Positions 1 to 64,000 of a DNA stretch of 64,000 nucleotides are shown in pieces. Each line of letters begins with the position of its first letter. Position 1 is the first letter of the stretch. Both the position numbers and the translations under genes were made by a program. Where the stretch lies: assembly GCA_963760875.1 (NCBI GenBank), contig CAVXEH010000002.1, forward strand, positions 336,258 through 400,257. The letters run 5' to 3'. The notes beneath the pieces are model-generated. The model worked only from the letters and a program-made list of their open reading frames with translations. It did no database searches and was not told the origin of the DNA. The DNA comes from an uncultured Chloroflexia bacterium. Its GTDB lineage: Bacteria > Chloroflexota > Limnocylindria > QHBO01.

Positions 1-1
1 C

Positions 2-97
2 GTCCACTTCGAGCTGTTCGACGGGACGCACGCCGGCATCGACTGGCGCTACCCGATGGCCCTGGCCTGGCTGGCGCACCGCATCGCGCCAGCCTGA
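2..97 (+). CDS. 3' end of a gene truncated by the window edge; C-terminus resembles the esterase/alpha-beta hydrolase (Ag85/esterase D-like) family
   Basis: In-frame translation VHFELFDGTHAGIDWRYPMALAWLAHRIAPA* ending at TGA 95-97. The G-H-x-W-x-x-W-L pattern is typical of the PF00756-like esterase C-terminus. Confidence 0.3.
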   Translation, partial: VHFELFDGTHAGIDWRYPMALAWLAHRIAPA

Positions 98-117
98 GCT
101 GCCGTCCCCGTCGCCGC

Positions 118-1257
118 TCAGCCGCCCGCCGCGGTCACCGCGGCGCGCAGGCCGTCGAGCGAGAGAGAGCCGGTGTACAGCTGGCCGTTGATGAAGAGCG
201 ACGGCGTCCCGGGGAGATGGAGCGTGGTGGCCGCATCCGAATCCGCCTGGACCGCCGCCCGCACGCTCGAGCCGGTGAGATCCGATGTCCATGTCGACAC
301 GTCCAGACCGGCACTGGTGGCGAGGTTGGTGAAGTACCCGACGGCCGCGTCGTTCGACAGGTTCTCCCACGAGGTCTGGGTGGTGAACAGGCTGTCGTGC
401 ATCGGCCAGAACTTGTCCTGCCGCTGGGCGGCGGCGGCGGCGCGGGCGGCAAGGTCCGCGTTCTGGTGCTGCGGCAGCGGGAAGTAGCGATAGACCAGGG
501 TGATCGAACCCTCGTCAACGAGCTGCTGGAGCTCGGGCGCCACGGCGGCACAGGCCGGGCACTGGAAGTCGGAGAACTCGACCACCGTGACCGGGCCGCT
601 CCCCTCGCTGGGGGCCGAGGTGGGCACCAGGCTGGCGTCACCCGTTGCCGCGGGCACGTTCGTGGCGACGTGGCCCAGGGCGTTGCCGAGCAGGAGGCCC
701 ACCACCAGGATCGCCATCGCGGACGAGGCGTACACGGCGCTCCGCTGCAGCGAGGCGCGCTGGCTGTCGATCTCGCGCGCCGCACGGCGCTGCGCGCGGC
801 GGGAACCTTCCTGGCGGGCCGGCGGTACCTCGGCGTCAGAGGTCCACACCGCGAACGCGGCCACGAAGAGGAGCAGGCTGGCGGCCGCCTGCGTCAGGCA
901 CCACGTACAGAAGGAATGAATGACGAAGGCTTCGACCCCCGTCAGGAGGGCGGACACGCCGACACCCACGATCCCGACCAGCAGCAGGGCCGTTCGAGGT
1001 GAAACCCCGAGGACCGCTGCGGGGTCAACCGTGCGCCAGGCGGTCCAGGCCGCGGCCAGGTAGAAGACAAGACCGACGAGCGGCATCGGGATCCCGAGCG
1101 GGTAGGCGAAGGCGCTGAGGCGCACCTCGTCGCAGCCCGACCCGGTCAGGCAGATGCCGCTGCTGCCGTTGAGGTATTCGACCAGGAGGTACGCGGACAC
1201 GCCGGCGCCGATGATCGCGGCGACGAGGGCAACCTGCCGCCAGCTGGAGCGCTGCAT
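118..1257 (-). CDS. Membrane VKOR-like domain fused to a DsbA/thioredoxin-like domain (disulfide bond formation protein)
   Basis: 379 aa. The N-terminus has multiple TM helices with CxxC-type pairs (CLTGSGC, CTWC) as in vitamin K epoxide reductase. The C-terminal domain has the thioredoxin-fold active site FQCPAC. Confidence 0.75.
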   Translation of the reverse strand: MQRSSWRQVALVAAIIGAGVSAYLLVEYLNGSSGICLTGSGCDEVRLSAFAYPLGIPMPLVGLVFYLAAAWTAWRTVDPAAVLGVSPRTALLLVGIVGVGVSALLTGVEAFVIHSFCTWCLTQAAASLLLFVAAFAVWTSDAEVPPARQEGSRRAQRRAAREIDSQRASLQRSAVYASSAMAILVVGLLLGNALGHVATNVPAATGDASLVPTSAPSEGSGPVTVVEFSDFQCPACAAVAPELQQLVDEGSITLVYRYFPLPQHQNADLAARAAAAAQRQDKFWPMHDSLFTTQTSWENLSNDAAVGYFTNLATSAGLDVSTWTSDLTGSSVRAAVQADSDAATTLHLPGTPSLFINGQLYTGSLSLDGLRAAVTAAGG

Positions 1258-1360
1258 GGTCCGAGCATGCCCGAGTGGCCGGGACGCCGTACCCTGCCGA
1301 ACGGACCGCGAATGGGTGCCTGCTGATACCCGCCCCGCGTGCGGCGCAGCGCCGTATCGG

Positions 1361-1696
1361 TCAGGCGCCGGCCCTCAGTCGGAGGAGGGTCTCCGTTCGC
1401 GGCGTGCTGGCCCGGTCCCGGGAGCGGTCCTCGAGGGCGCCGCCGTCCTGGTAGACGGCCCGCTTCAGGGTCCGGGATGAATGGAAGAGCACCAGGGGGT
1501 CGAGGCGCAGGCGGCCGGCGAAGTAGCTGCGGGTCCACTCGCGCCGCTGCGGATCGTCGACAAAGGTGAATCGAGCGCGCCACGGCTCGGATCGGTCGAC
1601 CTCCACCAGCTCCATGCCCAGCGAGAGAAGCGTCGCGGCGAAGTAGAAGTCGGCGGTGCTGTATCGAATTCGGCTGTCGGATGTCTGGCTGGCCAT
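1361..1696 (-). CDS. Small conserved hypothetical protein
   Basis: The ORF-track ORF is 1361..1873. The internal start MASQTSDSRIRY... is preceded by GAGGTGGA (SD-like) and the upstream extension is unlikely. No motif recognised. Confidence 0.45.
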   Translation of the reverse strand: MASQTSDSRIRYSTADFYFAATLLSLGMELVEVDRSEPWRARFTFVDDPQRREWTRSYFAGRLRLDPLVLFHSSRTLKRAVYQDGGALEDRSRDRASTPRTETLLRLRAGA

Positions 1697-1785
1697 GGGA
1701 CCGTCCACCTCCATCGGTGAAGGGAAAAGGGGGACCGGCCGTCGGACTCCGGTCCCCCTCCGCGTATGCCGGGGATCAGCTCTGC

Positions 1786-3510
1786 TCAGTGGGCGGCGAT
1801 GCTCACCCACGCGTAGTAGTTGTCCCCGGTGTTCTGGTTGTCCTGGGCGGTCGGCCGAAGGTTGGTGACCCACGGCTTGACCACGGTGAACCGCTGTCCG
1901 AAGCGGACGGGGATGATCGGGGCATCTGCCATGATCATCTCCTGCGCCTGGTTGTAGAGCGGGATCTGCTCATCGAGCGAGGCCTTCTGGGCCGCCTGGG
2001 CGAGCAGGTTGTCCAGGTCCTTGTTGCAGTAGCCCATGTAGTTGTTCGCCGAGGTACAGCTGAACAGGTCCGTCAGGAAGTTGTTCGGGTGCGGGTAGTC
2101 CGCGCCCCATCCCAGGCGGAAGATGCTGAACGGGTCACTGCCGAGGCGATCCAGGTAGGAGCCCCACTCGAGGCCGACAGCCTCGACCGAGATGCCGAAC
2201 GCATCGCGCCAGGCCTCGACCATGTAGTCGATCTTGTTCTCCCAGTTGGCGCCGGTGTTGTACCCGATCTGCAGCTTGAGGTCCGCGGGCTTCATGTTCA
2301 GCTCAGCCAGCGCCGCGTCGAAGTCGGCCTTGGCCTTTGCCTTGTCGAACGGATAGAAGACCGTGTCCTGGTGGCCGGGCATCCCCGGGGGCACCATGCT
2401 GTCGGCCACGACGCCGATGCCCGCGAAGGCGGTCGCCATCATGGTCTTCTTGTCGATGGCCTCGTTGAAGGCCTGCCGCAGCTTCACGCTCTTGGTGAAC
2501 GGGCTCTTGGCCTGCTTCACGTCGAAGCCGAAGTACGTGATCGACAGGGTCGCGCCCGAGACGACCTGCTGGCTGAGGGTCGGGTCGCTCTGGACCCGCG
2601 AGACCTCCTGGGACGGCACCAGGGCGGTGTCCTCCTCGTTGGCCTCGTACGCCGCGAGCACGGCGGTGGGATCGGTGATCATGGTGTAGTCGATCTCGGC
2701 GATGGTCGGTGCGCCGACGCCGAGCGCGTCACCGATGGCGGGGTTCCAGTTGGGGTTGGGCTTGAGGACGATCTTGGAGTTGTGGGTCCACTCCGTCATG
2801 GTCATGGGTCCTGAGCCGACCCAGTTGGCCGCCTCGGTGAAGTCCTTGGTCTCGACCCACTTCTTCTCGAGCGGCACGGTGCCGTAGAGGGTCGCGATGT
2901 ACACGAAATAGGCCGCCGGGTGGGCCAGCGTGACCACGAAGGTCTTGTCGTCGGGGGCCGCCACGCCGAACTTATCCAGCATGGCGTTGATGTCGGCGTC
3001 GCTCGTCGTCTTGGTGTCGACCGACAGCAGCTCGGAGCCGCCCTTGACGTCAGCCATGATGTAGCTGTAGCCCGCGGCATTGCGCGGGTCGATCAGGCGC
3101 TTCCAGCTGAAGACGAAATCACCGGCGACGATGGGATCGCCGTTGGAGTACTTGATGTTGTCGCGCAGGTGGAACGTGATCTGCGTCCCGTCAGGGCTGA
3201 TGTCCCAGCTCTTTGCCAGCCACGGGATGACGTTGAGCTGCTGGTCGTAGAAGACGAGCGTCGCTGTCGTCTGCCGCAGGACCGCGATCGACGCGCTGTC
3301 GGTCGCCTGGGTCGGATCCTGGCTGGGGGGCTCGGTGCCGAGGTCGGCGTGCATGACCTGGTCCGCCGCAAGCGGCGGAGTGGCCGACGGGCCGGTCGAT
3401 CCGCTTGCGCCTGGGCTCGTCGAGCTCCCCTGGCCGCCGCACGCGGCGAGCAGGAGCGCCAGGCTCAGCGCCATTCCCATGAGTCGTCTCACGGTTGCTC
3501 CTTCCTGCAT
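1786..3510 (-). CDS. ABC transporter substrate-binding lipoprotein, family 5 (peptide/nickel, DppA/OppA-like)
   Basis: A lipoprotein signal (LSLALLLAACGG) follows a probable start MQEGATV... (AAGGGA SD), or a GTG 18 nt downstream with a GGAAGGAG SD. Length and composition are typical of SBP family 5. The long N-terminal extension in the track is unlikely. Confidence 0.8.
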   Translation of the reverse strand: MQEGATVRRLMGMALSLALLLAACGGQGSSTSPGASGSTGPSATPPLAADQVMHADLGTEPPSQDPTQATDSASIAVLRQTTATLVFYDQQLNVIPWLAKSWDISPDGTQITFHLRDNIKYSNGDPIVAGDFVFSWKRLIDPRNAAGYSYIMADVKGGSELLSVDTKTTSDADINAMLDKFGVAAPDDKTFVVTLAHPAAYFVYIATLYGTVPLEKKWVETKDFTEAANWVGSGPMTMTEWTHNSKIVLKPNPNWNPAIGDALGVGAPTIAEIDYTMITDPTAVLAAYEANEEDTALVPSQEVSRVQSDPTLSQQVVSGATLSITYFGFDVKQAKSPFTKSVKLRQAFNEAIDKKTMMATAFAGIGVVADSMVPPGMPGHQDTVFYPFDKAKAKADFDAALAELNMKPADLKLQIGYNTGANWENKIDYMVEAWRDAFGISVEAVGLEWGSYLDRLGSDPFSIFRLGWGADYPHPNNFLTDLFSCTSANNYMGYCNKDLDNLLAQAAQKASLDEQIPLYNQAQEMIMADAPIIPVRFGQRFTVVKPWVTNLRPTAQDNQNTGDNYYAWVSIAAH

Positions 3511-3598
3511 TCCCTTGCGTTCGATGTGGGCTCGTGCCCGGGTGCACCCCGTTTGCCCATACCTACCCATGGGTCTCGCGCAAGGTTCACTCTCATAA

Positions 3599-3630
3599 CC
3601 ACATGGCGATATTTCTCGCCACATGGTGCG
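3599..3630. promoter_or_regulatory. Operator-like repeat overlapping the start codon of the ArsR-family regulator
   Basis: ACCACATGGCGATATTTCTCGCCACATGGTG: direct repeat CCACATGG x2 flanking an inverted core GGCGA/TCGCC. ArsR/SmtB regulators typically autoregulate through such dyads. Confidence 0.4.
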
Positions 3631-4759
3631 CACGAGAACCGCGAATCGGCTATCGTTGCGGCTCGTGGAGCTCGTCACCAACCCCGCCGCGCCGCCCGGC
3701 ACGCCGCGCATCCTCCCCGTACGGGTCGAGTCCGGCCCGGCCTTCGAGCTGCTGGCGACGCTGTGGGCATTCCTGCATCGGTCCCACCACCCCTACTACG
3801 ACGTTGGGCGCTCGTGGTTCGACCGCATCGCCGCCGATGCCCCCGAGACGGCCGCGCAGGCCCGGGCCTTCGCCGGCGCGTCACTCATGGTCTGGGACCA
3901 CGTCCTGGGCCTGGCGCTCGATGGCGGTCCGCCGTACGAGGTCGACCGCCTCCTCGCGCAGCTGGCGGCCACCGAACCCGAGGCGCTGCGCCTCGCACTC
4001 CTCGGCCGCTGGAACCGGCCGGTCCAGCGCGCCGTCGGCGCCGAACGAATCGACGAGGCGGCGGCGGGAAACGCGACGGCACAGCGCGACTTCATGCGCC
4101 TGGCCTGGCCCGACGAGGCACCCTGGCAGGCAGGGCTGCGGCAGCTGTTCCGGCACGATCCCGCGGAGACGCGCGACGAGCTGGTCGCGGTCCTGCGCGC
4201 CTGGAACCGCGACGTGTTCGCGAACTACATCGGCCCGGTGCAGCCGGCGCTGGATGCGGACGCGGAGGCCAAGCGGGCGAGCGCCGTGACCCTTCCCGCG
4301 CCGGAGCTCATTCGCTCGGCGCTGGACACCGGCTATACGCCCACCGGGGACGTCGCGGGCGTGGTGCTCGTCCCGTCCTTCGTGATCCGGCCGTTCGTGT
4401 ACTTCATCGAGCACGCCGACCAGATGCTCTTCCTGTATCCCGTCGCCGATCGCACCGCGGAGGCCGTGGACCCGGGGCCGCCCGAGCGGCTCGTCAAGCT
4501 GGCCCAGGCGCTCGGGGATCGCGGCCGGCTCGAGATCCTGGGCGTGCTGCGGGAGCGGGACATGGCCGTGAGGGAGATCGCCACCGAACTTGGGCTGGCC
4601 CGTTCCACCCTGCGCCACCACCTGGGGATCCTGCAGGGCGCCGGGCTGATCCGGCCGGTCCAGTCCGGCACCGGGTTCAGCCGCTTCCAGCTGCGCGAGG
4701 AGGCCGCGACGGACCTGGCGGAGCTGCTGGATCGGTTCCTGCGAAGATCCTCCGCATGA
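3623..4759 (+). CDS. ArsR/SmtB-family transcriptional regulator with a large N-terminal domain of unknown function
   Basis: The C-terminal winged HTH RLEILGVLRERDMAVREIATELGLARSTLRHHLGILQGAGLI is classic ArsR. The ~280-aa N-terminal domain has no recognisable catalytic motif. Confidence 0.7.
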   Translation: MVRTRTANRLSLRLVELVTNPAAPPGTPRILPVRVESGPAFELLATLWAFLHRSHHPYYDVGRSWFDRIAADAPETAAQARAFAGASLMVWDHVLGLALDGGPPYEVDRLLAQLAATEPEALRLALLGRWNRPVQRAVGAERIDEAAAGNATAQRDFMRLAWPDEAPWQAGLRQLFRHDPAETRDELVAVLRAWNRDVFANYIGPVQPALDADAEAKRASAVTLPAPELIRSALDTGYTPTGDVAGVVLVPSFVIRPFVYFIEHADQMLFLYPVADRTAEAVDPGPPERLVKLAQALGDRGRLEILGVLRERDMAVREIATELGLARSTLRHHLGILQGAGLIRPVQSGTGFSRFQLREEAATDLAELLDRFLRRSSA

Positions 4760-5094
4760 CCGAGAGCCCTGCGGCGCCCGACGCGCCACGCATCAGCAAC
4801 AATCCCGAGGAACGACGCTACGAGGCCTGGCTCGACGATCGGCTTGCCGGCAAGGCCGAGTACCGCATGGTGGGCGATCGCGTCATCTTCTTCCACACCG
4901 AGATCGATCCCGCCTTCGAGGGCAGGGGCGTGGGGTCGCGCCTGGCCCGGGGCGCGCTCGACGACGTTCGCGCCCGTGGCCTGCGCGTCACGCCCAAGTG
5001 CCCGTTCATCGCGGCCTGGATTGCGCGACATCCCGACTACGCGGACCTCGTCGCCGAGCGCCCGCGCGGCGGGCCGGACGGCGAGAGGAGCTGA
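4756..5094 (+). CDS. Small GNAT-like N-acetyltransferase (Acetyltransf_CG/YjdC-like, ~112 aa)
   Basis: ATG 4756 overlaps the stop of the ArsR gene (ATGA). Sequence MTESPAAP...RYEAWLDDRLAGKAEYRMVGDRVIFFHTEIDPAFEGRGVGSRLARGALDDVRARGLRVTPKCPFIAAWIARHPDY matches the minimal GNAT fold. Confidence 0.55.
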   Translation: MTESPAAPDAPRISNNPEERRYEAWLDDRLAGKAEYRMVGDRVIFFHTEIDPAFEGRGVGSRLARGALDDVRARGLRVTPKCPFIAAWIARHPDYADLVAERPRGGPDGERS

Positions 5095-5108
5095 GCCGGA
5101 GCCTGCGA

Positions 5109-5143
5109 TTGCATGAACCTGCGTCGGTGTGCATAATCATGCG
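5109..5143. promoter_or_regulatory. Candidate ARG boxes (ArgR operator) at the arg operon leader
   Basis: TTGCATGAACCTGCG followed by TGCATAATCATGCG (near-palindrome TGCAT-n4-ATGCg), immediately upstream of and overlapping the first start codon of argH. Confidence 0.35.
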
Positions 5144-5146
5144 CCC

Positions 5147-6577
5147 ATGGCACCCGACCGCGATCCACCCGGAGCCCCGGATCCGCCTCGCTGGGCGGGA
5201 GTCGCCACCGCTCCGCTGAGCGATGCGCTGCTGCTTCTGGCCGGCACGGCCGAGGAGGATGCCCCGCTGGCCGCGCACGACGTCGCGGCGTCGCTCGTCC
5301 ACGTCGGTGAGCTGGAGCGCCTGGGCCTGCTGACGGCCCGGGATGCCGCGCAGGCCCGCGCCGCCCTGGTGGACATCGGCGCAGAGCTCGACGCCGGCAC
5401 GTTCGCCTGGCGCGATGCGCACGAGGACATCCACATGAACGTGGAGGCAACGCTCGCCGGGCGCGTGGGGGAGGCCATCGCGGGGCAGCTCCAGGCGGGG
5501 CGGAGCCGCAACGAGGAGGTGGTCACCGACGAGCGTCGCTGGCTGCTGGCCACCGTCGCGACCCTGGACGCGTCGCTTGCCGCTCTCCAGGAGGCGCTGC
5601 TCGACCAGGCCGACCTCGCCTTCGCGGCGCGGGCCGTCCTCCCCGCCCTGACGCATGGCCAGCCGGCCCAGCCGGTCCTCCTCGCCCACCAGCTGCTGGC
5701 CTGGGTCGAGATGCTGCAGCGCGATCGGGGCCGGCTTGCCGATGCCGCCGCGCGCGCCGACGCGTCGCCTGCAGGCTCGGGGGCCGTGGCCGGCTCGGGT
5801 CTCCAGCTCGATCGCACGGCGATCGCAACGGCGCTGGGCTTCTCGCGGGTCACCGCCAACTCCATCGACGCGGTCGCGGACCGCGACTACGCGGCGGAGC
5901 TGGTGGCGGCGTGCGCCATCGGTGCCGGGCACCTCTCGCGCCTTGCCGGCGAGCTCGCCGGGTGGTCGGCACCCTCTGTCGGTTGGGTGCGGCTGGGCGA
6001 CGGGTACGTCTCGGGCAGCTCCATGCTCCCGAACAAGCGCAACCCGGACAGCTGCGAGCTGGTGCGGGCGCGCGCGGCCCGCATCGCCGGCGACCTGGCC
6101 GTGATCCTGTCCGTCCCGCGCGGCCTGCCCCTCGCCTATCACCGCGACCTGCAGGAGACGCGCGCCGCCATGATCGGCAGCACCCATTCGTTCGGGCTCT
6201 GCCTGCAGGTCATGGACGGCGTGGTGCGCAGCGCCACCTTCGACCACGCGGCGATGCGCGCCGCGGCGGAGGGTGGAGGCCTGGTGGCCACCGCCCTCGC
6301 GGAGCGCCTGGTAGCCGCCGGCGTGCCCTTCCGGGAGGCGCACCACCGGGTGGGGGCCCTGGTCGCTCGCGCCGCCGAGTCCACCTCGACCCTTGCCGAG
6401 CTCCCCGCCGCGATCCTGGCCAAGGCGCTCCCGGAGCTGGCCGGCCGGCCGGACCCGGTGCCGACCCTGGATGAGGCGCTTGCCGCACCGGACCTGCCCG
6501 GCGGGACGGCGCCGGCGCGGGTCGGCGCAGCGCTGGCCGTCGCCCGGGCGCGGCTCGCCACCGGAGAGCCATCATGA
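5147..6577 (+). CDS. argH: Argininosuccinate lyase
   Basis: Fumarate-lyase signature GSSMLPNKRNPD. ArgH-type motif RSRNEEVVTDERRW (S-R-N-D/E). The track ORF starts at GTG 5129; ATG 5147 (MAPDRD) is the more likely start. ATGA overlap with argC. Confidence 0.8.
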   Translation: MAPDRDPPGAPDPPRWAGVATAPLSDALLLLAGTAEEDAPLAAHDVAASLVHVGELERLGLLTARDAAQARAALVDIGAELDAGTFAWRDAHEDIHMNVEATLAGRVGEAIAGQLQAGRSRNEEVVTDERRWLLATVATLDASLAALQEALLDQADLAFAARAVLPALTHGQPAQPVLLAHQLLAWVEMLQRDRGRLADAAARADASPAGSGAVAGSGLQLDRTAIATALGFSRVTANSIDAVADRDYAAELVAACAIGAGHLSRLAGELAGWSAPSVGWVRLGDGYVSGSSMLPNKRNPDSCELVRARAARIAGDLAVILSVPRGLPLAYHRDLQETRAAMIGSTHSFGLCLQVMDGVVRSATFDHAAMRAAAEGGGLVATALAERLVAAGVPFREAHHRVGALVARAAESTSTLAELPAAILAKALPELAGRPDPVPTLDEALAAPDLPGGTAPARVGAALAVARARLATGEPS

Positions 6578-7611
6578 CGACGGCGCGGACCGGGGTGCGG
6601 GCCGCGGTGGTGGGCGCCTCGGGGTACGCGGGCGCGGAGCTCATCCGCCTGCTCGCCGGCCACCCGCAGGTGACCCTCGTCTCCGTCCACGCGCGCGAGC
6701 GCGGCGGCGTGCCATTGGCCGAGGAGCACGCCCATCTCGCGCCGCTGGGGCTCACCCTCGCCGACGGGCTCCCGGATCCGGGGAGCGTGGACGTCGCGTT
6801 CCTGGCCCTGCCCTCGGGCGCGTCGACGGACGCGGCTGCGGCGCTGGTGGGCGCGGACACCACGGTCATCGACATCGGCGCCGACTTCCGGCTCCGCGAC
6901 GAGGCCACCCATCGCGCCTGGTACGGCGACGCGCCACGCCCGGCGGACCTGGCCACGGCAGCGGTCTACGGCCTGACAGAGCACGCCCGTGACCGGCTCC
7001 CGGGGGCCCGCCTGGTCGCCAACCCCGGCTGCTACCCCACCGCCGCGCTCCTGGCGGTCGCCCCCTTCGCGGCGGCCGGGCTGCTGGCGGACGAGGTGGT
7101 TATCGACGCCAAGTCTGGGGTCAGCGGTGCGGGACGCACGGCGTCGCGCGCGTTCGGGTTCAGCGAGCTCGACGCCTCCGTCAGCGCCTACGGGCTGGCC
7201 GGGCATCGGCATCGACCGGAGATCGAGCAGGGCCTGGCCGATGCAGGAGCCGACGGAATCGGCGTTACCTTCGTGCCGCACCTCGTCCCCATGGCCCGTG
7301 GCCTTCTCGCCACCTGCTACCTGCACCTCGGCGAGGACCTCTCCGACGACGCGCTGCAGGCCCTGCTGTGCGATGCCTACCCGGCCGAGCCGTTCGTCCA
7401 CGTCACCGATACCCCGCCGGCCACGAAGATGGCGGCCGGTTCAAACCACGCCTTCCTGTCCGTGACCCGCACCGGCCCGGCTCGCTGCGTGGTGACGAGC
7501 GCCATCGACAACCTGGGCAAGGGGGCCGCGGGACAGGCGATCCAGAACATGAACGTCGTCTTCGGCCTGCCGGAGACCGCCGGGCTCGGTGCCCTGGGCG
7601 TGGTGCCGTGA
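6574..7611 (+). CDS. argC: N-acetyl-gamma-glutamyl-phosphate reductase
   Basis: NAD-binding N-terminus VVGASGYAGAELIRLL. Active-site Cys motif ANPGCYPTAALLA. Confidence 0.9.
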   Translation: MTTARTGVRAAVVGASGYAGAELIRLLAGHPQVTLVSVHARERGGVPLAEEHAHLAPLGLTLADGLPDPGSVDVAFLALPSGASTDAAAALVGADTTVIDIGADFRLRDEATHRAWYGDAPRPADLATAAVYGLTEHARDRLPGARLVANPGCYPTAALLAVAPFAAAGLLADEVVIDAKSGVSGAGRTASRAFGFSELDASVSAYGLAGHRHRPEIEQGLADAGADGIGVTFVPHLVPMARGLLATCYLHLGEDLSDDALQALLCDAYPAEPFVHVTDTPPATKMAAGSNHAFLSVTRTGPARCVVTSAIDNLGKGAAGQAIQNMNVVFGLPETAGLGALGVVP

Positions 7612-8828
7612 CCACCGGCGTGACGATGGTCGCCGGCGGCATCCTGGCGCCGCGCGGCTTCCGCGCGGGATCGGCCTCCGCCGGCCTGCGCGAGCGCAGT
7701 GCCGGCGATGACGTGGCGCTGGTGGTCGCGGACCAGCCGGCGGCCGCCGTGGGGTTCCTCACCGCGAACCGCTTCGCGGCGGCGCCCGTGCAGATCGCCC
7801 GCTCCTCCCTGGCCGCCACGGGTGGACACGCCCGAGCGGTGGTGCTCAACGCCGGCTGCGCCAACGCGGGAACCGGACCCGCGGGACTGGAGGCCGCTGG
7901 CCGCGTGGTCGAGGCGGTGGCCGAGCGCCTCGGCTGCGATCCCGCGGAGGTGCTCCCGGCCTCCACCGGGCTCATCGGCTCGGCGCTGCCGGCGGATCGG
8001 GTGGCGCGGGCGGCCGCGCAGCTGCGCCTGGGTACGGCGGGAGACGCCGCCACGGCCGCGGCGCGCTCGATCATGACCACGGACACCCGGCCCAAGGAGT
8101 CCGCGGCCCGGGCCGCCGTGCGCGGGCAGCCGATCACGGTGGGCGGGATGGCCAAGGGTGCCGGGATGATCCATCCGGCCATGGCGACCATGCTGGCGGT
8201 GGTCACCACCGATGCCCGGGTGGAGCCCTCGACGCTGCGCGCCCTGGCCGCGCCCATCGTCGAGCGGACGTTCAACCAGGTGAGCGTGGACGGTGACACC
8301 TCGACGAACGACACGCTGTACCTGCTCGCGTCGGGTTCGGCCGGTGGTGAGGCCATCACCGGCGAGGGCGAGGCGGCTGCCGCCTTCGCGGCGGCGCTCG
8401 AGGCGGTCTGCACCGACCTCGCCCGCCAGATCGCCGCGGATGGCGAGGGGGCGACCCGCCGCATCGACGTGACGGTCTCCGGAGCCGCGAGCGACGCCGA
8501 GGCCCGGGACGCGGCACGCACCGTGGCGGGATCGAACCTGGTGAAGGCCGCGGTCCACGGCGCCGACCCGAACTGGGGACGCATCGCCGCCGCGGCCGGT
8601 CGCAGCGGCGCCACCCTCGACCCGGAGCGCCTGCGGATCTGGATCGGGGAGGTCCTCACCTTCGCCGGCACGCCCTGTGCCTTCGATCCGCCCGCGGCGA
8701 GCGACGCCATGCGCGGCGAGGTGGTGTCCATCCGCCTCGACCTGGGCGCCGGCAACGGCATCGGCCTGGCCTGGGGCTGCGACCTGTCCGCCGACTACGT
8801 GGCGATCAACAGCGAGTACGCGACATGA
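7608..8828 (+). CDS. argJ: Bifunctional ornithine acetyltransferase / N-acetylglutamate synthase
   Basis: Autoproteolytic site PAMATMLAVVTTDA (ATML, Thr nucleophile) and overall ArgJ length. GTG 7608 overlaps the argC stop; ATG 7626 is the alternative start. Confidence 0.85.
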   Translation: MTTGVTMVAGGILAPRGFRAGSASAGLRERSAGDDVALVVADQPAAAVGFLTANRFAAAPVQIARSSLAATGGHARAVVLNAGCANAGTGPAGLEAAGRVVEAVAERLGCDPAEVLPASTGLIGSALPADRVARAAAQLRLGTAGDAATAAARSIMTTDTRPKESAARAAVRGQPITVGGMAKGAGMIHPAMATMLAVVTTDARVEPSTLRALAAPIVERTFNQVSVDGDTSTNDTLYLLASGSAGGEAITGEGEAAAAFAAALEAVCTDLARQIAADGEGATRRIDVTVSGAASDAEARDAARTVAGSNLVKAAVHGADPNWGRIAAAAGRSGATLDPERLRIWIGEVLTFAGTPCAFDPPAASDAMRGEVVSIRLDLGAGNGIGLAWGCDLSADYVAINSEYAT

Positions 8829-9664
8829 ACGAATCCCCTCGGCAGGCGGTCACCCTCAAGCTGGGCGGCACCAGCGCGCAGCACGCCGGCTGCGTGGAGC
8901 TCGTGGGTCGCCTGGCGGAGCCGGGCTGGGTCGTGGTCCACGGCGGCGGCGGCGAGCTCGATGCCTGGTCGGAGCGAATCGGACTGGTGCCCAGGCGGGT
9001 CGAAGGCCTGCGCGTGACGGATCCCGAGACCCTGGACCTGGCCTGCGCCGTCCTGGGCGGCCTGGTGAACGCCCGCCTGGTCGCTCGCCTGCGGGCCATG
9101 GGTGTTCCGGCGCTGGGCCTCACCGGCCTCGACGGCGGGCTGCTCACCGCCACACCCCTGGATCCGCAGCTGGGCGCGGTGGGCGAGGTCACCGAGGTCG
9201 ACGCGGTCCTCCTGGACGCGCTGGCGGTCGCGGGGCAGGTCCCGGTCGTGGCGTCCATCGCCGCCACGCGGGGCGGCGAGGTGCTCAACGTGAACGCGGA
9301 CACCGCAGCGGGGGCCGTGGCCGCAGCGCGTGGCGGCCTCCTGATCCTGTGCACCGACGTCGCCGGCGTGCTCCATCACGGCAGCCTGGTCGAGCAGATC
9401 GACACCGCGGATGCCCTGCGTCTTCTCGCCGATGGCGCCGCCTCCGGAGGCATGCGCCCGAAGCTGCGCGCCGCCCTCCACGCGGCCACCGCCGGCTGCG
9501 AGGTGCGGATCGTGGACGGCCGCGACCCCGACGCGGTCCTCGCCGCACTGCGGGGAGAGCGCGCCGGCACCCTCGTCACCGCGGGCCCGGCCAGGCCCAC
9601 GCCCATCCAGCCCGGCGCGCCGGGCATCCAGCCGCCCGCGGGGGGCCCCGGAGGGAGCACATGA
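8825..9664 (+). CDS. argB: Acetylglutamate kinase
   Basis: Amino-acid kinase motifs VVHGGGG and NVNADTAAGAVA. ATGA overlap with argJ. Confidence 0.85.
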   Translation: MNESPRQAVTLKLGGTSAQHAGCVELVGRLAEPGWVVVHGGGGELDAWSERIGLVPRRVEGLRVTDPETLDLACAVLGGLVNARLVARLRAMGVPALGLTGLDGGLLTATPLDPQLGAVGEVTEVDAVLLDALAVAGQVPVVASIAATRGGEVLNVNADTAAGAVAAARGGLLILCTDVAGVLHHGSLVEQIDTADALRLLADGAASGGMRPKLRAALHAATAGCEVRIVDGRDPDAVLAALRGERAGTLVTAGPARPTPIQPGAPGIQPPAGGPGGST

Positions 9665-10167
9665 CCAGTCCGGCTCGACGCCAGGAGCTCATCCGCCAGC
9701 TGCTCGCCGCTGGCCCGGTTCGCTCGCAGCGCGCCCTGCAGATCGCCCTGGGCGAGCGGGGCGTGGACGTCAACCAGGCGACCATCTCCCGCGACCTCGC
9801 CGCATTGGGCGTGGTGCGCGGGAGCAGAGGCGGGGGTCCCGCCTACCTCCTGCCCGACGACGTGGCCGAGGCGCCGGCGGCCGCGGCGGCCGCCCGCCTG
9901 CATCGCCTGCTTGCCGACCTGCCGCTCCAGATCGACAGCGCGCCACCCTTCCTGGTCCTGCGCACGACCCCGGGCGCCGCCAACGCCATCGCCTCGTCGC
10001 TGGACCTGGCTCGCCACGCCGACGTGGTCGGCACCGTGGCCGGCGATGACACGATCTTCGTCGCCTGCCGCGGGCGGACGGGCCTGGGCCGCGTCCGCGA
10101 CTACCTCACCGCCCTCAGCGCGCACGGCGCGCCGCCACCCACCACCCTTCCTGCGAGGAACCCATGA
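9661..10167 (+). CDS. argR: Arginine repressor
   Basis: N-terminal winged helix (QRALQIALGERGVDVNQATISRDL) and C-terminal arginine-binding motif GTVAGDDTIF. ATG 9661 overlaps the argB stop. Confidence 0.8.
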   Translation: MTSPARRQELIRQLLAAGPVRSQRALQIALGERGVDVNQATISRDLAALGVVRGSRGGGPAYLLPDDVAEAPAAAAAARLHRLLADLPLQIDSAPPFLVLRTTPGAANAIASSLDLARHADVVGTVAGDDTIFVACRGRTGLGRVRDYLTALSAHGAPPPTTLPARNP

Positions 10168-11465
10168 CCGAACGCGTCGTGCTTGCCTATTCCGGCGGGC
10201 TGGACACCTCCGTCGCCGTCCCCTGGCTCCGCGAATCCCACGGCTACGACGTCGTGGCCCTCACCGCCGATGTCGGCGGGGGCGCGGACCTTCCCACCAT
10301 CAGCGCCCGGGCCCTGTCCGCCGGCGCCTCGGTGGCCATCGGCGTCGACGCCCGTGCCGCCTTCGTCGAGTCCTACGTGTGGCCGGCGCTCCAGGCGGGT
10401 GCGGTCTACCAGGGCGTCTACCCGCTCGCCACCGCGCTGGCCCGTCCGCTGATCGCGCGGCTCCTGGTCGAGGCGGCGCACGAGACCGGCGCGACGCTGG
10501 TGGCCCACGGCTGCACGGGCAAGGGCAACGACCAGGTCCGCTTCGACGTCGCCATCGGCGCGCTCGATCCGGGGCTGACGGTGATCGCCCCCATGCGCAA
10601 GGGGATGGGCATGAACCGCGACGAGGAGCTGGCCTACGCGAAGGCCCGCGCCATTCCGCTCGAGGCGGGGACCGGCGCCGGCTCGCCCTACAGCATCGAC
10701 GTCAACCTGTGGGGCCGCTCCATCGAGGCCGGGGTGCTGGAGGATCCCTGGGCGGCCGCACCGCCGGACGCCTACGCATGGACGGTGGATCCCGTGGATG
10801 CGCCGCGCAACGGAGTGGAGGTCGCCATCGGCCTCGAGCACGGCGTCCCGATCACCCTCGACGGCCAGGCCCTTGACGGGGTGACGCTCATCGAGCGGCT
10901 CAACGAAGTGGGCGGCGCGAACGGGGTGGGACGCATCGACCACGTCGAGGACCGGCTGGTAGGAATCAAGAGCCGCGAGATCTACGAGGCACCGGCCGCG
11001 GTCATCCTGCACGCGGCGCACGCCGCCCTGGAGCAGATGGTCCTCTCGCGCGACCTGATCGCCTTCAAGCGCGAGGTCGGCAACCGCCTCGCAACCCTCA
11101 CCTATGACGGCGTCTGGTTCGGCGAGCTGGCGCACGCCCTGCGTGGCTTCGTGGCCAGCACCCAGGATCACGTCAACGGCACGGTCCGACTGCGGCTGGT
11201 GGCCGGGAGCGCCGCGGTGGTGGGCCGCAGCTCCCCCGACTCGCTGTATCGCCACGACCTGGCGACGTACGGCGCGGAGGATGCCTTCGACCAGGCCGCC
11301 GCGGTGGGCTTCATCGCGCTGTGGGGCCTCCCCGTCCGCACGCAGTCGGCGATCCACGGCTCCGCCATCCACAACGGATCGCTGCTCGACCAGCTGGGAG
11401 CGATTCGGCGGACGGCCACCGGCGCACCGGTGACGTCGGTCGAGCCGGTGGGCCGGGGCCGATGA
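10164..11465 (+). CDS. argG: Argininosuccinate synthase
   Basis: PP-loop AYSGGLDTS at the N-terminus; length and conserved blocks of ArgG. Confidence 0.9.
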   Translation: MTERVVLAYSGGLDTSVAVPWLRESHGYDVVALTADVGGGADLPTISARALSAGASVAIGVDARAAFVESYVWPALQAGAVYQGVYPLATALARPLIARLLVEAAHETGATLVAHGCTGKGNDQVRFDVAIGALDPGLTVIAPMRKGMGMNRDEELAYAKARAIPLEAGTGAGSPYSIDVNLWGRSIEAGVLEDPWAAAPPDAYAWTVDPVDAPRNGVEVAIGLEHGVPITLDGQALDGVTLIERLNEVGGANGVGRIDHVEDRLVGIKSREIYEAPAAVILHAAHAALEQMVLSRDLIAFKREVGNRLATLTYDGVWFGELAHALRGFVASTQDHVNGTVRLRLVAGSAAVVGRSSPDSLYRHDLATYGAEDAFDQAAAVGFIALWGLPVRTQSAIHGSAIHNGSLLDQLGAIRRTATGAPVTSVEPVGRGR

Positions 11466-13183
11466 ACGCGCAGCCGCAGGGCCTCCGCAACGGCGGCACC
11501 ATCGCCTCGTTCTCCGGCGGGGCCTCGTACGCGCGGCACGCCCGCCCGGAGGACATAGCGGCCATCTGGCGGATCATCGACGGGTACGCGCAGCAGGGCG
11601 TCCTCCTGCCTCGCTCGCACGAGGAGATCGCCGACAAGATCGGCTCATTCCACGTGGTCGTCCAGGACGCCGACGTGGTGGGTGTCGCGGCGCTCCGCGA
11701 CTTCGGCGCGGGCATCGGCGAGCTGCGCTCCCTGTCGGTCACGCCGGAGATGCACGGCTACGGCTTTGGCGAGCTGCTCATCCGCGCCGCAGTGGCCCAT
11801 GCCCGCCAGAGCGGCATCGGCGAGCTGTACGTGATCACCGCCTCGCCCGGCTACTTCGCCCGCTTCGGCTGGACGCAGCTGCCCATGGACGACGTCCCCG
11901 GGGTCCTGGACGCGGACCGCGCCCCGGACCGGCCCCGCCACCTGTGGAACACGGCCATGGTCCTGCGCCTCGCCGACGTCCCCCGCCGGATCGACGCCCC
12001 CGAGCTCGAGGCGCGCGTCCACCTGCAGGTGTACGCCCGCCAGCCGCTGACCCTGGTCTCCGGCGACGGCTGCTGGCTCACCGACGACGCGGGCAACCGC
12101 TACCTCGACATGGTCGCGGGCATCGCGGTTGCCGTCCTGGGACACGCCAGCCCCATCGTGGCCGATGCGGTCTCGCGACAGGCCCGCCGCCTGGTCCAGG
12201 TCTCGAACCTGTACTACACCATCCCCCAGCTGGAGCTCGCCGATGCCCTCGTGCGCCGCTCCGCGTTCGACCGTGCCTTCTTCGTGAACTCCGGGGCGGA
12301 GGCCAACGAGACGGCGCTCAAGCTCGCCCGGCGCCGCGGTCACGCGCGGGGCGCAAGCGAGATCGTGGCCGCCGAGGGGTCCTTCCACGGCCGGACCATG
12401 GGCGCCCTCGCGGCAACCGGGCAGCCCAGGTACCGAGAGCCGTTCGAGCCGCTCCCCGGCGGGTTCCGCCACGTGCCGTTCAACGACCCCGACGCCCTTC
12501 GGGCCGCGGTGACGGAGCGGACGGCGGCCGTGCTGCTGGAGCCGATTCAGGGCGAGAGCGGCGTGCGTCCGGCGAGCGATGCCTACCTGGTGGCGGCGCG
12601 CGAGGCATGCGACGCGTCCGGAGCCCTGCTGATCCTCGACGAGGTGCAGACCGGGATGGGCCGCACCGGATCGTTCTTCGCCTTCGAACAGACGCCGGTG
12701 GTCCCCGACGTGGTGACCCTGGCCAAGGGCCTGGGCGGAGGCGTGCCCATCGGGGCGGTGCTGGCCACCGAGGCGGCCGCGGCGTTCGAGCGCGGCGACC
12801 ACGGCACCACGCTGGGCGGGAACCCGCTGGCCTGCGCCGCGGCGCTCGCCACGCTGGGCGCCCTGGACTCGGATCACCTGCTGGACAACGCGCGGGAGCG
12901 GGGCGAGGAGCTGGCCATTGGCCTGGCGGGGTTCGTGGACGCGGGGCTCGCCACGGAGGTGCGCGGCCGCGGGCTGATGCTCGCCCTGGAGACCGCGGGA
13001 CCATGGGCGAAGGCGGCCATGGCCTTCGCCCGGGACCGCCACGGCCTGCTCGTCAACGCCACCGGGGAGAGCACCCTGCGCTTCGTGCCGCCGCTGACCA
13101 TTGACCGCGCGGAGATCCGCCAGGCGCTGGAGCGCCTGGAGCCCGCCCTGCGCGAAGCGGCGGATGCCGCGGCGGCCGCCTGA
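11462..13183 (+). CDS. argD: Fusion protein: N-terminal short-form N-acetylglutamate synthase-like GNAT (~170 aa) + acetylornithine aminotransferase (class III PLP aminotransferase)
   Basis: Single uninterrupted 574-codon frame. The N-terminal GNAT block ([25 protein letters not shown]...[35 protein letters not shown]) matches the S-NAGS pattern. The C-terminal part has PLP-lysine motif [11 protein letters not shown] and ArgD-like blocks. ATGA overlap with argG; TGATG overlap with argF. Confidence 0.75.
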
Positions 13184-14166
13184 TGGCCGTGCCAATCCCC
13201 GCCGTAAACGCCAGGTCGCCGCAGCCGGGGGCTGCACGGACGGCGGCGATGCACTTCCTATCCGGGGCCGATGCCGCGGCCCTGGGCCTGGAGCGCCTGC
13301 TCCTCCGCGCAGAGTGGCTGCACCGCGACCGGCGACTGCACCGGGTGGCGGATCCGCTCATCGGTCGTCACGTGGCGCTCCTCTTCGAGAAGCCCAGCCT
13401 GCGCACGAAGATGAGCTTCGAGGTGGGGGTCGCCGCCCTGGGCGGCCGGGTCACCTACCTGGGGCCGACCGAGGTGGGCATCGGCACGCGGGAATCCGCC
13501 GCCGATGTCGGCCGCAACCTGTCGCGATGGGTCGACGCGGTGGTGGTGCGCACCTTCGCCCACGCCGCGCTGGTCGAGCTCGCCGAGGCGTCCTCGGTCC
13601 CGGTGGTGAACGCACTCACAGACCGCGAGCATCCCTGCCAGGCGCTGGCCGACGTGCTCACCCTGCGCCAGCACCTGGGCTCGCTCCGGGGCCGTCGTCT
13701 CGCGTTCGTGGGCGACGGGAACAACGTCCTCCACTCGCTGCTGCTCATCGGGGCGCTGGCGGGCCTGGAGATCCGGGTGGCGACGCCACCCGGATACGAA
13801 CCGGATGCCGCCATCGTGGAGCAGGCCCGCGCGTATGGGCAGCGAAACGGCGGAACCGTCGCCATCGGCTCCGATCCGGGCGCAGCGGTGGCCGGGGTGG
13901 ACGCGGTATACACCGACGTGTGGACCTCCATGGGAGCCGAGGCCGAGGCCGACGAGCGTCGAGCCCGCTTCGGGCCGTACCAGGTCAACGCCGCGCTGCT
14001 GGCGCATGCACCCGGCGCGCTGGTGATGCACTGCCTCCCGGCGCATCGCGGCGAGGAGATCACCTCCGATGTGCTGGACGGTCCGCACTCGGTCGTGCTG
14101 GACCAGGCGGAGAACCGGCTCTACGTGCAGCAGGCCGTGCTCCTGGAGCTCCTGCCAACCCGGTAG
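13183..14166 (+). CDS. argF: Ornithine carbamoyltransferase
   Basis: Carbamoyl-phosphate motif SLRTK (STRTR-like); HPCQ; DVWTSMG; HCLP. An alternative start is at MHFLSG (13249). Confidence 0.85.
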
Positions 14167-14348
14167 GCCCGGGCTGGCGCCACGCGTGTGGGCGGGCGCG
14201 GACCGGATTGCGACCCGCCGCCGCCCTTGACCTGTCACGTGCGGACCACAGCAGCGCAAGGCGACTGGGGCGGCTCTTCTCGTCATGCTCGAGCTGTGGG
14301 CTGAGCACGGAATCCCTGTCCAGACAGCGGCCGGCGGCCCGTGGACTC

Positions 14349-14446
14349 GCCTAACGCTACGGGTATGCGCAACTGACGAGTCGGGGATGTCCGGGGACCC
14401 GCCACGGCGAGTAACGCGCCCTGCATGCGCATCTGACGAGTCGGCA
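14349..14446. repeat. Two ~35-bp imperfect direct repeats in the 460-bp argF-REC intergenic region
   Basis: TAACGCTACGGGTATGCGCAACTGACGAGTCGG (14349-14386) and TAACGCGCCCTGCATGCGCATCTGACGAGTCGG (14408-14446). The second contains the perfect palindrome CATGCGCATG. Confidence 0.6.
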
Positions 14447-14628
14447 CGAGTGGGGAGCCGCTGGCGGAGCGCACCCGGGCCTCGACCACCCGTGAAACAG
14501 GCCCCTCAGCCTGTTCGGGTGTGACCTGTGTCACTGGCCGAGGCGTCCGGAAACGCTTCAGCCTGAGGCATTGATGCGCTGATGCCGCGCGGCGTCCCCG
14601 CGACGACGTCTCAAGGAGGCACGAGACC

Positions 14629-15027
14629 ATGACCCGCGTCCTGATCGTGAACCGCGACCGTTCAGTCGCGGACCGGATCGCCACCGAGCTTCGCGCCAGC
14701 GGCTACCAGACCGAGCAGTGCGGCGGCCCGCAGCAGGAGCCCTGCCCCGTGGTGGGCGAGCTTCCCTGTCCGCTCGTCGACCGCGCCGACGTTCTCGTCT
14801 ACGACGCCCACGTGGCCGGAGACGCCGACGGCAGCCATCGCCTGGTGAGCCACCTGCGCGACGTATACGCGGATCTTCCGCTGGTGCTCACCGGGACCGA
14901 CAGCACGCTCCGCTGGGTGGAGCGCGGCGGCCCGGAGCGCGTCTTCCCGCTGGGACCCGATCCCGAGCCTGCCGAGCTGCGCGCGACCATCGAGATCGCG
15001 CTCTCCGAGCAGGGAATGGCCGTGTGA
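14629..15027 (+). CDS. Stand-alone receiver (REC)-like domain protein, degenerate (no output domain)
   Basis: Strong SD AAGGAGG 9 nt upstream of ATG. CheY-like layout: VLIVNRD (beta1, DD replaced by NRD), VLVYDAHV (beta3 Asp), LVLTGTD (beta4 Thr), RVFPLGP (beta5 without Lys). 132 aa. Confidence 0.5.
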   Translation: MTRVLIVNRDRSVADRIATELRASGYQTEQCGGPQQEPCPVVGELPCPLVDRADVLVYDAHVAGDADGSHRLVSHLRDVYADLPLVLTGTDSTLRWVERGGPERVFPLGPDPEPAELRATIEIALSEQGMAV

Positions 15028-15059
15028 CGAGGCGCCACCCGGCGCCCGGAGGCACGCGG

Positions 15060-16163
15060 ATGCGCGAGTACCTCGACGGTAACGCCGCCATCGTGCGGGG
15101 TGCCCTGGCCGCAGGCTGCTCCTTCTTTGCCGGCTATCCCATCACGCCCGCCTCGGGGATCCTGATGGCGATGATGGCCGAGCTCCCGCGGCGAGGCGGG
15201 ATCGCCATCCAGGGCGAGGACGAGATCGCGTCCATTGGCATGTGCCTGGGGGCGGCCATGACCGGTGCGCGGGCCATGACCGCGACGAGCGGGCCGGGGA
15301 TGAGCCTCTACAGCGAGAGCATCGGCCTGGCCATCATGGGCGAGGTGCCGATCGTCATCGTGGACGTCCAGCGCCTGGGCCCGGCGACGGGAGGGGCAAC
15401 CACCGTGGGGCAGGGTGACGTCCAGTTCGTCCGGTGGGGAACGTCCGGCGGCTACCCCATCATCGCCCTGGCGCCAGCCAGCGTGGCGGAGTGCTACATC
15501 CTCACGGCGAAGGCCTTCGACCTGGCGGAGCGCTTCCGCTGCCCGGTCTTCGTCCTGGCCGACAAGGAGATCGCAACCACGCTCGCCACGGTGGACGCGG
15601 ACGCCTTTGCGCCGATGGCGGTCCGTCCACGGGAGCTGGCGACGACCGGCGCTCCGTATCGCTATGCGCCGCCCGGCGAGGTCGCGCCCCTCCATCGCTA
15701 TGGGCTGGGCGACACGATCCGCTTCACCGGCTCCACCCATGACGAAGGGGCGGTCATCACCAAGCACCCGCCCACGGTGGCGGCGCTCAACCATCACCTG
15801 GCCGCAAAGATCGAAGAGCACCTCGACGAGCTGGAGCTGGTCACCGCCGACCTGCAGCCGGGCGCCCGAACGCTCGTCGTCTCCTACGGCGTGACGGCCG
15901 GGGCGGCACGCCTGGCCGTGGCGCAGGCGCGAGCAGCGGGGCGTGCGGTCTCGCACCTGGTGATCGCGAGCCTCTGGCCGGTGCCGGAGGCCGCCATCGG
16001 CGCAGCGCTGGGTGGCGTGGAGCGCGTGGTCGTGCCGGAGCTCAACCTTGGCCAGTACCGCCGGGAGATCGAGCGCCTGGCGGGAGCGCGGACGGTGGTG
16101 GGGATCAACCGGGTCGACGGCGAGCTCATCGGCGCGGAGCAGATCGCGGAGGCGATCGCATGA
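15060..16163 (+). CDS. 2-oxoacid:ferredoxin oxidoreductase, alpha subunit
   Basis: GGAGG SD upstream of the ATG. N-terminal YPITPASGI...GEDEIASIGMCLGAAMTGARAMTATSGPGMSL is typical of KorA/PorA-type alpha subunits. Confidence 0.8.
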   Translation: MREYLDGNAAIVRGALAAGCSFFAGYPITPASGILMAMMAELPRRGGIAIQGEDEIASIGMCLGAAMTGARAMTATSGPGMSLYSESIGLAIMGEVPIVIVDVQRLGPATGGATTVGQGDVQFVRWGTSGGYPIIALAPASVAECYILTAKAFDLAERFRCPVFVLADKEIATTLATVDADAFAPMAVRPRELATTGAPYRYAPPGEVAPLHRYGLGDTIRFTGSTHDEGAVITKHPPTVAALNHHLAAKIEEHLDELELVTADLQPGARTLVVSYGVTAGAARLAVAQARAAGRAVSHLVIASLWPVPEAAIGAALGGVERVVVPELNLGQYRREIERLAGARTVVGINRVDGELIGAEQIAEAIA

Positions 16164-17503
16164 CCGTCGCCGCACCGATCACCGCCATCACCCCGCTGGA
16201 GACCTTCCGCAACGACAAGCCCTACCCGTTCTGCCCGGGCTGTGGCCACGGCACCGTGCTGGACCACCTGGACGAGGCGCTGGTGCGGCTGGGCCGCGAC
16301 CCGCGAAGGGTCGTGATCGTCAGCGACATCGGCTGCTCGGGGCTGTCCGACCAGTACTTCGCCACGAGCGCATTCCATGGCCTGCACGGGCGGAGCATCA
16401 CCTACGCCTCGGGGATCAAGCTGGCCGATCCCTCCCTGGAGGTGATCGTGGTCATGGGCGACGGCGGCACCGGCATCGGCGGGACGCACCTGCTCAACGC
16501 CGCGCGCCGCAACGTGGGCATCACCGTCATCGTCATGAACAACCTGAACTTCGGGATGACCGGGGGCCAGCACTCGACCACCACCCCGGCCGGCGCGGTG
16601 ACCTCCACGACGCCGGGTGGCAACCTGGAGCACCCGCTGGACATCTGCGCCACGGTGGGGGTCAACGGTGCCGCGTACGTCTACCGCGGGACGCAGTGGG
16701 ACGCGGAGCTCACCGACCGGATGGTGGAGGCCATCGAGCAACCGGGCTTCGCGCTCCTGGACGTCTGGGAGCTGTGCACCGCCTACTACGTGAAGGCCAA
16801 TCACTTCAGTCGCAAGGCCATGGAGTCCCTCATGGCGGAGCTGGGGATGACGCCGGGAGTCCTGTACCGGCGCGAGGTGGCCGAGTACGCGGTGGCCTAC
16901 CGGGCCGCGCATGCGCCCGAGCAGACCGATGGCACCGCGTCGCCGGGCCGCGGGATCCCCGTGGGCCAGGGCGCCGTCCCCGACCGTCCGGTCTCCATCC
17001 TGGTGGCGGGCTCCGCCGGTGGGAAGGTCCGCAGCGCCGCTCGCCTGGTGGGCGAGGCGGCCATTCGCTGCGGTTTGTGGGCCGTCCAGCGGGACGACTA
17101 CCCGGTGACCGTCCAGACCGGGCATTCCCTGGCCCAGCTGGTCCTGTCCCCGGACGAGCAGCCGCTGGTCGCGGTGCCGGCACCTGACGTGCTCGTCCTG
17201 CTCACCTCCGACGGGCTGCGCAAGGCCCAGCCATCCCTGTCCGCCATGGGCGCCGATGGTTTCGTCATCACCGTCCCGGAGCTGGCCGGGGTGCAGACGG
17301 CCGCGCAGGTCGTGGTCGTGGATCCGGCTGGGGCGCCGTCCCGGATCGGCAAGGCCGAGCTGGCGCTGGTCCTCCTGTCGGCGGCGATCGCACGGCTGGG
17401 GCTCCTGCCCCTCGAGGCCCTCCGCGCGGCGACGGGGAGCGGCCCGTACGCCGAGGCGAACCTGGCGGCCATCGACGCCGGGGTCGCGCTGGCGGACCTC
17501 TAG
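16160..17503 (+). CDS. 2-oxoacid:ferredoxin oxidoreductase, beta subunit (TPP-binding) fused to a gamma-like domain
   Basis: TPP motif GDGGTGIGG...NNLNFGMTGGQ in the first ~280 aa. The C-terminal ~160 aa (ILVAGSAGGKVRSAARLVGEAAIRCGLWAVQRDDYPVTVQTGHS) resembles the POR gamma-subunit fold. Start overlaps the alpha-subunit stop. Confidence 0.75.
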   Translation: MTVAAPITAITPLETFRNDKPYPFCPGCGHGTVLDHLDEALVRLGRDPRRVVIVSDIGCSGLSDQYFATSAFHGLHGRSITYASGIKLADPSLEVIVVMGDGGTGIGGTHLLNAARRNVGITVIVMNNLNFGMTGGQHSTTTPAGAVTSTTPGGNLEHPLDICATVGVNGAAYVYRGTQWDAELTDRMVEAIEQPGFALLDVWELCTAYYVKANHFSRKAMESLMAELGMTPGVLYRREVAEYAVAYRAAHAPEQTDGTASPGRGIPVGQGAVPDRPVSILVAGSAGGKVRSAARLVGEAAIRCGLWAVQRDDYPVTVQTGHSLAQLVLSPDEQPLVAVPAPDVLVLLTSDGLRKAQPSLSAMGADGFVITVPELAGVQTAAQVVVVDPAGAPSRIGKAELALVLLSAAIARLGLLPLEALRAATGSGPYAEANLAAIDAGVALADL

Positions 17504-17510
17504 GGTCGCC

Positions 17511-19736
17511 TCACGGGCCGAGGCGCGGCAGCGCGGGTCCAAGGTAGTCGGCGAGTGCCGCGGAGAACGGCGTCGAGAGGTGCTGCATGTCCCGGAAGAC
17601 AAGGAAGCTGCCTATCACCGGGGGGCAGGGCCAGGTCGGACAGATCCAGGCGGTCGGATCGATGAACGTCGCATGGCCCGATGCCGCTGCCGCCGCTGCG
17701 GCGGCGACCCAGCGGGGGTCGACCGCGTCGATGTAGGGCGTCGCGCAGGCGAGGATGCTCTGGCGGTGTGCGGAGAGGCAGACCGGCAGGTCGAACGACG
17801 ACCGCGGCGTGTCGCCGATGACGGCGACCTTCGGGTCGCCGTCCGATGCGATCCTGGCGATCGTCCGCTCCAGGCCGGCCTGCCATGGTGCGACCGCATC
17901 GACGCCCTGGAGAACATGGCCGTCCTGCACGATCGCGACCGCCCGGCTGTTCGTGAGAATCACGAGATCGGGTCGTTCCTGAGCGATTCTGGCGAAGCTG
18001 TTCGTCCGCCATTCCGAGCATTCGGTGTAGGTGCGATGGAGTGCGCTGAGCCATTGCACCACGTCGGCGGAGCCGCAGGCGGTCTTCGTGAGGTTGATGA
18101 GGCGCCAGCCGTTCGCCCTCGCGATGCGGTCGACCGCGGGAAACCAGCTCAGGGCGTGACTGTCCCCGAACAGCACGGCCGTTCTGGTGCCGTTCGGGTC
18201 GCCGTAGACGCATGCCGGTGAGACCGTCCCCTCGATCAGGACGAAGCAGCCCTGGACTCCTGCGATCGTGAAGTCGTTCCGGGCCGTCGCAAGCGACGGG
18301 CGCAGGTCGGCCGGGACTGGACGGTCCACGGTGGCCCGGGGAGACGCGCTGGCGGTTGCCGATGGCGACGAAGGGCTGGCCGAAGTGCCGATGGGTGCTC
18401 CGGCCGACCCCGTGGCCGAGGCGGCCGGGCCGAGGATGCTGCTCAGGCCGGCCTCGTCGCCCGCGGCATTCCCGTTCGCGCTGCCGAGTCCGGCGACCGT
18501 GGCCGTGCCAATACCAACCGAGGCAACGGCGACGAGGAGCGAGAACGCGCCCGCTAGGGCGAGGTTGCGGCGGGGCAGGGTGCCGATGATCCAGCCGTGA
18601 CGAAGCGGATCCTCCACCCAGCGCTGGGTCACCGCGGCCAGCCCGATGGCGACGACGACGAGCGAGCCTCGCGCCCACCAGGGCAGCGGATGGCCGATGG
18701 CCGCCTCGGGCAGGATCAGCAACGGCCAGTGCCAGAGGTAGAGGGAATACGAGATGCGCCCGAGGAAGCGCGGCACCGCCATGCCCAGGAGGTTCCCGGC
18801 ACCCCGCGGCACAGCCCAGACGCCGGCGGCGATCACGAGGGCCGAGCCGATGGTCGGCAGCAGCGCAGCCGTTCCCGGGAACGGCGTATCCACGCCGAGC
18901 ACCACCCCGGAGAGCACGACGAGGCCGAGCCCGGCCCACCCGAGCGTGATCGCCAGCCAACCCGGAATGGCGCTCAACCGCCCCGCGCCGACGGCGAGAA
19001 TCGCCCCGAGGCCGAGCTCCCAGGCCCGCGTCGGTAGGAGGTAGAACGCCCACGGCTGGTCGACGCCTGTCAGCCAGACCGCGAGGAGGAGCGACGCAGC
19101 CGAGATCGCGATCACGGCAAGTCCGATTCTTCGCCCGATGCGCGCCGCACCGTGGCCGACGAGGAGGAGGATCGCTGGCCAGAAGACGTAGAACTGCTCC
19201 TCGACGCCAAGGGACCAGTAGTGGAGCACCGGCGATGGCGCCTGGGCCGCCTGGAAGTAGTCAGTGGCCTGCAGGCCAAAGCGCAGGTTCGAGACGTAGA
19301 GGGCCGCGGCAGCAACGTCGCCGCCCACGTCGCCGACCTGGAGCGGCGGCAGCAGGATGACCGACGCGACGAGCGTGACGAACAGGACGAAGAGCGCGGC
19401 TGGCAGGAGCCGTCGCGCTCGCCGCGCGTAGAACGCGGGCAGCGAGATCGTCCCGGATTGGCGGAGCTCGCGGAGCAGGAGGCCGGTGATAAGGAAGCCC
19501 GAGAGCACGAAGAAGACGTCGACGCCGACGAAGCCACCACCGAAACCCGGGACGCGAGCGTGATATGCGAGCACCAGGACGACGGCGACCGCGCGCAGGC
19601 CCTCGAGGTCAGGGCGGAACGCACCTCGCTCGGCCCCGCCACGATGATTGCCGGCGGTATGGCTCGAAGCGGAGTTCGGTGCGGGGAAGACTGCGCGCGC
19701 CGTGCGCTCTGTCGACCTCGGTCGGAGGCTGGCCAT
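17511..19736 (-). CDS. Membrane acyltransferase (acyltransferase-3/OafA family) fused to a C-terminal SGNH hydrolase domain
   Basis: N-terminal multi-TM domain with LRAVAVVLVLAYHARVPGF...GVDVFFVLSGFLITGLLL. The C-terminal part has VLFGDSHALSW and LILTNS (SGNH). The upstream ~60 codons of the track ORF are likely non-coding; start at MASLRP. Confidence 0.75.
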   Translation of the reverse strand: MASLRPRSTERTARAVFPAPNSASSHTAGNHRGGAERGAFRPDLEGLRAVAVVLVLAYHARVPGFGGGFVGVDVFFVLSGFLITGLLLRELRQSGTISLPAFYARRARRLLPAALFVLFVTLVASVILLPPLQVGDVGGDVAAAALYVSNLRFGLQATDYFQAAQAPSPVLHYWSLGVEEQFYVFWPAILLLVGHGAARIGRRIGLAVIAISAASLLLAVWLTGVDQPWAFYLLPTRAWELGLGAILAVGAGRLSAIPGWLAITLGWAGLGLVVLSGVVLGVDTPFPGTAALLPTIGSALVIAAGVWAVPRGAGNLLGMAVPRFLGRISYSLYLWHWPLLILPEAAIGHPLPWWARGSLVVVAIGLAAVTQRWVEDPLRHGWIIGTLPRRNLALAGAFSLLVAVASVGIGTATVAGLGSANGNAAGDEAGLSSILGPAASATGSAGAPIGTSASPSSPSATASASPRATVDRPVPADLRPSLATARNDFTIAGVQGCFVLIEGTVSPACVYGDPNGTRTAVLFGDSHALSWFPAVDRIARANGWRLINLTKTACGSADVVQWLSALHRTYTECSEWRTNSFARIAQERPDLVILTNSRAVAIVQDGHVLQGVDAVAPWQAGLERTIARIASDGDPKVAVIGDTPRSSFDLPVCLSAHRQSILACATPYIDAVDPRWVAAAAAAAASGHATFIDPTAWICPTWPCPPVIGSFLVFRDMQHLSTPFSAALADYLGPALPRLGP

Positions 19737-20954
19737 CCGCGCTGAGTCTAGGCTGACGGCAATCGCCCGGGCAGCCACGAACCTCGCGTCCGCGCTCGGT
19801 CCTCCGACATCGTCGCGCGTGAACGCCGTGAAGTGGGTCCTCGATGCAGGCAGCGGTGGGGTCCGACAGTAGGGTCTTCCGCTGGCGAGGTGCGAGCGAC
19901 GAGCGCACCGTTGCGGCATAGGAACGTCGCGATGACGGTAGCCCGCAGCAGGTAACCATGCCGTTCAACGAGGACATCATTGCCCGCGCGAAACGCAACA
20001 AAGCGCACCTCGCCGACCACGCGCGGGTGATCGACCGAGATGTCCGCGGCTCGCCGTTCGAAGTCTCGGCCACGGGCAGTCGCACGCTCGCGTGACCTCT
20101 AGACCAGCTGGTCGGCCTTCGTCCCAGGTGATCAGTTCGCGCCGCGCGACCCGTCGCATAACCTTGTTCGGGCCAGCGACGATGCCCGCGAACGCGGTGC
20201 CGGTCCGCTTCCCGCAGAGGGCGGCAAGGTCGGCGTCCAGGACGAGTGCTTCGTTCCGCGTGGAGAGCTCCGCGACCGCGCGCAGCAGACGGCGGCTATC
20301 CGCCCCTCGAATGGCGTTCAGAACCTCACCCAGCTGTCGGCGGCGCAGGTCAGCCTGGTCAGCCTGGGTACAACACGCAGGTCGTACCCCACGGAGAACC
20401 GTTCAAGATTCCCGACGATCCACCAGCCTGCGCCGCGGGCTGATCAAGACCGCGGGTCGGGACTCAGCCAGCCCCGGCTGCCACTCCCGACCAGGAGAAG
20501 ACAGGAATCCGGCAATGTGCTGAAACGCAACGATTGCCGGACGAAGCGGCGGGTCCGGACGTCCAACCGGCTCGGACCCGCTCCGACATCGGTCTGGGCC
20601 GTCCGTTGACGGCGTGCTCAGCTCAGATTTGCCAGGCCGACCGCCTTCGCGGTCGCCGAGGTGGGATCGGATCCGCGCGTACAGCACCGGCTTGGTGAGT
20701 GCCCGCTCCGAGCTCACGCACCAAGAGATGGAGCGCATCGCCGCCATGGATTCCGGGACGACGCTGTTCTTCGACCACCGAGACCCGTGGGAGGTGAGCC
20801 GCCTCGGCAGGTACCGCGTGGATTGACTTCGAAGATGACGTCGCTCCGGATTTTGGCGAGGTCGATCTGCTCCTCGGCGCGGACAGGCGCTGCGTCGATG
20901 GGTCCGCGTGACTCCTGGCTGAGGGTGGACGTTGCGCTACGATGTCGCTCGCGG

Positions 20955-20997
20955 GCGGGAGTAGCTCAGTTGGTAGAGCGGCAGCCTTCCAAGCTTC
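20955..20997 (+). pseudogene. tRNA-Gly(UCC)-like 5' half (acceptor 5' strand, D-arm, anticodon arm) lacking T-arm and 3' acceptor strand
   Basis: GCGGGAG-TA-GCTCAGTTGGTAGAGC-G-GCAGC-CTTCCAA-GCTTC has a perfect D-arm and an anticodon loop CUUCCAA (UCC). Downstream sequence (CCGGTCCTAGCGCTGTGCTATCC) has no GTTCRANTC T-loop. Confidence 0.4.
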
Positions 20998-21095
20998 CCG
21001 GTCCTAGCGCTGTGCTATCCCACGTGAAGGCCTGAGCGAAACCAGCTCAATTATGCGCTCTTCCCGATCGTCGCTCCTCGCCCATCAGACGAGGT

Positions 21096-22202
21096 CTACC
21101 CTGGCAGGTCGTCCTTCACGCGCGCGATGGAATCATTGCGGTCAGGCCCCCTCGGGACAGCTCCTGCGGATAAACCCGGCTGGGACAGCATGTCATCAGC
21201 GAAGTGGCACGCGGCGAAAGTCCCACCAGACGTTTGCCTCAGCTCGGGTTCCTCGACCACGCATCGCTCGGGTCGTCCAAGGCGCTCCCGCAGCCAGCAT
21301 CGTGTGTGAAACCGGCAGCCTGAGGGTGGATTGGCAGGGCTTGGGACGTCACCAACGAGGATGATTCGACGCCGCTTGCGTTCAACGAGGGGGTCCGGAA
21401 TTGGGATGGCGGACAACAGAGCCGCCGTGTAGGGATGAGCCGGATGCGCGAACAGTTGGTCTCGAGGCCCAATCTCCGCCAGACGGCCGAGATACATGAC
21501 TGCGACCCTCGTGCAAACCTGTCGGACGACGCCAAGGTCGTGAGCGACAAACAGCAGGGTCGTATTGAACTCGCGCTGGAGGTCCTGCAGGAGATTCAGG
21601 ATTTGCGCCTGAATGCTCACATCCAAGGCAGATACAGGCTCGTCTAGCACCACGAACTCGGGACGTAGGATGAGCGCTCTCGCTATGCCTATGCGCTGAA
21701 GCTGACCTCCAGAGAACTCGTGCGGGTATCGGCGCGCGGAAGAACTGGGAAGGCCGACTGTCTCCAGGATCTCGGCGATCCGCCTGCGCCGTTCGGAACC
21801 ACTGCCGATGTCGTGGATCTCAAGCGGTTCGCGGACTATGTCGCCAACTGCCATCCGCGGATTGACGCTCGCATATGGATCCTGGAAGACGATCTGAGCG
21901 TGGCGTCGCATCTCCCGCAGCGGGCGGCCGCGCAGGCGTACAACGTCTTGCCCCATGATCAATACCCGACCAGCCGTGGGCTTGCGGAGCCGCAGGATGG
22001 AGCGACCGAGCGTGCTCTTCCCGCATCCGGATTCGCCGACGAGACCGAGGATCTCTCCTCGGGCGACTGAGAACGAGACCCCGTCGACTGCGCGAACGTA
22101 GCCTCCGACGCGCTGTAGGAGTCCGCGCCTGATCGGGAAATGCACCCGCAAGTCCTGCACGTCCAGAACTGGGGGGCCGTCGCCGTGGTCGGCGGCGTTC
22201 AT
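21096..22202 (-). CDS. Oligopeptide/dipeptide ABC transporter ATP-binding protein (DppF/OppF-like)
   Basis: Walker [10 protein letters not shown]; signature [15 protein letters not shown]; Walker [13 protein letters not shown]-terminal oligopeptide-transporter extension ([12 protein letters not shown]). The start is ambiguous ([10 protein letters not shown] or MNAADHG). Confidence 0.8.
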
Positions 22203-22203
22203 C

Positions 22204-23313
22204 TCACCGGCCAGCATTGTCGCCCCCTCCACTAGCTGCATCTGCACCGACAGACGCTATGTCCACATGACATTCGATAACGTGCTCCGCGGCGGCTTCG
22301 CTTGCCGAGCGTGGCGCAGGCGCCTCTACCCTGCAGCGCTCGATCGCGTGCGCGCACCTCGGCTCGAATGGGCAACCGACAATGCGTTCGACCAGGTTCG
22401 GCGGGAAGCCGTCGATGGCGGTAAGACGATTAGGACGCGGCCGGTCGATTCTTGGCACGGACTCCAGCAGCGCCTCGGTGTACGGATGCCTGGGGGTGTG
22501 AAAGAGGCTGCGGGCCTCCGCAGACTCCACCACTCGACCGGCATACATCACGCAAACGCGGTCAGCGAGACCCGCTACCACGCCCATGTCGTGGGTGATC
22601 AGGATGGTGGACATGTGCAGTTGATTTGTGAGTTCCGCGATGAGCTCCAGGATCTGCGCCTGGATCGTGACGTCCAGTGCCGTTGTCGGCTCGTCGGCGA
22701 TCAGCAAGGATGGCTCGCAACTAAGCGCAATCGCGATCATCACCCTCTGACGCATCCCACCAGAGAACTGGTGCGGGTAGTCGGCCAACCGCGACCTCGG
22801 GCTAGCAATACCAACCATGCCGAGTAAGTCGCTGGCTCGCTTGGCGGCTGCAAGCTGGGACATTCCCATATGGCGGATCAGCGGCTCAGTGATTTGCCTG
22901 CCGATGGGCATGGCGGGATTCAAGGATGTCATCGGGTCCTGGAAGATCATCGCGATCTCGTTACCCCGGATGGCGCGCATCTCCGTGTCGCTCAACTTGA
23001 GGAGATCTCGACCCTTGAAGGCGATCGATCCTGCCGTGATTCGTGCGGGGGGCGACGGAAGCAGCCGCATCACCGAGAGAGCTGTCACGCTCTTCCCAGA
23101 GCCAGATTCACCAACCAAGCCGAGCGTGCCTGCTCGCTGAACATCCAGAGTCACGCCGTTGACTGCACGCACGGTCCCGGTTGGACTGGCAAACCGGACC
23201 TCGAGCTCACGGACCTGCAGCAGGGAGTTCGATCCCGATGCGGCCGGCACCAATGTCGCCGGGCTAGCCACCGGCCGCCCCGACGAGAAGACCGGACGAG
23301 GGCCGAGGCTCAC
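22204..23313 (-). CDS. Oligopeptide/dipeptide ABC transporter ATP-binding protein (DppD/OppD-like)
   Basis: Walker A GESGSGKS; signature [15 protein letters not shown]; Walker [12 protein letters not shown]; C-terminal HPYTEALL motif. Confidence 0.8.
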
Positions 23314-24379
23314 TGCCCCTTGTCGCGAGCCCTTCCACCGTCTCCGCCAGATGGGCCATCGAGGCGGGCATCGGCAGGAACGTTAGTTCGATGCATACGG
23401 CGCCAGCGGGCGCTGCGGCTCTTGCGGCTGTGGTCGTGCCGAGGGTGTGCAGGACGACGTCTCGACCCTTCATGACCCTACGAAGCGCAGCGGAGTCGGT
23501 GTCACTCGTTGAGATGATGCCTCCCTGATGACCCCTGATCTGCTCCACCAGCGATCTCGTGTTCGAGAGGAACTCGCGCTCCCCGATCAACCCTACCCTC
23601 GCCTCATCTGGAAGCGAAATCAGCGTTCTCTTTGTCTCCTCGCTCAGTTCCACCATGAGGCCGTAGACGGGGATGTCGCGGTCCTTCCCAAGTGCGCGTG
23701 CCTTCGCAAGCGTCGACACGAGGCTCACAATCAGGTCCACCGGCAACAGCGCGTCTAGAGCGCCGACACCGTCCCGGGCAACGGTCGGCAGCGGCAGGCC
23801 CGTCACCTCGACGGGAGTCCGAACCAGGCCCGACCGAAGGAGGGGCACATATTTGTCCACCGAATCCTGGCGCGCGCCGATGAACAAGACGCGCGCGCGA
23901 CCCTCGTCGTGGATTTGCCCGTCCGCCAGCAGCCGCACGGCTGTGGCGATCTCCGCTGCCGAGAACCCGGCGGCTCGCGCGTGAAGAACGGCCGGGAGCA
24001 ACGCATCGCGGAGGGCCGTTGCCCGTCCTGCGGGACCGGGGGCCGTATGGCGGGGGTCTAGCGTGGCGACAAATACGCCGCGGCCAGCCTCACCGCTCAG
24101 ATGACCCTCGCTCTGCAACTCGGCATACGTCCGCTGGACAGTCGCGGGCGAGATGAGCAGCTGTCGACTGACTCGGCGGACGGAAGGCAGTCGTGCTCCA
24201 ACAGGCAACCTACCCGTCGAAATCGCATGGATGAGGTGGTACTTAAGCTGTTGATAAAGGGGGACGGGGCTGCCACGGTCGAAAACGGCACTGAACAGGA
24301 CCCACTCTCCCGGGTGGCTCGGGGCTGGATTCGGTTCAGCGGCCGCCGAGGCGGCGAGATGTTTGCGCGCGCGAGTCAT
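23264..24379 (-). CDS. GntR-family transcriptional regulator with C-terminal ligand-binding domain
   Basis: N-terminal wHTH LPSVRRVSRQLLISPATVQRTYAELQSEGHL. The 3' end overlaps the upstream ATPase ORF, so exact ends are uncertain. Confidence 0.55.
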   Translation of the reverse strand: MTRARKHLAASAAAEPNPAPSHPGEWVLFSAVFDRGSPVPLYQQLKYHLIHAISTGRLPVGARLPSVRRVSRQLLISPATVQRTYAELQSEGHLSGEAGRGVFVATLDPRHTAPGPAGRATALRDALLPAVLHARAAGFSAAEIATAVRLLADGQIHDEGRARVLFIGARQDSVDKYVPLLRSGLVRTPVEVTGLPLPTVARDGVGALDALLPVDLIVSLVSTLAKARALGKDRDIPVYGLMVELSEETKRTLISLPDEARVGLIGEREFLSNTRSLVEQIRGHQGGIISTSDTDSAALRRVMKGRDVVLHTLGTTTAARAAAPAGAVCIELTFLPMPASMAHLAETVEGLATRGSEPRPSSGLLVGAAGG

Positions 24380-25278
24380 CGGTCTGGCTCTCCCGAACTT
24401 CGAAGGCGTGGGTCCAGAACGTCACGCAGGCCATCACCGAGGAGGTTGAACCCGAGCACAGTTAGGAACAGGGCCACACCAGGCACAAGGACAGGCCACG
24501 GTGAGACCTGCAAGAAGGGTTTGCCGCGACTCATCATGTCCCCCCATGACGGTGTCGGCGGCTGGATTCCGAGACCAAGGAAGCTAAGCGATGCCTCAAT
24601 CAAGATCGCGTAGGCGAGGCTCACGGTGACTTGGACAATGATCGGAGCGAGGATGTTAGGCGCAATGTGTCGGCGGAGGAGCCGAAGGTCTGATGCGCCG
24701 AGGGCACGCGCTGATTCCACGTAGGGTTCGGCGGCAACGGCAAGAGCAGAGCCACGCGCCACACGGGCAAACGCCGGCACGTACACGATGACCAGCGCGA
24801 TAACTAGGTTCTGCAAGTCCGTCCCCAGCAGGGCAACCATCAGGAGGGCGAGCAAAACCGCTGGGAACGCAAAGATCACGTCCATCAGCCGCATCAGAAT
24901 CGTATCGACCCAACCGCGGTAGAAGCCGGCCAGCATGCCGATGGCCACTCCGAGCACGGAGGCAACGGCGATCGAGCTCAGGCTAATGAGTACAGAGACC
25001 CGGGCGCCGTACAGTACGCGGCTAAGGAGATCGCGACCAAGATCGTCAGTGCCAAGCCAGTAGGGAGCGCCCGGCGTCACCAGCCTGGCGTCCGCGTGGA
25101 TAGCTACAGGATCGAACGGCGCCAGAAATGGCCCTACTACGGCAGCCAAGACAATACTGGTTACGAACAACGCACCCAACGCAGCAGCCCTGTCGTGGAG
25201 CAAGCGCCCGATGCTGCCTCCTCGGCGCGGGCCTTGCTCGGCCGTCGTCGCATGCTCGGTGGCGACGATCTCAGCCAT
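24376..25278 (-). CDS. ABC peptide transporter permease (DppC/OppC-like)
   Basis: Six TM segments and the EAA-type loop ESARALGASDLRLLRRHIAPN. Confidence 0.85.
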   Translation of the reverse strand: MAEIVATEHATTAEQGPRRGGSIGRLLHDRAAALGALFVTSIVLAAVVGPFLAPFDPVAIHADARLVTPGAPYWLGTDDLGRDLLSRVLYGARVSVLISLSSIAVASVLGVAIGMLAGFYRGWVDTILMRLMDVIFAFPAVLLALLMVALLGTDLQNLVIALVIVYVPAFARVARGSALAVAAEPYVESARALGASDLRLLRRHIAPNILAPIIVQVTVSLAYAILIEASLSFLGLGIQPPTPSWGDMMSRGKPFLQVSPWPVLVPGVALFLTVLGFNLLGDGLRDVLDPRLRSSGEPDR

Positions 25279-26215
25279 GCCGAAGCCTCGGATTTAGGTA
25301 GAGATAGAGCAGATCTACAGCGAAGTTGGCAGCTACGAAGAAGAGGGCGAGGGCCAGTACCGCTCCTTGGACAAGCGGGTAATCACGCTGGATGATAGCG
25401 TTGACGATCAGGGTTCCCAGTCCGGGCCACGAGAAGATCTTCTCGACAATGACCGCTCCTCCGAGCAGGAACCCAACCTGGATACCCACCACCGTTACCA
25501 CAGGGATCAACGCATTGCGTAGCGCGTGGCTGATGGCGATTCGACGTTCCCCCAGTCCCTTCGCGCGGGCCGTCCGAACGTAGTCCTGCCGCAGGACCTC
25601 GAGCATAGATGAGCGCGTCATGCGCATGACGATGGCTGCCATCGCAGTTCCTAGCGTGACTGTCGGGAGGATGAGGTACCGCAGGTGCACGAGGGGGCCA
25701 GCGCCCCACGGTTGATAGCCCCCTGACGGCAGCCAGTGGAGCGTCACGGCGAACAGCAGAATCAGCAGCACACCCAAGAAGAAGTTAGGCGTAGACAGCC
25801 CCAGCAGCGAAACGACGCGCACGCTGTAGTCCCAAGGTGTGTTTCTTCTCGTCGCGGAAACGATCCCTGCCGGAATGGCAATCACCAGCGACAGTAGCAG
25901 CGCGCTGATCGTCAACTCCAGTGTGGCGGGAAACCGAGACAGAAGCTCTCCCATCACCGATCGTCCCGTGACCAGCGAGGATCCGAGGTCGCCGTGGAGG
26001 AGCCCACCCGCCCAATGTAGGAACTGCACGTGTAGGGGTAAGTTCAGGCCGAACAAATTGCGCATCTGCTCGGCGACCTTGGGGTCGTAGTACTCGTTGA
26101 GAAGAATATCGACGACATCGCCTGGGACCAGTCGCATTGCGAGAAACGTGATCAGCACGATTCCGCTCGCCACAAGGATGAGGCTGATTAGCCTTCCAAG
26201 GATGAGTCGGATCAC
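25271..26215 (-). CDS. ABC peptide transporter permease (DppB/OppB-like)
   Basis: N-terminal MIRLILGRLISLILV, multi-TM, and EAA loop RTARAKGLGERRIAISHALRNA. Confidence 0.85.
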   Translation of the reverse strand: MIRLILGRLISLILVASGIVLITFLAMRLVPGDVVDILLNEYYDPKVAEQMRNLFGLNLPLHVQFLHWAGGLLHGDLGSSLVTGRSVMGELLSRFPATLELTISALLLSLVIAIPAGIVSATRRNTPWDYSVRVVSLLGLSTPNFFLGVLLILLFAVTLHWLPSGGYQPWGAGPLVHLRYLILPTVTLGTAMAAIVMRMTRSSMLEVLRQDYVRTARAKGLGERRIAISHALRNALIPVVTVVGIQVGFLLGGAVIVEKIFSWPGLGTLIVNAIIQRDYPLVQGAVLALALFFVAANFAVDLLYLYLNPRLRHG

Positions 26216-27300
26216 GCCGGACTCGCAGTGCGGCGGTGCGATGCCGGTGAGGATGCGCCGCGGGCGGCAACGAAGGCCGTCGAGATCCCTGCCAGAACGG
26301 ACTCGAGAGTCTCGCTGGAAGGCACGAGTGGGTGCACCATGAACTCCGTCACTCCGGCGGCGAGGAGCGCCCGGAACACTCGCGATACATCATCGGCGGA
26401 CCCCGCTGGGACAATCGGCGCTACGAAGTCATCGGGAATCGCATCCGCAAACTGAACGAACTCATCGAGATTGTGCGTTCGGCGGAAGGGCCCTGCCGCC
26501 CGCAGCCGAGCGTCGAGCACTTCCGGCAACTGAAGTCGGTGTCGCTGCAAATATTCGATATTCGGGTATTGCGACCAGAGCAGTCGGCCCAGCCGAACCT
26601 TCGCTACCCACACGGCTTCGCGCCGGTCCCGGGCAACGCTAACGTCGAGCCGGAGGCAGACACCCAGGGGGGTCCGTTGGGGGTTCTGCTCCGTACGGAG
26701 CATCCCCACCAGGTTCTGCACCGTCGCCGGGTCGGCAGTATGCGCGATGATGACGCCGTCACCATGCCTGGCTGCTGTCTGCCGCATGACCGGACCGCCG
26801 GCGGCAATCCAGATGGGCACGCCGTTCCGGGACTTGAAGCGCAGCTGGCCAGATCGCAGGGAACGCACCCTTCCCTGCAGAGTCACCTTCTCGCCAGACA
26901 GGAGGCCACGGACGATGGCGACTGCCTCTGTCACAGCGGCCGCGGGATGCAGCGGGACAATGCCAAGGTTGTCGAAGCCAGAAATCCCGACGCCGATTCC
27001 GAGCCGCGCGCGGCCGGCGGAGATCTCATTCAGCGTTGCGATGGAGGCTGAGGTTATGGCCGGGTGGCGCGTATAGGGATCGGCGACAGCCGGACCAACC
27101 ATCAGTGTCTGCGTTTGGATGGCGATTGCCGCCAGGACAGCGTAGGTGTCGCGCTCAAACCGCTCGTCCGCGTACCAGATGCCCCCATAGCCCAGTGCCT
27201 CCGCGTGTTGAGCCAACCGGACGACGTCCGTCGTCGGAAGATCTACTGCTAATGGCACCAGCAGGCTCAGCATTGGATCGGATGCCAGGGACGCGCACAT
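26212..27300 (-). CDS. LLM-class (luciferase-like) flavin/F420-dependent oxidoreductase
   Basis: TIM-barrel LLM blocks (GYGGIWYADERFERD...; RARLGIGVGISGF). 362 aa. Confidence 0.7.
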   Translation of the reverse strand: MCASLASDPMLSLLVPLAVDLPTTDVVRLAQHAEALGYGGIWYADERFERDTYAVLAAIAIQTQTLMVGPAVADPYTRHPAITSASIATLNEISAGRARLGIGVGISGFDNLGIVPLHPAAAVTEAVAIVRGLLSGEKVTLQGRVRSLRSGQLRFKSRNGVPIWIAAGGPVMRQTAARHGDGVIIAHTADPATVQNLVGMLRTEQNPQRTPLGVCLRLDVSVARDRREAVWVAKVRLGRLLWSQYPNIEYLQRHRLQLPEVLDARLRAAGPFRRTHNLDEFVQFADAIPDDFVAPIVPAGSADDVSRVFRALLAAGVTEFMVHPLVPSSETLESVLAGISTAFVAARGASSPASHRRTASPA

Positions 27301-27349
27301 GGGAGGTGTGGAGCGTGCGGGGGCAATGGCCCCCGCACACCGACTGGCC

Positions 27350-28966
27350 CTATTGGTCGAGCCAAACGTCTCGCAGCTGACGGTAAGAGATCAACTGCGG
27401 GTTGAAGACATAGCCCTTCACGTAGGACTGAGTCGCGTCGAACTTGTAGTAGTTGTAGAGGAAGGCGTATGGGCCGACCTCGGCCAGGCGCGACTGCGCC
27501 TGGGCGTACAACTCAGCTCGCTTCGCGCGGTCGGTGGTTTGCCGCGCCTCAGTGGCAAGCTGCGTGACTTGGTCATCACTGAAGTGCGCCCAGTTCGTAC
27601 CTCCTCCGGGCAGGAAGGTCTGCTGGAAGCGCTCGTCTGGATCGATGGTTCCTGAAAAACCGAGCACCTGTGAGTCAAAAGCGGCGTCGGAGGTCAGGTC
27701 CGGAGCAGACCACTGGGCTGCCATCTGGCCAGCATCCATAATCTGCACCTTGGCGTCGATCTTCAGAGGCTTCAACTGTTGCTGGATCGCCTGAGCCGTG
27801 CAGTTCTGGAAGTCCCATCCGGTGAGACTGTTGATCTGGAAGCTAAAGCCGTTGGCATAGCCAGCATCCGCTAGGAGCTGTCGGGCTTTATCAAGATTCT
27901 GCTGGTACTTGACCTCCTTGTTCGCTGCCCAATACGTCGGCGGCAGAAAGCCTGCATTCAGAACGTTGGACATCCCCGGCATGCACAGGTCCGCCAACTG
28001 CTGGCGATCAAGAGCCCAGTAGATCGCCTGGCGAACGCGAACATCGTCAAAGGGCTTCTTGTTCGGGTTCATCAAGAAGTACAACCAGCTCATCTGGCCC
28101 TGAGGCATGTACACGTCGACGGACGAGTCGTCTTGGAGTGTCTTCAGCATGGGCGCGGGACCGTCATAGAGAAAATTGACGTCACCCGCCTGCAACGCAG
28201 CGGATCGAGCGTTGTCGTCGGCGTTGAAGGTGAAGGTAATGCCCGCGAGGTGTGGCTTACCCGCGTCCCAGTATTCGGGGTTCGCGACGAGCTTCACGGA
28301 CTGCCCCTGCGTCCAGCTCTCAAGCTTGAACGCTCCGGTTCCGACTGGATGCTTGAAGAAGTTCGCGTCTCCGACAGCGGAGCAAGGGACAATGCCTGCT
28401 GTGATGTCGGCGAGCGCCGACAAGAGCGGCGAGAAGGGTTCCGACAGCTGGATTACCACGGTCTGATCGTCGGAGGCGGTGACCTGTGACACGGACGAGT
28501 ACAGACTTGCGCGCGGCGACTTGGTGGACGGATCCATGATGCGGTCGATCGTGCACTTGACGTCCTTGGCAGTCATATTCGTGCCATCATGGAACTTCAC
28601 GCCCTGACGAATGTGGAATGTGTAGGTGAGGTTGTCCGGAGAGATATCCCAACCGGTCGCAAGGCTCGGGGTGATGGTGCCGTCCGGCTGAATTTCGGCG
28701 AGCGAGTCGAACATCTGCTGTGAGATCACGAAGCCCGTCGAGAATGTGAGGATTGCTGGGTCAAACCCCTGCCCCTCGTCCTGCTTGAGCAGTACGTTCA
28801 GGGTCCCCCCGTTCTTTACCTGGCTTGCACTGGCCGAGGCCGAGGCCGCGCCCGATGCCGCCTGCGAGGCTGATTGGCTTTCGCCGGCCGACCCACAGGC
28901 ACTGACCAGGATCGCGATAACGAACAGCACGAGAGCTGTCCGAACTGATCCACCGCGGTAAGTCAT
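27350..28966 (-). CDS. ABC transporter substrate-binding lipoprotein, family 5 (peptide-like ligands)
   Basis: Lipobox VSACGS, a low-complexity Ala/Ser linker, then typical SBP_bac_5 blocks. 538 aa. Confidence 0.85.
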   Translation of the reverse strand: MTYRGGSVRTALVLFVIAILVSACGSAGESQSASQAASGAASASASASQVKNGGTLNVLLKQDEGQGFDPAILTFSTGFVISQQMFDSLAEIQPDGTITPSLATGWDISPDNLTYTFHIRQGVKFHDGTNMTAKDVKCTIDRIMDPSTKSPRASLYSSVSQVTASDDQTVVIQLSEPFSPLLSALADITAGIVPCSAVGDANFFKHPVGTGAFKLESWTQGQSVKLVANPEYWDAGKPHLAGITFTFNADDNARSAALQAGDVNFLYDGPAPMLKTLQDDSSVDVYMPQGQMSWLYFLMNPNKKPFDDVRVRQAIYWALDRQQLADLCMPGMSNVLNAGFLPPTYWAANKEVKYQQNLDKARQLLADAGYANGFSFQINSLTGWDFQNCTAQAIQQQLKPLKIDAKVQIMDAGQMAAQWSAPDLTSDAAFDSQVLGFSGTIDPDERFQQTFLPGGGTNWAHFSDDQVTQLATEARQTTDRAKRAELYAQAQSRLAEVGPYAFLYNYYKFDATQSYVKGYVFNPQLISYRQLRDVWLDQ

Positions 28967-28994
28967 GTGCCGACTCCTATCGTTCCTTCGCCCC

Positions 28995-30194
28995 TCAGTT
29001 CGCCGAGAGCGCGTTCCGGAGAATCTCTCCTGCCTTGCTGACGAAAACGACGTTGGCGACCGCCCCTACCTCCTCTTCTGGATCGCCATCAACTACTACG
29101 AGATCAGCCCACGCACCCTGCTCGATGACTCCCATTGCATCTGTTCCCAACAGTTCGGCGGTCTCGCGGGTGGCCGCGATCAACGCCTCGGTCGAGGAGA
29201 ATCCCGCCGCGACGAGCAACTGCAACTCGGGCACGAGATCCCACACCGGGTTCAGCGGACTCCCTGCGTCTGAACCACAAGCGATCCTGACCCCTGCACG
29301 GTGTGCCCGGCGGACCGCGTCAAGGCCCATCGCGCGTAGGTCCTCGGAGTGTTGGATCCGCTCGCTGGAGAACCCAGCTGCCCGTCCGAGCCGGGCGATT
29401 GAGTCATGCACTGAGAGGGTGGGAACGAGCCAGGTTCCTGCTGCCACCATCTTGGACACCAGCTCGTCGGTGAGGTCATAACCGTGCTCGATCGAGTCCA
29501 CCCCTGCCTCGAGCGCCGCCCCAACGCCGAACCGAGACACAGCGTGCGCGGTCGCGCGGCGTCCCATTCTGTGGGCTGCATCGACCCCCGAGGACATCTC
29601 CGCAACTGTGAGCTGGACGCTGGAATGTTCGAATGCGCCGCCGGAGGAACTGGCCTCGGCAACGAGCTTGATGAAGTCCGCACCGGCTTTGATCTGCTCT
29701 CGAACTCCCCGCCGGACTGCGTCCGCACCATCCGCTTCAAAGGAGATGGCATGCATATGTCCCCCAGTCGCGCAGATGGCCTGTCCGCTCAGGAATAGCC
29801 GAGGTCCTGGCATGCGCCCGGCGTTGAAGACTTCTCGCAGCGCGAACGTCCCTCTTCCAGGGGCATTGCAGTCACGAAAGGTGGTGATGCCGGCAGCCAC
29901 GGCTCTGGCACCTCGAGTCGCGGCGTCGAGGACCCCCACGAGCTCTCCCTTGAGGTAATAGCGTCGGGGTGAAACGCTGTCCTGCTCATCGATTGTGATA
30001 TGGGTGTGAGCATCGGCCAGGCCGGGGAACAGAGCCCTGCCATGGGCGTCGACGACGAGATCGGCGCTTCCCGACGGCCGTGGGCCCAGATCGGCGATCC
30101 GATCGCCATCACAGGTGACTGACCAGGTTTCGTCCGTCCATAGCCCATCCGGCAGCAGCGCTCGGACGTTGTCAAGCCGCAGCCGCATTGACAT
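28995..30194 (-). CDS. Amidohydrolase-family metal-dependent hydrolase
   Basis: Metal-binding HxH (VVDAHGRALFPGLADAHTHI) and downstream His/Asp blocks. The exact start is uncertain. Confidence 0.7.
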   Translation of the reverse strand: MSMRLRLDNVRALLPDGLWTDETWSVTCDGDRIADLGPRPSGSADLVVDAHGRALFPGLADAHTHITIDEQDSVSPRRYYLKGELVGVLDAATRGARAVAAGITTFRDCNAPGRGTFALREVFNAGRMPGPRLFLSGQAICATGGHMHAISFEADGADAVRRGVREQIKAGADFIKLVAEASSSGGAFEHSSVQLTVAEMSSGVDAAHRMGRRATAHAVSRFGVGAALEAGVDSIEHGYDLTDELVSKMVAAGTWLVPTLSVHDSIARLGRAAGFSSERIQHSEDLRAMGLDAVRRAHRAGVRIACGSDAGSPLNPVWDLVPELQLLVAAGFSSTEALIAATRETAELLGTDAMGVIEQGAWADLVVVDGDPEEEVGAVANVVFVSKAGEILRNALSAN

Positions 30195-31413
30195 CTCCCG
30201 CCGGGCCACGCACCACGCGTCCCTTCTGCACGATCAGGATTGGCGCGTCGAGGCCGTCCAGGTTCACGCTTGCGTCTCCACGGACCGCGATGACGTCGGC
30301 TTCTCGGCCAGCCGCCAGCGATCCAATCGCAGACTCTGCTCCCAGGATCTCGGCGCCAACTCGGCTCGCGGCCTCTATGGCCGCCACATTCCCCAAGCCG
30401 AGGGCAGCGAGCAACTTGATCTCGCCTGCCAGGTTCTCATGAGGATTGAAAGGGCTGCCGCCATCCGTCCCAGCGGCTAGGCGAACTCCCTCGGACAGTG
30501 CGAATCGGACCGCCTGTTGCGATAGCTCCTGTGATCGCCGCACATATTCCATCCACCCCACAGAAGTCTTGGTGCGCTCCTCCTCACGCAGCACCGCTTC
30601 ATGCACGGAAAGGGTTGGGACAATCGCGACGTCGCGTTCTGCCGCCATTGCTGCCAATGGCTGATCGAGCGCATACCCGTGCTCGATCACGTCGACACCC
30701 GCCTCGATCACTGCGCGGATCGTGGCCGGAGCGATGGCATGGGCCGTGACGCGCCGCCCCAGCTGGTGCGCTGCGTCGATCACAGCCCTCAGTTCAGATT
30801 GGGACAACGCGGGTCGCGCGACGTCGAGGGCGCCGTCGCTCGTTCCTCCGTCCGCCATCACCTTGACGAAATCCGCTCCCGCCTTCAGTTGCAGGCGAGT
30901 TGCATGCCGGAAACCATCAGCTCCGTTGGCTTCGATGCCGATGGAGTAAGCATGTCCTCCGGTCGCACATATCAGTGCTCCGGCCGCAAAGACTCGGGCG
31001 CCTGGGAGAACCCCATCCGCAATCGCTCGCCTCAACGCGAAGATGCCGGGGTCGGCCGCACCTACATCACGCACAGCAGTGACCCCGGCGAGGAGGCATG
31101 TCTGCGCACGCCCGGCAGCGGCCAGGATGCGATCGGCCTCGGAGCCGTCATTGACCCGCTTGGGACGCTCGACGTCCAGATGGCTCACGGTGAGGTGGAC
31201 GTGGCTGTTGATCAATCCAGGGAGGATCGTCGCGTCCCCGAGATCCACCGAGGTGACAAATGCACCGTCATAGCCTTCGATCCGGGGCCCTGCGTATTCC
31301 AGTGCTTCGCCATTCACTACGACTGCCGCGTCGTGAACAACCCCGCCCAGACCAGTGATCAAGTGAGCCGCCAGATAGGCGGTGGGTCCAGGGGAGCCTT
31401 CAGCCCGCGTCAC
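30172..31413 (-). CDS. Amidohydrolase-family metal-dependent hydrolase (second paralog)
   Basis: ILPGLINSHVHLTV (HxH), a KAGADF block and an HAxxxxxI block. The track start (31578) would overlap the upstream gene by 168 bp; a start near VTRAEGS (GTG ~31413) is more plausible. Confidence 0.65.
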   Translation of the reverse strand: MTRAEGSPGPTAYLAAHLITGLGGVVHDAAVVVNGEALEYAGPRIEGYDGAFVTSVDLGDATILPGLINSHVHLTVSHLDVERPKRVNDGSEADRILAAAGRAQTCLLAGVTAVRDVGAADPGIFALRRAIADGVLPGARVFAAGALICATGGHAYSIGIEANGADGFRHATRLQLKAGADFVKVMADGGTSDGALDVARPALSQSELRAVIDAAHQLGRRVTAHAIAPATIRAVIEAGVDVIEHGYALDQPLAAMAAERDVAIVPTLSVHEAVLREEERTKTSVGWMEYVRRSQELSQQAVRFALSEGVRLAAGTDGGSPFNPHENLAGEIKLLAALGLGNVAAIEAASRVGAEILGAESAIGSLAAGREADVIAVRGDASVNLDGLDAPILIVQKGRVVRGPAGDVNAAAA

Positions 31414-32474
31414 GGCAGTTCGTCCCCTCGCAGTATCCGCGTGCCTGGTGCTGTCGTGTCCACCATTAGATAGGCCCAATCGCCAGGCCGGACGGGGTAC
31501 GGGCGGGCTACCATATCGACCAGGCCGGGGACTGGCGCGCGAAGCTCCTCCAGTAGTGAGAAGGAATAGGGACTCCAAACAGTCCCCAGGAGCTCACCCG
31601 GTTCGACTCTGACCTCCATGAGTGCGTCTGGCGCAAGAACGGGCTCCAAAATGCCACCGACGGTTGGGTTGACTCGGCGTACGGCATCAAAGACCACTAT
31701 CTCGTCGGCCACAGTAGGGGCACCGGGCAGCATCTCGAGTTCGCGCATTACCCCTCGGACGCCGGACAGATTCCGCTGCAGCCATGTCTCTTCCAAGGCA
31801 GGGTCGAAACCGGCGCCTCCGACTTCGGAGATGATGCCGGGGATGCCCAGCACCTGCCCGGCGTAGCCGATCATGCTCTTAGGGCCAGGGAACTTGGTTG
31901 CGAGGTCCCCCCGTCGCACATGAGCCAGCCCAAATGCCCGGGCGAGTTCGTACGAACGGCGCGAGACGGCGGGGTCCACAAAATCGCGCCCACATGTCAC
32001 GGAACCCATCGCCGCACCCCAGAGCCCGCTGTGGAAGTCAATGACCGCGTCCGCCACCGAGAGGACACTCGCGCTGATCACCATCGCCATCTGGTCGGCG
32101 AGCCACGCCTGCACACCACCGAACGAGCGATTGAGGTCCGGACTGTCGGACTCGTCCACGATATTGCGCGTGCCGCTGGCAAACGCAATCGGGTTGGCCA
32201 CGGGGATCAACAGAAGGGTTCCCGCCAGATCCTTGGGGGTAACCTGGTTCGCCAGAGCGAGGAGCACGTCTGTTGCGAGCCACTCGCCTCCGTGTAGTCC
32301 CGTCACAACTGCGAGAGTCGGGCCAGACTGGGCTCCGGCTACCACGTGAACATGGAGGGACACAATCGAACCGTCGAGGTCCGTTACCATTGGGATCGCC
32401 ACATGGCCTGCCTGTCCGGGTTCGAAGCGGCGCCCACCCAGTTCAATGCCTTGTGTCGGCGCATTTGTGCTCAT
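31410..32474 (-). CDS. Succinylglutamate desuccinylase/aspartoacylase (AstE/AspA, M14-like zinc deacylase) family protein
   Basis: LHGGEW zinc-ligand block and overall AstE_AspA pattern. Start at MSTNAPTQG gives an ATGA overlap with the upstream paralog. Confidence 0.65.
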   Translation of the reverse strand: MSTNAPTQGIELGGRRFEPGQAGHVAIPMVTDLDGSIVSLHVHVVAGAQSGPTLAVVTGLHGGEWLATDVLLALANQVTPKDLAGTLLLIPVANPIAFASGTRNIVDESDSPDLNRSFGGVQAWLADQMAMVISASVLSVADAVIDFHSGLWGAAMGSVTCGRDFVDPAVSRRSYELARAFGLAHVRRGDLATKFPGPKSMIGYAGQVLGIPGIISEVGGAGFDPALEETWLQRNLSGVRGVMRELEMLPGAPTVADEIVVFDAVRRVNPTVGGILEPVLAPDALMEVRVEPGELLGTVWSPYSFSLLEELRAPVPGLVDMVARPYPVRPGDWAYLMVDTTAPGTRILRGDELP

Positions 32475-33568
32475 CCCGGGGAACCCTCCTGCCGCTGACG
32501 GTTCTCGACCCATCGGGTCTTGCCGGTCGTTGTGGCAGCCAGGCCATACGCCCAGCCTCCCGGAACGACCGGATAGTCGCGCGAGGCCATGAAGAGCAGG
32601 CCGTCGACAGGTGCGCGCAACTCCTCCAGTGTTTCGCCGGTGTATGGACTCACCACCTCACCCAAGAGCGTGCCCGCCTTGATCTCGTCCCCGAGCTGCC
32701 GACCGCCAAAGCGCGATCGAAGCAAGCCACCGTTGGTCGGGTTCACACGGAAGCTGCGTTCGTAGACGAGTTGTCTCGACGGGCGAGGGTCTGGTGCGCC
32801 TTGCAGCATCCCAAGGTGGCCCATCACGGCCTGGATACCGTTCGAGGTCGCGTCAATCCAACTCCGCTCCAGTGACTGGGCGAAGCCGGCTCCACCAACC
32901 TCCACCGCGATGGCCGGAATGCCCAATTGTCCGCCCGCATAGCCGATCGAGGACTTGGGACCCGGGAACCCGCCGACGACCTGCGAGCGGCGCACAGTCG
33001 GCGTGCCGAACGCGAGAGCCATCCTCTCGGCGGCTTCGGCGACATCACCGCGGTAGTCGTCGCCCGTAATGATGTCGAGATCCGCATGACCCCACCCGCC
33101 GACGTGGAAGTCGATTAATGCGTCCGCGGGTTCTAGCAGCTCACGGACGATCGTCCCCACCAACTGATCGGTGGTCCAAGTCAAGGGGCCGGGGAATACT
33201 CGATTCGGGTCTGGGCTGTCGGAGTCGTCGGGCATGTCACGGCTGCGCCTTGCAAGGGCGAAGGGATTACCAACAGGCACCATCAAGACCGTGCCGGACA
33301 CGGCGCTCAGGTCGAGGGCACCAGCGAAGCTCCGTAACCCCAAGATCGAGAACCACTCCACCCCATGCAGGGTGGATAGGAGCGAGAGCGTGGGACCATC
33401 GCGCCCTCCGCTCAGAACATGAACGGTCAGCGCCACAGGCGCGCCATTCAGGCCCGTCGTGACTGGAATGCTGACTATCGAGTGGGTAGCCCGTCGGGCG
33501 ATTGCCTCGACGATCGCGGCGCTCGGCAACTGCGTTCCCCGCTGTACTGCCGTATTGGTACAGTGCAC
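32471..33568 (-). CDS. AstE/AspA-family zinc deacylase (second paralog)
   Basis: LHGVEW block; similar length and architecture to the 31410-32474 gene. Confidence 0.65.
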   Translation of the reverse strand: MHCTNTAVQRGTQLPSAAIVEAIARRATHSIVSIPVTTGLNGAPVALTVHVLSGGRDGPTLSLLSTLHGVEWFSILGLRSFAGALDLSAVSGTVLMVPVGNPFALARRSRDMPDDSDSPDPNRVFPGPLTWTTDQLVGTIVRELLEPADALIDFHVGGWGHADLDIITGDDYRGDVAEAAERMALAFGTPTVRRSQVVGGFPGPKSSIGYAGGQLGIPAIAVEVGGAGFAQSLERSWIDATSNGIQAVMGHLGMLQGAPDPRPSRQLVYERSFRVNPTNGGLLRSRFGGRQLGDEIKAGTLLGEVVSPYTGETLEELRAPVDGLLFMASRDYPVVPGGWAYGLAATTTGKTRWVENRQRQEGSPG

Positions 33569-33622
33569 TATTGGCGTCCGGAACCGCTTTTGTCAAGTCT
33601 CTCGCCGCGATCGCGGACCACC

Positions 33623-34390
33623 TCAGGGACTCTGGCGAATCTCCGAAATAACCTCGTCCGCGGTGGAGACACGGCAGAATGGCGACGAGGACTTGATGCC
33701 AACGTCATGGATTTCTGGGGTCACGTCAGCGCACCCGTCCTCAACCAAGACACAGTCGAATCCTCGATCCGCGGCGTCGCGCAGGGTTGACTCGACGCAG
33801 TAATTCGTCGCTACTCCACAGAACACCAGTTCCCTGGACCCCAGATTCCATAGCAAACGCTCGAGCGGCGATGCAGTGAATCCACTGGCCCCGGTCTTGG
33901 CCAGGACCGGCTCTCCAGGAAGCGGAGCGATCGACTCCAGGACCTGCATCTCGCGACTCCCCAAGACAGCGTACGGAGGGTTGAGCCCCCGTTCCGTCCA
34001 ATGGTCAGCCGCTCTTCGGAATCGCGGCGGCATGTCTGACAGGTCTCCGACGACCGATCCGACCGTCAGAAAGATCACGGGCGCGCCGACGTCCCTGAAT
34101 GTGCCTTGAAGCCGCTGGACGCTAGGCACGACAACACGCTCGATCCGCTCGTTGTAGGCATCCACTAGGTCGGCGTAGCCGATAGCACGGAAGACATTTG
34201 CGAAGCCATATCCATCGGCGGCGCTGCCGTACTGAAGGTCCACAAGAATCAGGGCCGAAGTCGCAGGCCGCAGACGGAAATCGTTCATCCGGCGTCGATA
34301 GGCAAACAGTGCTTCGGCGGCATCGGTTCGAGTTGGGTCGAGGCCGATTTCGCCCTCTCTATCGTGGGCACTTCGAACATCCGTCGTCAT
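33623..34390 (-). CDS. Isochorismatase-family cysteine hydrolase
   Basis: ALILVDLQYG (catalytic Asp block) and CGVATNYCVEST (catalytic Cys). Start likely MTTDVRS (ATGA overlap with the dipeptidase). Confidence 0.7.
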   Translation of the reverse strand: MTTDVRSAHDREGEIGLDPTRTDAAEALFAYRRRMNDFRLRPATSALILVDLQYGSAADGYGFANVFRAIGYADLVDAYNERIERVVVPSVQRLQGTFRDVGAPVIFLTVGSVVGDLSDMPPRFRRAADHWTERGLNPPYAVLGSREMQVLESIAPLPGEPVLAKTGASGFTASPLERLLWNLGSRELVFCGVATNYCVESTLRDAADRGFDCVLVEDGCADVTPEIHDVGIKSSSPFCRVSTADEVISEIRQSP

Positions 34391-35454
34391 CGCCAAACCT
34401 CCTCGAACACTCGTCTGAAGTTGCCACCGAGGATCCCTTGAAGGTCCTCGTCGCCGAAACCGATGTCGGCCAGCGCTTCGGCAATGCGAGGCATGTCCTC
34501 GCAACTCCCGGCGCCTTGAGCGAACCGCGTGTCGTATCCGTACCAGTCGCCCATAAGGCCGGCAACGGTGGGGTATCTGCCCGCGCGTCCGTAGAGCTCA
34601 TCCCACGCGTGACGCGGATGGCCCTCGGAGTGGTCCGAGCCAATGCCCACGTGTCTCGGCCCGACCAGCTCCACAACGTGCTCAACGTGCCGAAGGAAGT
34701 GGGTGATGGCAGGCCACTCTCCGTCACCACCTACCATTGGCGACCAGAAGGTCAAACCAATCACGCCGCCCCGCCGCTTCAGCGCATGGAGAACTTCGTC
34801 GTTCACGTTTCGCGGGCTGTCGAAGACCGCGCGTGCATTGGCGTGCGAGACGATGACCGGCCGCGCGGACACCTCGATCGCCTCGAGCATCGTCGTCTCG
34901 TGGGCGTGCGAAAGATCCACAACAACGCCCATCGCGTTGAGCTGCTTCACCAGGTGCTGGCCCCGAACCGTCAGCCCTCGTGCTCTCGACACCGTGCAGC
35001 CGTCGCCGAAGACATTTCTCTCGTTGTAGGTCAGCTGGACGATTCGAACACCGTGCTCATACAAGGTCTCCGCAGCGTCCGCGGACTCCGCAAGCGGCAG
35101 CGCGTTCTGTGGGCCGAAGATCAGCCCAACGCGGTCGGTTGCCTTCGCGACATCGAGATCCCTACCGCGCTCGATTAGCAGCAGTCTGTCAGGTCGTGCG
35201 GCGATGAACTCCCGCGCCGCCTGAATTTCATGCAGGGCTTGGCGCAGCCCGGCGTGGGGGGAGCACACCGTCCAGTTGAAAGCCGTAACCCCCGAACGGA
35301 GCATGCGATCGACGTGCTCTTCATCCATGGTAGGTGCGACCGATCCGTCGATGACGACGGATGCCTCATATAGGGAAGAGCCGCCGGAAGAACCGCCGTT
35401 GGAACGTTTAACCGTGGGCTCGCTGTTTGCCAATGCTGGCCTCCACCGCGACAC
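34387..35454 (-). CDS. Membrane dipeptidase (peptidase M19 family)
   Basis: HVDRMLRSGVTAFNWTV, VVDLSHAHETT and IVSHANARAV are M19 hallmarks. Confidence 0.75.
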   Translation of the reverse strand: MSRWRPALANSEPTVKRSNGGSSGGSSLYEASVVIDGSVAPTMDEEHVDRMLRSGVTAFNWTVCSPHAGLRQALHEIQAAREFIAARPDRLLLIERGRDLDVAKATDRVGLIFGPQNALPLAESADAAETLYEHGVRIVQLTYNERNVFGDGCTVSRARGLTVRGQHLVKQLNAMGVVVDLSHAHETTMLEAIEVSARPVIVSHANARAVFDSPRNVNDEVLHALKRRGGVIGLTFWSPMVGGDGEWPAITHFLRHVEHVVELVGPRHVGIGSDHSEGHPRHAWDELYGRAGRYPTVAGLMGDWYGYDTRFAQGAGSCEDMPRIAEALADIGFGDEDLQGILGGNFRRVFEEVWR

Positions 35455-35457
35455 GAG

Positions 35458-37050
35458 TCATCCGCTTGCTGCAATCACTGTCGGGCGACCATTCACAATC
35501 ACGGCCTCGATTCCGGACGGATGCATAGTCGGCGATCGCCAGTCTGCCGACGCACCAATCTCATCCGCCTGAAATACCACCAGATCCGCATGCGACCCTG
35601 GCCGGATCTCCCCTCGCCCACCCAGCCGCAAGGCCCGGGCCGGTCCGCCAGTGAGCCGGTGAGCGGCCTCCCCGATGGTCAACAGACGTCGATCGCGAAC
35701 GAAATGACCCAGCAGCCGACCGGTTGAACGGAAATGGCGGGGATGTGGCTGCATCGTGTTCCAAGGCTCACCCACGCGCGAGGGCGATGTCGCAATCGCG
35801 TCCAGCCCCAGGTAGCTGTGTGGCCATCGAGCGACGGTCTCTACGTCGGCCTCGGAAAGCCTCCTGTGAAGAAGCATCAACGCTTGCCCCTCCTCAGCTA
35901 CCAGCCGAAGCAGGAGGTCAACTGGCGATACACCCGCCACCCCCGCGGCTGACACAAGGTCGAGCCCGCGCAGGGCGACATTCGGTCCGCTCGAGTCGCA
36001 ATCCTCAATCGTCACGTCGGCCCAATCCGAGAAGACCAGGTACTCCGCGTAGAAGCCCTGCCTCGGAGCGCGTCGGCGGCGTTCGATTACACTGGCCAGC
36101 GCTGCGCGTGCATCTCGATCGAAGAGCGTCCTCTGCAGCGACGACCAGTCTGGGCTGCGCCAGTCCCAGACCTCCGGGGGAAAGATCGCACGCATTCCAT
36201 CCCACGCTCCGACGGTCGGCCACAGCAAGAGATCGGTTGAGGTCTCCGCCCCTTCTGCCCGTGCGTCGTCGAGAAGCGCCAACGCCTCGCCCACGCTCCC
36301 CCACGCGGGCCTTCCGAAGGCATGCAGCAGCGAGACATGCAGTCGGCATCCCCCTCGTCTCGCAAGCTCAAGGGCTTCCATCACAGCTGTCAGAAGATGC
36401 TGCCCGTAGTCGCGTAGGTGAACCACGAGGAGCGCGTCGTGCCGACCCACAAGTTGCGACACCTCAAGCAACTCAGCTTGGTCCGCATGAAGGTCAGGCT
36501 CGAAGTGGAGGCCGAGCGAAACGCCTGCGGCGCCCGCCTCCAAGCAGGCGTCAACGTGGGTGCAGATGGCGGCGCGCTCCGTGTCCGTTGCCGGACGGTT
36601 GGGCGTGTCGCCCATGCACGCACGGCGGACTGTGCCCAGGCCGACAAGCAGCACAGGATTCACGGCGAGTGAGGCGGGCAGCCGACTGCGATAGTCCGCC
36701 ATGGATTCCCACTCGGCAGAAATGCCGTCGGGGTCGAACTTGCGCAAAGTGGAGCCGCCCGGAAGCGGGAAGGCGGATGACCCGCAGTTTCCGAGAACCT
36801 GAGTCGTTATACCTTGGGCAACGAGACTCTCGGCGGAGGGATTGAGCACGAGAGAGATATCGGAATGACCGTGCATGTCAATGAAACCAGGCGCGACGGC
36901 GCACGCGGTGGCGTCAACAACGACGGCGCCATCGAGGGCGTCGGCGGTCACGACCTCGACCCTATCGCCGATGACGCCTACATTCGCGGCGAAGCCATTG
37001 CTCGCAGTGCCGTCGAGCACAACGCCGCCGGCGACGACAAGGTCAAACAT
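35458..37050 (-). CDS. N-acyl-D-amino-acid deacylase (D-aminoacylase, amidohydrolase-3)
   Basis: PGFIDMHGHSD...GITTQVLGNCGSSAFP signature of D-aminoacylases. 530 aa. Confidence 0.8.
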   Translation of the reverse strand: MFDLVVAGGVVLDGTASNGFAANVGVIGDRVEVVTADALDGAVVVDATACAVAPGFIDMHGHSDISLVLNPSAESLVAQGITTQVLGNCGSSAFPLPGGSTLRKFDPDGISAEWESMADYRSRLPASLAVNPVLLVGLGTVRRACMGDTPNRPATDTERAAICTHVDACLEAGAAGVSLGLHFEPDLHADQAELLEVSQLVGRHDALLVVHLRDYGQHLLTAVMEALELARRGGCRLHVSLLHAFGRPAWGSVGEALALLDDARAEGAETSTDLLLWPTVGAWDGMRAIFPPEVWDWRSPDWSSLQRTLFDRDARAALASVIERRRRAPRQGFYAEYLVFSDWADVTIEDCDSSGPNVALRGLDLVSAAGVAGVSPVDLLLRLVAEEGQALMLLHRRLSEADVETVARWPHSYLGLDAIATSPSRVGEPWNTMQPHPRHFRSTGRLLGHFVRDRRLLTIGEAAHRLTGGPARALRLGGRGEIRPGSHADLVVFQADEIGASADWRSPTMHPSGIEAVIVNGRPTVIAASG

Positions 37051-38023
37051 CCCCAATGCGGCCACACTTCACGCACCATTCGCCGGTCTGGATCGTGGCG
37101 GTGTGGCGGATGTCGGTGATGACCGAACGAAACGGGGCTCGGATCTCCTCGACTACCTCTCCTAGGAGATTGCGCACGAACCCCACGGGCTCTCCACGTT
37201 CCACGGTGTCACCCAGGTCGACCACCTGCTCAAAGAAGCCGCCGTGCTGGGGCCGCGGCCATTCGGACTCTCGGCAGACGTACTGGCTTCCGTCGTCCGG
37301 CGGTGCACCACCAGCGAGCACGCCTAGCCCGCGCAGCACACGTCTGGCACCCACCACACCCGCCTCGACGAAATCGTCGCGAAGGGTTCCACCTCCGCCC
37401 AACTCAATGCCAAGCGCCGACTTGCCAGCTGCGCGGGCCTGGACAGTGATGGCTCCCGTCCGTGCCAGACGCCGCTGTTCCTCTGTCACAGAAACGGCAG
37501 TTATCGGGATGCCTTGTCCAAACCAGCGTGCCAGCTGCAGGTCGCGATCGATCTTCTCCCGGTCGTCTTGATCGGTGCCGACTATCAGGTAGCGAGCGAT
37601 GAAGTCGCGCCCGCCCTCGTGAAAGTCCATCCATACGTCTGACGCCAGAACGCCGTCCTGATAGATGAGATGAGCGAGCCGCTCCATTTGAAATCCGCGC
37701 TCGTTCCCGGGGAAGACACGATTGAGGTTGAGGCGCTCGTATTCGAGTTGGCTTGCCCGTGTGCCGGTGAGAAGAGCAAACGGATTGGCAACGGGCAGCC
37801 CGATGAGTGCGCCGGTGACGTCGAGCGGGTCGAGTTCGTCGAACAGACGGTTCACGACAGCGAAACCGTTGTACTCATCCCCATGGAGCATGGCGCTCAT
37901 GCCGACGAGCGGCCCAGATTGGGCGCCGGCAAGGAGCCGAACGGGCATACTCACTTGCGCGCCGGACGCGAGCTCACCGATCACGCACCAGCCGCTGGTC
38001 TTAGCACTCGGCGGACAGAACAT
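37043..38023 (-). CDS. AstE/AspA-family zinc deacylase (third paralog)
   Basis: MLHGDEYNGF zinc-ligand block. The track ORF extends to 38185 but the probable start is MFCPPSAK. Confidence 0.6.
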   Translation of the reverse strand: MFCPPSAKTSGWCVIGELASGAQVSMPVRLLAGAQSGPLVGMSAMLHGDEYNGFAVVNRLFDELDPLDVTGALIGLPVANPFALLTGTRASQLEYERLNLNRVFPGNERGFQMERLAHLIYQDGVLASDVWMDFHEGGRDFIARYLIVGTDQDDREKIDRDLQLARWFGQGIPITAVSVTEEQRRLARTGAITVQARAAGKSALGIELGGGGTLRDDFVEAGVVGARRVLRGLGVLAGGAPPDDGSQYVCRESEWPRPQHGGFFEQVVDLGDTVERGEPVGFVRNLLGEVVEEIRAPFRSVITDIRHTATIQTGEWCVKCGRIGDV

Positions 38024-38136
38024 TCCGAAAGCGGACAAGCCAGCGCTCTTCACTCGGACTCCCAGCTGTGTGGCTGTAGTAGTACAGTTATCATCGGTGC
38101 GGAGGGACACAGGTGTCAATGCCTTCTGAGGACCAC

Positions 38137-38898
38137 ATGTTGTCGATCGACTTGAACGGCGACGTCGGCGAGAGCTACGGCACATGGAGTCACGGGCAGG
38201 ACGACGAACTGATCCCGCTGCTCACATCAGCCAACCTTGCATGTGGCTTCCACGCTGGCGACCCCCTGACGATGCGGCGTACAGCAGCAATCGCGCTTGA
38301 ACACGGCGTGGCAATCGGCGCGCACCCGGCCTACCCCGACCTCGTCGGCTTTGGCCGCCGGGACCTCGAGATGCAGGATCGCGAGCTCGAAGCGGCCGTC
38401 CTCTACCAGATCGGTGCGGCGGCGGCCATCGTGCGCTCCGTTGGCGGCCATCTCACACATGTCAAGCCGCACGGGGCGCTCTACAACCGTTCCGCCCGGG
38501 ATCCCCGGGTGGCCAGGGCGGTCGCTCGCGCAGTTGCTGCGGCTGACCAGCACCTCGTGCTAGTTGGCTTGGCTGGATCGCAATCCATCTCGGAGGCCGG
38601 AGCGCTCGGGCTTCGCACCATCGCAGAAGCGTTCGCAGATCGCCGCTACGAGGCCGACGGCCGCTTGCGATCGCGGAAATTCCCAGGCGCTGTGATGTCG
38701 GACCCAGAAGAGGTATGTCAGCAGGCCCTTCAAATCGTCGCTGGCAGCATCCATTCAGTAGATGGGGCCACCGTTGCCATTTCAGCCGCGACCATCTGCC
38801 TCCATAGCGACACTCCGGGAGCCGCAGACCTGGCACGCCAAGTCCGCAGCGCCCTCCTCGACGCAGGAGTTGCTCTGGCGGCCCCTTACTCAGCGTGA
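38137..38898 (+). CDS. pxpA: 5-oxoprolinase subunit A (LamB/YcsF family)
   Basis: SIDLNGDVGESYG...LLTSANLACGFHAGDP...IGAHPAYPDLVGFGRR are LamB/YcsF blocks. Confidence 0.8.
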   Translation: MLSIDLNGDVGESYGTWSHGQDDELIPLLTSANLACGFHAGDPLTMRRTAAIALEHGVAIGAHPAYPDLVGFGRRDLEMQDRELEAAVLYQIGAAAAIVRSVGGHLTHVKPHGALYNRSARDPRVARAVARAVAAADQHLVLVGLAGSQSISEAGALGLRTIAEAFADRRYEADGRLRSRKFPGAVMSDPEEVCQQALQIVAGSIHSVDGATVAISAATICLHSDTPGAADLARQVRSALLDAGVALAAPYSA

Positions 38899-39557
38899 GC
38901 CGCTACCCGGTCATCGCTCCTTTTGGCGACGGCGCCGTGCTGATCGTCCTAGGTGACAAGATCGATGTTGCGCTGAATGCCAAAGCACACGCGATGGCGG
39001 CGGCCGTGGCAGATGAGCGCGTGAAGCATCCGGAATGGGGCCGGCCTGTTGTCGGCTTCGCGAGCATCCTGCTCCGGTACGACCCGCTTACCGTACCGTG
39101 GCACGCAGCCCGACGGTTCGCGAGGTTGCTCCTGACCGTCGAACCATCCGTCTCGCCCAAAGGCAGCGGCCCGATTGTTATCCCCGTCCGTTACGGGGGC
39201 GCGGACGGACCCGACCTTGATCAGGTGGCAGAGCGACTTGGCCTCAGCTCGGCGGACGTCGTGGAGATGCACTGTGGGCAGGAGTACCTGGTGTTCTGCA
39301 TCGGCTTCTCGCCCGGCTTTCCCTACCTCGGAATGCTACCGCCGGCACTGAGCCTTCCCCGCCGAGACCGACCCCGAACGCGCGTACCGGCTGGCTCGGT
39401 CGCCATCGCTCGGCGGCAAACGGCCATATATCCACTGCCGACGGCGGGCGGTTGGCATCTCATCGGGCGCACGAACCTGCCCCTGTGGGCTGCTGATCGC
39501 GACCCCCCCTCACTGTTGCGTCCAGGTCAGAGCGTGCGATTCGTAGCAGATCGATGA
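38895..39557 (+). CDS. pxpB: 5-oxoprolinase subunit B (allophanate hydrolase subunit 1/KipI-like)
   Basis: EYLVFCIGFSPGFPYLG and AIARRQTAIYPLPTAGGWHLIG are conserved PxpB blocks. ATGA coupling with pxpA. Confidence 0.8.
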   Translation: MSRYPVIAPFGDGAVLIVLGDKIDVALNAKAHAMAAAVADERVKHPEWGRPVVGFASILLRYDPLTVPWHAARRFARLLLTVEPSVSPKGSGPIVIPVRYGGADGPDLDQVAERLGLSSADVVEMHCGQEYLVFCIGFSPGFPYLGMLPPALSLPRRDRPRTRVPAGSVAIARRQTAIYPLPTAGGWHLIGRTNLPLWAADRDPPSLLRPGQSVRFVADR

Positions 39558-40564
39558 CCGACCTGCTGGAAGTCATCTCGAGCGGACCCCTTGCTACGAT
39601 TCAGGACGCCGGCCGCCCAGATTTCACCGATATCGGCGTGCCACACGGCGGCGCCTGCGATCCACTCTGCCATGTAATCGCCAACGCCCTCGTCGCCTGT
39701 CCGCCGGAAGCACCGGTCATCGAGATCGCAGGTGGAGGCTTTCGGGCGCGCGCGCTGGAAGCCTGCATAGTCGCCGTCGCGGGTGTCAACGTTCACCTCG
39801 CCGTGACCGGACGGGCAGCGATGCGAGCGAACCGGGGGGTCTATCTCCATCGTGGCGACGTCCTTGAAGTCGTGGTGAATCCACATAGCGGCCTTCGGAG
39901 CTACATGGCAATTCAAGGCGGTTTCCAGGTGGCACAGGTCCTTGGATCTGCCTCGGCCTACCCGTTAGCGGGCTTCCCGGGGCTGGCGGGGAGGAGCCTA
40001 GAGTCCGGAGACCGACTTTCGGCCAAACCGGGGCGGTCGGCGTACCTCCCTCCGCTGTCTTGGCCGGACTCCGGCCCTCAGCCCCAACTACCTGACAGTC
40101 CTCTCCACGTACTGACCGCACCAACCAAGTCGTACTTCTCCTCGGCGGCTTTACGTTCATTTGCCGCTGACGAGTTCAAAGTCACCGAGCATGCCGACCG
40201 GACGGGTATCCGGCTGACCGGCGGAAACTTGCGGCCGTCCTTCGAGCTAGGGGAGCCCGTTTCGTACGGAATGGTGCGCGGTGCGGTCCAAGTCTCGAAC
40301 GACGGCACTCTCATGCTACTGATGCCTGATCACCCAACCATAGGTGGCTATCCGGTAATCGGGGTTCTGACCTCTGTCGATATTCCCATGGCTGCTCAAC
40401 TTAGGCCAGGCGACAGCGTGAGATTCTCACCGATGCCATTGGCCGAGTCGCAGCGCCTGCTCACAGAACGGGACTCGGAGCTTCGGAACGCGATAGCCGA
40501 ATTGGGCCGAGAGGACTACCAATGGTCGGAGCTTCTGGAGGATGCGGGAATGCCTGGAATGTAG
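39554..40564 (+). CDS. pxpC: 5-oxoprolinase subunit C (allophanate hydrolase subunit 2/KipA-like)
   Basis: ISSGPLATIQDAGR...GVPHGGACD N-terminus and C-terminal MPDHPTIGGYPVIGV are typical of PxpC. Coupled to pxpB. Confidence 0.8.
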   Translation: MTDLLEVISSGPLATIQDAGRPDFTDIGVPHGGACDPLCHVIANALVACPPEAPVIEIAGGGFRARALEACIVAVAGVNVHLAVTGRAAMRANRGVYLHRGDVLEVVVNPHSGLRSYMAIQGGFQVAQVLGSASAYPLAGFPGLAGRSLESGDRLSAKPGRSAYLPPLSWPDSGPQPQLPDSPLHVLTAPTKSYFSSAALRSFAADEFKVTEHADRTGIRLTGGNLRPSFELGEPVSYGMVRGAVQVSNDGTLMLLMPDHPTIGGYPVIGVLTSVDIPMAAQLRPGDSVRFSPMPLAESQRLLTERDSELRNAIAELGREDYQWSELLEDAGMPGM

Positions 40565-41073
40565 CGGGCGTCATCCCGCGTTGCGCCGCCTCCAATTGGC
40601 TAGCCTCGCACTACCCGGTCGGTCCAGCTCTCCGGCGTGACCCTCGGGGGTCGGGACCTTGCACACGAGCGGATTGCTTCCACGCGACGCCCCGTACTGA
40701 CCGCCCCGCCCGCCGTCTTCGCACAAGGAGCGGCGCAGTGGAGAACGGTCGGCCCCGCCCGATGCGGCCCGAGGTCGACGCCGAACAGCGCCATCGACTG
40801 GATCTAACGCGCGATCTGTGCACATTCCCGGCATGGCCGGTGGATCGCCACGATCGTTGCCGCGTCGCCGGACCTGACATCCCGCGCGCCCGCGACAGCG
40901 CTTGCTTGGGTGTTTGGCGCTGTGCCCGAGGCGGCGGCTAGGGGCAGAGCGGATAACCGGCAACGAAATCATCGATCGTGAATCAGATGACCGTAGCGCA
41001 CGCGGCCAAGCGGTTAGTAGCCGCCGGGCTACAGGCCGCATTCGTGCTCAGAATCGGCCGATTCGGGGCGATT

Positions 41074-41094
41074 GAGAGTCACTCTGAGAGTCAC
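41074..41094. repeat. Tandem 9-mer GAGAGTCAC-tct-GAGAGTCAC
   Basis: Direct observation in the gene-poor segment 40.56-41.54 kb. Confidence 0.7.
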
Positions 41095-41222
41095 GCCTCA
41101 GTAAAGTTGGCTGATCTGACCGGTACCGGATACCGGATTCGGTGTAAGAGGCCGCTCCAAGGTGCTGTGAGCGCGGCCATGCCGCTGGAGAGGGCAGCAG
41201 ACCGCAGGAATCGGCTGGGCAT

Positions 41223-41255
41223 AGGGGTCAGATTAGGGGTCAGATTAGGGGTCAC
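41223..41255. repeat. Tandem 12-mer AGGGGTCAGATT x2.7
   Basis: AGGGGTCAGATTAGGGGTCAGATTAGGGGTCAC. Confidence 0.8.
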
Positions 41256-41538
41256 CCGCAGGACCCATCGAGAGACTCCCCGGCGCGTACCTCGCGGAAG
41301 GGCGGACAGAGCCTGGGACGTCCAGGACTCTCATGCGGCCTACCGATGTCCCCCGCGATTACGCCGCCCAAGCCTTACTGGCCGCTTACTCCTCTGCGGG
41401 CTCGAGCCTTGACGTGCATCACGGTTGCGTGGATCGGCGCTGCCGGCACCCGCCTACCCATACGGACTATTGCCCCCAGAGCCACCCCATGGTCTTCTGG
41501 CACGGATGACGATCAAGTCGGCCACTTTCGCTATTTCA

Positions 41539-41927
41539 TGATCAGGTTGCTCGTCCACCTTCTTCCTAGGAACGTTCAGGACGCCATCGGACGGGTCCTC
41601 TTCTGGGCAGTAGGCATTCCTCTCCTACTCCTGGTACTGGGAGGACTTGTCGTCTATCCCCTCGTTTGGCAGGCGATGAACCCCACTGCGGGTGTTCCGG
41701 CGGCTAGCGCAACGACGGTCACCGCGACGCCGCCGACCTACGGGTACGAACAATGCTCAGAACTCGGCAATCGGATAGCCGATCTAAAGTCCACGGCACT
41801 TCACGAGTACGCCATGTCCGCCTACACGGCGAACGACGTGTATAACGCGCGGGTCGATGCGGTCAACCGGCTTGTTGATCTGTTCAACCGGGAATGCGCT
41901 GGGAAACCGTCGCTGTGGGGCAATTAG
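41539..41927 (+). CDS. Hypothetical small membrane-anchored protein
   Basis: One TM helix (LLLLVLGGLVVYPLVWQAM) then a soluble domain with two Cys. The track ORF starts at 41346; internal start MIRLLVH is more plausible. No known motif. Confidence 0.3.
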
Positions 41928-42384
41928 CGCGTGCACCTCGTCGCCATTCGAGGGATTCGGCGGTGAGGTCGTGGCTACCACATCGCATCGCCGCCAAGCG
42001 CTTCGCGCACTGGACGGGTCAGCAGCTCGAAATCCGCGCTTCGCCAAGCCGGTCACCTAACACGATCGCCTGACCCGGCCAGCCCTACGGTGCTGCGCTC
42101 GTCCCACCCATTCCGTGTGTCGTGGGCCATTTGGCGCGCGGCCTGCGCGACGACCGCGACATAGTCGGGATCACCCTTGACCCCACCCGACCGCACCGTG
42201 GCAAATACCGCTCGTGCGCCAGCGCCCCCGCGGCTCCCGGGGCCAGGTGGCATTCCCGCCTGATGGCGTCGTCCTCGTTGGCTCCGTCCCTCGACGATCC
42301 GAAGGTACTACATCCCACTGGCACAGCCATCCATTAGGGTGCGACCCTCAAATGTCGCGGCGAGCATACGGAGGAAGTCACTTG

Positions 42385-43458
42385 GGTGCGCGACTTGCCA
42401 CAGCCCGACGATGGGGCTCAAAGGCATCGCGCAACCCGCTCGCCATTGCGGGCCTCGCCTTTGCATTCGGCCTCTTGGTCGCTAGCATCCACTACTGGTC
42501 CGTGAGTTACGTCGCGGGCTGGACCTCGCCAGGCTCCACCGTCAAGGGCACCACGCCCCAGCCGCAGCAGACGTCCCTGAGACTGAATCCGATTTGTGGC
42601 GGCGCCATGGTTTGGGTGCCTGCTCGCCACGAATGTGATTGGCGCCAGGTTTCATGGGACGGAAGCGTTAGCCATTTCTACTTCCCGCCCAATGCCCCAT
42701 CATGTCCCCTCGGCTACAACAGCACCGGCTATCTTGGCGCCGGCACCGGTGACCTATCCCGTGTTGGGCGATCCGATGAGTGCATTATGCCCGCCGTGCA
42801 GGGGGTTCCAGACAGGGTTGTGCCAGCCGAGGATCATCCGCCTACGTTCGCGCGACCACCCGACGTGGGAGACGGCCAGCTGGCAGCAGTCACCGCCTTG
42901 ATCGCCTATTTCCTCGTCGTGGCCCTCATCGTCTCTGGCCGCGCGATCCGCGGCACTGTCTCGGTTGGCGAGGATCACAGCCACTCCGTTGCCCAGACGC
43001 CGACGTACCGGCCGCGGGATGCAGTCGACGCGGCGTCCCCGGACAGGCCGTGGCGGATGATCGGACGGCGTCCGCACTTCCTCGTGTCTCTGGCGCCGAT
43101 GAGTGCGCTGCGGCGGATGATCCGACGGCTCCCGATTTGGTTCGTGCTTGTGGGGTTCGCTGCGGTCATCGGCCTCGTGACCATCTTCGGCAACAACAAT
43201 CAGGTCAGGGACTACCTCACCCAGGCGGGATTCACGCACATTGGCGACGTGCAGGTGAGCGCACCGTCGAAGGCTTACGGACAGATCAACGTTGACGTTG
43301 CGACGACCGATCAGGCCTACGCGCTGCGGGTCTGTGAGGCTCTCGTCGGCAGATTCACGGCAAACGATCGGCCATTGGCGGTCTACGTCTTCTTCGACCC
43401 AAATAGGGACATCTCGGGGGGGTTCACGAACAAGCCGCAGTGTTCCCTAGAGCGTTAG
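42385..43458 (+). CDS. Hypothetical membrane protein (3 predicted TM helices, Cys-rich extracytoplasmic segment)
   Basis: GGAGGAA SD before TTG 42385. TM segments LAIAGLAFAFGLLVASIHYW, LAAVTALIAYFLVVALIVSG and LPIWFVLVGFAAVIGLVTIF. No recognisable domain. Confidence 0.4.
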   Translation, partial: GARLATARRWGSKASRNPLAIAGLAFAFGLLVASIHYWSVSYVAGWTSPGSTVKGTTPQPQQTSLRLNPICGGAMVWVPARHECDWRQVSWDGSVSHFYFPPNAPSCPLGYNSTGYLGAGTGDLSRVGRSDECIMPAVQGVPDRVVPAEDHPPTFARPPDVGDGQLAAVTALIAYFLVVALIVSGRAIRGTVSVGEDHSHSVAQTPTYRPRDAVDAASPDRPWRMIGRRPHFLVSLAPMSALRRMIRRLPIWFVLVGFAAVIGLVTIFGNNNQVRDYLTQAGFTHIGDVQVSAPSKAYGQINVDVATTDQAYALRVCEALVGRFTANDRPLAVYVFFDPNRDISGGFTNKPQCSLER

Positions 43459-44481
43459 TGCCAAGCCCGTGGGCCTCCTGATGACCGCCGACCAATCTCT
43501 GCCGGAGACCCACGCGAGGTTAGGGCGCCTCACCCGCACGCATGGGGAGGGCACCTCCGTGCTTCTGGCCGGGGTATCGGCGAGTTCGCTCGTCATGGCC
43601 GTGGTTCTGGGCTTTCGAACCTGTACAGCTCGCGCGTGTTCTCTGGGAGCTGTTGGAGAATCGCCGCGCGTGTCGTCTGGCTATATACCGCAGAGCCAAC
43701 CGCGAGACCTTCCAAGACGACGAGCGCCGCGTTGAATGGGCGGTCCCAACCATGGTTCGTTTGGTGGATGCGCTGGGACCCGGCATCAAGGCCTGTAGTG
43801 CCGGCAGGGCAGGCCTAGCGTTGCCTCCTCCGGCGCTCGGGAGTCGGACGGCGCATCACGCGTAGCGCCGGATGCCGAAGAGCGCATAAGTACCCGACAT
43901 CTCCTGCGCTGCCTGCGCCGATTCACCCTCAGTCGCCTCGACCGAAACCGCCCATCCGAGTCCGCTGGAGGGTTATGCGCTGTTCCCCAGTGAGGACCCT
44001 GATCGTGAGTCGAGTGACCCTGCACGGTGGTGTTAGCCCAACATTCGATCCAGGTTGCGAGGGATCCGACGCGGAATTGCCGAACCCCTTGTACGGGTAG
44101 GTACCGCATGCTCGCTTCGTTCCGGTGGGAACGAGGCACGCGCTCCACGTCGAAGTGGAATGCAGGTGCCCTTAGGACCGACCGCAACTGCGCTGGCGAC
44201 ACCGCCTGAGTCGAAGTCAGGCGGTGCCCTTCGGCAGGCGCTCAATACGGCTCCTGTTGATCGAGCCGTGCGATGCCCGTTGGCGCACCGCGTTGGGGTG
44301 CCCACGCCATTCGCGTCACTTTCATCACGCTCGCCGCCGAAGGTGGAGCATCCCCTCGACTTCGTGCACCGTGGCATGCATCGGACCCGCGCACGGCCGA
44401 GCGCTGTATCCGTTGCCAGACGATCTAGACAACATCCCCACCGACTGCATCCACCTCAAGTCCGCCGCTCAGACGTCGCGA

Positions 44482-45555
44482 TCAGAACGGCATGTCGTCT
44501 ACGTCAGCGAACGACGGTGCTTCCCCGAAGTCGACCTCTTCCTCGTCGGCGGGTCCGGTTTCGTCGTCCATTGCATCCAGTGTGGCAGCGAGATGGCCGA
44601 TCATCACGTCCGCACGCGCGAGCACTTGGTCAAAGGTGAGGATCTCGACCCCGCTGAGGTGCGCGTTCAGGCGGCGGAGGGCGCGTCGACGATCGTCATC
44701 CCAGTCATTCGACCTGCCGATCACGATCCGGATGCGCGGGTAGACCACCGGCAGGTGGTAACGGTCCCTGAGAACGAACTTCTGGTCGTCGAGCTTCTCG
44801 AGGTAGCTCAGGGACTGCCCAAGAGCGGCGCCGAAGTCGCCAGCTGGTCTCCACGTGCGATGCGACGGGTCCCAGGTCAAGACGCTCGCTGACACACGCT
44901 TGAGCTCAAACAGGTCAAGGAACCCGTCGGCCGTCCTCATGATGAAGTCGCCCTGAGCTTCGATGTCGAACTGTCGGCGATCTTCGCGGGCGACGTACTC
45001 GGACCCGAAGATCCACGGGTGGGCCTCGAACCAGGACTGCAGCTCGCGCTCGAGCGGGTCCTCATCAACCAGCGCCGCCAGCTCGGCTTTGCCCCGCCGC
45101 ATGCGGGCGAGATTGCTGGCTGCTTGGAGGACTTGCGTGTCCTCCTCCTCCATCAGACGGATGATTGGCAGGAACGCCTTGGGGTTGCGGCGGAGACCCG
45201 AAAGCAGGCTGAGAATCCCTTGTGCGTCCGGCTTGTTGTCGTCGATCAGAACAGTGAGGTAGCGGGTAGAGCGGCCCTGTGGCAACGCCTCGCGCCATGC
45301 CACCATGTGCGAGAACAAGCTGTCGAATGCAGAGCCCTCGAGCGGGATATGCTCGGTCGGCTCGGATGGCCACGCGTCGGCCAATCCCGATCGCTGCCAC
45401 CGATCGATCTTCAGGCGGATCGAGTGCGGGCTACCGTCGGGTCGGCGGATCAGCACTGCTCGAACGCGGACACGAACTCGGGGACCTTCGTGGAGCGTGA
45501 CATCCTCGGAGAACCCGAGGTTCCCGTGCGTCTCTATGCGGCCCCCCTTGTCCAT
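44482..45555 (-). CDS. PD-(D/E)xK-like nuclease-domain protein (possible DUF4263/Shedu-like); candidate defense protein
   Basis: GGAGG SD 9 nt upstream of ATG. The C-terminal region has the restriction-endonuclease-like signature IMRTADGFLDLFELKR (D...D-x-ELK) followed by RIRIVIGRS. The N-terminal ~200 aa are unique. Confidence 0.45.
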   Translation of the reverse strand: MDKGGRIETHGNLGFSEDVTLHEGPRVRVRVRAVLIRRPDGSPHSIRLKIDRWQRSGLADAWPSEPTEHIPLEGSAFDSLFSHMVAWREALPQGRSTRYLTVLIDDNKPDAQGILSLLSGLRRNPKAFLPIIRLMEEEDTQVLQAASNLARMRRGKAELAALVDEDPLERELQSWFEAHPWIFGSEYVAREDRRQFDIEAQGDFIMRTADGFLDLFELKRVSASVLTWDPSHRTWRPAGDFGAALGQSLSYLEKLDDQKFVLRDRYHLPVVYPRIRIVIGRSNDWDDDRRRALRRLNAHLSGVEILTFDQVLARADVMIGHLAATLDAMDDETGPADEEEVDFGEAPSFADVDDMPF

Positions 45556-45688
45556 AGGGTCCTTCCCTCCCAGACGCTCAGCCTACAGCTCGCGGATGCG
45601 GTTGACACCTGTATCTGACGAGGCGCTCGGCTCCGCCGGCGCTCGAGCTCTCAAGACGCACTCGGTCGCGGATGTCCATGATCCGAGT

Positions 45689-46693
45689 CTACGACCCTCC
45701 CTTTGGGTCATCGTCGTCGTCTTGGTCGGCCCAGTACAGCATCTCCATCGACATGGCCGTCCAGGTCACGCCTGTGTCGCCCACGGTCGCGAACACTTGA
45801 TCGAACCGCGGCGCGTCGAAGAAGAAGAACTCGGCACCGCGAACGTCCTTCTGCGTGTATCGGACTCGCGCCATTCGCCACAAGCCACGAATGAGCTTGA
45901 TGCCCATGAAAGTCATGGGGACCTGCTGGTCCGGCCGCACCCACCGATACGTCGTGAACCACCTCGGATCCTCGGTCCGACTGTCGCGCTTCTGCTCGAT
46001 GTGGTAGATCGCAGGCCCGTGGTGGCGGGTCAGATTACTGTCGCCGAACGAGAAGCCGTACTCGGTTGGGGTCAGGGCCATCCCGTGCTTGGCGCTGTTG
46101 TAGAGCCCCGAGTCCAAGAATTGACGGGCGAAGTACCGGAGAAAGTGCTCAATGTTGTCCACGCTGGCCCACCACATGTCGCGGTCCGGCACGGGCTGCA
46201 GGTACGTCGGGTCCGCAACGAGCTGGAATACCTTCGAGACGGGCTCGCGGAACGCATAGTCCTCGTACTTGGTGTCGAGGAAGCGCTCGGTCACCATCCG
46301 CCGGAACTTCGCAGGACCGCGGACGCGGGCCAACTCGAGGGCGGGACACGGCGGCAAGCTCTCGTGCGCGAGGTACAGACGCATCAGCGTCTCGCCAACG
46401 TGGTGCGCCAAGACTTCGCTCTCGGCCAGGACAAAGTGCTCTGCCGACTTCGCCACTGCCGGCTCATCTGGCTCGATCGGCTCCGGCTTCCCCGTGGCCT
46501 CACCGAACTTCACCCCGCCGAATTCACCACCTTTGCGGATAACCGCGGCCCGAGCGTCTCGCGCTCCTGCCGTGATGAGCAGGTTGTCGAACTGCTCCTG
46601 GAAATAATCGGCCGGCTCAGCCGCGTAGTAGGCGCGGTTGATGCCTGGGAAGTTCTCGTCCGCGAGCTTGTCGTCAGGGCTACGGCGCGGCAT
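45689..46693 (-). CDS. Hypothetical protein (334 aa), upstream partner of the nuclease-like gene
   Basis: Long ORF with protein-like composition and an acidic tail DQDDDDDPKGGS. No recognisable motif. Confidence 0.45.
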   Translation of the reverse strand: MPRRSPDDKLADENFPGINRAYYAAEPADYFQEQFDNLLITAGARDARAAVIRKGGEFGGVKFGEATGKPEPIEPDEPAVAKSAEHFVLAESEVLAHHVGETLMRLYLAHESLPPCPALELARVRGPAKFRRMVTERFLDTKYEDYAFREPVSKVFQLVADPTYLQPVPDRDMWWASVDNIEHFLRYFARQFLDSGLYNSAKHGMALTPTEYGFSFGDSNLTRHHGPAIYHIEQKRDSRTEDPRWFTTYRWVRPDQQVPMTFMGIKLIRGLWRMARVRYTQKDVRGAEFFFFDAPRFDQVFATVGDTGVTWTAMSMEMLYWADQDDDDDPKGGS

Positions 46694-46936
46694 TCAACGA
46701 TGCTATCGCCGGTCAGCGGAGGCGGCGCATCGTTTCGGGCGTCTCGCCGAGCGCGAGGCTGGCACTTACGCAGCAGGCTCAGTGATCGTGAGCGCGGACT
46801 ACAGATGTTGTGGGGTTCGCTAGGCACGAAAGGAGTCGAGCCTTCGGTCCCCTGATCCAGAGTCAGGTGCCTTACCGCTTGGCCACGCCCCAACGTTTGA
46901 ACGGGACCCGGGCTTCGCCCGGCCTTCCTTTTGGGA

Positions 46937-47022
46937 TGAGTCAGATGCCCATCCATTTCTGAGTCAGATGCCGATCCGAAAAATCGGATGAGTCTGTTGC
47001 CCTATCGAGCTCCATGAGTCTA
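46937..47022. repeat. GAGTC-containing direct repeats plus a perfect hairpin, immediately upstream of the tRNA fragment
   Basis: GAGTCAGATGCC x2 (46937, 46961); hairpin ATCCGAaaaaTCGGAT; GATGAGTCTG and CATGAGTCTAG. Locally AT-richer. Confidence 0.6.
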
Positions 47023-47189
47023 GCGTGCTCGCTGGCTGCGAGTCCTCCCGAGCCTCCCGACCTGCATAGTCCGGATCCGGCGTTGTCCCCGTAAGCTCCA
47101 CATGGGTCTCAGTCGATGATCTCGCGCTCGATCATGACTCTCGGTCGCCGCGGATCGCCTGCTTTGGAACACGCGTAGGAGGAGAGTGC

Positions 47190-47240
47190 CGGCGGCTGTT
47201 AACCGCTTGGTCGCAGGTTCGAGTCCTGCCGCCGGAGCCA
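47190..47240 (+). pseudogene. tRNA-Asn(GUU) 3' fragment (positions ~26-76: anticodon arm, variable loop, T-arm, acceptor 3' strand, CCA) lacking a 5' acceptor strand and D-arm
   Basis: C-GGCGG-CTGTTAA-CCGCT-TGGTC-GCAGG-TTCGAGT-CCTGC-CGCCGGA-G-CCA. The anticodon loop CUGUUAA is canonical for Asn and the T-loop TTCGAGT is canonical. Upstream sequence (...ACACGCGTAGGAGGAGAGTGC) cannot form a D-arm or acceptor pairing. Confidence 0.55.
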
Positions 47241-47275
47241 CTCTTGTCGTTGACTTCCTAAGTATGCTCTAGGAT

Positions 47276-47890
47276 GTGAACGACAACGCACGGATGACGG
47301 GGCCTGATCAGGAAGCCCTGTTCGAGACGGCCAGCGCCCAGGCCGGGTACTTCACGGCGGCCCAGGCGCTGGATCACGGCTTCAGTTCGGCGCTGCTGAC
47401 CCATCACACGAAGACCGGGCGCTTCCTGCGCGTTGCCCGCGGACTGTACCGGCTGCGCGACTACCCGTCCGCGCCGGGCGAGGAGATCGTCGCCGCGTGG
47501 CTTCGCCAGGCACCCCGCGCGGTCGTGTCGCACGAGTCAGCGCTGGAGCTGCTCGGCCTGTCCGACACCATCGCCGATCAGGTCCACCTCACGGTCCCTC
47601 GCGAGCGTCGTCGACTGGTGTCGCAACCCGGGGTCACGATCCACACCACGACGCACCCATTCACCGAGACTGACCTCATCAGCCGCCACGGCGTTCGGCT
47701 CACGGCGCCGGCCCGCACCATCGTCGATGTCGCGGGAGCGGGTCTGGCTCCCGACCAGGTCGCGGCAGCCGTCAGCCAGGCGCTGCGGCGAGGGCTCACC
47801 ACGCCGGCCCTGCTCCGCGAGGCGGCTCGTTCGCGCGGTCATCGGGTCCAGCGGCTGGTCGAAGCCGCGCTCGCTGGGGCTGGTATATGA
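47276..47890 (+). CDS. AbiEi-family antitoxin/transcriptional regulator (type IV TA / abortive infection)
   Basis: N-terminal AbiEi_4-like wHTH (FETASAQAGYFTAAQALDHGFSSALLTHHTKTGRFLRVARGLYRL) and a C-terminal domain. Overlaps the downstream AbiEii gene by 4 bp. Confidence 0.65.
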   Translation: MNDNARMTGPDQEALFETASAQAGYFTAAQALDHGFSSALLTHHTKTGRFLRVARGLYRLRDYPSAPGEEIVAAWLRQAPRAVVSHESALELLGLSDTIADQVHLTVPRERRRLVSQPGVTIHTTTHPFTETDLISRHGVRLTAPARTIVDVAGAGLAPDQVAAAVSQALRRGLTTPALLREAARSRGHRVQRLVEAALAGAGI

Positions 47891-48774
47891 GGTACGCCTC
47901 TGCGGGCGCCTTCCGCCGGGCGCTCGAGATGCGTCTTACTACGCACGCGCGCGGCACCGGCAGCTCGGTGGTCCGCCTGCGCAAGGAGGTCGCCTTCGAT
48001 CGGCTGCTCGCTCGTCTGTTCGCCGTGGCGCCGGCGCGCTGGGTCCTGAAGGGCGCCCTGGCGCTCGACTACCGCTTCGGCGACCGCGCCCGAACGACGA
48101 AGGACATCGATCTCGCCAACACTGGGGACGAGGCTTCTGCGACGAACGAGCTGCTCGCGGCGCAGGCGGTCGATCTTGGCGACTTCTTCGGCTTCGCGAT
48201 CGAGCGCACGAGCGCCCTCGAACGTCTGGCGGAGGGTACCGCCGTGCGCTATCACGTCCGCGCCGAGCTGGCCGGTCGGGTGTTCGATGAATTCCTGCTC
48301 GATGTGGGCTTCGACCCGCCAACCGGGATCGAGCTCGACCGGCTACACGGGCCGGACCTCCTGGTCTTCGCCGAGATCACGCCCGTCGAGGTCGCAGCCA
48401 TCCCGATCGAGTTCCACGTGGCCGAGAAGCTCCATGCCTTCAGTCGCGTCTATAGCGTGGGCTCGATCGTGAGCACCCGCGTGAAGGACCTCGTCGACCT
48501 CGTGCTCATCGCGGCCGAAGCCACTCTGGAGGCAGCGAGGCTCCGGTCGGCCATCAGGACCACCTTCGGTCGCAGGGCGAACCGTGAGCTGCCCGCAGGC
48601 CTGCCCCGTCCACCAGGCGACTGGCGCGTCCCGTATGGCCGGATGGCGCGTGTGGTCGGCCTCGATCCTGACCTTGAGGCCGGCTTCGGCTTGGCCGCGC
48701 GGATGCTCGATCCGATTCTCGGGCGCACCGTTCACCGTGGCGCGTGGGATCGTGTCGCTCAGACCTGGACCTGA
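47887..48774 (+). CDS. AbiEii/AbiGii-family nucleotidyltransferase toxin
   Basis: Motif LKGALALDYRFGDRARTTKDIDL (KGGxAL...R.S.DIDL) typical of DUF1814/AbiEii nucleotidyltransferases. 295 aa. Confidence 0.7.
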   Translation: MRYASAGAFRRALEMRLTTHARGTGSSVVRLRKEVAFDRLLARLFAVAPARWVLKGALALDYRFGDRARTTKDIDLANTGDEASATNELLAAQAVDLGDFFGFAIERTSALERLAEGTAVRYHVRAELAGRVFDEFLLDVGFDPPTGIELDRLHGPDLLVFAEITPVEVAAIPIEFHVAEKLHAFSRVYSVGSIVSTRVKDLVDLVLIAAEATLEAARLRSAIRTTFGRRANRELPAGLPRPPGDWRVPYGRMARVVGLDPDLEAGFGLAARMLDPILGRTVHRGAWDRVAQTWT

Positions 48775-48867
48775 TCTCGCGGCAGCCAGGAGTGTCCGGC
48801 CTGGCCGTGCTTCTGGTTGACCTGGCGGCGATGTCACAGGTGACCGAGTGCTACCGTCCAGTCCAGC

Positions 48868-49767
48868 ATGAGCCAGGTGCCTCAAGCCCGTGACGTGCCC
48901 GACAGCGTCTACGCCGCCCTGCGGCCCCTGCTGACCTCGATCGCCTACGAGATGGTGGGCGCGGTGGGTGACGCGCAGGACATCGTCCAGGAGGCGTTCC
49001 TGCGCTTCCATCGGGCGGGCGCCGAGGGCCTGGCGATCGATTCCCCGAAGGCCTGGCTGTCCAAGGTTGTGACCCGCCTCGCGATCGACCATGTCCGATC
49101 GGCACGAGTCCGCAGGGAGACCTACGTCGGGACCTGGCTGCCGGAGCCGCTCCTGACCGATCCGACCCCGGACGCGGCTCGATACGTCGAGACCGCCGAG
49201 GCCCTTTCGATGGCCTTCCTGGTCCTGCTCGAGCGTCTCAGCCCCGTCGAGCGGGCGGTGTTCCTGCTGCGCGACGTGTTCGACTTCGGTTTCGACGAGA
49301 TCGCGGACATCGTCGGCAAGTCCCAGGACAACTGTCGCCAGATCGCGGTGCGCGCCCGGCGACACATCGAGGACGGCAGGCCGCGGTTCGAGGCCTCGCG
49401 CGAGCGCCGCGAGGCGCTGGCCCGGCGGTTCTTCGAGGCAGTCGGTGCCGGAACGACGGACGGGCTCGTGGACCTGCTGGCGGCCGACGTCGTGCTCTAC
49501 ACCGATGGCGGCACCCACGGGCCGGCGTTCCCGCAGCCGATCCACGGGCGCGAGCGTGTGACGCGGATCTTCAGCGGCTACCGCCCGGCCTCCTTGGGAG
49601 GCGTCGAGCAACGGGTCGCCGAGCTCAACGGCCAGCCGGGGATGGTCTTTCTCGATGCCGAGGGTCGGACGGTGGCCGTCATCGGGCTCGATATCGCCGA
49701 CGGTCAGATCATCGCCGTGCGGGCGATCAGCAACCCGGAGAAGCTCCGCCACCTCGACCAGCGCTGA
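48868..49767 (+). CDS. ECF sigma factor of the ECF41 type with C-terminal SnoaL/NTF2-like extension
   Basis: Sigma-70 region 2 (DIVQEAFLRFHR) and region 4 (SPVERAVFLLRDVFDFGFDEIADIVGKSQDNCRQIAVRARRHI). The hallmark YVGTWLPEP linker motif (YVGPWLPEP in ECF41) is present. Confidence 0.75.
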   Translation: MSQVPQARDVPDSVYAALRPLLTSIAYEMVGAVGDAQDIVQEAFLRFHRAGAEGLAIDSPKAWLSKVVTRLAIDHVRSARVRRETYVGTWLPEPLLTDPTPDAARYVETAEALSMAFLVLLERLSPVERAVFLLRDVFDFGFDEIADIVGKSQDNCRQIAVRARRHIEDGRPRFEASRERREALARRFFEAVGAGTTDGLVDLLAADVVLYTDGGTHGPAFPQPIHGRERVTRIFSGYRPASLGGVEQRVAELNGQPGMVFLDAEGRTVAVIGLDIADGQIIAVRAISNPEKLRHLDQR

Positions 49768-49925
49768 GCCCGCCCGCGACCGAGCAAACATCCTGTCACT
49801 GGCTTGCCGCCGGTTCCGTCTTGATTGTTGCCGGGTCGTCACCGGCTTCGCAGCGAAGAACGCGACCATATGAAGCTCGAGCTGACCATTGCAGCCGATT
49901 TGAACGACCCCGGAGAGGAGAAACC

Positions 49926-50405
49926 ATGACCGATGACAAGCCGACCACGAAGCGCCCGGGCGAGCGCAAGTCGGACGAAGCGTGGACCGACGAAGAGAAG
50001 GCGGCGATCAAGGAGTACCGCCGGGAGCGAAGCCGCTCGGCGCGCCCCAGGAGGCGCGGCAAGCAGGACGAGGCGGACGGCGAAGCCGAGGTGCTCGCCA
50101 AGATCGCCCAGCTGGACGAGCCGGATCACACCATGGCCGAGCGACTCCACGCGATCGTCAAGACCGCCGCGCCGGGGATGTCGTCCCGTACCTGGTACGG
50201 GAGCCCCGCGTACTACCGGGATGGACAGCTCGTCTGCTACTTCCAGGAGCGCGCCAAGTTCAAGGCGCGATACGCGGTCCTGGGCTTCAGCGACAAGGCC
50301 CACCTCGACGACGGCTCGATGTGGCCGGTCATGTACGCCCTGCCGGAGATGACATCTGCCGACGAGGCGAGGATCACCGCGCTCGTCAAGAAGGCGGTGG
50401 GCTGA
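49926..50405 (+). CDS. DUF1801 (YdhG-like) domain protein
   Basis: GGAGAGGAGAAACC-ATG strong SD. The C-terminal half (WYGSPAYYRDGQLVCYFQERAKFKARYAVLGFSD) resembles DUF1801. The N-terminus is Lys/Arg/Glu-rich. Confidence 0.5.
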   Translation: MTDDKPTTKRPGERKSDEAWTDEEKAAIKEYRRERSRSARPRRRGKQDEADGEAEVLAKIAQLDEPDHTMAERLHAIVKTAAPGMSSRTWYGSPAYYRDGQLVCYFQERAKFKARYAVLGFSDKAHLDDGSMWPVMYALPEMTSADEARITALVKKAVG

Positions 50406-50432
50406 GAAAGCCACGAGCTGAGGCCAACCTCC

Positions 50433-50693
50433 TTACCTCGACATGTGTCTGGAACGACTGGCAGCCGTGCGACTCCGGTCTCGTTTCAGGACCGCACGAC
50501 AGTCTGGGCAATATCGCTGGACCGGCGAGCGGCGTTCGACGACTTGATGGCAACGCGCGCACTGGACGAGCGCGACCTTCAGCCACGCGCGCGATCGAGC
50601 CGTGGGGCGGGAGAGCGAGATGCGACTCTCAGTCGTTCCACGCGAATTCAGTACACGGCCGGCTCCCGCCCGGCCAGATGACCCTGCGGCCAA
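50433..50693 (-). CDS. Stand-alone 86-aa zinc-ribbon-like ORF homologous to the C-terminal module of the serine recombinase at 60585-62345 (fragment or domesticated small protein)
   Basis: AGAGRVLNSRGTTESRISLSRPTARSRAWLKVALVQCARCHQVVERRSPVQRYCPDCRAVLKR aligns with the recombinase C-terminus. About 80% nucleotide identity over ~250 bp. Confidence 0.4.
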   Translation of the reverse strand: MAAGSSGRAGAGRVLNSRGTTESRISLSRPTARSRAWLKVALVQCARCHQVVERRSPVQRYCPDCRAVLKRDRSRTAASRSRHMSR

Positions 50694-50751
50694 TCCGTTA
50701 ACTCGAACGGGGTACCTCGACTGGCGGCACCCCGACGCTTTCCGCGGCGCC

Positions 50752-51969
50752 TTACTCGAGCGCGTTGTCGACTGACATGGCAGGGATGCCTACCTCGATC
50801 GCAAGCCCGCCGGCTTGCCTCGCGCGAGCCCTGACGATGCCGCCATGGGCGTCGGCAATCGCCCGCACAATCGAGAGGCCGAGTCCCCACCCTTCTTGGC
50901 CAGCCGATCGATCGGGCAGTCGCTGGAATGGCTGAAACAGCCGCTCGACTTCCATCGCCGGGATCGGCAGGCCGGTGTTGGTGACCCGCAGGACGGCCTC
51001 CCCGAAATGTCTTTCCGTCGAGATCTCGATCGCACCGTTGGGGATGTTGTACTTGGTCGCGTTGTCGACCAGATTGGCCGCGAGCCGCTCGAGCAGCTGA
51101 GGATCACCGCGCACATCCGCGCGATCCAAGCGCTCCTCGAGGTGCAGCCCGGCTGCCTCGATGCCGTGGCGCCGAGTTCGCAGCGCGGCGTCGACGGACT
51201 CGGCGAGGTCAGCCCGCTCCGCGCGTTCCAGCCCGCGCTCGCCGCGTGCCAGGGTGAACAGCGCCTCGAATAGCCGCTCCTGCTGCTCCTCGGCGACCAG
51301 AACTCGCTCGAAGGTTGCGCGCCAGCCGTCCATCGTGGGCTCCGGGTCGTCGAGCGCGTACTGGACCAGCGCCCGCTGTCGCGCGAGTGGTGTGCGCAAC
51401 TCGTGCGAGGCGTTGGCGACGAACTGCCGTTGCGCCTCGAAGGACCGCTCGAGTCGGCCCAGGAGATCGTCGAACGTCTGCCCGAGATCCTTCAGCTCGT
51501 CGTCCGGGCCGGCCGGGGCCAGCCGGAGCCCGAGGTTCGTGCTCGAGATCTCCCGTGCGGACGCGGACATGGTGCGCAGTCGCCGCAGCAGACGCCCGGC
51601 CACGAACCACCCGATCGCCACTGAGGCGAGGGCCAGGCTCGCAATCGCCACCATGGACAGGATCAGGTAGTAGCGTTGCTCCGCAACATGCTGGCCCTCG
51701 ACCACCGATCTGAGCAGCTTCGGCAGGTCCGCCGCGGAACCACCGAAGGGAGCAGCCAGGGTGTTCGCACCTCCGCCGCCGAACGGGCCGCCGAAGTCGA
51801 CCGTCACCTGGCCGTCGGAACCAACGTTCACGGCCAGATTGGTCGTCGTGAACGCCACATACGAGACCCCGAGGAGTGCAGCCCCCGCGAGCAGGATCAG
51901 CGCGCCGTACAGCAGCGCCAGGCGGAGGCGGATCGTGATCCGCGGCAGGTGGGGAATCGGGAGTCTCAT
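50752..51969 (-). CDS. Sensor histidine kinase (HAMP-HisKA-HATPase)
   Basis: H-box ASHELRTPLA; N, G1 (DNATKY), G2 (GWGLGLSIV) boxes; two N-terminal TM segments. Confidence 0.8.
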   Translation of the reverse strand: MRLPIPHLPRITIRLRLALLYGALILLAGAALLGVSYVAFTTTNLAVNVGSDGQVTVDFGGPFGGGGANTLAAPFGGSAADLPKLLRSVVEGQHVAEQRYYLILSMVAIASLALASVAIGWFVAGRLLRRLRTMSASAREISSTNLGLRLAPAGPDDELKDLGQTFDDLLGRLERSFEAQRQFVANASHELRTPLARQRALVQYALDDPEPTMDGWRATFERVLVAEEQQERLFEALFTLARGERGLERAERADLAESVDAALRTRRHGIEAAGLHLEERLDRADVRGDPQLLERLAANLVDNATKYNIPNGAIEISTERHFGEAVLRVTNTGLPIPAMEVERLFQPFQRLPDRSAGQEGWGLGLSIVRAIADAHGGIVRARARQAGGLAIEVGIPAMSVDNALE

Positions 51970-51991
51970 CTCGCCTCGCCCGCTGGTGTCA

Positions 51992-52645
51992 TCAGATCCG
52001 GTACCCAGCCTCCACGACCGTCTCGATGAGCGGCGGATCGCCCAGCTTGGCCCGGAGGCGGCTCACGGTCGTCCTGACCGCCTGCGAGAACGGATCGGCG
52101 TTCTCGTCCCACACTCGCTCGAGGAGTTCCTCCGATGACACCACGCGACCCTCGGCGGCGAGGAGCAGCTCGAGCACGCCCAGCTCCTTGGGGCTCAGCT
52201 CGACGAGCTGGCCGGCGCGCCGGACCCGTCGGCGGGCGGTGTCGAGCTCCAGATCGTCGTGCCGCAAGACTGGCGGGAGGGCGGGTTGCGAGCGCCGCAC
52301 GAGGGCGCGGACGCGAGCCACCACTTCGGGGAGGTCGAACGGCTTGCCGATGTAGTCGTCGGCCCCGCGGCCGAGCCCGTCGACGAGGTCATCGGTCGTG
52401 GCCGCGGCCGTCAGCATGAGCACCCGGGCGCGGCATCCTCGCGAGACGAGCTCGGCGCAGACCTGGTCGCCGTGGACGCCGGGCAGGTCGCGGTCGAGGA
52501 CGATGACGTCGTAGTCGTGCTCCAATGCGCGCTCGAGGCCCGCACTGCCATCGAGCGCGATGTCCACCGCCATCTGCGCCCGGCGCAGGGTCGCACCGAC
52601 GATCTCCGCCAGCTCCTGGTCGTCTTCGATCACCAGCACGCGCAT
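51992..52645 (-). CDS. OmpR/PhoB-family response regulator
   Basis: REC domain (VLVIEDD...DVIVLDRDLPG...) plus C-terminal winged helix (LSPKELGVLELLL...). Confidence 0.85.
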   Translation of the reverse strand: MRVLVIEDDQELAEIVGATLRRAQMAVDIALDGSAGLERALEHDYDVIVLDRDLPGVHGDQVCAELVSRGCRARVLMLTAAATTDDLVDGLGRGADDYIGKPFDLPEVVARVRALVRRSQPALPPVLRHDDLELDTARRRVRRAGQLVELSPKELGVLELLLAAEGRVVSSEELLERVWDENADPFSQAVRTTVSRLRAKLGDPPLIETVVEAGYRI

Positions 52646-52905
52646 CGGCTCCTACCGTCGACTTCCCATCAAGCGAATCGGCCCGCATCGGTGGCCGACC
52701 CGTCCTGCCCGTCCATGATCGCTTCCCCACGTTGCGCGGGCATAACACCACGTCGCGAGGCGCCGAGTCTGCTGTTCGCGGCGTTATCCGGTCGCAACAT
52801 CCCATCGCCCATACCTCTTCACGGCGGCGGCGAACGCGGCCGGTTACCGGTAGTGACGAGAGGAGCGACCATGCGTGCCGCCTGGACGAGGCGAAGGGAA
52901 ACCCG

Positions 52906-53622
52906 ATGAGCGGGCCAGCGACGACAATTCTGCGCGCCCGCGGACTGCGCAAGGACTATGGCGCGGGTCCAGGACTGGTGCGGGCTGTTCATGACCTCGA
53001 CCTCGATGTCGCGCGCGGCGAAGCCGTCGCCGTGATGGGCCCGAGCGGCTGTGGGAAATCCACACTCCTCCACCTGCTTGGCGGGCTCGATCGGCCCACG
53101 GCCGGCGAGGTCTGGGTCAACGAGCGCCGGATCGACGCCCTCTCGCAGCGCGCCCTGGCCCGGGTGCGGCAGATGGAGGTTGCCTTCGTCTTTCAGGCGT
53201 TCCACCTCATGGAGGAGCTCACCGCCCAGGAGAACGTGGAGCTCCCGGCGCTCCTTGGTGGACGCCGGCCGGACGACGCCCGTCGGAGTGCCAGATCCCT
53301 GCTCGACCAGGTCGGCCTCGCCGGTCGGGCCGAGCATCTGCCATCGGGGCTCTCGGGCGGCGAGCGCCAGCGGGTGGCCATCGCCCGGGCGCTGGCCAAC
53401 GAGCCGGCGATCGTGCTCGCCGACGAGCCGACAGGCAATCTCGACAGCACCGCGACCCGGGAGGTCGTCGCCTTGCTCGGGTCACTCCACCGATCGGGTC
53501 TCACGGTCGTCATCGTCACCCATGACGAGCGGGTCGCCGCGACCGCGGATCGCATCGTGTCGATGCGCGACGGCGCCTTCGGCGATCGGCATGGCGCCAA
53601 CGGCGCCGTCGCGAGGAACTGA
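52906..53622 (+). CDS. ABC transporter ATP-binding protein (MacB/LolD/FtsE-like)
   Basis: Walker A GPSGCGKST; signature LSGGERQRVAIARAL; Walker B VLADEPTGNLD; H-loop VTHD. Confidence 0.85.
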   Translation: MSGPATTILRARGLRKDYGAGPGLVRAVHDLDLDVARGEAVAVMGPSGCGKSTLLHLLGGLDRPTAGEVWVNERRIDALSQRALARVRQMEVAFVFQAFHLMEELTAQENVELPALLGGRRPDDARRSARSLLDQVGLAGRAEHLPSGLSGGERQRVAIARALANEPAIVLADEPTGNLDSTATREVVALLGSLHRSGLTVVIVTHDERVAATADRIVSMRDGAFGDRHGANGAVARN

Positions 53623-53624
53623 CG

Positions 53625-55463
53625 ATGGGCCGCGCGCTGCTCATCGCCCGCCTGGGGTTGAAGGACCTGGGACACTACGCCGGCCAGTCCCTCCTGCTCC
53701 TTCTCGCGGTGGCCACCGGGGCCGCGATGTTGACGCTCGGCCTGGCCCTGGATGGAACGACCAACGACCCGTACGCCCGGACCCGCACGGCCACAAACGG
53801 GCCCGATGTGGTGGCCGAAGCCGCCCCGTCCGATGCCCTCGGGAGCGGCTCGGGGCCGGCCCAGCCAGGCCCCGGGCGCGGAGGACCGGAGAGCCAGACC
53901 AACGTCGCCGATGCCAGGGTGCTTGTGCCCCTCGAGCAGGCGGCTGGCGTGATCGGCTCCTCAGGCCCGTTCCCGATGACATGGGGCTTGCTGCGGATGC
54001 CGAGTGGGGACGGCGCGGCGTTGGTGGTTGGGCGCGACCCTGCGGCGTCGTCGGTCGACCAGCCGCAGTTATTACAGGGCAGCTGGGTTCGGCCCGGCGG
54101 CGTGGTGGTCGAGGCCAGCTTCGCCGCGGCAGTCGGTCTTCAGATCGGCGATCCGCTGAGCATCGGCGGCCGGTCCTACGTCGTGGTTGGAATCGCCGTG
54201 ACGGCCGCGATTCCCACCTATCCGGATGGATGCCATTACCTCGGCTGCTTCCTGGTCGGGACCCTCGGCGATTCCAACCCGGGTCTCATCTGGGTCCCTG
54301 CTCCCGACGTGCCGGGCATCGCTGCGGCAAGCAAGGAGCCGCTCTTCTACGTCTTGAATCTGAAGCTCAGCGATCCCGCCGACGCTCCGGTCTTCGCCGA
54401 ACGCCGCAATGCGGACGCCGCCGCGACGGGCATCACGCTGTTCACCTGGCAGGGCATCCGTGCCGCCGATGCCGATGCGGTCGGCACCATGCAGCAGGTG
54501 CTGTTCACCGGGAGCGCACTGCTCGATCTGCTGGCACTCCTGAGTGTGGTGGTGCTCGTCGGCGCTCGCATGGCGGCGCAGAGGCGCCGGGTCGGCCTGC
54601 TGAAGGCCGTTGGTGCCACGCCCGAGTTCGTCGCAGCGGTACTGCTCGTCGAGCACGCCCTGGTCGCGGTTTGCGGCGCCGGGGCGGGCCTGCTCATCGG
54701 CTGGCTGGCGGCGCCGTTGATCAACGGACCGGGCGCCGGGCTCCTGGGCGCGGCCAGCGCCGCGTCGCTCACCGGCTCGGTCGTCGCGATCGTGGTGGTG
54801 CTCGCGCTCGCCGTGGCCATGGTGGCGACGCTCGTGCCCGCCGTGGGCGCTGCCCGGCAGAGCACCGTGGCGGCACTGGAGGACGCGGCGCATCCCCCGC
54901 GGCGTCGGGAGACGGTGCTGCGGGCCACGGAGCACCTGCCCGCGACGCTGCTCGTGGGTGTCCGGCTTGCGATGCGCCGGCCAAGGAGACTGGCGGTGAG
55001 TGCGCTCAGCGTCGCGGTCACAACCTTCGGGCTCGTCGCGGTGCTGATCGTCAACACCACCGGCTGGTCACTCGGCCCGCGCGTTGCCCAGGCGACCGTC
55101 ATCGTGTCGGTGATGCTCGTCATCCTGGCCGCGGTGAACGCCCTTGTCATCGCCTGGGCCACCGCGCTCGATACTCGACGGCCAGCCGCCCTGATGCGTG
55201 CCCTCGGCGCAACACGGGTGCAGGTGACGACCGGCTTGGCGCTGGCCCAACTGGGCCCAGCGTTCGTGGGAGTGCTGCTCGGCATCCCTGGCCCGATCGT
55301 GCTCTACCTGCGTGGCGGCCGCCTGTCGACATCACCCCCGGTGCTCCCGCTGGTGGCCGTGGTCATCGTCACGCTGCTGGCGATCGCGGCGCTCACCGCC
55401 CTCGCGACGCTGGCTGCTTCCCGCGGACCGGTGGCCGACGTCCTTCAGGCCGATACCGCCTGA
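53625..55463 (+). CDS. ABC transporter permease, FtsX-like (MacB-type, two FtsX domains)
   Basis: ATG overlaps the upstream ATPase stop. 612 aa with two sets of 4 TM helices and large extracytoplasmic domains. Confidence 0.8.
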   Translation: MGRALLIARLGLKDLGHYAGQSLLLLLAVATGAAMLTLGLALDGTTNDPYARTRTATNGPDVVAEAAPSDALGSGSGPAQPGPGRGGPESQTNVADARVLVPLEQAAGVIGSSGPFPMTWGLLRMPSGDGAALVVGRDPAASSVDQPQLLQGSWVRPGGVVVEASFAAAVGLQIGDPLSIGGRSYVVVGIAVTAAIPTYPDGCHYLGCFLVGTLGDSNPGLIWVPAPDVPGIAAASKEPLFYVLNLKLSDPADAPVFAERRNADAAATGITLFTWQGIRAADADAVGTMQQVLFTGSALLDLLALLSVVVLVGARMAAQRRRVGLLKAVGATPEFVAAVLLVEHALVAVCGAGAGLLIGWLAAPLINGPGAGLLGAASAASLTGSVVAIVVVLALAVAMVATLVPAVGAARQSTVAALEDAAHPPRRRETVLRATEHLPATLLVGVRLAMRRPRRLAVSALSVAVTTFGLVAVLIVNTTGWSLGPRVAQATVIVSVMLVILAAVNALVIAWATALDTRRPAALMRALGATRVQVTTGLALAQLGPAFVGVLLGIPGPIVLYLRGGRLSTSPPVLPLVAVVIVTLLAIAALTALATLAASRGPVADVLQADTA

Positions 55464-55515
55464 TCGGCCGCTTCATTGCAGGGCAGTGAGGGGCCCGCGC
55501 TTCTCAGCACGCTTG

Positions 55516-55827
55516 CTATAGGTCAGAGCCTGGATCGGCGTTCCGTTGCACCTTCCGTCGCTGCATCATCGCCTCCCGGCTGAGCTTGCGTTTGAGGACG
55601 GCTCGACACGCCGGACAATGGCGTTGTACTGGGGACTTCCGCTCGACGACCTGAAGGCAGCCGGCGCACTCGACGAGTGCGATCTTCAGCCACTCGCGGG
55701 AGCGAGGCTGGTGGGGGAGCGGGATACCGCTCTCGGTCGCGCCCAACCGATTCAGTACACGGCTGGCTCCGGCCCGCCGGAGCCAGCTACCAGGTGGTAG
55801 CATGTTTTCGACCCGTGATCCAAGCAC
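55516..55827 (-). CDS. Stand-alone 103-aa zinc-ribbon-like ORF homologous to the serine recombinase C-terminal module (second copy)
   Basis: SWLRRAGASRVLNRLGATESGIPLPHQPRSREWLKIALVECAGCLQVVERKSPVQRHCPACRAVLKR. Nucleotide similarity to 50.5 kb and 60.7 kb copies includes the conserved palindrome GGCTCCGGCCCGCCGGAGCC. Confidence 0.4.
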   Translation of the reverse strand: MLGSRVENMLPPGSWLRRAGASRVLNRLGATESGIPLPHQPRSREWLKIALVECAGCLQVVERKSPVQRHCPACRAVLKRKLSREAMMQRRKVQRNADPGSDL

Positions 55828-56034
55828 GGATCGGCCGTTCTAGCGCCCTGACAAGCTAGCCGAAGAGGGTTAGGTTCGAACCGCTTCCGACGCTCTGGAC
55901 GAGGAGCGCGGCCGGCATGGTGATCGCGCCGCTCTCAACCCGCGGATTCGACGGTTTTGGTCGTCGCTTGACGCATGTAAGGCATTACCCTATGGTAATG
56001 CCTTACCAACTGGTCATGCGTTAGGAGCACCGTC

Positions 56035-56463
56035 ATGCCGCAGGTCACGCGCACGGTTCATATCCCGCGGTCGCCGAGCATCGTCTGGAAGCAGTTCGCG
56101 TCGGAACGCGCGTTGCGCCGGTGGCTGGCGCCGACGATCAGCATCGACCTCCAGGAAGGCGGCGACTATCGCATCCCCGGTGCCGATGGCCCGACCTCGA
56201 TCAGCGGCGTCGTGCTGGAGCTCGTCCCCGAAGGTCGCCTCGTGCTGTCGTGGCTGGAAGAAGGTTCGGAGTGGCGTCACCCCGGTCGGCTGGTGATCGC
56301 CCTTCGCGCCGAGGGTGACGGGACCGAGGTCACGCTGACGCACGATGGCTTCGCCGGCATTGGAACCTCGGGCTGGAAGGCAACCCGGGAAGCGTACGAG
56401 CGTGGCGTTGATCGCCATAAGCTGCTGCAGCGGCTTGCGGACGTGGTACTTGAGCGTGGCTGA
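56035..56463 (+). CDS. SRPBCC-superfamily protein (AHSA1/activator-of-Hsp90-ATPase-homolog-like)
   Basis: 142 aa; RTVHIPRSPSIVWKQFASERALRRWLAP...GGDYRI...SGVVLELVPEGRLVLSW typical of AHSA1-type SRPBCC. Commonly paired with ArsR regulators. Confidence 0.65.
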   Translation: MPQVTRTVHIPRSPSIVWKQFASERALRRWLAPTISIDLQEGGDYRIPGADGPTSISGVVLELVPEGRLVLSWLEEGSEWRHPGRLVIALRAEGDGTEVTLTHDGFAGIGTSGWKATREAYERGVDRHKLLQRLADVVLERG

Positions 56464-56794
56464 CGAATCAGATCCCTTCCGAGCGCTCGCGGACCCGACG
56501 CGTCGCCGCATCCTCGACCTCCTCCTGGAGCGAGGCAGCCTCACCGTCGGCGAGCTCGCCACCGAATTCCCCGACCTCGTGCCTTCAGGCATCTCCAAGC
56601 ACCTCATGAACCTCCGTGCCGCCGGACTGGTCGTCGCCCAGAAGGAGGGCCGGCACCAGCGCTACCGGATCGACCAGGATGGGCTCACGGCAGCGTTCGG
56701 CCCCTGGGTCGCCCGGTACGAGGCCCTGTGGACCAGCGCCCTGCAGCGACTCCGAGATCTCGCCACGGAGCGCCCGGAGCCCCGGGCTCGTTGA
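56456..56794 (+). CDS. ArsR/SmtB-family transcriptional regulator
   Basis: DPTRRRILDLLLERGSLTVGELATEF...ISKHLMNLRAAGLVVAQKEGRHQRYRI. GTG start overlaps the SRPBCC stop. Confidence 0.75.
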   Translation: MADESDPFRALADPTRRRILDLLLERGSLTVGELATEFPDLVPSGISKHLMNLRAAGLVVAQKEGRHQRYRIDQDGLTAAFGPWVARYEALWTSALQRLRDLATERPEPRAR

Positions 56795-56819
56795 TGAACA
56801 CCCGCGCCCCTTGTCCCTG

Positions 56820-56957
56820 CTAGGTCTGCCCGAGAGCGTTTGGGAACCAGCGCGAAGCGCGCCAGCCGCGGGCCAGGATCCACACGAGCTGGGCCGCATT
56901 CGCCGCTCCGACCTTGGAACGCGCATTCGCCAGGTGAGGCTTCACGGTGAAATTGTG
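56820..56957 (-). pseudogene. Remnant of a LuxR-type HTH (C-terminal ~45 codons only)
   Basis: The minus-strand translation HNFTVKPHLANARSKVGAANAAQLVWILARGWRASRWF...* matches the LuxR C-terminal helix-turn-helix (TVKTHLSNIFxKLGVxNRxQ) but has no upstream coding partner. Confidence 0.45.
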
Positions 56958-57044
56958 ACAGGCCAAGGCGGTGGGCGGCCGCCTTCTCCGACCCGGCGAC
57001 CGAAGGTCACCTGGCGTCTTCGCTCAGGTTGAGGACATCGTCAG

Positions 57045-57428
57045 CTACGCCTGGCGCTTCGCCACGCCGGCCCGAGCGATGGCCTCGACCGCTGCCGCGT
57101 CGAACACATCGCCCTCATACCAGTCGATGCCGCGCCGCCGGCTGCTGTCGGGGTACGCGTTGAAGAGGTGGTGCGGGTCTGGCAGCAGCGCGCCGTCGCT
57201 CATCGTGAGGCGGACCCGCTCCTTGAGGACGTTGACGTGGCACACGATGCCGTCGTGTTCGAAGCAGGGAGTTCCCGGGAGCGTCGCCGAGACCCACTTC
57301 CACGTCTCGACGATCTCGGGATCTGCGGCATGGATCGCCGCACGAAGCCGAGCCACCATCTCGCCCTTCCAGCCAGGGTTCGAGGCGATCAGCTCGTCCA
57401 GCCGCGGGTTTCGATTTGTCTCCATCAC
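57045..57428 (-). CDS. DUF1801 (YdhG-like) domain protein
   Basis: 127 aa; LDELIASNPGWKGEMVARLRAAIHAADPEIVETWKWVSATL...GIVCHVNVLKERVRLTMSDG typical of DUF1801. Confidence 0.6.
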   Translation of the reverse strand: MMETNRNPRLDELIASNPGWKGEMVARLRAAIHAADPEIVETWKWVSATLPGTPCFEHDGIVCHVNVLKERVRLTMSDGALLPDPHHLFNAYPDSSRRRGIDWYEGDVFDAAAVEAIARAGVAKRQA

Positions 57429-57825
57429 TCGCGACTATCTCACAGCAGCGGCGAGACAGCGCATGCCTCCACCGAGGCCTACAACCCATATGGAATGGAC
57501 ACGACCATGATTCGGCTCGCGGGCGTCTTCCTCGTCAACTTCGGGTTCAACTGGGGGCCTCGCGAGCCGATGCGGCGTGAGCAGCATGTGCGCGCTTGGA
57601 GTTGGCTGCGCACCACCGTCCTCAGCCATCCCTTCGGGGACAACGTTGTCGGCAGATATGGAATGCTTCGCCTGTGAGCTGATCAAAGACCCGACGAAGG
57701 TGCCCGGCGGCGGATCGCCACGATGGGGATGTGGGTGGTCGAGCAGTGCATCGGGCCCCCTGGGAGTGGGGACGGTCGTCGTCGAGCCATTCGTCACAGA
57801 CATTCGGTAAGGTCTAGGGATCGGT

Positions 57826-58692
57826 ATGGCAATGCAGGCGTCAGAGGTACCGCGCGCGGTGGCTGCGGCCACGTCGACCGCCTCAGCACTCGGCCTGAGG
57901 GTCGACGAGGCGATCGTTCTGCACATCTCGAACAGGCTCGCGTTGCGCCTGCTGCCATCCGACGTTCTTGCGCGTGTGGCTCTCGCAACGCACGAGGCCG
58001 CAAAGCTCGAAGTCGAAGTTGCGGCACGGCTGGCCGCAACGGACAGTCCCGTAGCGACTCTCGATCCTCGAGTGGCGCCGCGCGTCTATGAGCGCAACGG
58101 CTTCGCGATCACGCTCTGGACCTACTACGAGCCCCAGCCGGCTGGCGAGCTCTCACCAGCCGATTACGCTGACGCGCTCTCGCGGCTTCACGTCGGTATG
58201 CAGCACGTCGATGTCAGCGCGCCGCATTTCACGGATCGCGTCAAGGAAGCTCAGCGACTCGTTGGGAGTCGCGACCGGACTTCGGAGCTCGGCGACGCGG
58301 ACCGTGACCTTGTCGTGAACACGTCCAGTCGCGTGATGCGCGCGATCGCCGGGCGAGGCTCCGCGGACCAGCTACTGCACGGCGAGCCCCACCCCGGGAA
58401 CGTCCTTTACACCAAGAACGGCCCGCTGTTCATTGACCTGGAGACTGCTTGTCGCGGTCCGGTCGAATTCGACCTCGCCCATGTCCCGAAGGAGGTCAGC
58501 GAGTGCTATGCGGGCATCGATCAAGCACTGCTCTCCGAGTGCCGCGTCCTCGTTCTTGCGATGGTCGCAGCCTGGCGGCTGGATCCTGAGGACCAGTTCC
58601 CAAGCGGAAGACAGGCGGCCCTGGAGCTCATCGCTGCGTTGCGGGCTGGTCCACCGTACCCGGCGCTCGGCGCCATCTCCGGCCTCAACTGA
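57826..58692 (+). CDS. Aminoglycoside/choline-kinase-like phosphotransferase (APH family)
   Basis: Catalytic loop LLHGEPHPGNVLY (HGDxHxxN) and FIDLE (DxE/D). Confidence 0.7.
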   Translation: MAMQASEVPRAVAAATSTASALGLRVDEAIVLHISNRLALRLLPSDVLARVALATHEAAKLEVEVAARLAATDSPVATLDPRVAPRVYERNGFAITLWTYYEPQPAGELSPADYADALSRLHVGMQHVDVSAPHFTDRVKEAQRLVGSRDRTSELGDADRDLVVNTSSRVMRAIAGRGSADQLLHGEPHPGNVLYTKNGPLFIDLETACRGPVEFDLAHVPKEVSECYAGIDQALLSECRVLVLAMVAAWRLDPEDQFPSGRQAALELIAALRAGPPYPALGAISGLN

Positions 58693-58865
58693 GGCCGAGG
58701 TGAGCAGGGTCCGGATGCCAACCCGGCGCTCGCGATCGGATAGCGCCCAGAAGGGATGGCGGACTTGGAGCCGTGGGCGCACCACGCTCGACGATCTTGG
58801 AGCCGCCCGGCGCTCAGGCGCGCTGGGCTCGAGTCAGCCCGCCGCCCACCGGCGATCGGCGCCCA

Positions 58866-58904
58866 CAACGGCGCAATTGAGCTTCCTTGAACGGACGCTA
58901 TGTC
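58866..58904. repeat. Copy 1 of a ~40-70-bp direct-repeat family (CAACGGCGCAATTGAGCTTCCTTGAACGGACGCTATGTC) upstream of the cupin gene end
   Basis: Near-identical to 59691-59730. Contains an internal hairpin AACGGACgctatGTCCGTT. Confidence 0.7.
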
Positions 58905-58963
58905 CGTTGGTGGCGGTTAAGAGGCGTACCAGGCGGTAGGGGCTGCTGTGCGCCTTTGCCGCC

Positions 58964-59434
58964 TCACTCGACCGGCTCGAGACCGTGCTTGCGCATGTTG
59001 GCCGCCTCCTCGTCCGCAGTGGGCGGTTCCTCCCGTGCCCAGAGCGACGCGAGGTCTTCGAAGTAGCCGTCGAGGGCAGGAGCATGAATGATGAGCGTGC
59101 GGGCGGGCGCATCCGACTCGTTGACGAAGGTGTGACTGGCTCCCTCAGAGACGATGACACAGCCGTTGGCCTCGACGGTCGCTCGCTCGCCGTCGAGGAT
59201 GAAGGTCAGGGTCCCTTCCAGGATCAGGAACATCTCCAATGCGCCGGGGTGACGGTGTGGAGCAGGGGGACGTCCGTGCGGGGGCAGCGTGCGATCCATG
59301 AGCGAGAAACGACCGCCCGTCGTGGCTCCAACCGCCTTGAACAGCATCTGGCTGCCGCGGGCCGTGAGCTGCATTCCCCCGCCGGGCGGCACAATCGTGG
59401 TCAAGCGTGGGTCACCCACTTCATCGACGCGCAC
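58964..59434 (-). CDS. Cupin-domain protein
   Basis: Cupin motifs PHRHPGALEMFLILEGTL and GCVIVSEGASHTFVN. 156 aa. Confidence 0.6.
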   Translation of the reverse strand: MRVDEVGDPRLTTIVPPGGGMQLTARGSQMLFKAVGATTGGRFSLMDRTLPPHGRPPAPHRHPGALEMFLILEGTLTFILDGERATVEANGCVIVSEGASHTFVNESDAPARTLIIHAPALDGYFEDLASLWAREEPPTADEEAANMRKHGLEPVE

Positions 59435-59690
59435 CCCTATGCCTGGCGTGCTGGGTCTACATTATCAAGCGATGACTGCATCGAGTCCAACGGCGTATTT
59501 CGCGCGGCGCTGTGGGCCGCCTTCGGACAAGACTCGCCGCTGGAGCGGTACACGGTCGCCGACGTGTTGCGATAAACCAGCGACCCAGTGATCGCGGGTT
59601 CCCCGTCGGCACGCCCGACGTGGAGCGCCAGGTGGCATTGATCCCGCTCATCGGGTGATCAGCCGGCGCGCCGGACCCACCGTTCACCCC

Positions 59691-59761
59691 CAACGGCGCA
59701 ATTGAACCTTCTTGAACGGACGCTAATGTCGGTGATGACGCGTCGACTCCGTTGGCGCCGA
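59691..59761. repeat. Copy 2 of the repeat family (X part CAACGGCGCAATTGAACCTTCTTGAACGGACGCTA + Y part ATGTCGGTGATGACGCGTCGACTCCGTTGGCGCCGAC)
   Basis: X matches 58866-58904. Y matches 60485-60524 (GTCGGTGATG..CGACTCC..TTG..GCCGAC). Confidence 0.7.
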
Positions 59762-59973
59762 CCCGTCGCGCATGGAGATTGAGCGGCGTCGGCCTGGCCG
59801 AGCGAGGCGGCCGGAAGGTGCTGTCATCGCGCGAGCGCCAGGTCGTCAACGGAATCGCTGTTCTAACCTTTGTAGCGGCGTCCCACAGGATTAGACTCGC
59901 GGGAACGGCGGAGCAGGGGCGTCCGAGCCTGAAGGACAGCCGCGTGATCATCGGGAGAACGGCGGGCAGCACC

Positions 59974-60390
59974 ATGGCCACGGCCAGCGTGCGTTACATC
60001 GTCAACGACGTCGATGTGGCGATCGAGTTCTACACGCGGCTGCTGGGCTTCGCCGAGGTGATGCACCCGGCACCGACGTTCGCCATGCTGTCGCGCGGCG
60101 GCCTGCGGCTGGTGCTCAGCGCGCCGGGCGGTGGACCGGGCGGCGGCCAGGCGATGCCCGACGGAACGCTGCCCCAGCCCGGCGGCTGGAATCGATTCCA
60201 GTTGCAGATCGTCAATCTCGAGTCTACGGTGGCCGAGCTCCGCGCCAGCGGCGCTCGCTTCCGCAACGAAGTCGTCATCGGCATGGGCGGCAAGCAGATC
60301 CTCGTTGAGGATCCGTCCGGCAACCTGGTGGAGCTCTTTGAGCCGACACTGCCGGAAGCCGCACTCGAGGAGCGTGGGCGCGCCACCTGA
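59974..60390 (+). CDS. VOC-family protein (glyoxalase/bleomycin-resistance/dioxygenase fold)
   Basis: VRYIVNDVDVAIEFYTRLLGF...FAMLSRGGLRLVLS...ILVEDPSGNLVELFE typical VOC beta-alpha-beta-beta-beta modules. 138 aa. Confidence 0.65.
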   Translation: MATASVRYIVNDVDVAIEFYTRLLGFAEVMHPAPTFAMLSRGGLRLVLSAPGGGPGGGQAMPDGTLPQPGGWNRFQLQIVNLESTVAELRASGARFRNEVVIGMGGKQILVEDPSGNLVELFEPTLPEAALEERGRAT

Positions 60391-60484
60391 GCCTGCCGGT
60401 GCTCGCACTGGATGCGGAGCGAAGCCGACGTCCCGCGACCCGTGACACCGGCAAACACGCGGACAACGACGTACGAGACGCTAA

Positions 60485-60524
60485 GGTCGGTGATGTAGGT
60501 TCGACTCCCCTTGAACCGCCGACT
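60485..60524. repeat. Copy 3 (Y-part) of the repeat family, just downstream of the serine recombinase gene
   Basis: GGTCGGTGATGTAGGTTCGACTCCCCTTGAACCGCCGAC. Contains a T-loop-like GGTTCGACTCC. Confidence 0.55.
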
Positions 60525-60584
60525 TCAACCTCCTGAGGTCAAGCAATCCGCTCAGGTTAAAGGTCGAGGCTGTCGTTGAGCCGC

Positions 60585-62345
60585 TCAGGCGCGGGCGACG
60601 GCGTCGCGGCTGCGCGCTCGCTTCAAGGCTCGCCGACACTCCACGCAGTGCCGCTGGACCGGTGAGGTCTGTGCGACCACCTGGTGGCATGTCGCGCACT
60701 CGACGAGAGCGGCCTTCAGCCACTCCCGAGTCCGCTCGGGGCGGGGGAGCGAGATGCGGTTCTCAGCCGTTCCGTCCGAATTCAGTACACGCCCGGCTCC
60801 GGCCCGCCGGAGCCACTCACTTACTGCGTCCGACCGGTTAACACCGTGATCGGTCGTCATGTTCCAGACGGCTACGGCCTTCAGCTCGCGGCTGTCGACG
60901 TCGACGCGTTCGAAGAGATCCCTGACGGTCGCGACCCTCGTCTCGAGCGGGGCGCGCTCGAGAATGCCCTCGAACTGCGCGATGGTGTCGTCGACCACCT
61001 TCTTCGTGATCCTGATCGGTCGCTCTCTCAGCTGGAGGTCGTTGAGGCGGGCCGTCGCCGCTTCCAGCTCGGCGCCGAGGGCCTCAATCTCGAGGGTGAT
61101 GCGCTCGGCCGCGCGTGGCCCGGCAGTACGAAGGGCGCGACGCAGGTTCGCATCCTGCTGCTCCAGCTTGCGCACTTGGGCGCGCGCTCGGTCGAGGTCT
61201 GGACCGCGATGCTCGGCCCGCAGTCGGATGTCCTCGTTGAGCAGAGTAACCATCTCGCGGATCGCATCCGGAGTGAAGAGCGTGGCCCGGATGCGGTCCA
61301 TGACCCCGGCCTCGAGGTGATCGGCTCGGACCTGGGGACGGCCACACCGAGCCAGGCAGCGGTAGTACCGCCGCTCCCGCGAATTCGTGCCCGCCATCCG
61401 GCTGCCGCAGGCGCAGCGCAGCAGCTCAGTCAGAACGTATCCGCCGGCGTAGCGTCGAACCGGTAGCCGATTCGCGCGGCGGCGGGTAAGCATCTCTTGG
61501 ACTCGGTTCCAGAGGTGCTCCGGAACAATCGCCTCGACCTCGCTGGTGACGACGTCCTGCTGCGGGTTGGGTCGCCGCTTTCGGCCATGCTCGCCCTCGA
61601 CGCGCGTCTCTCTGTTGAAGACCTTGACCCCGCGGTAGATCGGGTTGGCGAAGATCGTCGCCAGGCTCGACTTGTTCGCGCATATGCCGGTGGCGGCCAC
61701 GATCTCGTCGTACATCGCGCCCTGGGACGCCATCTGGAAGGCCTGGACGACCCGCGGCGCGACCTCCGGATCGGGCACCCAGCGCACCCGGGTGAGTGGC
61801 GTGCCGTCGTAGCGGCTGCCCACGACCACCGGCTCGCGCTTGTAGCCGACAGGTGGGCGACCGCCGGCCGAGTAGCCGTGGCGTGCCAGCTCCTTCTGCG
61901 AGCGCAGCACATCGGCGGCGGTGGCCGCAGCGTAGAACTGGTCGACCGCCATCAGGATGTGGGTGATGAGCATGCCGAGCGGCCCCTCGGGGATCGGCTC
62001 CTTGTAGCTGATGAGCTCGATGCCCCGCTTCCGCAGGAGGGCCCGGTAGATGAGGCCCTCCTCGATATCGCGGCCGAAGCGGCTCAGCTTCCAGAGCAGC
62101 ACCCATTTGAAGCCCGGCTGGGGCTCGCGTGCGCGGCCGACGATCTCCTGGAGTCCGGGCCGGCCCTCAAAGTCGGACCCGCTGATGCCCACATCCTTGA
62201 CGACCTCGCAGGTGGCTCCGGCGGCAGCGACCGCCGCCGTCAGCTCGGCGATCTGGGAGTCGACGGGCAGCTCGTCGTCCGCCTGGTGGGCGGTCGAAAC
62301 GCGGACATAGACGATGCCGTGGGTGCCGGCCGGGATCTTGATCAT
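60585..62345 (-). mobile_element. Large serine recombinase (resolvase domain, recombinase domain, zinc ribbon, coiled coil) with an additional C-terminal CxxC...CxxC module
   Basis: Catalytic GIVYVRVSTAHQ (Ser nucleophile); recombinase-domain blocks; zinc-ribbon LLRCACGSRMAGTNSRERRYYRCLARCGRP; coiled-coil Ala/Leu/Arg-rich region. Extra ~100-aa C-terminal module EWLRRAGAGRVLNSDGTAENRISLPRPERTREWLKAALVECATCHQVVAQTSPVQRHCVECRRALKR. Start likely MIKIPAGT (track ORF extends to 62453). Confidence 0.85.
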
Positions 62346-62415
62346 GGTCCCTCCATCGTAGGTCCAGCCCGCAAGCAGGCGCTCTCGGCCCTGCCGTAGC
62401 GAGTCCGTGTTCTGG

Positions 62416-63066
62416 TCATGCCGCCTGGCCGGCAGCACCCCGGGCGATCTCATCGAGGCGCACCGCTAGACGCCCAACGGTGTCCCCGAGAGTTTCCCGG
62501 TCCCAGAGCAGTCGGCGGTCGTCGTTGCGCAGCATCCACACGTCCACGCTCGTCACCGGCCCGCCGCTGGACCGACCCTCGAAGTGGAGGGCTGACGCCG
62601 TGGCGTAGAGGCAGAGATGCTCGGATCGCGTGATCTCGTGGTCGGTGATCAGGTGACGGAGGTGCCAGCCGTCATCGGACTTGTAAGCGAGGTCGACACC
62701 CATCGCGACCCTCATGCCAAGCACGGCGACAGCGACCTGGTGCATCCCGACCAGGGTCGGCGCCGGCTCGGCTTCATCAAGCGCGGCAAACCGCTCGAGC
62801 ATTCGCCGTCCGTTGGCGATCTCGCTGGCCGCGGTCTCGCGGCGCTTTGCCCGCGACGCGCGGGTGTCGTAGTCCTCCAGGAGGACCCGCGGCTCGCGAC
62901 CACGAGCGATGTAGCGCCGGATCGCAGCGTCGATCCATGGGCGCTGAGGGCTGCGCGGGGTGTCGGGGTCGATAGGGGCGAGCCTTTCTAGCCGGAGCTG
63001 CCGTGCCAGGGCGCCCGGACTCCGGATCCCGGTGCGCAGCTGGCGCGCCGTCAGGACGTTATGCAT
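62416..63066 (-). CDS. Hypothetical protein (216 aa) upstream of the serine recombinase
   Basis: ORF with protein-like composition; no motif recognised. Confidence 0.35.
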   Translation of the reverse strand: MHNVLTARQLRTGIRSPGALARQLRLERLAPIDPDTPRSPQRPWIDAAIRRYIARGREPRVLLEDYDTRASRAKRRETAASEIANGRRMLERFAALDEAEPAPTLVGMHQVAVAVLGMRVAMGVDLAYKSDDGWHLRHLITDHEITRSEHLCLYATASALHFEGRSSGGPVTSVDVWMLRNDDRRLLWDRETLGDTVGRLAVRLDEIARGAAGQAA

Positions 63067-63260
63067 CAGCTGCCCTCGTGGATCGTCGTGTCAGGATGGC
63101 GGCGGGCCGTCGATGCCGTCACGAAGCGCCCGGTGATCGCGGAGCGATAGCCCTTGGCCTTGCTGCCGGTCGTCGAGCTGACCGTGGTGTTTGGGTGGCG
63201 CCGAGTTGTGGAGCCCTTGACGAATCGACCGGTCGCGGCCGAGCGATGGACCTTGCTCAC
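63066..63260 (-). CDS. Small basic protein with an internal tandem repeat (TGRFVxxSTxRRHPxTT x2)
   Basis: AATGRFVKGSTTRRHPNTTV / AITGRFVTASTARRHPDTTI. 64 aa; starts 1 bp after the downstream ORF's end coordinate. Confidence 0.35.
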   Translation of the reverse strand: MSKVHRSAATGRFVKGSTTRRHPNTTVSSTTGSKAKGYRSAITGRFVTASTARRHPDTTIHEGS

Positions 63261-63414
63261 GTCTTCTCCTTGGTCAGCACTTCATGGGTGGCCTGGGTAT
63301 ACGACTTTGCATATACCCAGCGCTTCCATGCTAACATGGTCCCGCGCGCCTGTGCAGGCGTGCCTGTCGCCTCCCTCGGCGGCAGCAACCCGACGCGATC
63401 AGGAGACCGATAAC

Positions 63415-63723
63415 GTGACCGAGACCGAGGCGCCGGCCGACGCTGGCAACGAGCCGGCCCGCAGGGCCGGACAGACCATCAACGTGACCGTCGCGTTCGC
63501 GCTGGGGCACGGCCCGTTCCACGGCGACTTCTCGAGCGACGCCCCCGTCGGCCAGGTGAAGACGGCCGCAATCGAGCACTTCGGGGTCGTGAATGACCCG
63601 GCTGTCCGCATCTACCTGACCCACGACGGTGACGAGGTCGCCGACACTGTGACCGTCGGCGAGGTCGCCGGCCACGCCAAGGCGGTCCGCTTCATCCTCG
63701 CCCGTGAGGTCATCAACGGGTGA
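63415..63723 (+). CDS. Hypothetical small protein (~103 aa)
   Basis: AGGAGA SD 8 nt upstream of GTG 63415. Acidic N-terminus then mixed beta-rich sequence ending ...FILAREVING*. No motif recognised. Confidence 0.3.
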   Translation: MTETEAPADAGNEPARRAGQTINVTVAFALGHGPFHGDFSSDAPVGQVKTAAIEHFGVVNDPAVRIYLTHDGDEVADTVTVGEVAGHAKAVRFILAREVING

Positions 63724-64000
63724 TCGACCTCGAGAGCGAGCTTCGGCTGGTCGAGGACGCCGTCGACGTGGCGGCGTTCGTCGCCGACAACGGCGGGACC
63801 GTCACGCCCGGCTGGACTCGCGCCGCTGCGGATCCCGATCCCGCGGATGAGCTGGGCGTGTACTGGCTCACCCTCCGGCCGAGGTCGGCACAGACGGAGC
63901 AGTACTACGCCCGGCTCGCGTGGTCACGCTACCCGGGCAGTCCGCCCTCGGTGAAGTACGCGACCGGCGTCCGGGGCCGCCTCGACGTGACCAGCGCGTG
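63720..64000 (+). CDS. Hypothetical protein, 5' part (continues beyond window)
   Basis: GTG start overlapping the previous stop (GTGA). VIDLESELRLVEDAVDVAAFVADNGGTVTPGWTRAAADPDPADELGVYWLTLRP... Confidence 0.25.
   Translation, partial: MIDLESELRLVEDAVDVAAFVADNGGTVTPGWTRAAADPDPADELGVYWLTLRPRSAQTEQYYARLAWSRYPGSPPSVKYATGVRGRLDVTSA

Follow-up and report, generated by a model that had tools for sequence, protein, structure and literature searches.

The large serine recombinase gene in the window (the whole stretch of DNA that was analysed, 64,000 nucleotides in length) very probably belongs to a family of Chloroflexota integrative elements that target the 3′ end of tRNA-Asn(GTT) and carry their attP site inside the recombinase reading frame. 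Under this explanation, which as a whole we hold with high confidence, the palindrome GGCTCCGGCCCGCCGGAGCC in the gene would be the crossover core of the attachment site of the family. Since the palindrome lies within the recombinase coding sequence, each insertion would sever the last 76 amino acids of the enzyme. The gene and the site within it have the following features.

60585 to 62453, minus strand: large serine recombinase, 622 aa as an ORF (from the ORF and its translation)
62345: ATG that is the probable true start, giving a protein of 586 aa (DNA homology with other loci begins at 62346-62351)
60585 to 60815, minus strand: C-module copy 3, in-frame fusion with the recombinase body
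60780 to 60829: putative attP-type recombination site, a ~50-bp imperfect dyad (from sequence, breakpoints, and third-position conservation)
60804-60805: centre of the dyad, CC on the plus strand and GG on the coding strand
60795-60803 and 60806-60814: perfect 9-bp arms of the palindrome
60804-60815: 12-nt core CCGCCGGAGCCA, common to the site and tRNA-Asn

A Pfam search of the 622-aa ORF found a Resolvase domain (PF00239, residues 47-193, E=6.9e-21), a Recombinase domain (PF07508, residues 230-325, E=1.1e-10), and a Zn_ribbon_recom domain (PF13408, residues 341-389, E=1e-8). The catalytic-serine motif YVRVSTAHQ can be read off the translation, and the AF2 model has long paired helices at residues 359-441, C-terminal to the zinc ribbon. 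Pfam and AF2 together confirm the resolvase, recombinase, and zinc-ribbon domains and the coiled coil that an earlier note had named from the sequence. In the full-length AF2 model, every canonical domain lies inside residues 1-500, the linker at 505-544 has low confidence, and a zinc ribbon and helix are confident at 545-586; the domain layout agrees with Pfam. Counted from the ATG at 62345, the canonical domains make up the first ~514 aa and the C-module makes up the last 76 codons. The protein has the resolvase catalytic domain, recombinase domain, and zinc ribbon with embedded coiled coil that define a serine integrase. Only serine recombinase domains were found in it, and the tyrosine fold (Phage_integr_3, PF16795) was not. 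Excision by serine integrases needs a directionality factor; no candidate for one was found, and the two upstream ORFs (62416-63066 and 63066-63260) had no Pfam match.

Residues ~480-622 of the ORF are covered by no Pfam family. The C-module at its end consists of 76 codons for a linker, a CxxC-x13-CxxC zinc ribbon, and a basic helix. In copy 3, these are the linker WLRRAGAGRVLNSDGTAENRISLPRPERTR, the zinc ribbon CATC-x13-CVEC, with its Cys codons between 60636 and 60698, and a basic C-terminal helix. The earlier note had described a ~100-aa module with CATC-x12-CVEC. Both Cys motifs are there, but the spacer is 13 residues rather than 12 and the extra part is 76 aa long. Structure prediction, which had been proposed as a check, gave a short beta-hairpin zinc ribbon and a long helix with pLDDT values of 76-96 over the last ~45 aa. 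The linker has a pLDDT below 50 and is modelled as disordered, and only those last ~45 aa are confidently folded. The domain search that had also been proposed matched no annotated domain. With Pfam, residues ~547-622 gave only DUF7571 (E=0.0069) and Zn_ribbon_6 (E=0.02), both below the gathering score, and the three module copies gave only zinc-ribbon or DUF matches below threshold. A Foldseek search of the AF2 model, which is confident for ~45 aa, found no fold match in the PDB (best E 2.1). Together with the strong nucleotide-level conservation of the site described below, this is the opposite of the pattern that had been named as counting against an embedded site.

The palindrome, GGCTCCGGC-CC-GCCGGAGCC at 60795-60814, lies inside the minus-strand recombinase ORF and encodes W-L-R-R-A-G-A-G on that strand. 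The earlier note was right to place it in the coding region with this translation, but it lies outside the zinc ribbon, in the disordered linker right where the extra module begins. It forms the middle of the ~50-bp dyad and has a second exact copy at 55765-55784. The palindrome might also be a chance GC-rich hairpin, a terminator, or an RNA structure inside the gene. The GC content in this part of the window is 66-69%, and short palindromes are commoner in such a region than in AT-rich DNA. However, there were 4 matches to the palindrome compared to 0.13 expected, and none of 100 shuffles reached this number. Also, the central GG was unchanged in all of the 39 unique module copies scored, in which third codon positions are conserved, the 3′ end of tRNA-Asn has the identical sequence, and all homology breakpoints fall on this sequence. 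Contradicted by the shuffles, the conservation, and the tRNA-Asn identity, a chance hairpin or terminator was rejected and retains almost no probability.

Conservation differs along the module. Codons 1-12 (the first 36 nt) are conserved at third codon positions, indicating a DNA-level constraint there. Codons 28-64, the zinc ribbon region, are conserved at positions 1-2 only and vary at third positions, indicating a protein-level constraint. The median dN/dS of the zinc ribbon and module was ~0.19 over 946 pairs, an approximate value with dS near saturation, and the zinc ribbon is under purifying selection. In the dyad, the consensus left arm and the reverse complement of the right arm are identical at 20 of the 26 inner positions. 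The site has the length (~40-50 bp), the imperfect dyad, and the central dinucleotide of a serine-integrase att site, with strand exchange probably occurring at this dinucleotide. The attP sites of serine integrases are about the same size as the ~50-bp dyad of the window. Separately, GTA motifs were seen 12-13 nt off centre in attB and 16 nt off centre in attP, a spacing that is suggestive only.

The 12-nt core CCGCCGGAGCCA is the 3′ end of tRNA-Asn(GTT), made up of the last T-stem base, the acceptor 3′ strand, the discriminator base, and CCA. The related loci come from Chloroflexota MAGs (Limnocylindria-type). In these genomes, a real tRNA-Asn is encoded opposite the end of the recombinase ORF, which stops within it at ...SEWLRR. 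The ORF end TGG CTC CGG CGG TAG of L001 and L003 lies within an opposite-strand tRNA-Asn(GTT) called by ARAGORN, and a recombinase ORF runs into tRNA-Asn in six other loci as well (L009, L016, L029, L030, L037, and L046). The close recombinase homologues (97%, 81%, and 70-77% identity) are all 513-527 aa long with 88% query coverage and end in WLRR, and the last 76 codons are absent from every one of them. Queries with the tail or module matched only short ORFs that end in WLRR, run into the tRNA-derived QDSNLRPSG, or start nearby; no recombinase of more than 500 aa was among the best 150 matches listed (HMMER, 1.84 billion representatives). The core is thus the last 12 nt of tRNA-Asn and an intact tRNA-Asn adjoins the recombinase tails, as in tRNA-anchored tandem islands. 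Judged by sequence, the chromosomal target appears to be the 3′ end of tRNA-Asn(GTT). The truncated 514-aa enzyme is the usual form, and the 622-aa ORF in the window is an unusual, re-joined junction form.

Orphan C-modules elsewhere (~60 copies in 55 related loci) all start at one nucleotide, the TGG of the core TGGCTCCGGCGG, and the sequences directly upstream of them are mutually unrelated. This supports the earlier suggestion that the segment is duplicated at the unit junctions because the recombinase gene has a recombination site in its 3′ end. Unit S2 of the window (listed below) is 99.8% identical to L027 and 96% identical to L029. In three genomes, S2 has three different neighbours at its J2 core and identity stops exactly at the core. 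The idea of an embedded site is also supported by this break, by the core being the tRNA-Asn 3′ end, by the homologues ending in WLRR, and by the different constraints on the first 36 nt and the zinc ribbon. Among 98 unique junctions, the left arms fell into five unrelated classes (recombinase tail, c, d, e, and f), and the left part of the core, TGGCTCCGGC, was exact in 68. Every left-arm class was seen with both tRNA-type and module-type right arms, which is the signature of reciprocal site-specific exchange. The possibility that the class-c left arm is the native flank of the tRNA was rejected, as this arm is found again in front of other cargo and can lie at junctions other than the outermost.

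Another explanation for the repeats is that they are whole recombinase genes of tandem elements that decayed by deletion, with the true site outside the gene. Recombinase remnants of differing length are indeed carried at the junctions of L011, L017, L031, and L029. However, random deletion would not leave ~60 copies that end at one nucleotide behind at least five unrelated upstream classes, nor would it be expected to place the breakpoint at the 3′ end of tRNA-Asn, and the stop of the intact homologues at the same point is left unexplained. With the S2 neighbours and the junction census also contradicting it, decay of whole genes was rejected as very improbable.

The window holds a tandem array on a tRNA-Asn fragment (47191-47240). 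There are four junctions, J0 at this fragment and three others at ~50675, ~55775, and ~60805. The repeated segment occurs three times with a spacing of ~5.0-5.1 kb (60585-60815, 55516-55785, and 50433-50681), and three recombinase-less cargo units of ~3.4, 5.1, and 5.0 kb lie between the tRNA-Asn remnant and the 622-aa ORF. The features of the array are as follows.

47191 to 47240, plus strand: J0, the array anchor, 3′ two-thirds of tRNA-Asn(GTT), broken in the anticodon stem
47241 to 50669: unit S1, composite cargo without a recombinase, ending with C-module copy 1
47276-48774: AbiEi/AbiEii toxin-antitoxin genes of S1, ending flush with the core (Pfam)
48868-49767: ECF sigma factor with SnoaL domain, in S1 (Pfam)
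Also in S1: DUF1801 protein (Pfam)
50433 to 50693, minus strand: C-module copy 1, orphan ORF of 86 aa
50670-50681: J1, degenerate core TCATCTGGCCGG
50682 to 55773: unit S2, cargo without a recombinase, containing C-module copy 2
50752-51969: histidine kinase of S2 (function by reading of the translation)
51992-52645: response regulator-like ORF of S2 (function by reading of the translation)
52525-55463: ABC-transporter/FtsX-like permease ORFs of S2 (function by reading of the translation)
55516 to 55827, minus strand: C-module copy 2, orphan ORF of 103 aa, module proper at 55516-55785
55765-55784: J2, exact palindrome, with the core at 55774-55785
55786 to 60803: unit S3, cargo without a recombinase, containing C-module copy 3
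56035-56463: SRPBCC/AHSA1 protein of S3 (Pfam)
57045-57428: DUF1801 protein of S3 (Pfam)
57826-58692: APH-family phosphotransferase of S3 (Pfam)
58964-59434: cupin of S3 (Pfam)
Ending at 60390: glyoxalase-like ORF of S3 (function by reading of the translation)

The J0 fragment ends in the core CCGCCGGAGCCA (47229-47240) and is a 96% match to the tRNA-Asn genes of L001 and L003. It scored 27.8 bits as an Rfam tRNA, which is under the gathering score, and was not called by ARAGORN. Rfam and ARAGORN found no further tRNA or RNA family at the junctions and intergenic repeats. Ahead of J1 lie ~35 nt left over from a diverged recombinase tail (GTTAACGGATTGGCCGCAGGG). The left arm of J2 (55786-55845) contains a GCTACC-N4-GGTAGC hairpin with a T-run and an in-frame ATG 7 codons before the W. 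Parts of the cargo were found again in other loci: 47229-48770 of S1 beside C-modules in L006, L008, and L044, 48746-50672 of S1 in L024, L027, and L029, and pieces of S3 in L014, L019, and L045.

We propose that attP on the element would be the ~50-bp dyad in the recombinase's own frame, 76 codons ahead of its stop. Sequence comparison shows the outcome of recombination here, probably at the central dinucleotide (on the tRNA strand, CC): the tRNA is restored, and the first ~514 recombinase codons are left beside it, ending in WLRR or WLRRQDSNLRPSG with a stop supplied by the tRNA. The last 76 codons (linker, zinc ribbon, and basic helix) end up at the opposite end of the insert. When further events take place at the same tRNA, the result is a tandem array with a C-module at the end of each unit. 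A full-length chimeric gene, together with an attP-type site, is re-formed wherever a C-module comes to abut a recombinase body of older origin, and the 622-aa ORF of the window is in this state. Since the recombinase-less units retain site arms and an intact C-module, they were probably moved in trans. Several points count against this explanation. The tRNA-Asn at the array end of the window is no more than a fragment. Serine integrases are normally strict for attP x attB, and the entry of second and later units into an occupied site is therefore unaccounted for.

The outcome of several searches also counts against it. The 10-kb flanks of L001-L005, where the distal end of single elements was sought, contained no C-module, and no excised circle or complete two-ended single element was recovered. 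Scanning IMG/VR with the module alignment found no module relatives in viral contigs, and thus gave no evidence that the elements are phages. In metagenomes, attP-type junctions were found on 8 contigs, in which the recombinase bodies were all decayed and none of which was circular or had terminal repeats.

The same arrays could have grown on an integron-like platform, in which the recombinase gene is fixed and recombinase-less circular cassettes enter the site in its 3′ end. The newest cassette would adjoin the recombinase, whose C-terminus would be replaced by each cassette that enters. The sole difference from insertion at the tRNA is the place and order of array growth. As a platform would predict, the recombinase body and the tRNA are separated by the units in the window, L010, and L011, and the window recombinase is intact although it is the farthest unit from the tRNA. 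At the tRNA-side junction of L011, a c-class arm is followed by an intact tRNA-Asn, which can be read as attB-like, and an attR-like circle that entered the recombinase-tRNA junction would give this arrangement. The retention of arms and intact modules by the units also suits it. In L016, L029, L030, L037, and L046, however, the recombinase body sits directly on the tRNA with orphan modules on the other side, a layout that fits insertion at the tRNA end. Also, no circular cassettes were seen among the viral and metagenome contigs, and insertion order is not derivable from sequence alone. Overall, growth on such a platform seems rather unlikely.

The translations give the C-module no start codon of its own within the first ~27 codons, and for this reason it would probably function only in fusion with the recombinase. 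All copies keep one frame with respect to the core, and the recombinase is read in this frame too (WLRR reads alike on both sides), so any re-joining yields an in-frame fusion. Alternatively, the C-module could be a separate small gene of the element, such as a regulator or directionality factor, which starts near the site and is fused only incidentally. In favour of this, most module copies are orphans and 51/67 are intact. An in-frame ATG or GTG is present 7 codons before the W in the c-class left arms, stand-alone ORFs (e.g. P0026 and P0027) have been predicted by gene callers, and the model shows a disordered linker between the module and the recombinase body. The missing start and the fixed frame argue against a separate gene, as do the left arms outside class c, which mostly have no conserved start. 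We regard a separate gene as quite improbable.

If the C-module acts in fusion with the recombinase, the integrated (514-aa) and the excised or junction (~590-aa) enzymes would be expected to differ in activity, most likely in recombination direction or regulation. An extension of this idea is that the gene partition is a built-in directionality or state switch, in which the two forms carry out different reactions, for example excision versus integration, or are regulated differently, and that the site also lets the enzyme shift recombinase-less units into an integron-like array with replacement C-termini. Taken together, these two proposals are possible, though doubtful.

Serine integrases are the main tools for the insertion of large DNA, and control of their direction is a central question. 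A natural enzyme with a C-terminus that is swapped by its own reaction would be a ready test case for direction control. The arrays also suggest that poorly known soil Chloroflexota gather multi-gene cargo at one tRNA; the cargo in the window includes a toxin-antitoxin pair, a sigma factor, a two-component/ABC module, and a phosphotransferase.

Like phiC31, Bxb1, A118/LI, and TP901-1, the window enzyme has the order resolvase, recombinase, and zinc ribbon with embedded coiled coil. The typical site of large serine integrases is an imperfect dyad with a non-palindromic central dinucleotide, and the ~50-bp attP here is likewise an imperfect dyad around such a dinucleotide. Their targets are usually protein-coding genes and not a tRNA 3′ end. 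To our knowledge, attP lies beside the gene in known large serine integrases and never inside it, and we know of none with an extra C-terminal zinc ribbon. In a full-text literature search, attachment sites within the recombinase gene were found neither for serine recombinases nor in bacteria.

SSV1 also targets a tRNA gene. In the SSV-type ‘suicidal’ integrases (SSV1, pTN3, and pT26-2), the site is in the integrase frame, integration splits the gene between the two ends of the element and excision re-joins it, and chimeric genes can arise between related elements (PMC8371274, PMC7253208). These tyrosine integrases were the only gene-splitting recombinases in the literature searched and, according to PMC8371274, occur exclusively in Archaea. 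The window recombinase resembles them in having the site within its ORF and in the partition of its gene by integration. However, it is a bacterial large serine recombinase and not a member of that family. In the SSV-type split, the catalytic part is separated and the enzyme loses its activity, whereas the split here removes a 76-aa add-on and the 514-aa part keeps the canonical domains. With its catalytic and DNA-binding domains spared, the enzyme would not be ‘suicidal’, and the split could couple the form of the enzyme to the integration state. A bacterial serine counterpart would demonstrate an independent origin of the architecture in the other recombinase superfamily. In the integration-dependent immunity of mycobacteriophage BPs and its relatives, attP is also inside a gene of the element; integration gives the gene product an altered C-terminus, which signals that the element is integrated (PMC4557955, PMC3694055). 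There, a repressor gene is split by a tyrosine integrase, whereas here the serine recombinase gene itself would be split.

SCCmec/Ccr islands have a 3′-end target that is regenerated with each insertion, tandem units with copies of the site, and cargo-only units. Some tycheposons carry large serine recombinases and have tandem repeat junctions (bioRxiv 10.1101/2020.12.28.424599). The window array shares the regenerated 3′-end target, the site repeats between units, and the recombinase-less cargo units with SCCmec/Ccr, tycheposons, and cis-mobilisable elements. The junction repeat of SCCmec and tycheposons is the end of a host gene or tRNA, whereas the junctions in the window add a 230-bp module that is the recombinase C-terminus and is under purifying selection. 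Like integrons, the array has a recombinase gene at one end and promoter-poor, recombinase-less units that each carry a conserved terminal recombination element. Integrons use the tyrosine recombinase IntI, a separate adjacent attI, and folded single-stranded attC sites. In contrast, the window has a serine enzyme with a double-stranded dyad inside its gene that continues into a coding module, and its array is anchored on a tRNA and composed of multi-gene units.

The recombination site of this array lies within the coding region of its own large serine recombinase. The gene has the following features:

60585..62453, minus strand: large serine recombinase ORF, 622 aa
Residues 47-193 of the 622-aa ORF: Resolvase domain (Pfam)
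Residues 230-325 of the 622-aa ORF: Recombinase domain (Pfam)
Residues 341-389 of the 622-aa ORF: Zn_ribbon_recom domain (Pfam)
60795-60814, inside the recombinase ORF: palindrome GGCTCCGGC-CC-GCCGGAGCC

The ATG at 62345 is the likely start (586 aa) because DNA homology with related genes begins at 62346-62351. Since homology among related loci ends at the recombinase start codon, the gene together with its site behaves as a self-contained module whose upstream neighbours vary. Two minus-strand ORFs lie directly upstream, 62416-63066 (216 aa) and 63066-63260 (64 aa), and neither had a Pfam match. An earlier note had placed a palindrome encoding WLRRAGAG in the recombinase coding region, and this was confirmed; the coding strand reads TGG CTC CGG CGG GCC GGA GCC GGG. 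An exact second copy is found at 55765-55784, and four matches with ≤3 mismatches were observed compared to 0.13 expected from shuffles. The spacer of 12 residues reported between the Cys pairs needed correction, as the motif is CATC-x13-CVEC.

Homologues of the 586-aa protein (97%, 81% and 70-77% identity) were all 513-527 aa and covered 88% of the query, so that these close relatives end right at the palindrome. When the last 116 aa served as the query, only short ORFs of 65-202 aa were matched. Some consisted of the recombinase tail, ending ...SEWLRR or continuing ...SEWLRRQDSNLRPSG, and others of the C-terminal module (the last 76 codons: linker, zinc ribbon and basic helix) preceded by unrelated sequence. 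A tail-plus-module profile run exhaustively with HMMER against 1.84 billion representatives gave 235 hits. The best 150 of these were 47-353 aa, many ended at or started near the WLRR position, and none was a full-length recombinase with the module.

No Pfam family was found in the final ~140 residues of the ORF. When the last 145 aa were modelled with AF2, confidence was limited to the final ~45 aa, where the model has a short helix, a zinc knuckle of two strands and a long helix of basic character; the site-encoded residues had pLDDT below 50. The best Foldseek match of the modelled tail in the PDB had E=2.1. In the full-length model, the canonical domains extend to about residue 500, followed by a low-confidence stretch that includes WLRR (505-544) and the zinc ribbon and helix (545-586, pLDDT 76-91). 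The integrated 514-aa protein therefore has every canonical domain, and the module is a tethered add-on to the recombinase.

The last ~76 codons of the gene are present in three copies in the window (60585-60815, 55516-55785 and 50433-50681), spaced 5.03 and 5.10 kb apart with 53-64% protein identity. Conservation by codon position was scored on 39 unique ungapped copies. In codons 1-12 (36 nt), third positions are conserved, and this persists where the amino acids alternate (RVLN vs HLLR), with TACTG retained. Nucleotides 11-12 of the 12-nt core (GG) are invariant in all 39. Starting at codon 28, it is positions 1-2 that are conserved (four Cys, W32, E39, Q54), and third positions are free. 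The 42-codon zinc-ribbon part had a dN/dS of 0.19 (Nei-Gojobori, median of 946 pairs), with dS near saturation at ~1.3, and 51 of 67 module copies are intact. By these patterns, the DNA site and the protein module are separable. The consensus recombinase tail and the consensus module start, the latter in reverse complement, agree at 20 of 26 inner positions, which makes the site a ~50-bp dyad, ACGCAGTAAGTGAGTGGCTCCGGC-GG-GCCGGAGCCGGCC(G/A)(T/C)(G/T)TACTG.. This is about the size and form of a serine-integrase attP, and the non-palindromic centre of the site would set orientation.

The chromosomal partner of the site is tRNA-Asn, with which it shares the core. In L001 and L003, two related loci from other genomes, the recombinase ORFs terminate TGG CTC CGG CGG TAG, and their last 15 nt fall within a tRNA-Asn(GTT) that ARAGORN calls on the other strand. 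The 12-base core TGGCTCCGGCGG is the complement of the tRNA-Asn 3' end CCGCCGGAGCCA. The window contains a corresponding fragment with 96% identity to the tRNA of these two loci:

47191-47240, plus strand: tRNA-Asn fragment, 50 nt, ending with the same core sequence (Rfam 27.8 bits)

Just past this fragment, at the array boundary (47100-47250), G+C rises from ~0.62 to 0.68-0.72. A tRNA-Gln(CTG) lies 300 nt away (46819-46893, minus strand); in L054, 1.7 kb separates the two tRNAs. The 5' edge of tRNA-Asn is severed at one anticodon-stem point, between ..AACAGCCGCC and GG.., in the window (47191), L002 (11577) and L005 (1971). This identical cut point hints at another, distinct element family that inserts in the anticodon stem of the same tRNA, displacing the 3' part of the tRNA along with the array. 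By reading of the sequences, the part of the recombinase tail that lies upstream of the core (60816-60845, GTTAACCGGTCGGACGCAG...) resembles the tRNA-Asn sense strand from the anticodon loop onward (GTTAACCGCTTGGTCGTAG..., for example L001 11543-11580), so that the recombinase-tRNA junction is an imperfect palindrome of ~70 bp. Either the coding tail may derive from the tRNA, or it may mimic the target half-site.

The array is listed here in minus-strand reading, with J0-J3 denoting junctions at the core; the histidine kinase, response regulator, ABC and glyoxalase labels come from reading of translations:

Position 1: recombinase body
Position 2, 60804-60815: J3
Position 3: module 3, then cargo S3 (glyoxalase-like, cupin, APH, DUF1801, SRPBCC)
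Position 4, 55774-55785: J2, with a class-c arm
Position 5: module 2, then cargo S2 (ABC/FtsX, ORF read as response regulator, histidine kinase)
Position 6, 50670-50681: J1, a degenerate core after a ~35-nt recombinase-tail remnant
Position 7: module 1, then cargo S1 (DUF1801, ECF sigma, AbiEii/AbiEi)
Position 8, 47229-47240: J0, then the tRNA-Asn fragment

Unit S2 matches L027 at 99.8% identity and L029 at 96%. The three J2 junctions have unrelated left arms (the sequence preceding the core), and identity begins exactly at the core. This is direct evidence that exchange at the site has set a recombinase-less unit in different contexts.

The AbiEi/AbiEii type IV toxin-antitoxin pair (47276-48774) ends flush with the core, and in L006, L008 and L044 the block likewise directly abuts modules. 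It behaves as a unit end and is possibly a stabilising module of the array. Among the S3 cargo genes, a ~70-90-nt intergenic repeat, CAACGGCGCAATTGA..CTTGAACGGACGCTAA(T/G)GTCGGTGATG..GGTTCGACTCC, occurs in three plus-strand copies (58850-58935, 59680-59765 and 60455-60530). It contains a T-loop-like motif, and neither ARAGORN nor Rfam called a tRNA in the repeats. Conservation of the region of the third copy (60477-60585) extends to L010, L025 and L044, where it follows module stops. A 51-nt inverted repeat found by the repeat finder (10259-10309 / 17007-17057, 71% complementary, 6.7 kb between arms) is unrelated to the recombinase site.

A module-alignment scan with one genome per species gave 55 loci, and almost all of these are in Chloroflexota MAGs (Limnocylindria or 'uncultured Chloroflexia'). 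Mapping of body, module and tRNA revealed a recurrent order of module, module and recombinase body, often truncated, with its end on tRNA-Asn (L016, L029, L030, L037, L046, L009, L039, L048). Body-module fusions resembling that of the window are occasional (L010, L011, L017, L031). About 60 module copies start with TGGCTCCGGCGG, then GC(C/G)GGAGCCGGCC..TACTG, and the 70 nt upstream are unrelated from locus to locus. The left arms fall into five classes:

Recombinase tail: GTTAACCGGTCGGACGCAGTAAGTGAG
Class c: hairpin GCTACC-N4-GGTAGC
Class d: long hairpin adjoining AbiE genes
Classes e and f: two other hairpin types

Each class precedes the module in some junctions and tRNA-Asn in others, and the left core part TGGCTCCGGC is exact in 68 of 98 unique junctions. 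Since all left and right arm combinations are joined at one nucleotide position, the junctions point to reciprocal site-specific recombination. Deletion or decay was rejected as their origin because it would not give all combinations at one nucleotide. The proposal that a site in the recombinase 3' end underlies the segment duplicated at unit junctions is thus supported by the exchange-type junctions and the core shared with tRNA-Asn.

The ~60-nt class-c arm is conserved (GATTCgtgctcaGAATC, then AAAC(A/G)TG, then the GCTACC-N4-GGTAGC hairpin) in the window (55786-55845) and at junctions of L010, L011, L012, L022, L025, L042 and L054. On the tRNA strand it is terminator-like and follows the tRNA. 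Read on the module strand, the arm provides an in-frame ATG/GTG 7 codons ahead of W, so a free-standing module protein could come from these junctions. In L037, the recombinase adjoining tRNA-Asn (10974-12520) has 88% DNA identity to the window gene and is frameshift-split near codon 409, and just ~770 bp separate its start from a module further upstream. Such a unit would be minimal, ~2.5 kb, and essentially a circularly permuted recombinase gene.

The sequence comparison shows where the site lies, that it is identical with the tRNA end, that the ORF is partitioned, how the array is built and that the module is under selection. Strand exchange would occur at the central dinucleotide, and recombinase-less units would be mobilised in trans. 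The module would be active only as a fusion to the recombinase, since its first ~27 codons include no start codon and the frame at the core is that of the recombinase. In that case the integrated enzyme would not be functionally the same as the excised or junction enzyme. Later units would have to enter an occupied site, and serine integrases as a rule recombine only attP with attB. The arrangements in L016, L029, L037 and L046 favour array growth at the tRNA end, and those in the window, L010 and L011 are compatible with growth at the recombinase end. No circular form was found in viral contigs (module alignment) or in 8 metagenome attP-type contigs.

SCCmec composites are similar to tandem islands with cargo-only units. 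The tRNA-anchored tandem arrangement with such units is also like that of tycheposons (bioRxiv 10.1101/2020.12.28.424599). The literature searched, where subscription journals were thinly covered, gave no serine integrase whose attP lies inside its gene, and this absence is not proof. A site within the recombinase's own ORF is described there only for the SSV-type tyrosine 'suicidal' integrases of Archaea, which are stated to occur in no other domain (PMC8371274; PMC7253208). The nearest bacterial precedent is mycobacteriophage integration-dependent immunity, in which attP lies within the repressor gene (PMC4557955) and the C-terminus of the product reports the integration state. The window recombinase shares gene partition and chimeric gene formation with the SSV-type integrases, but it is a bacterial serine enzyme and loses only a C-terminal add-on.
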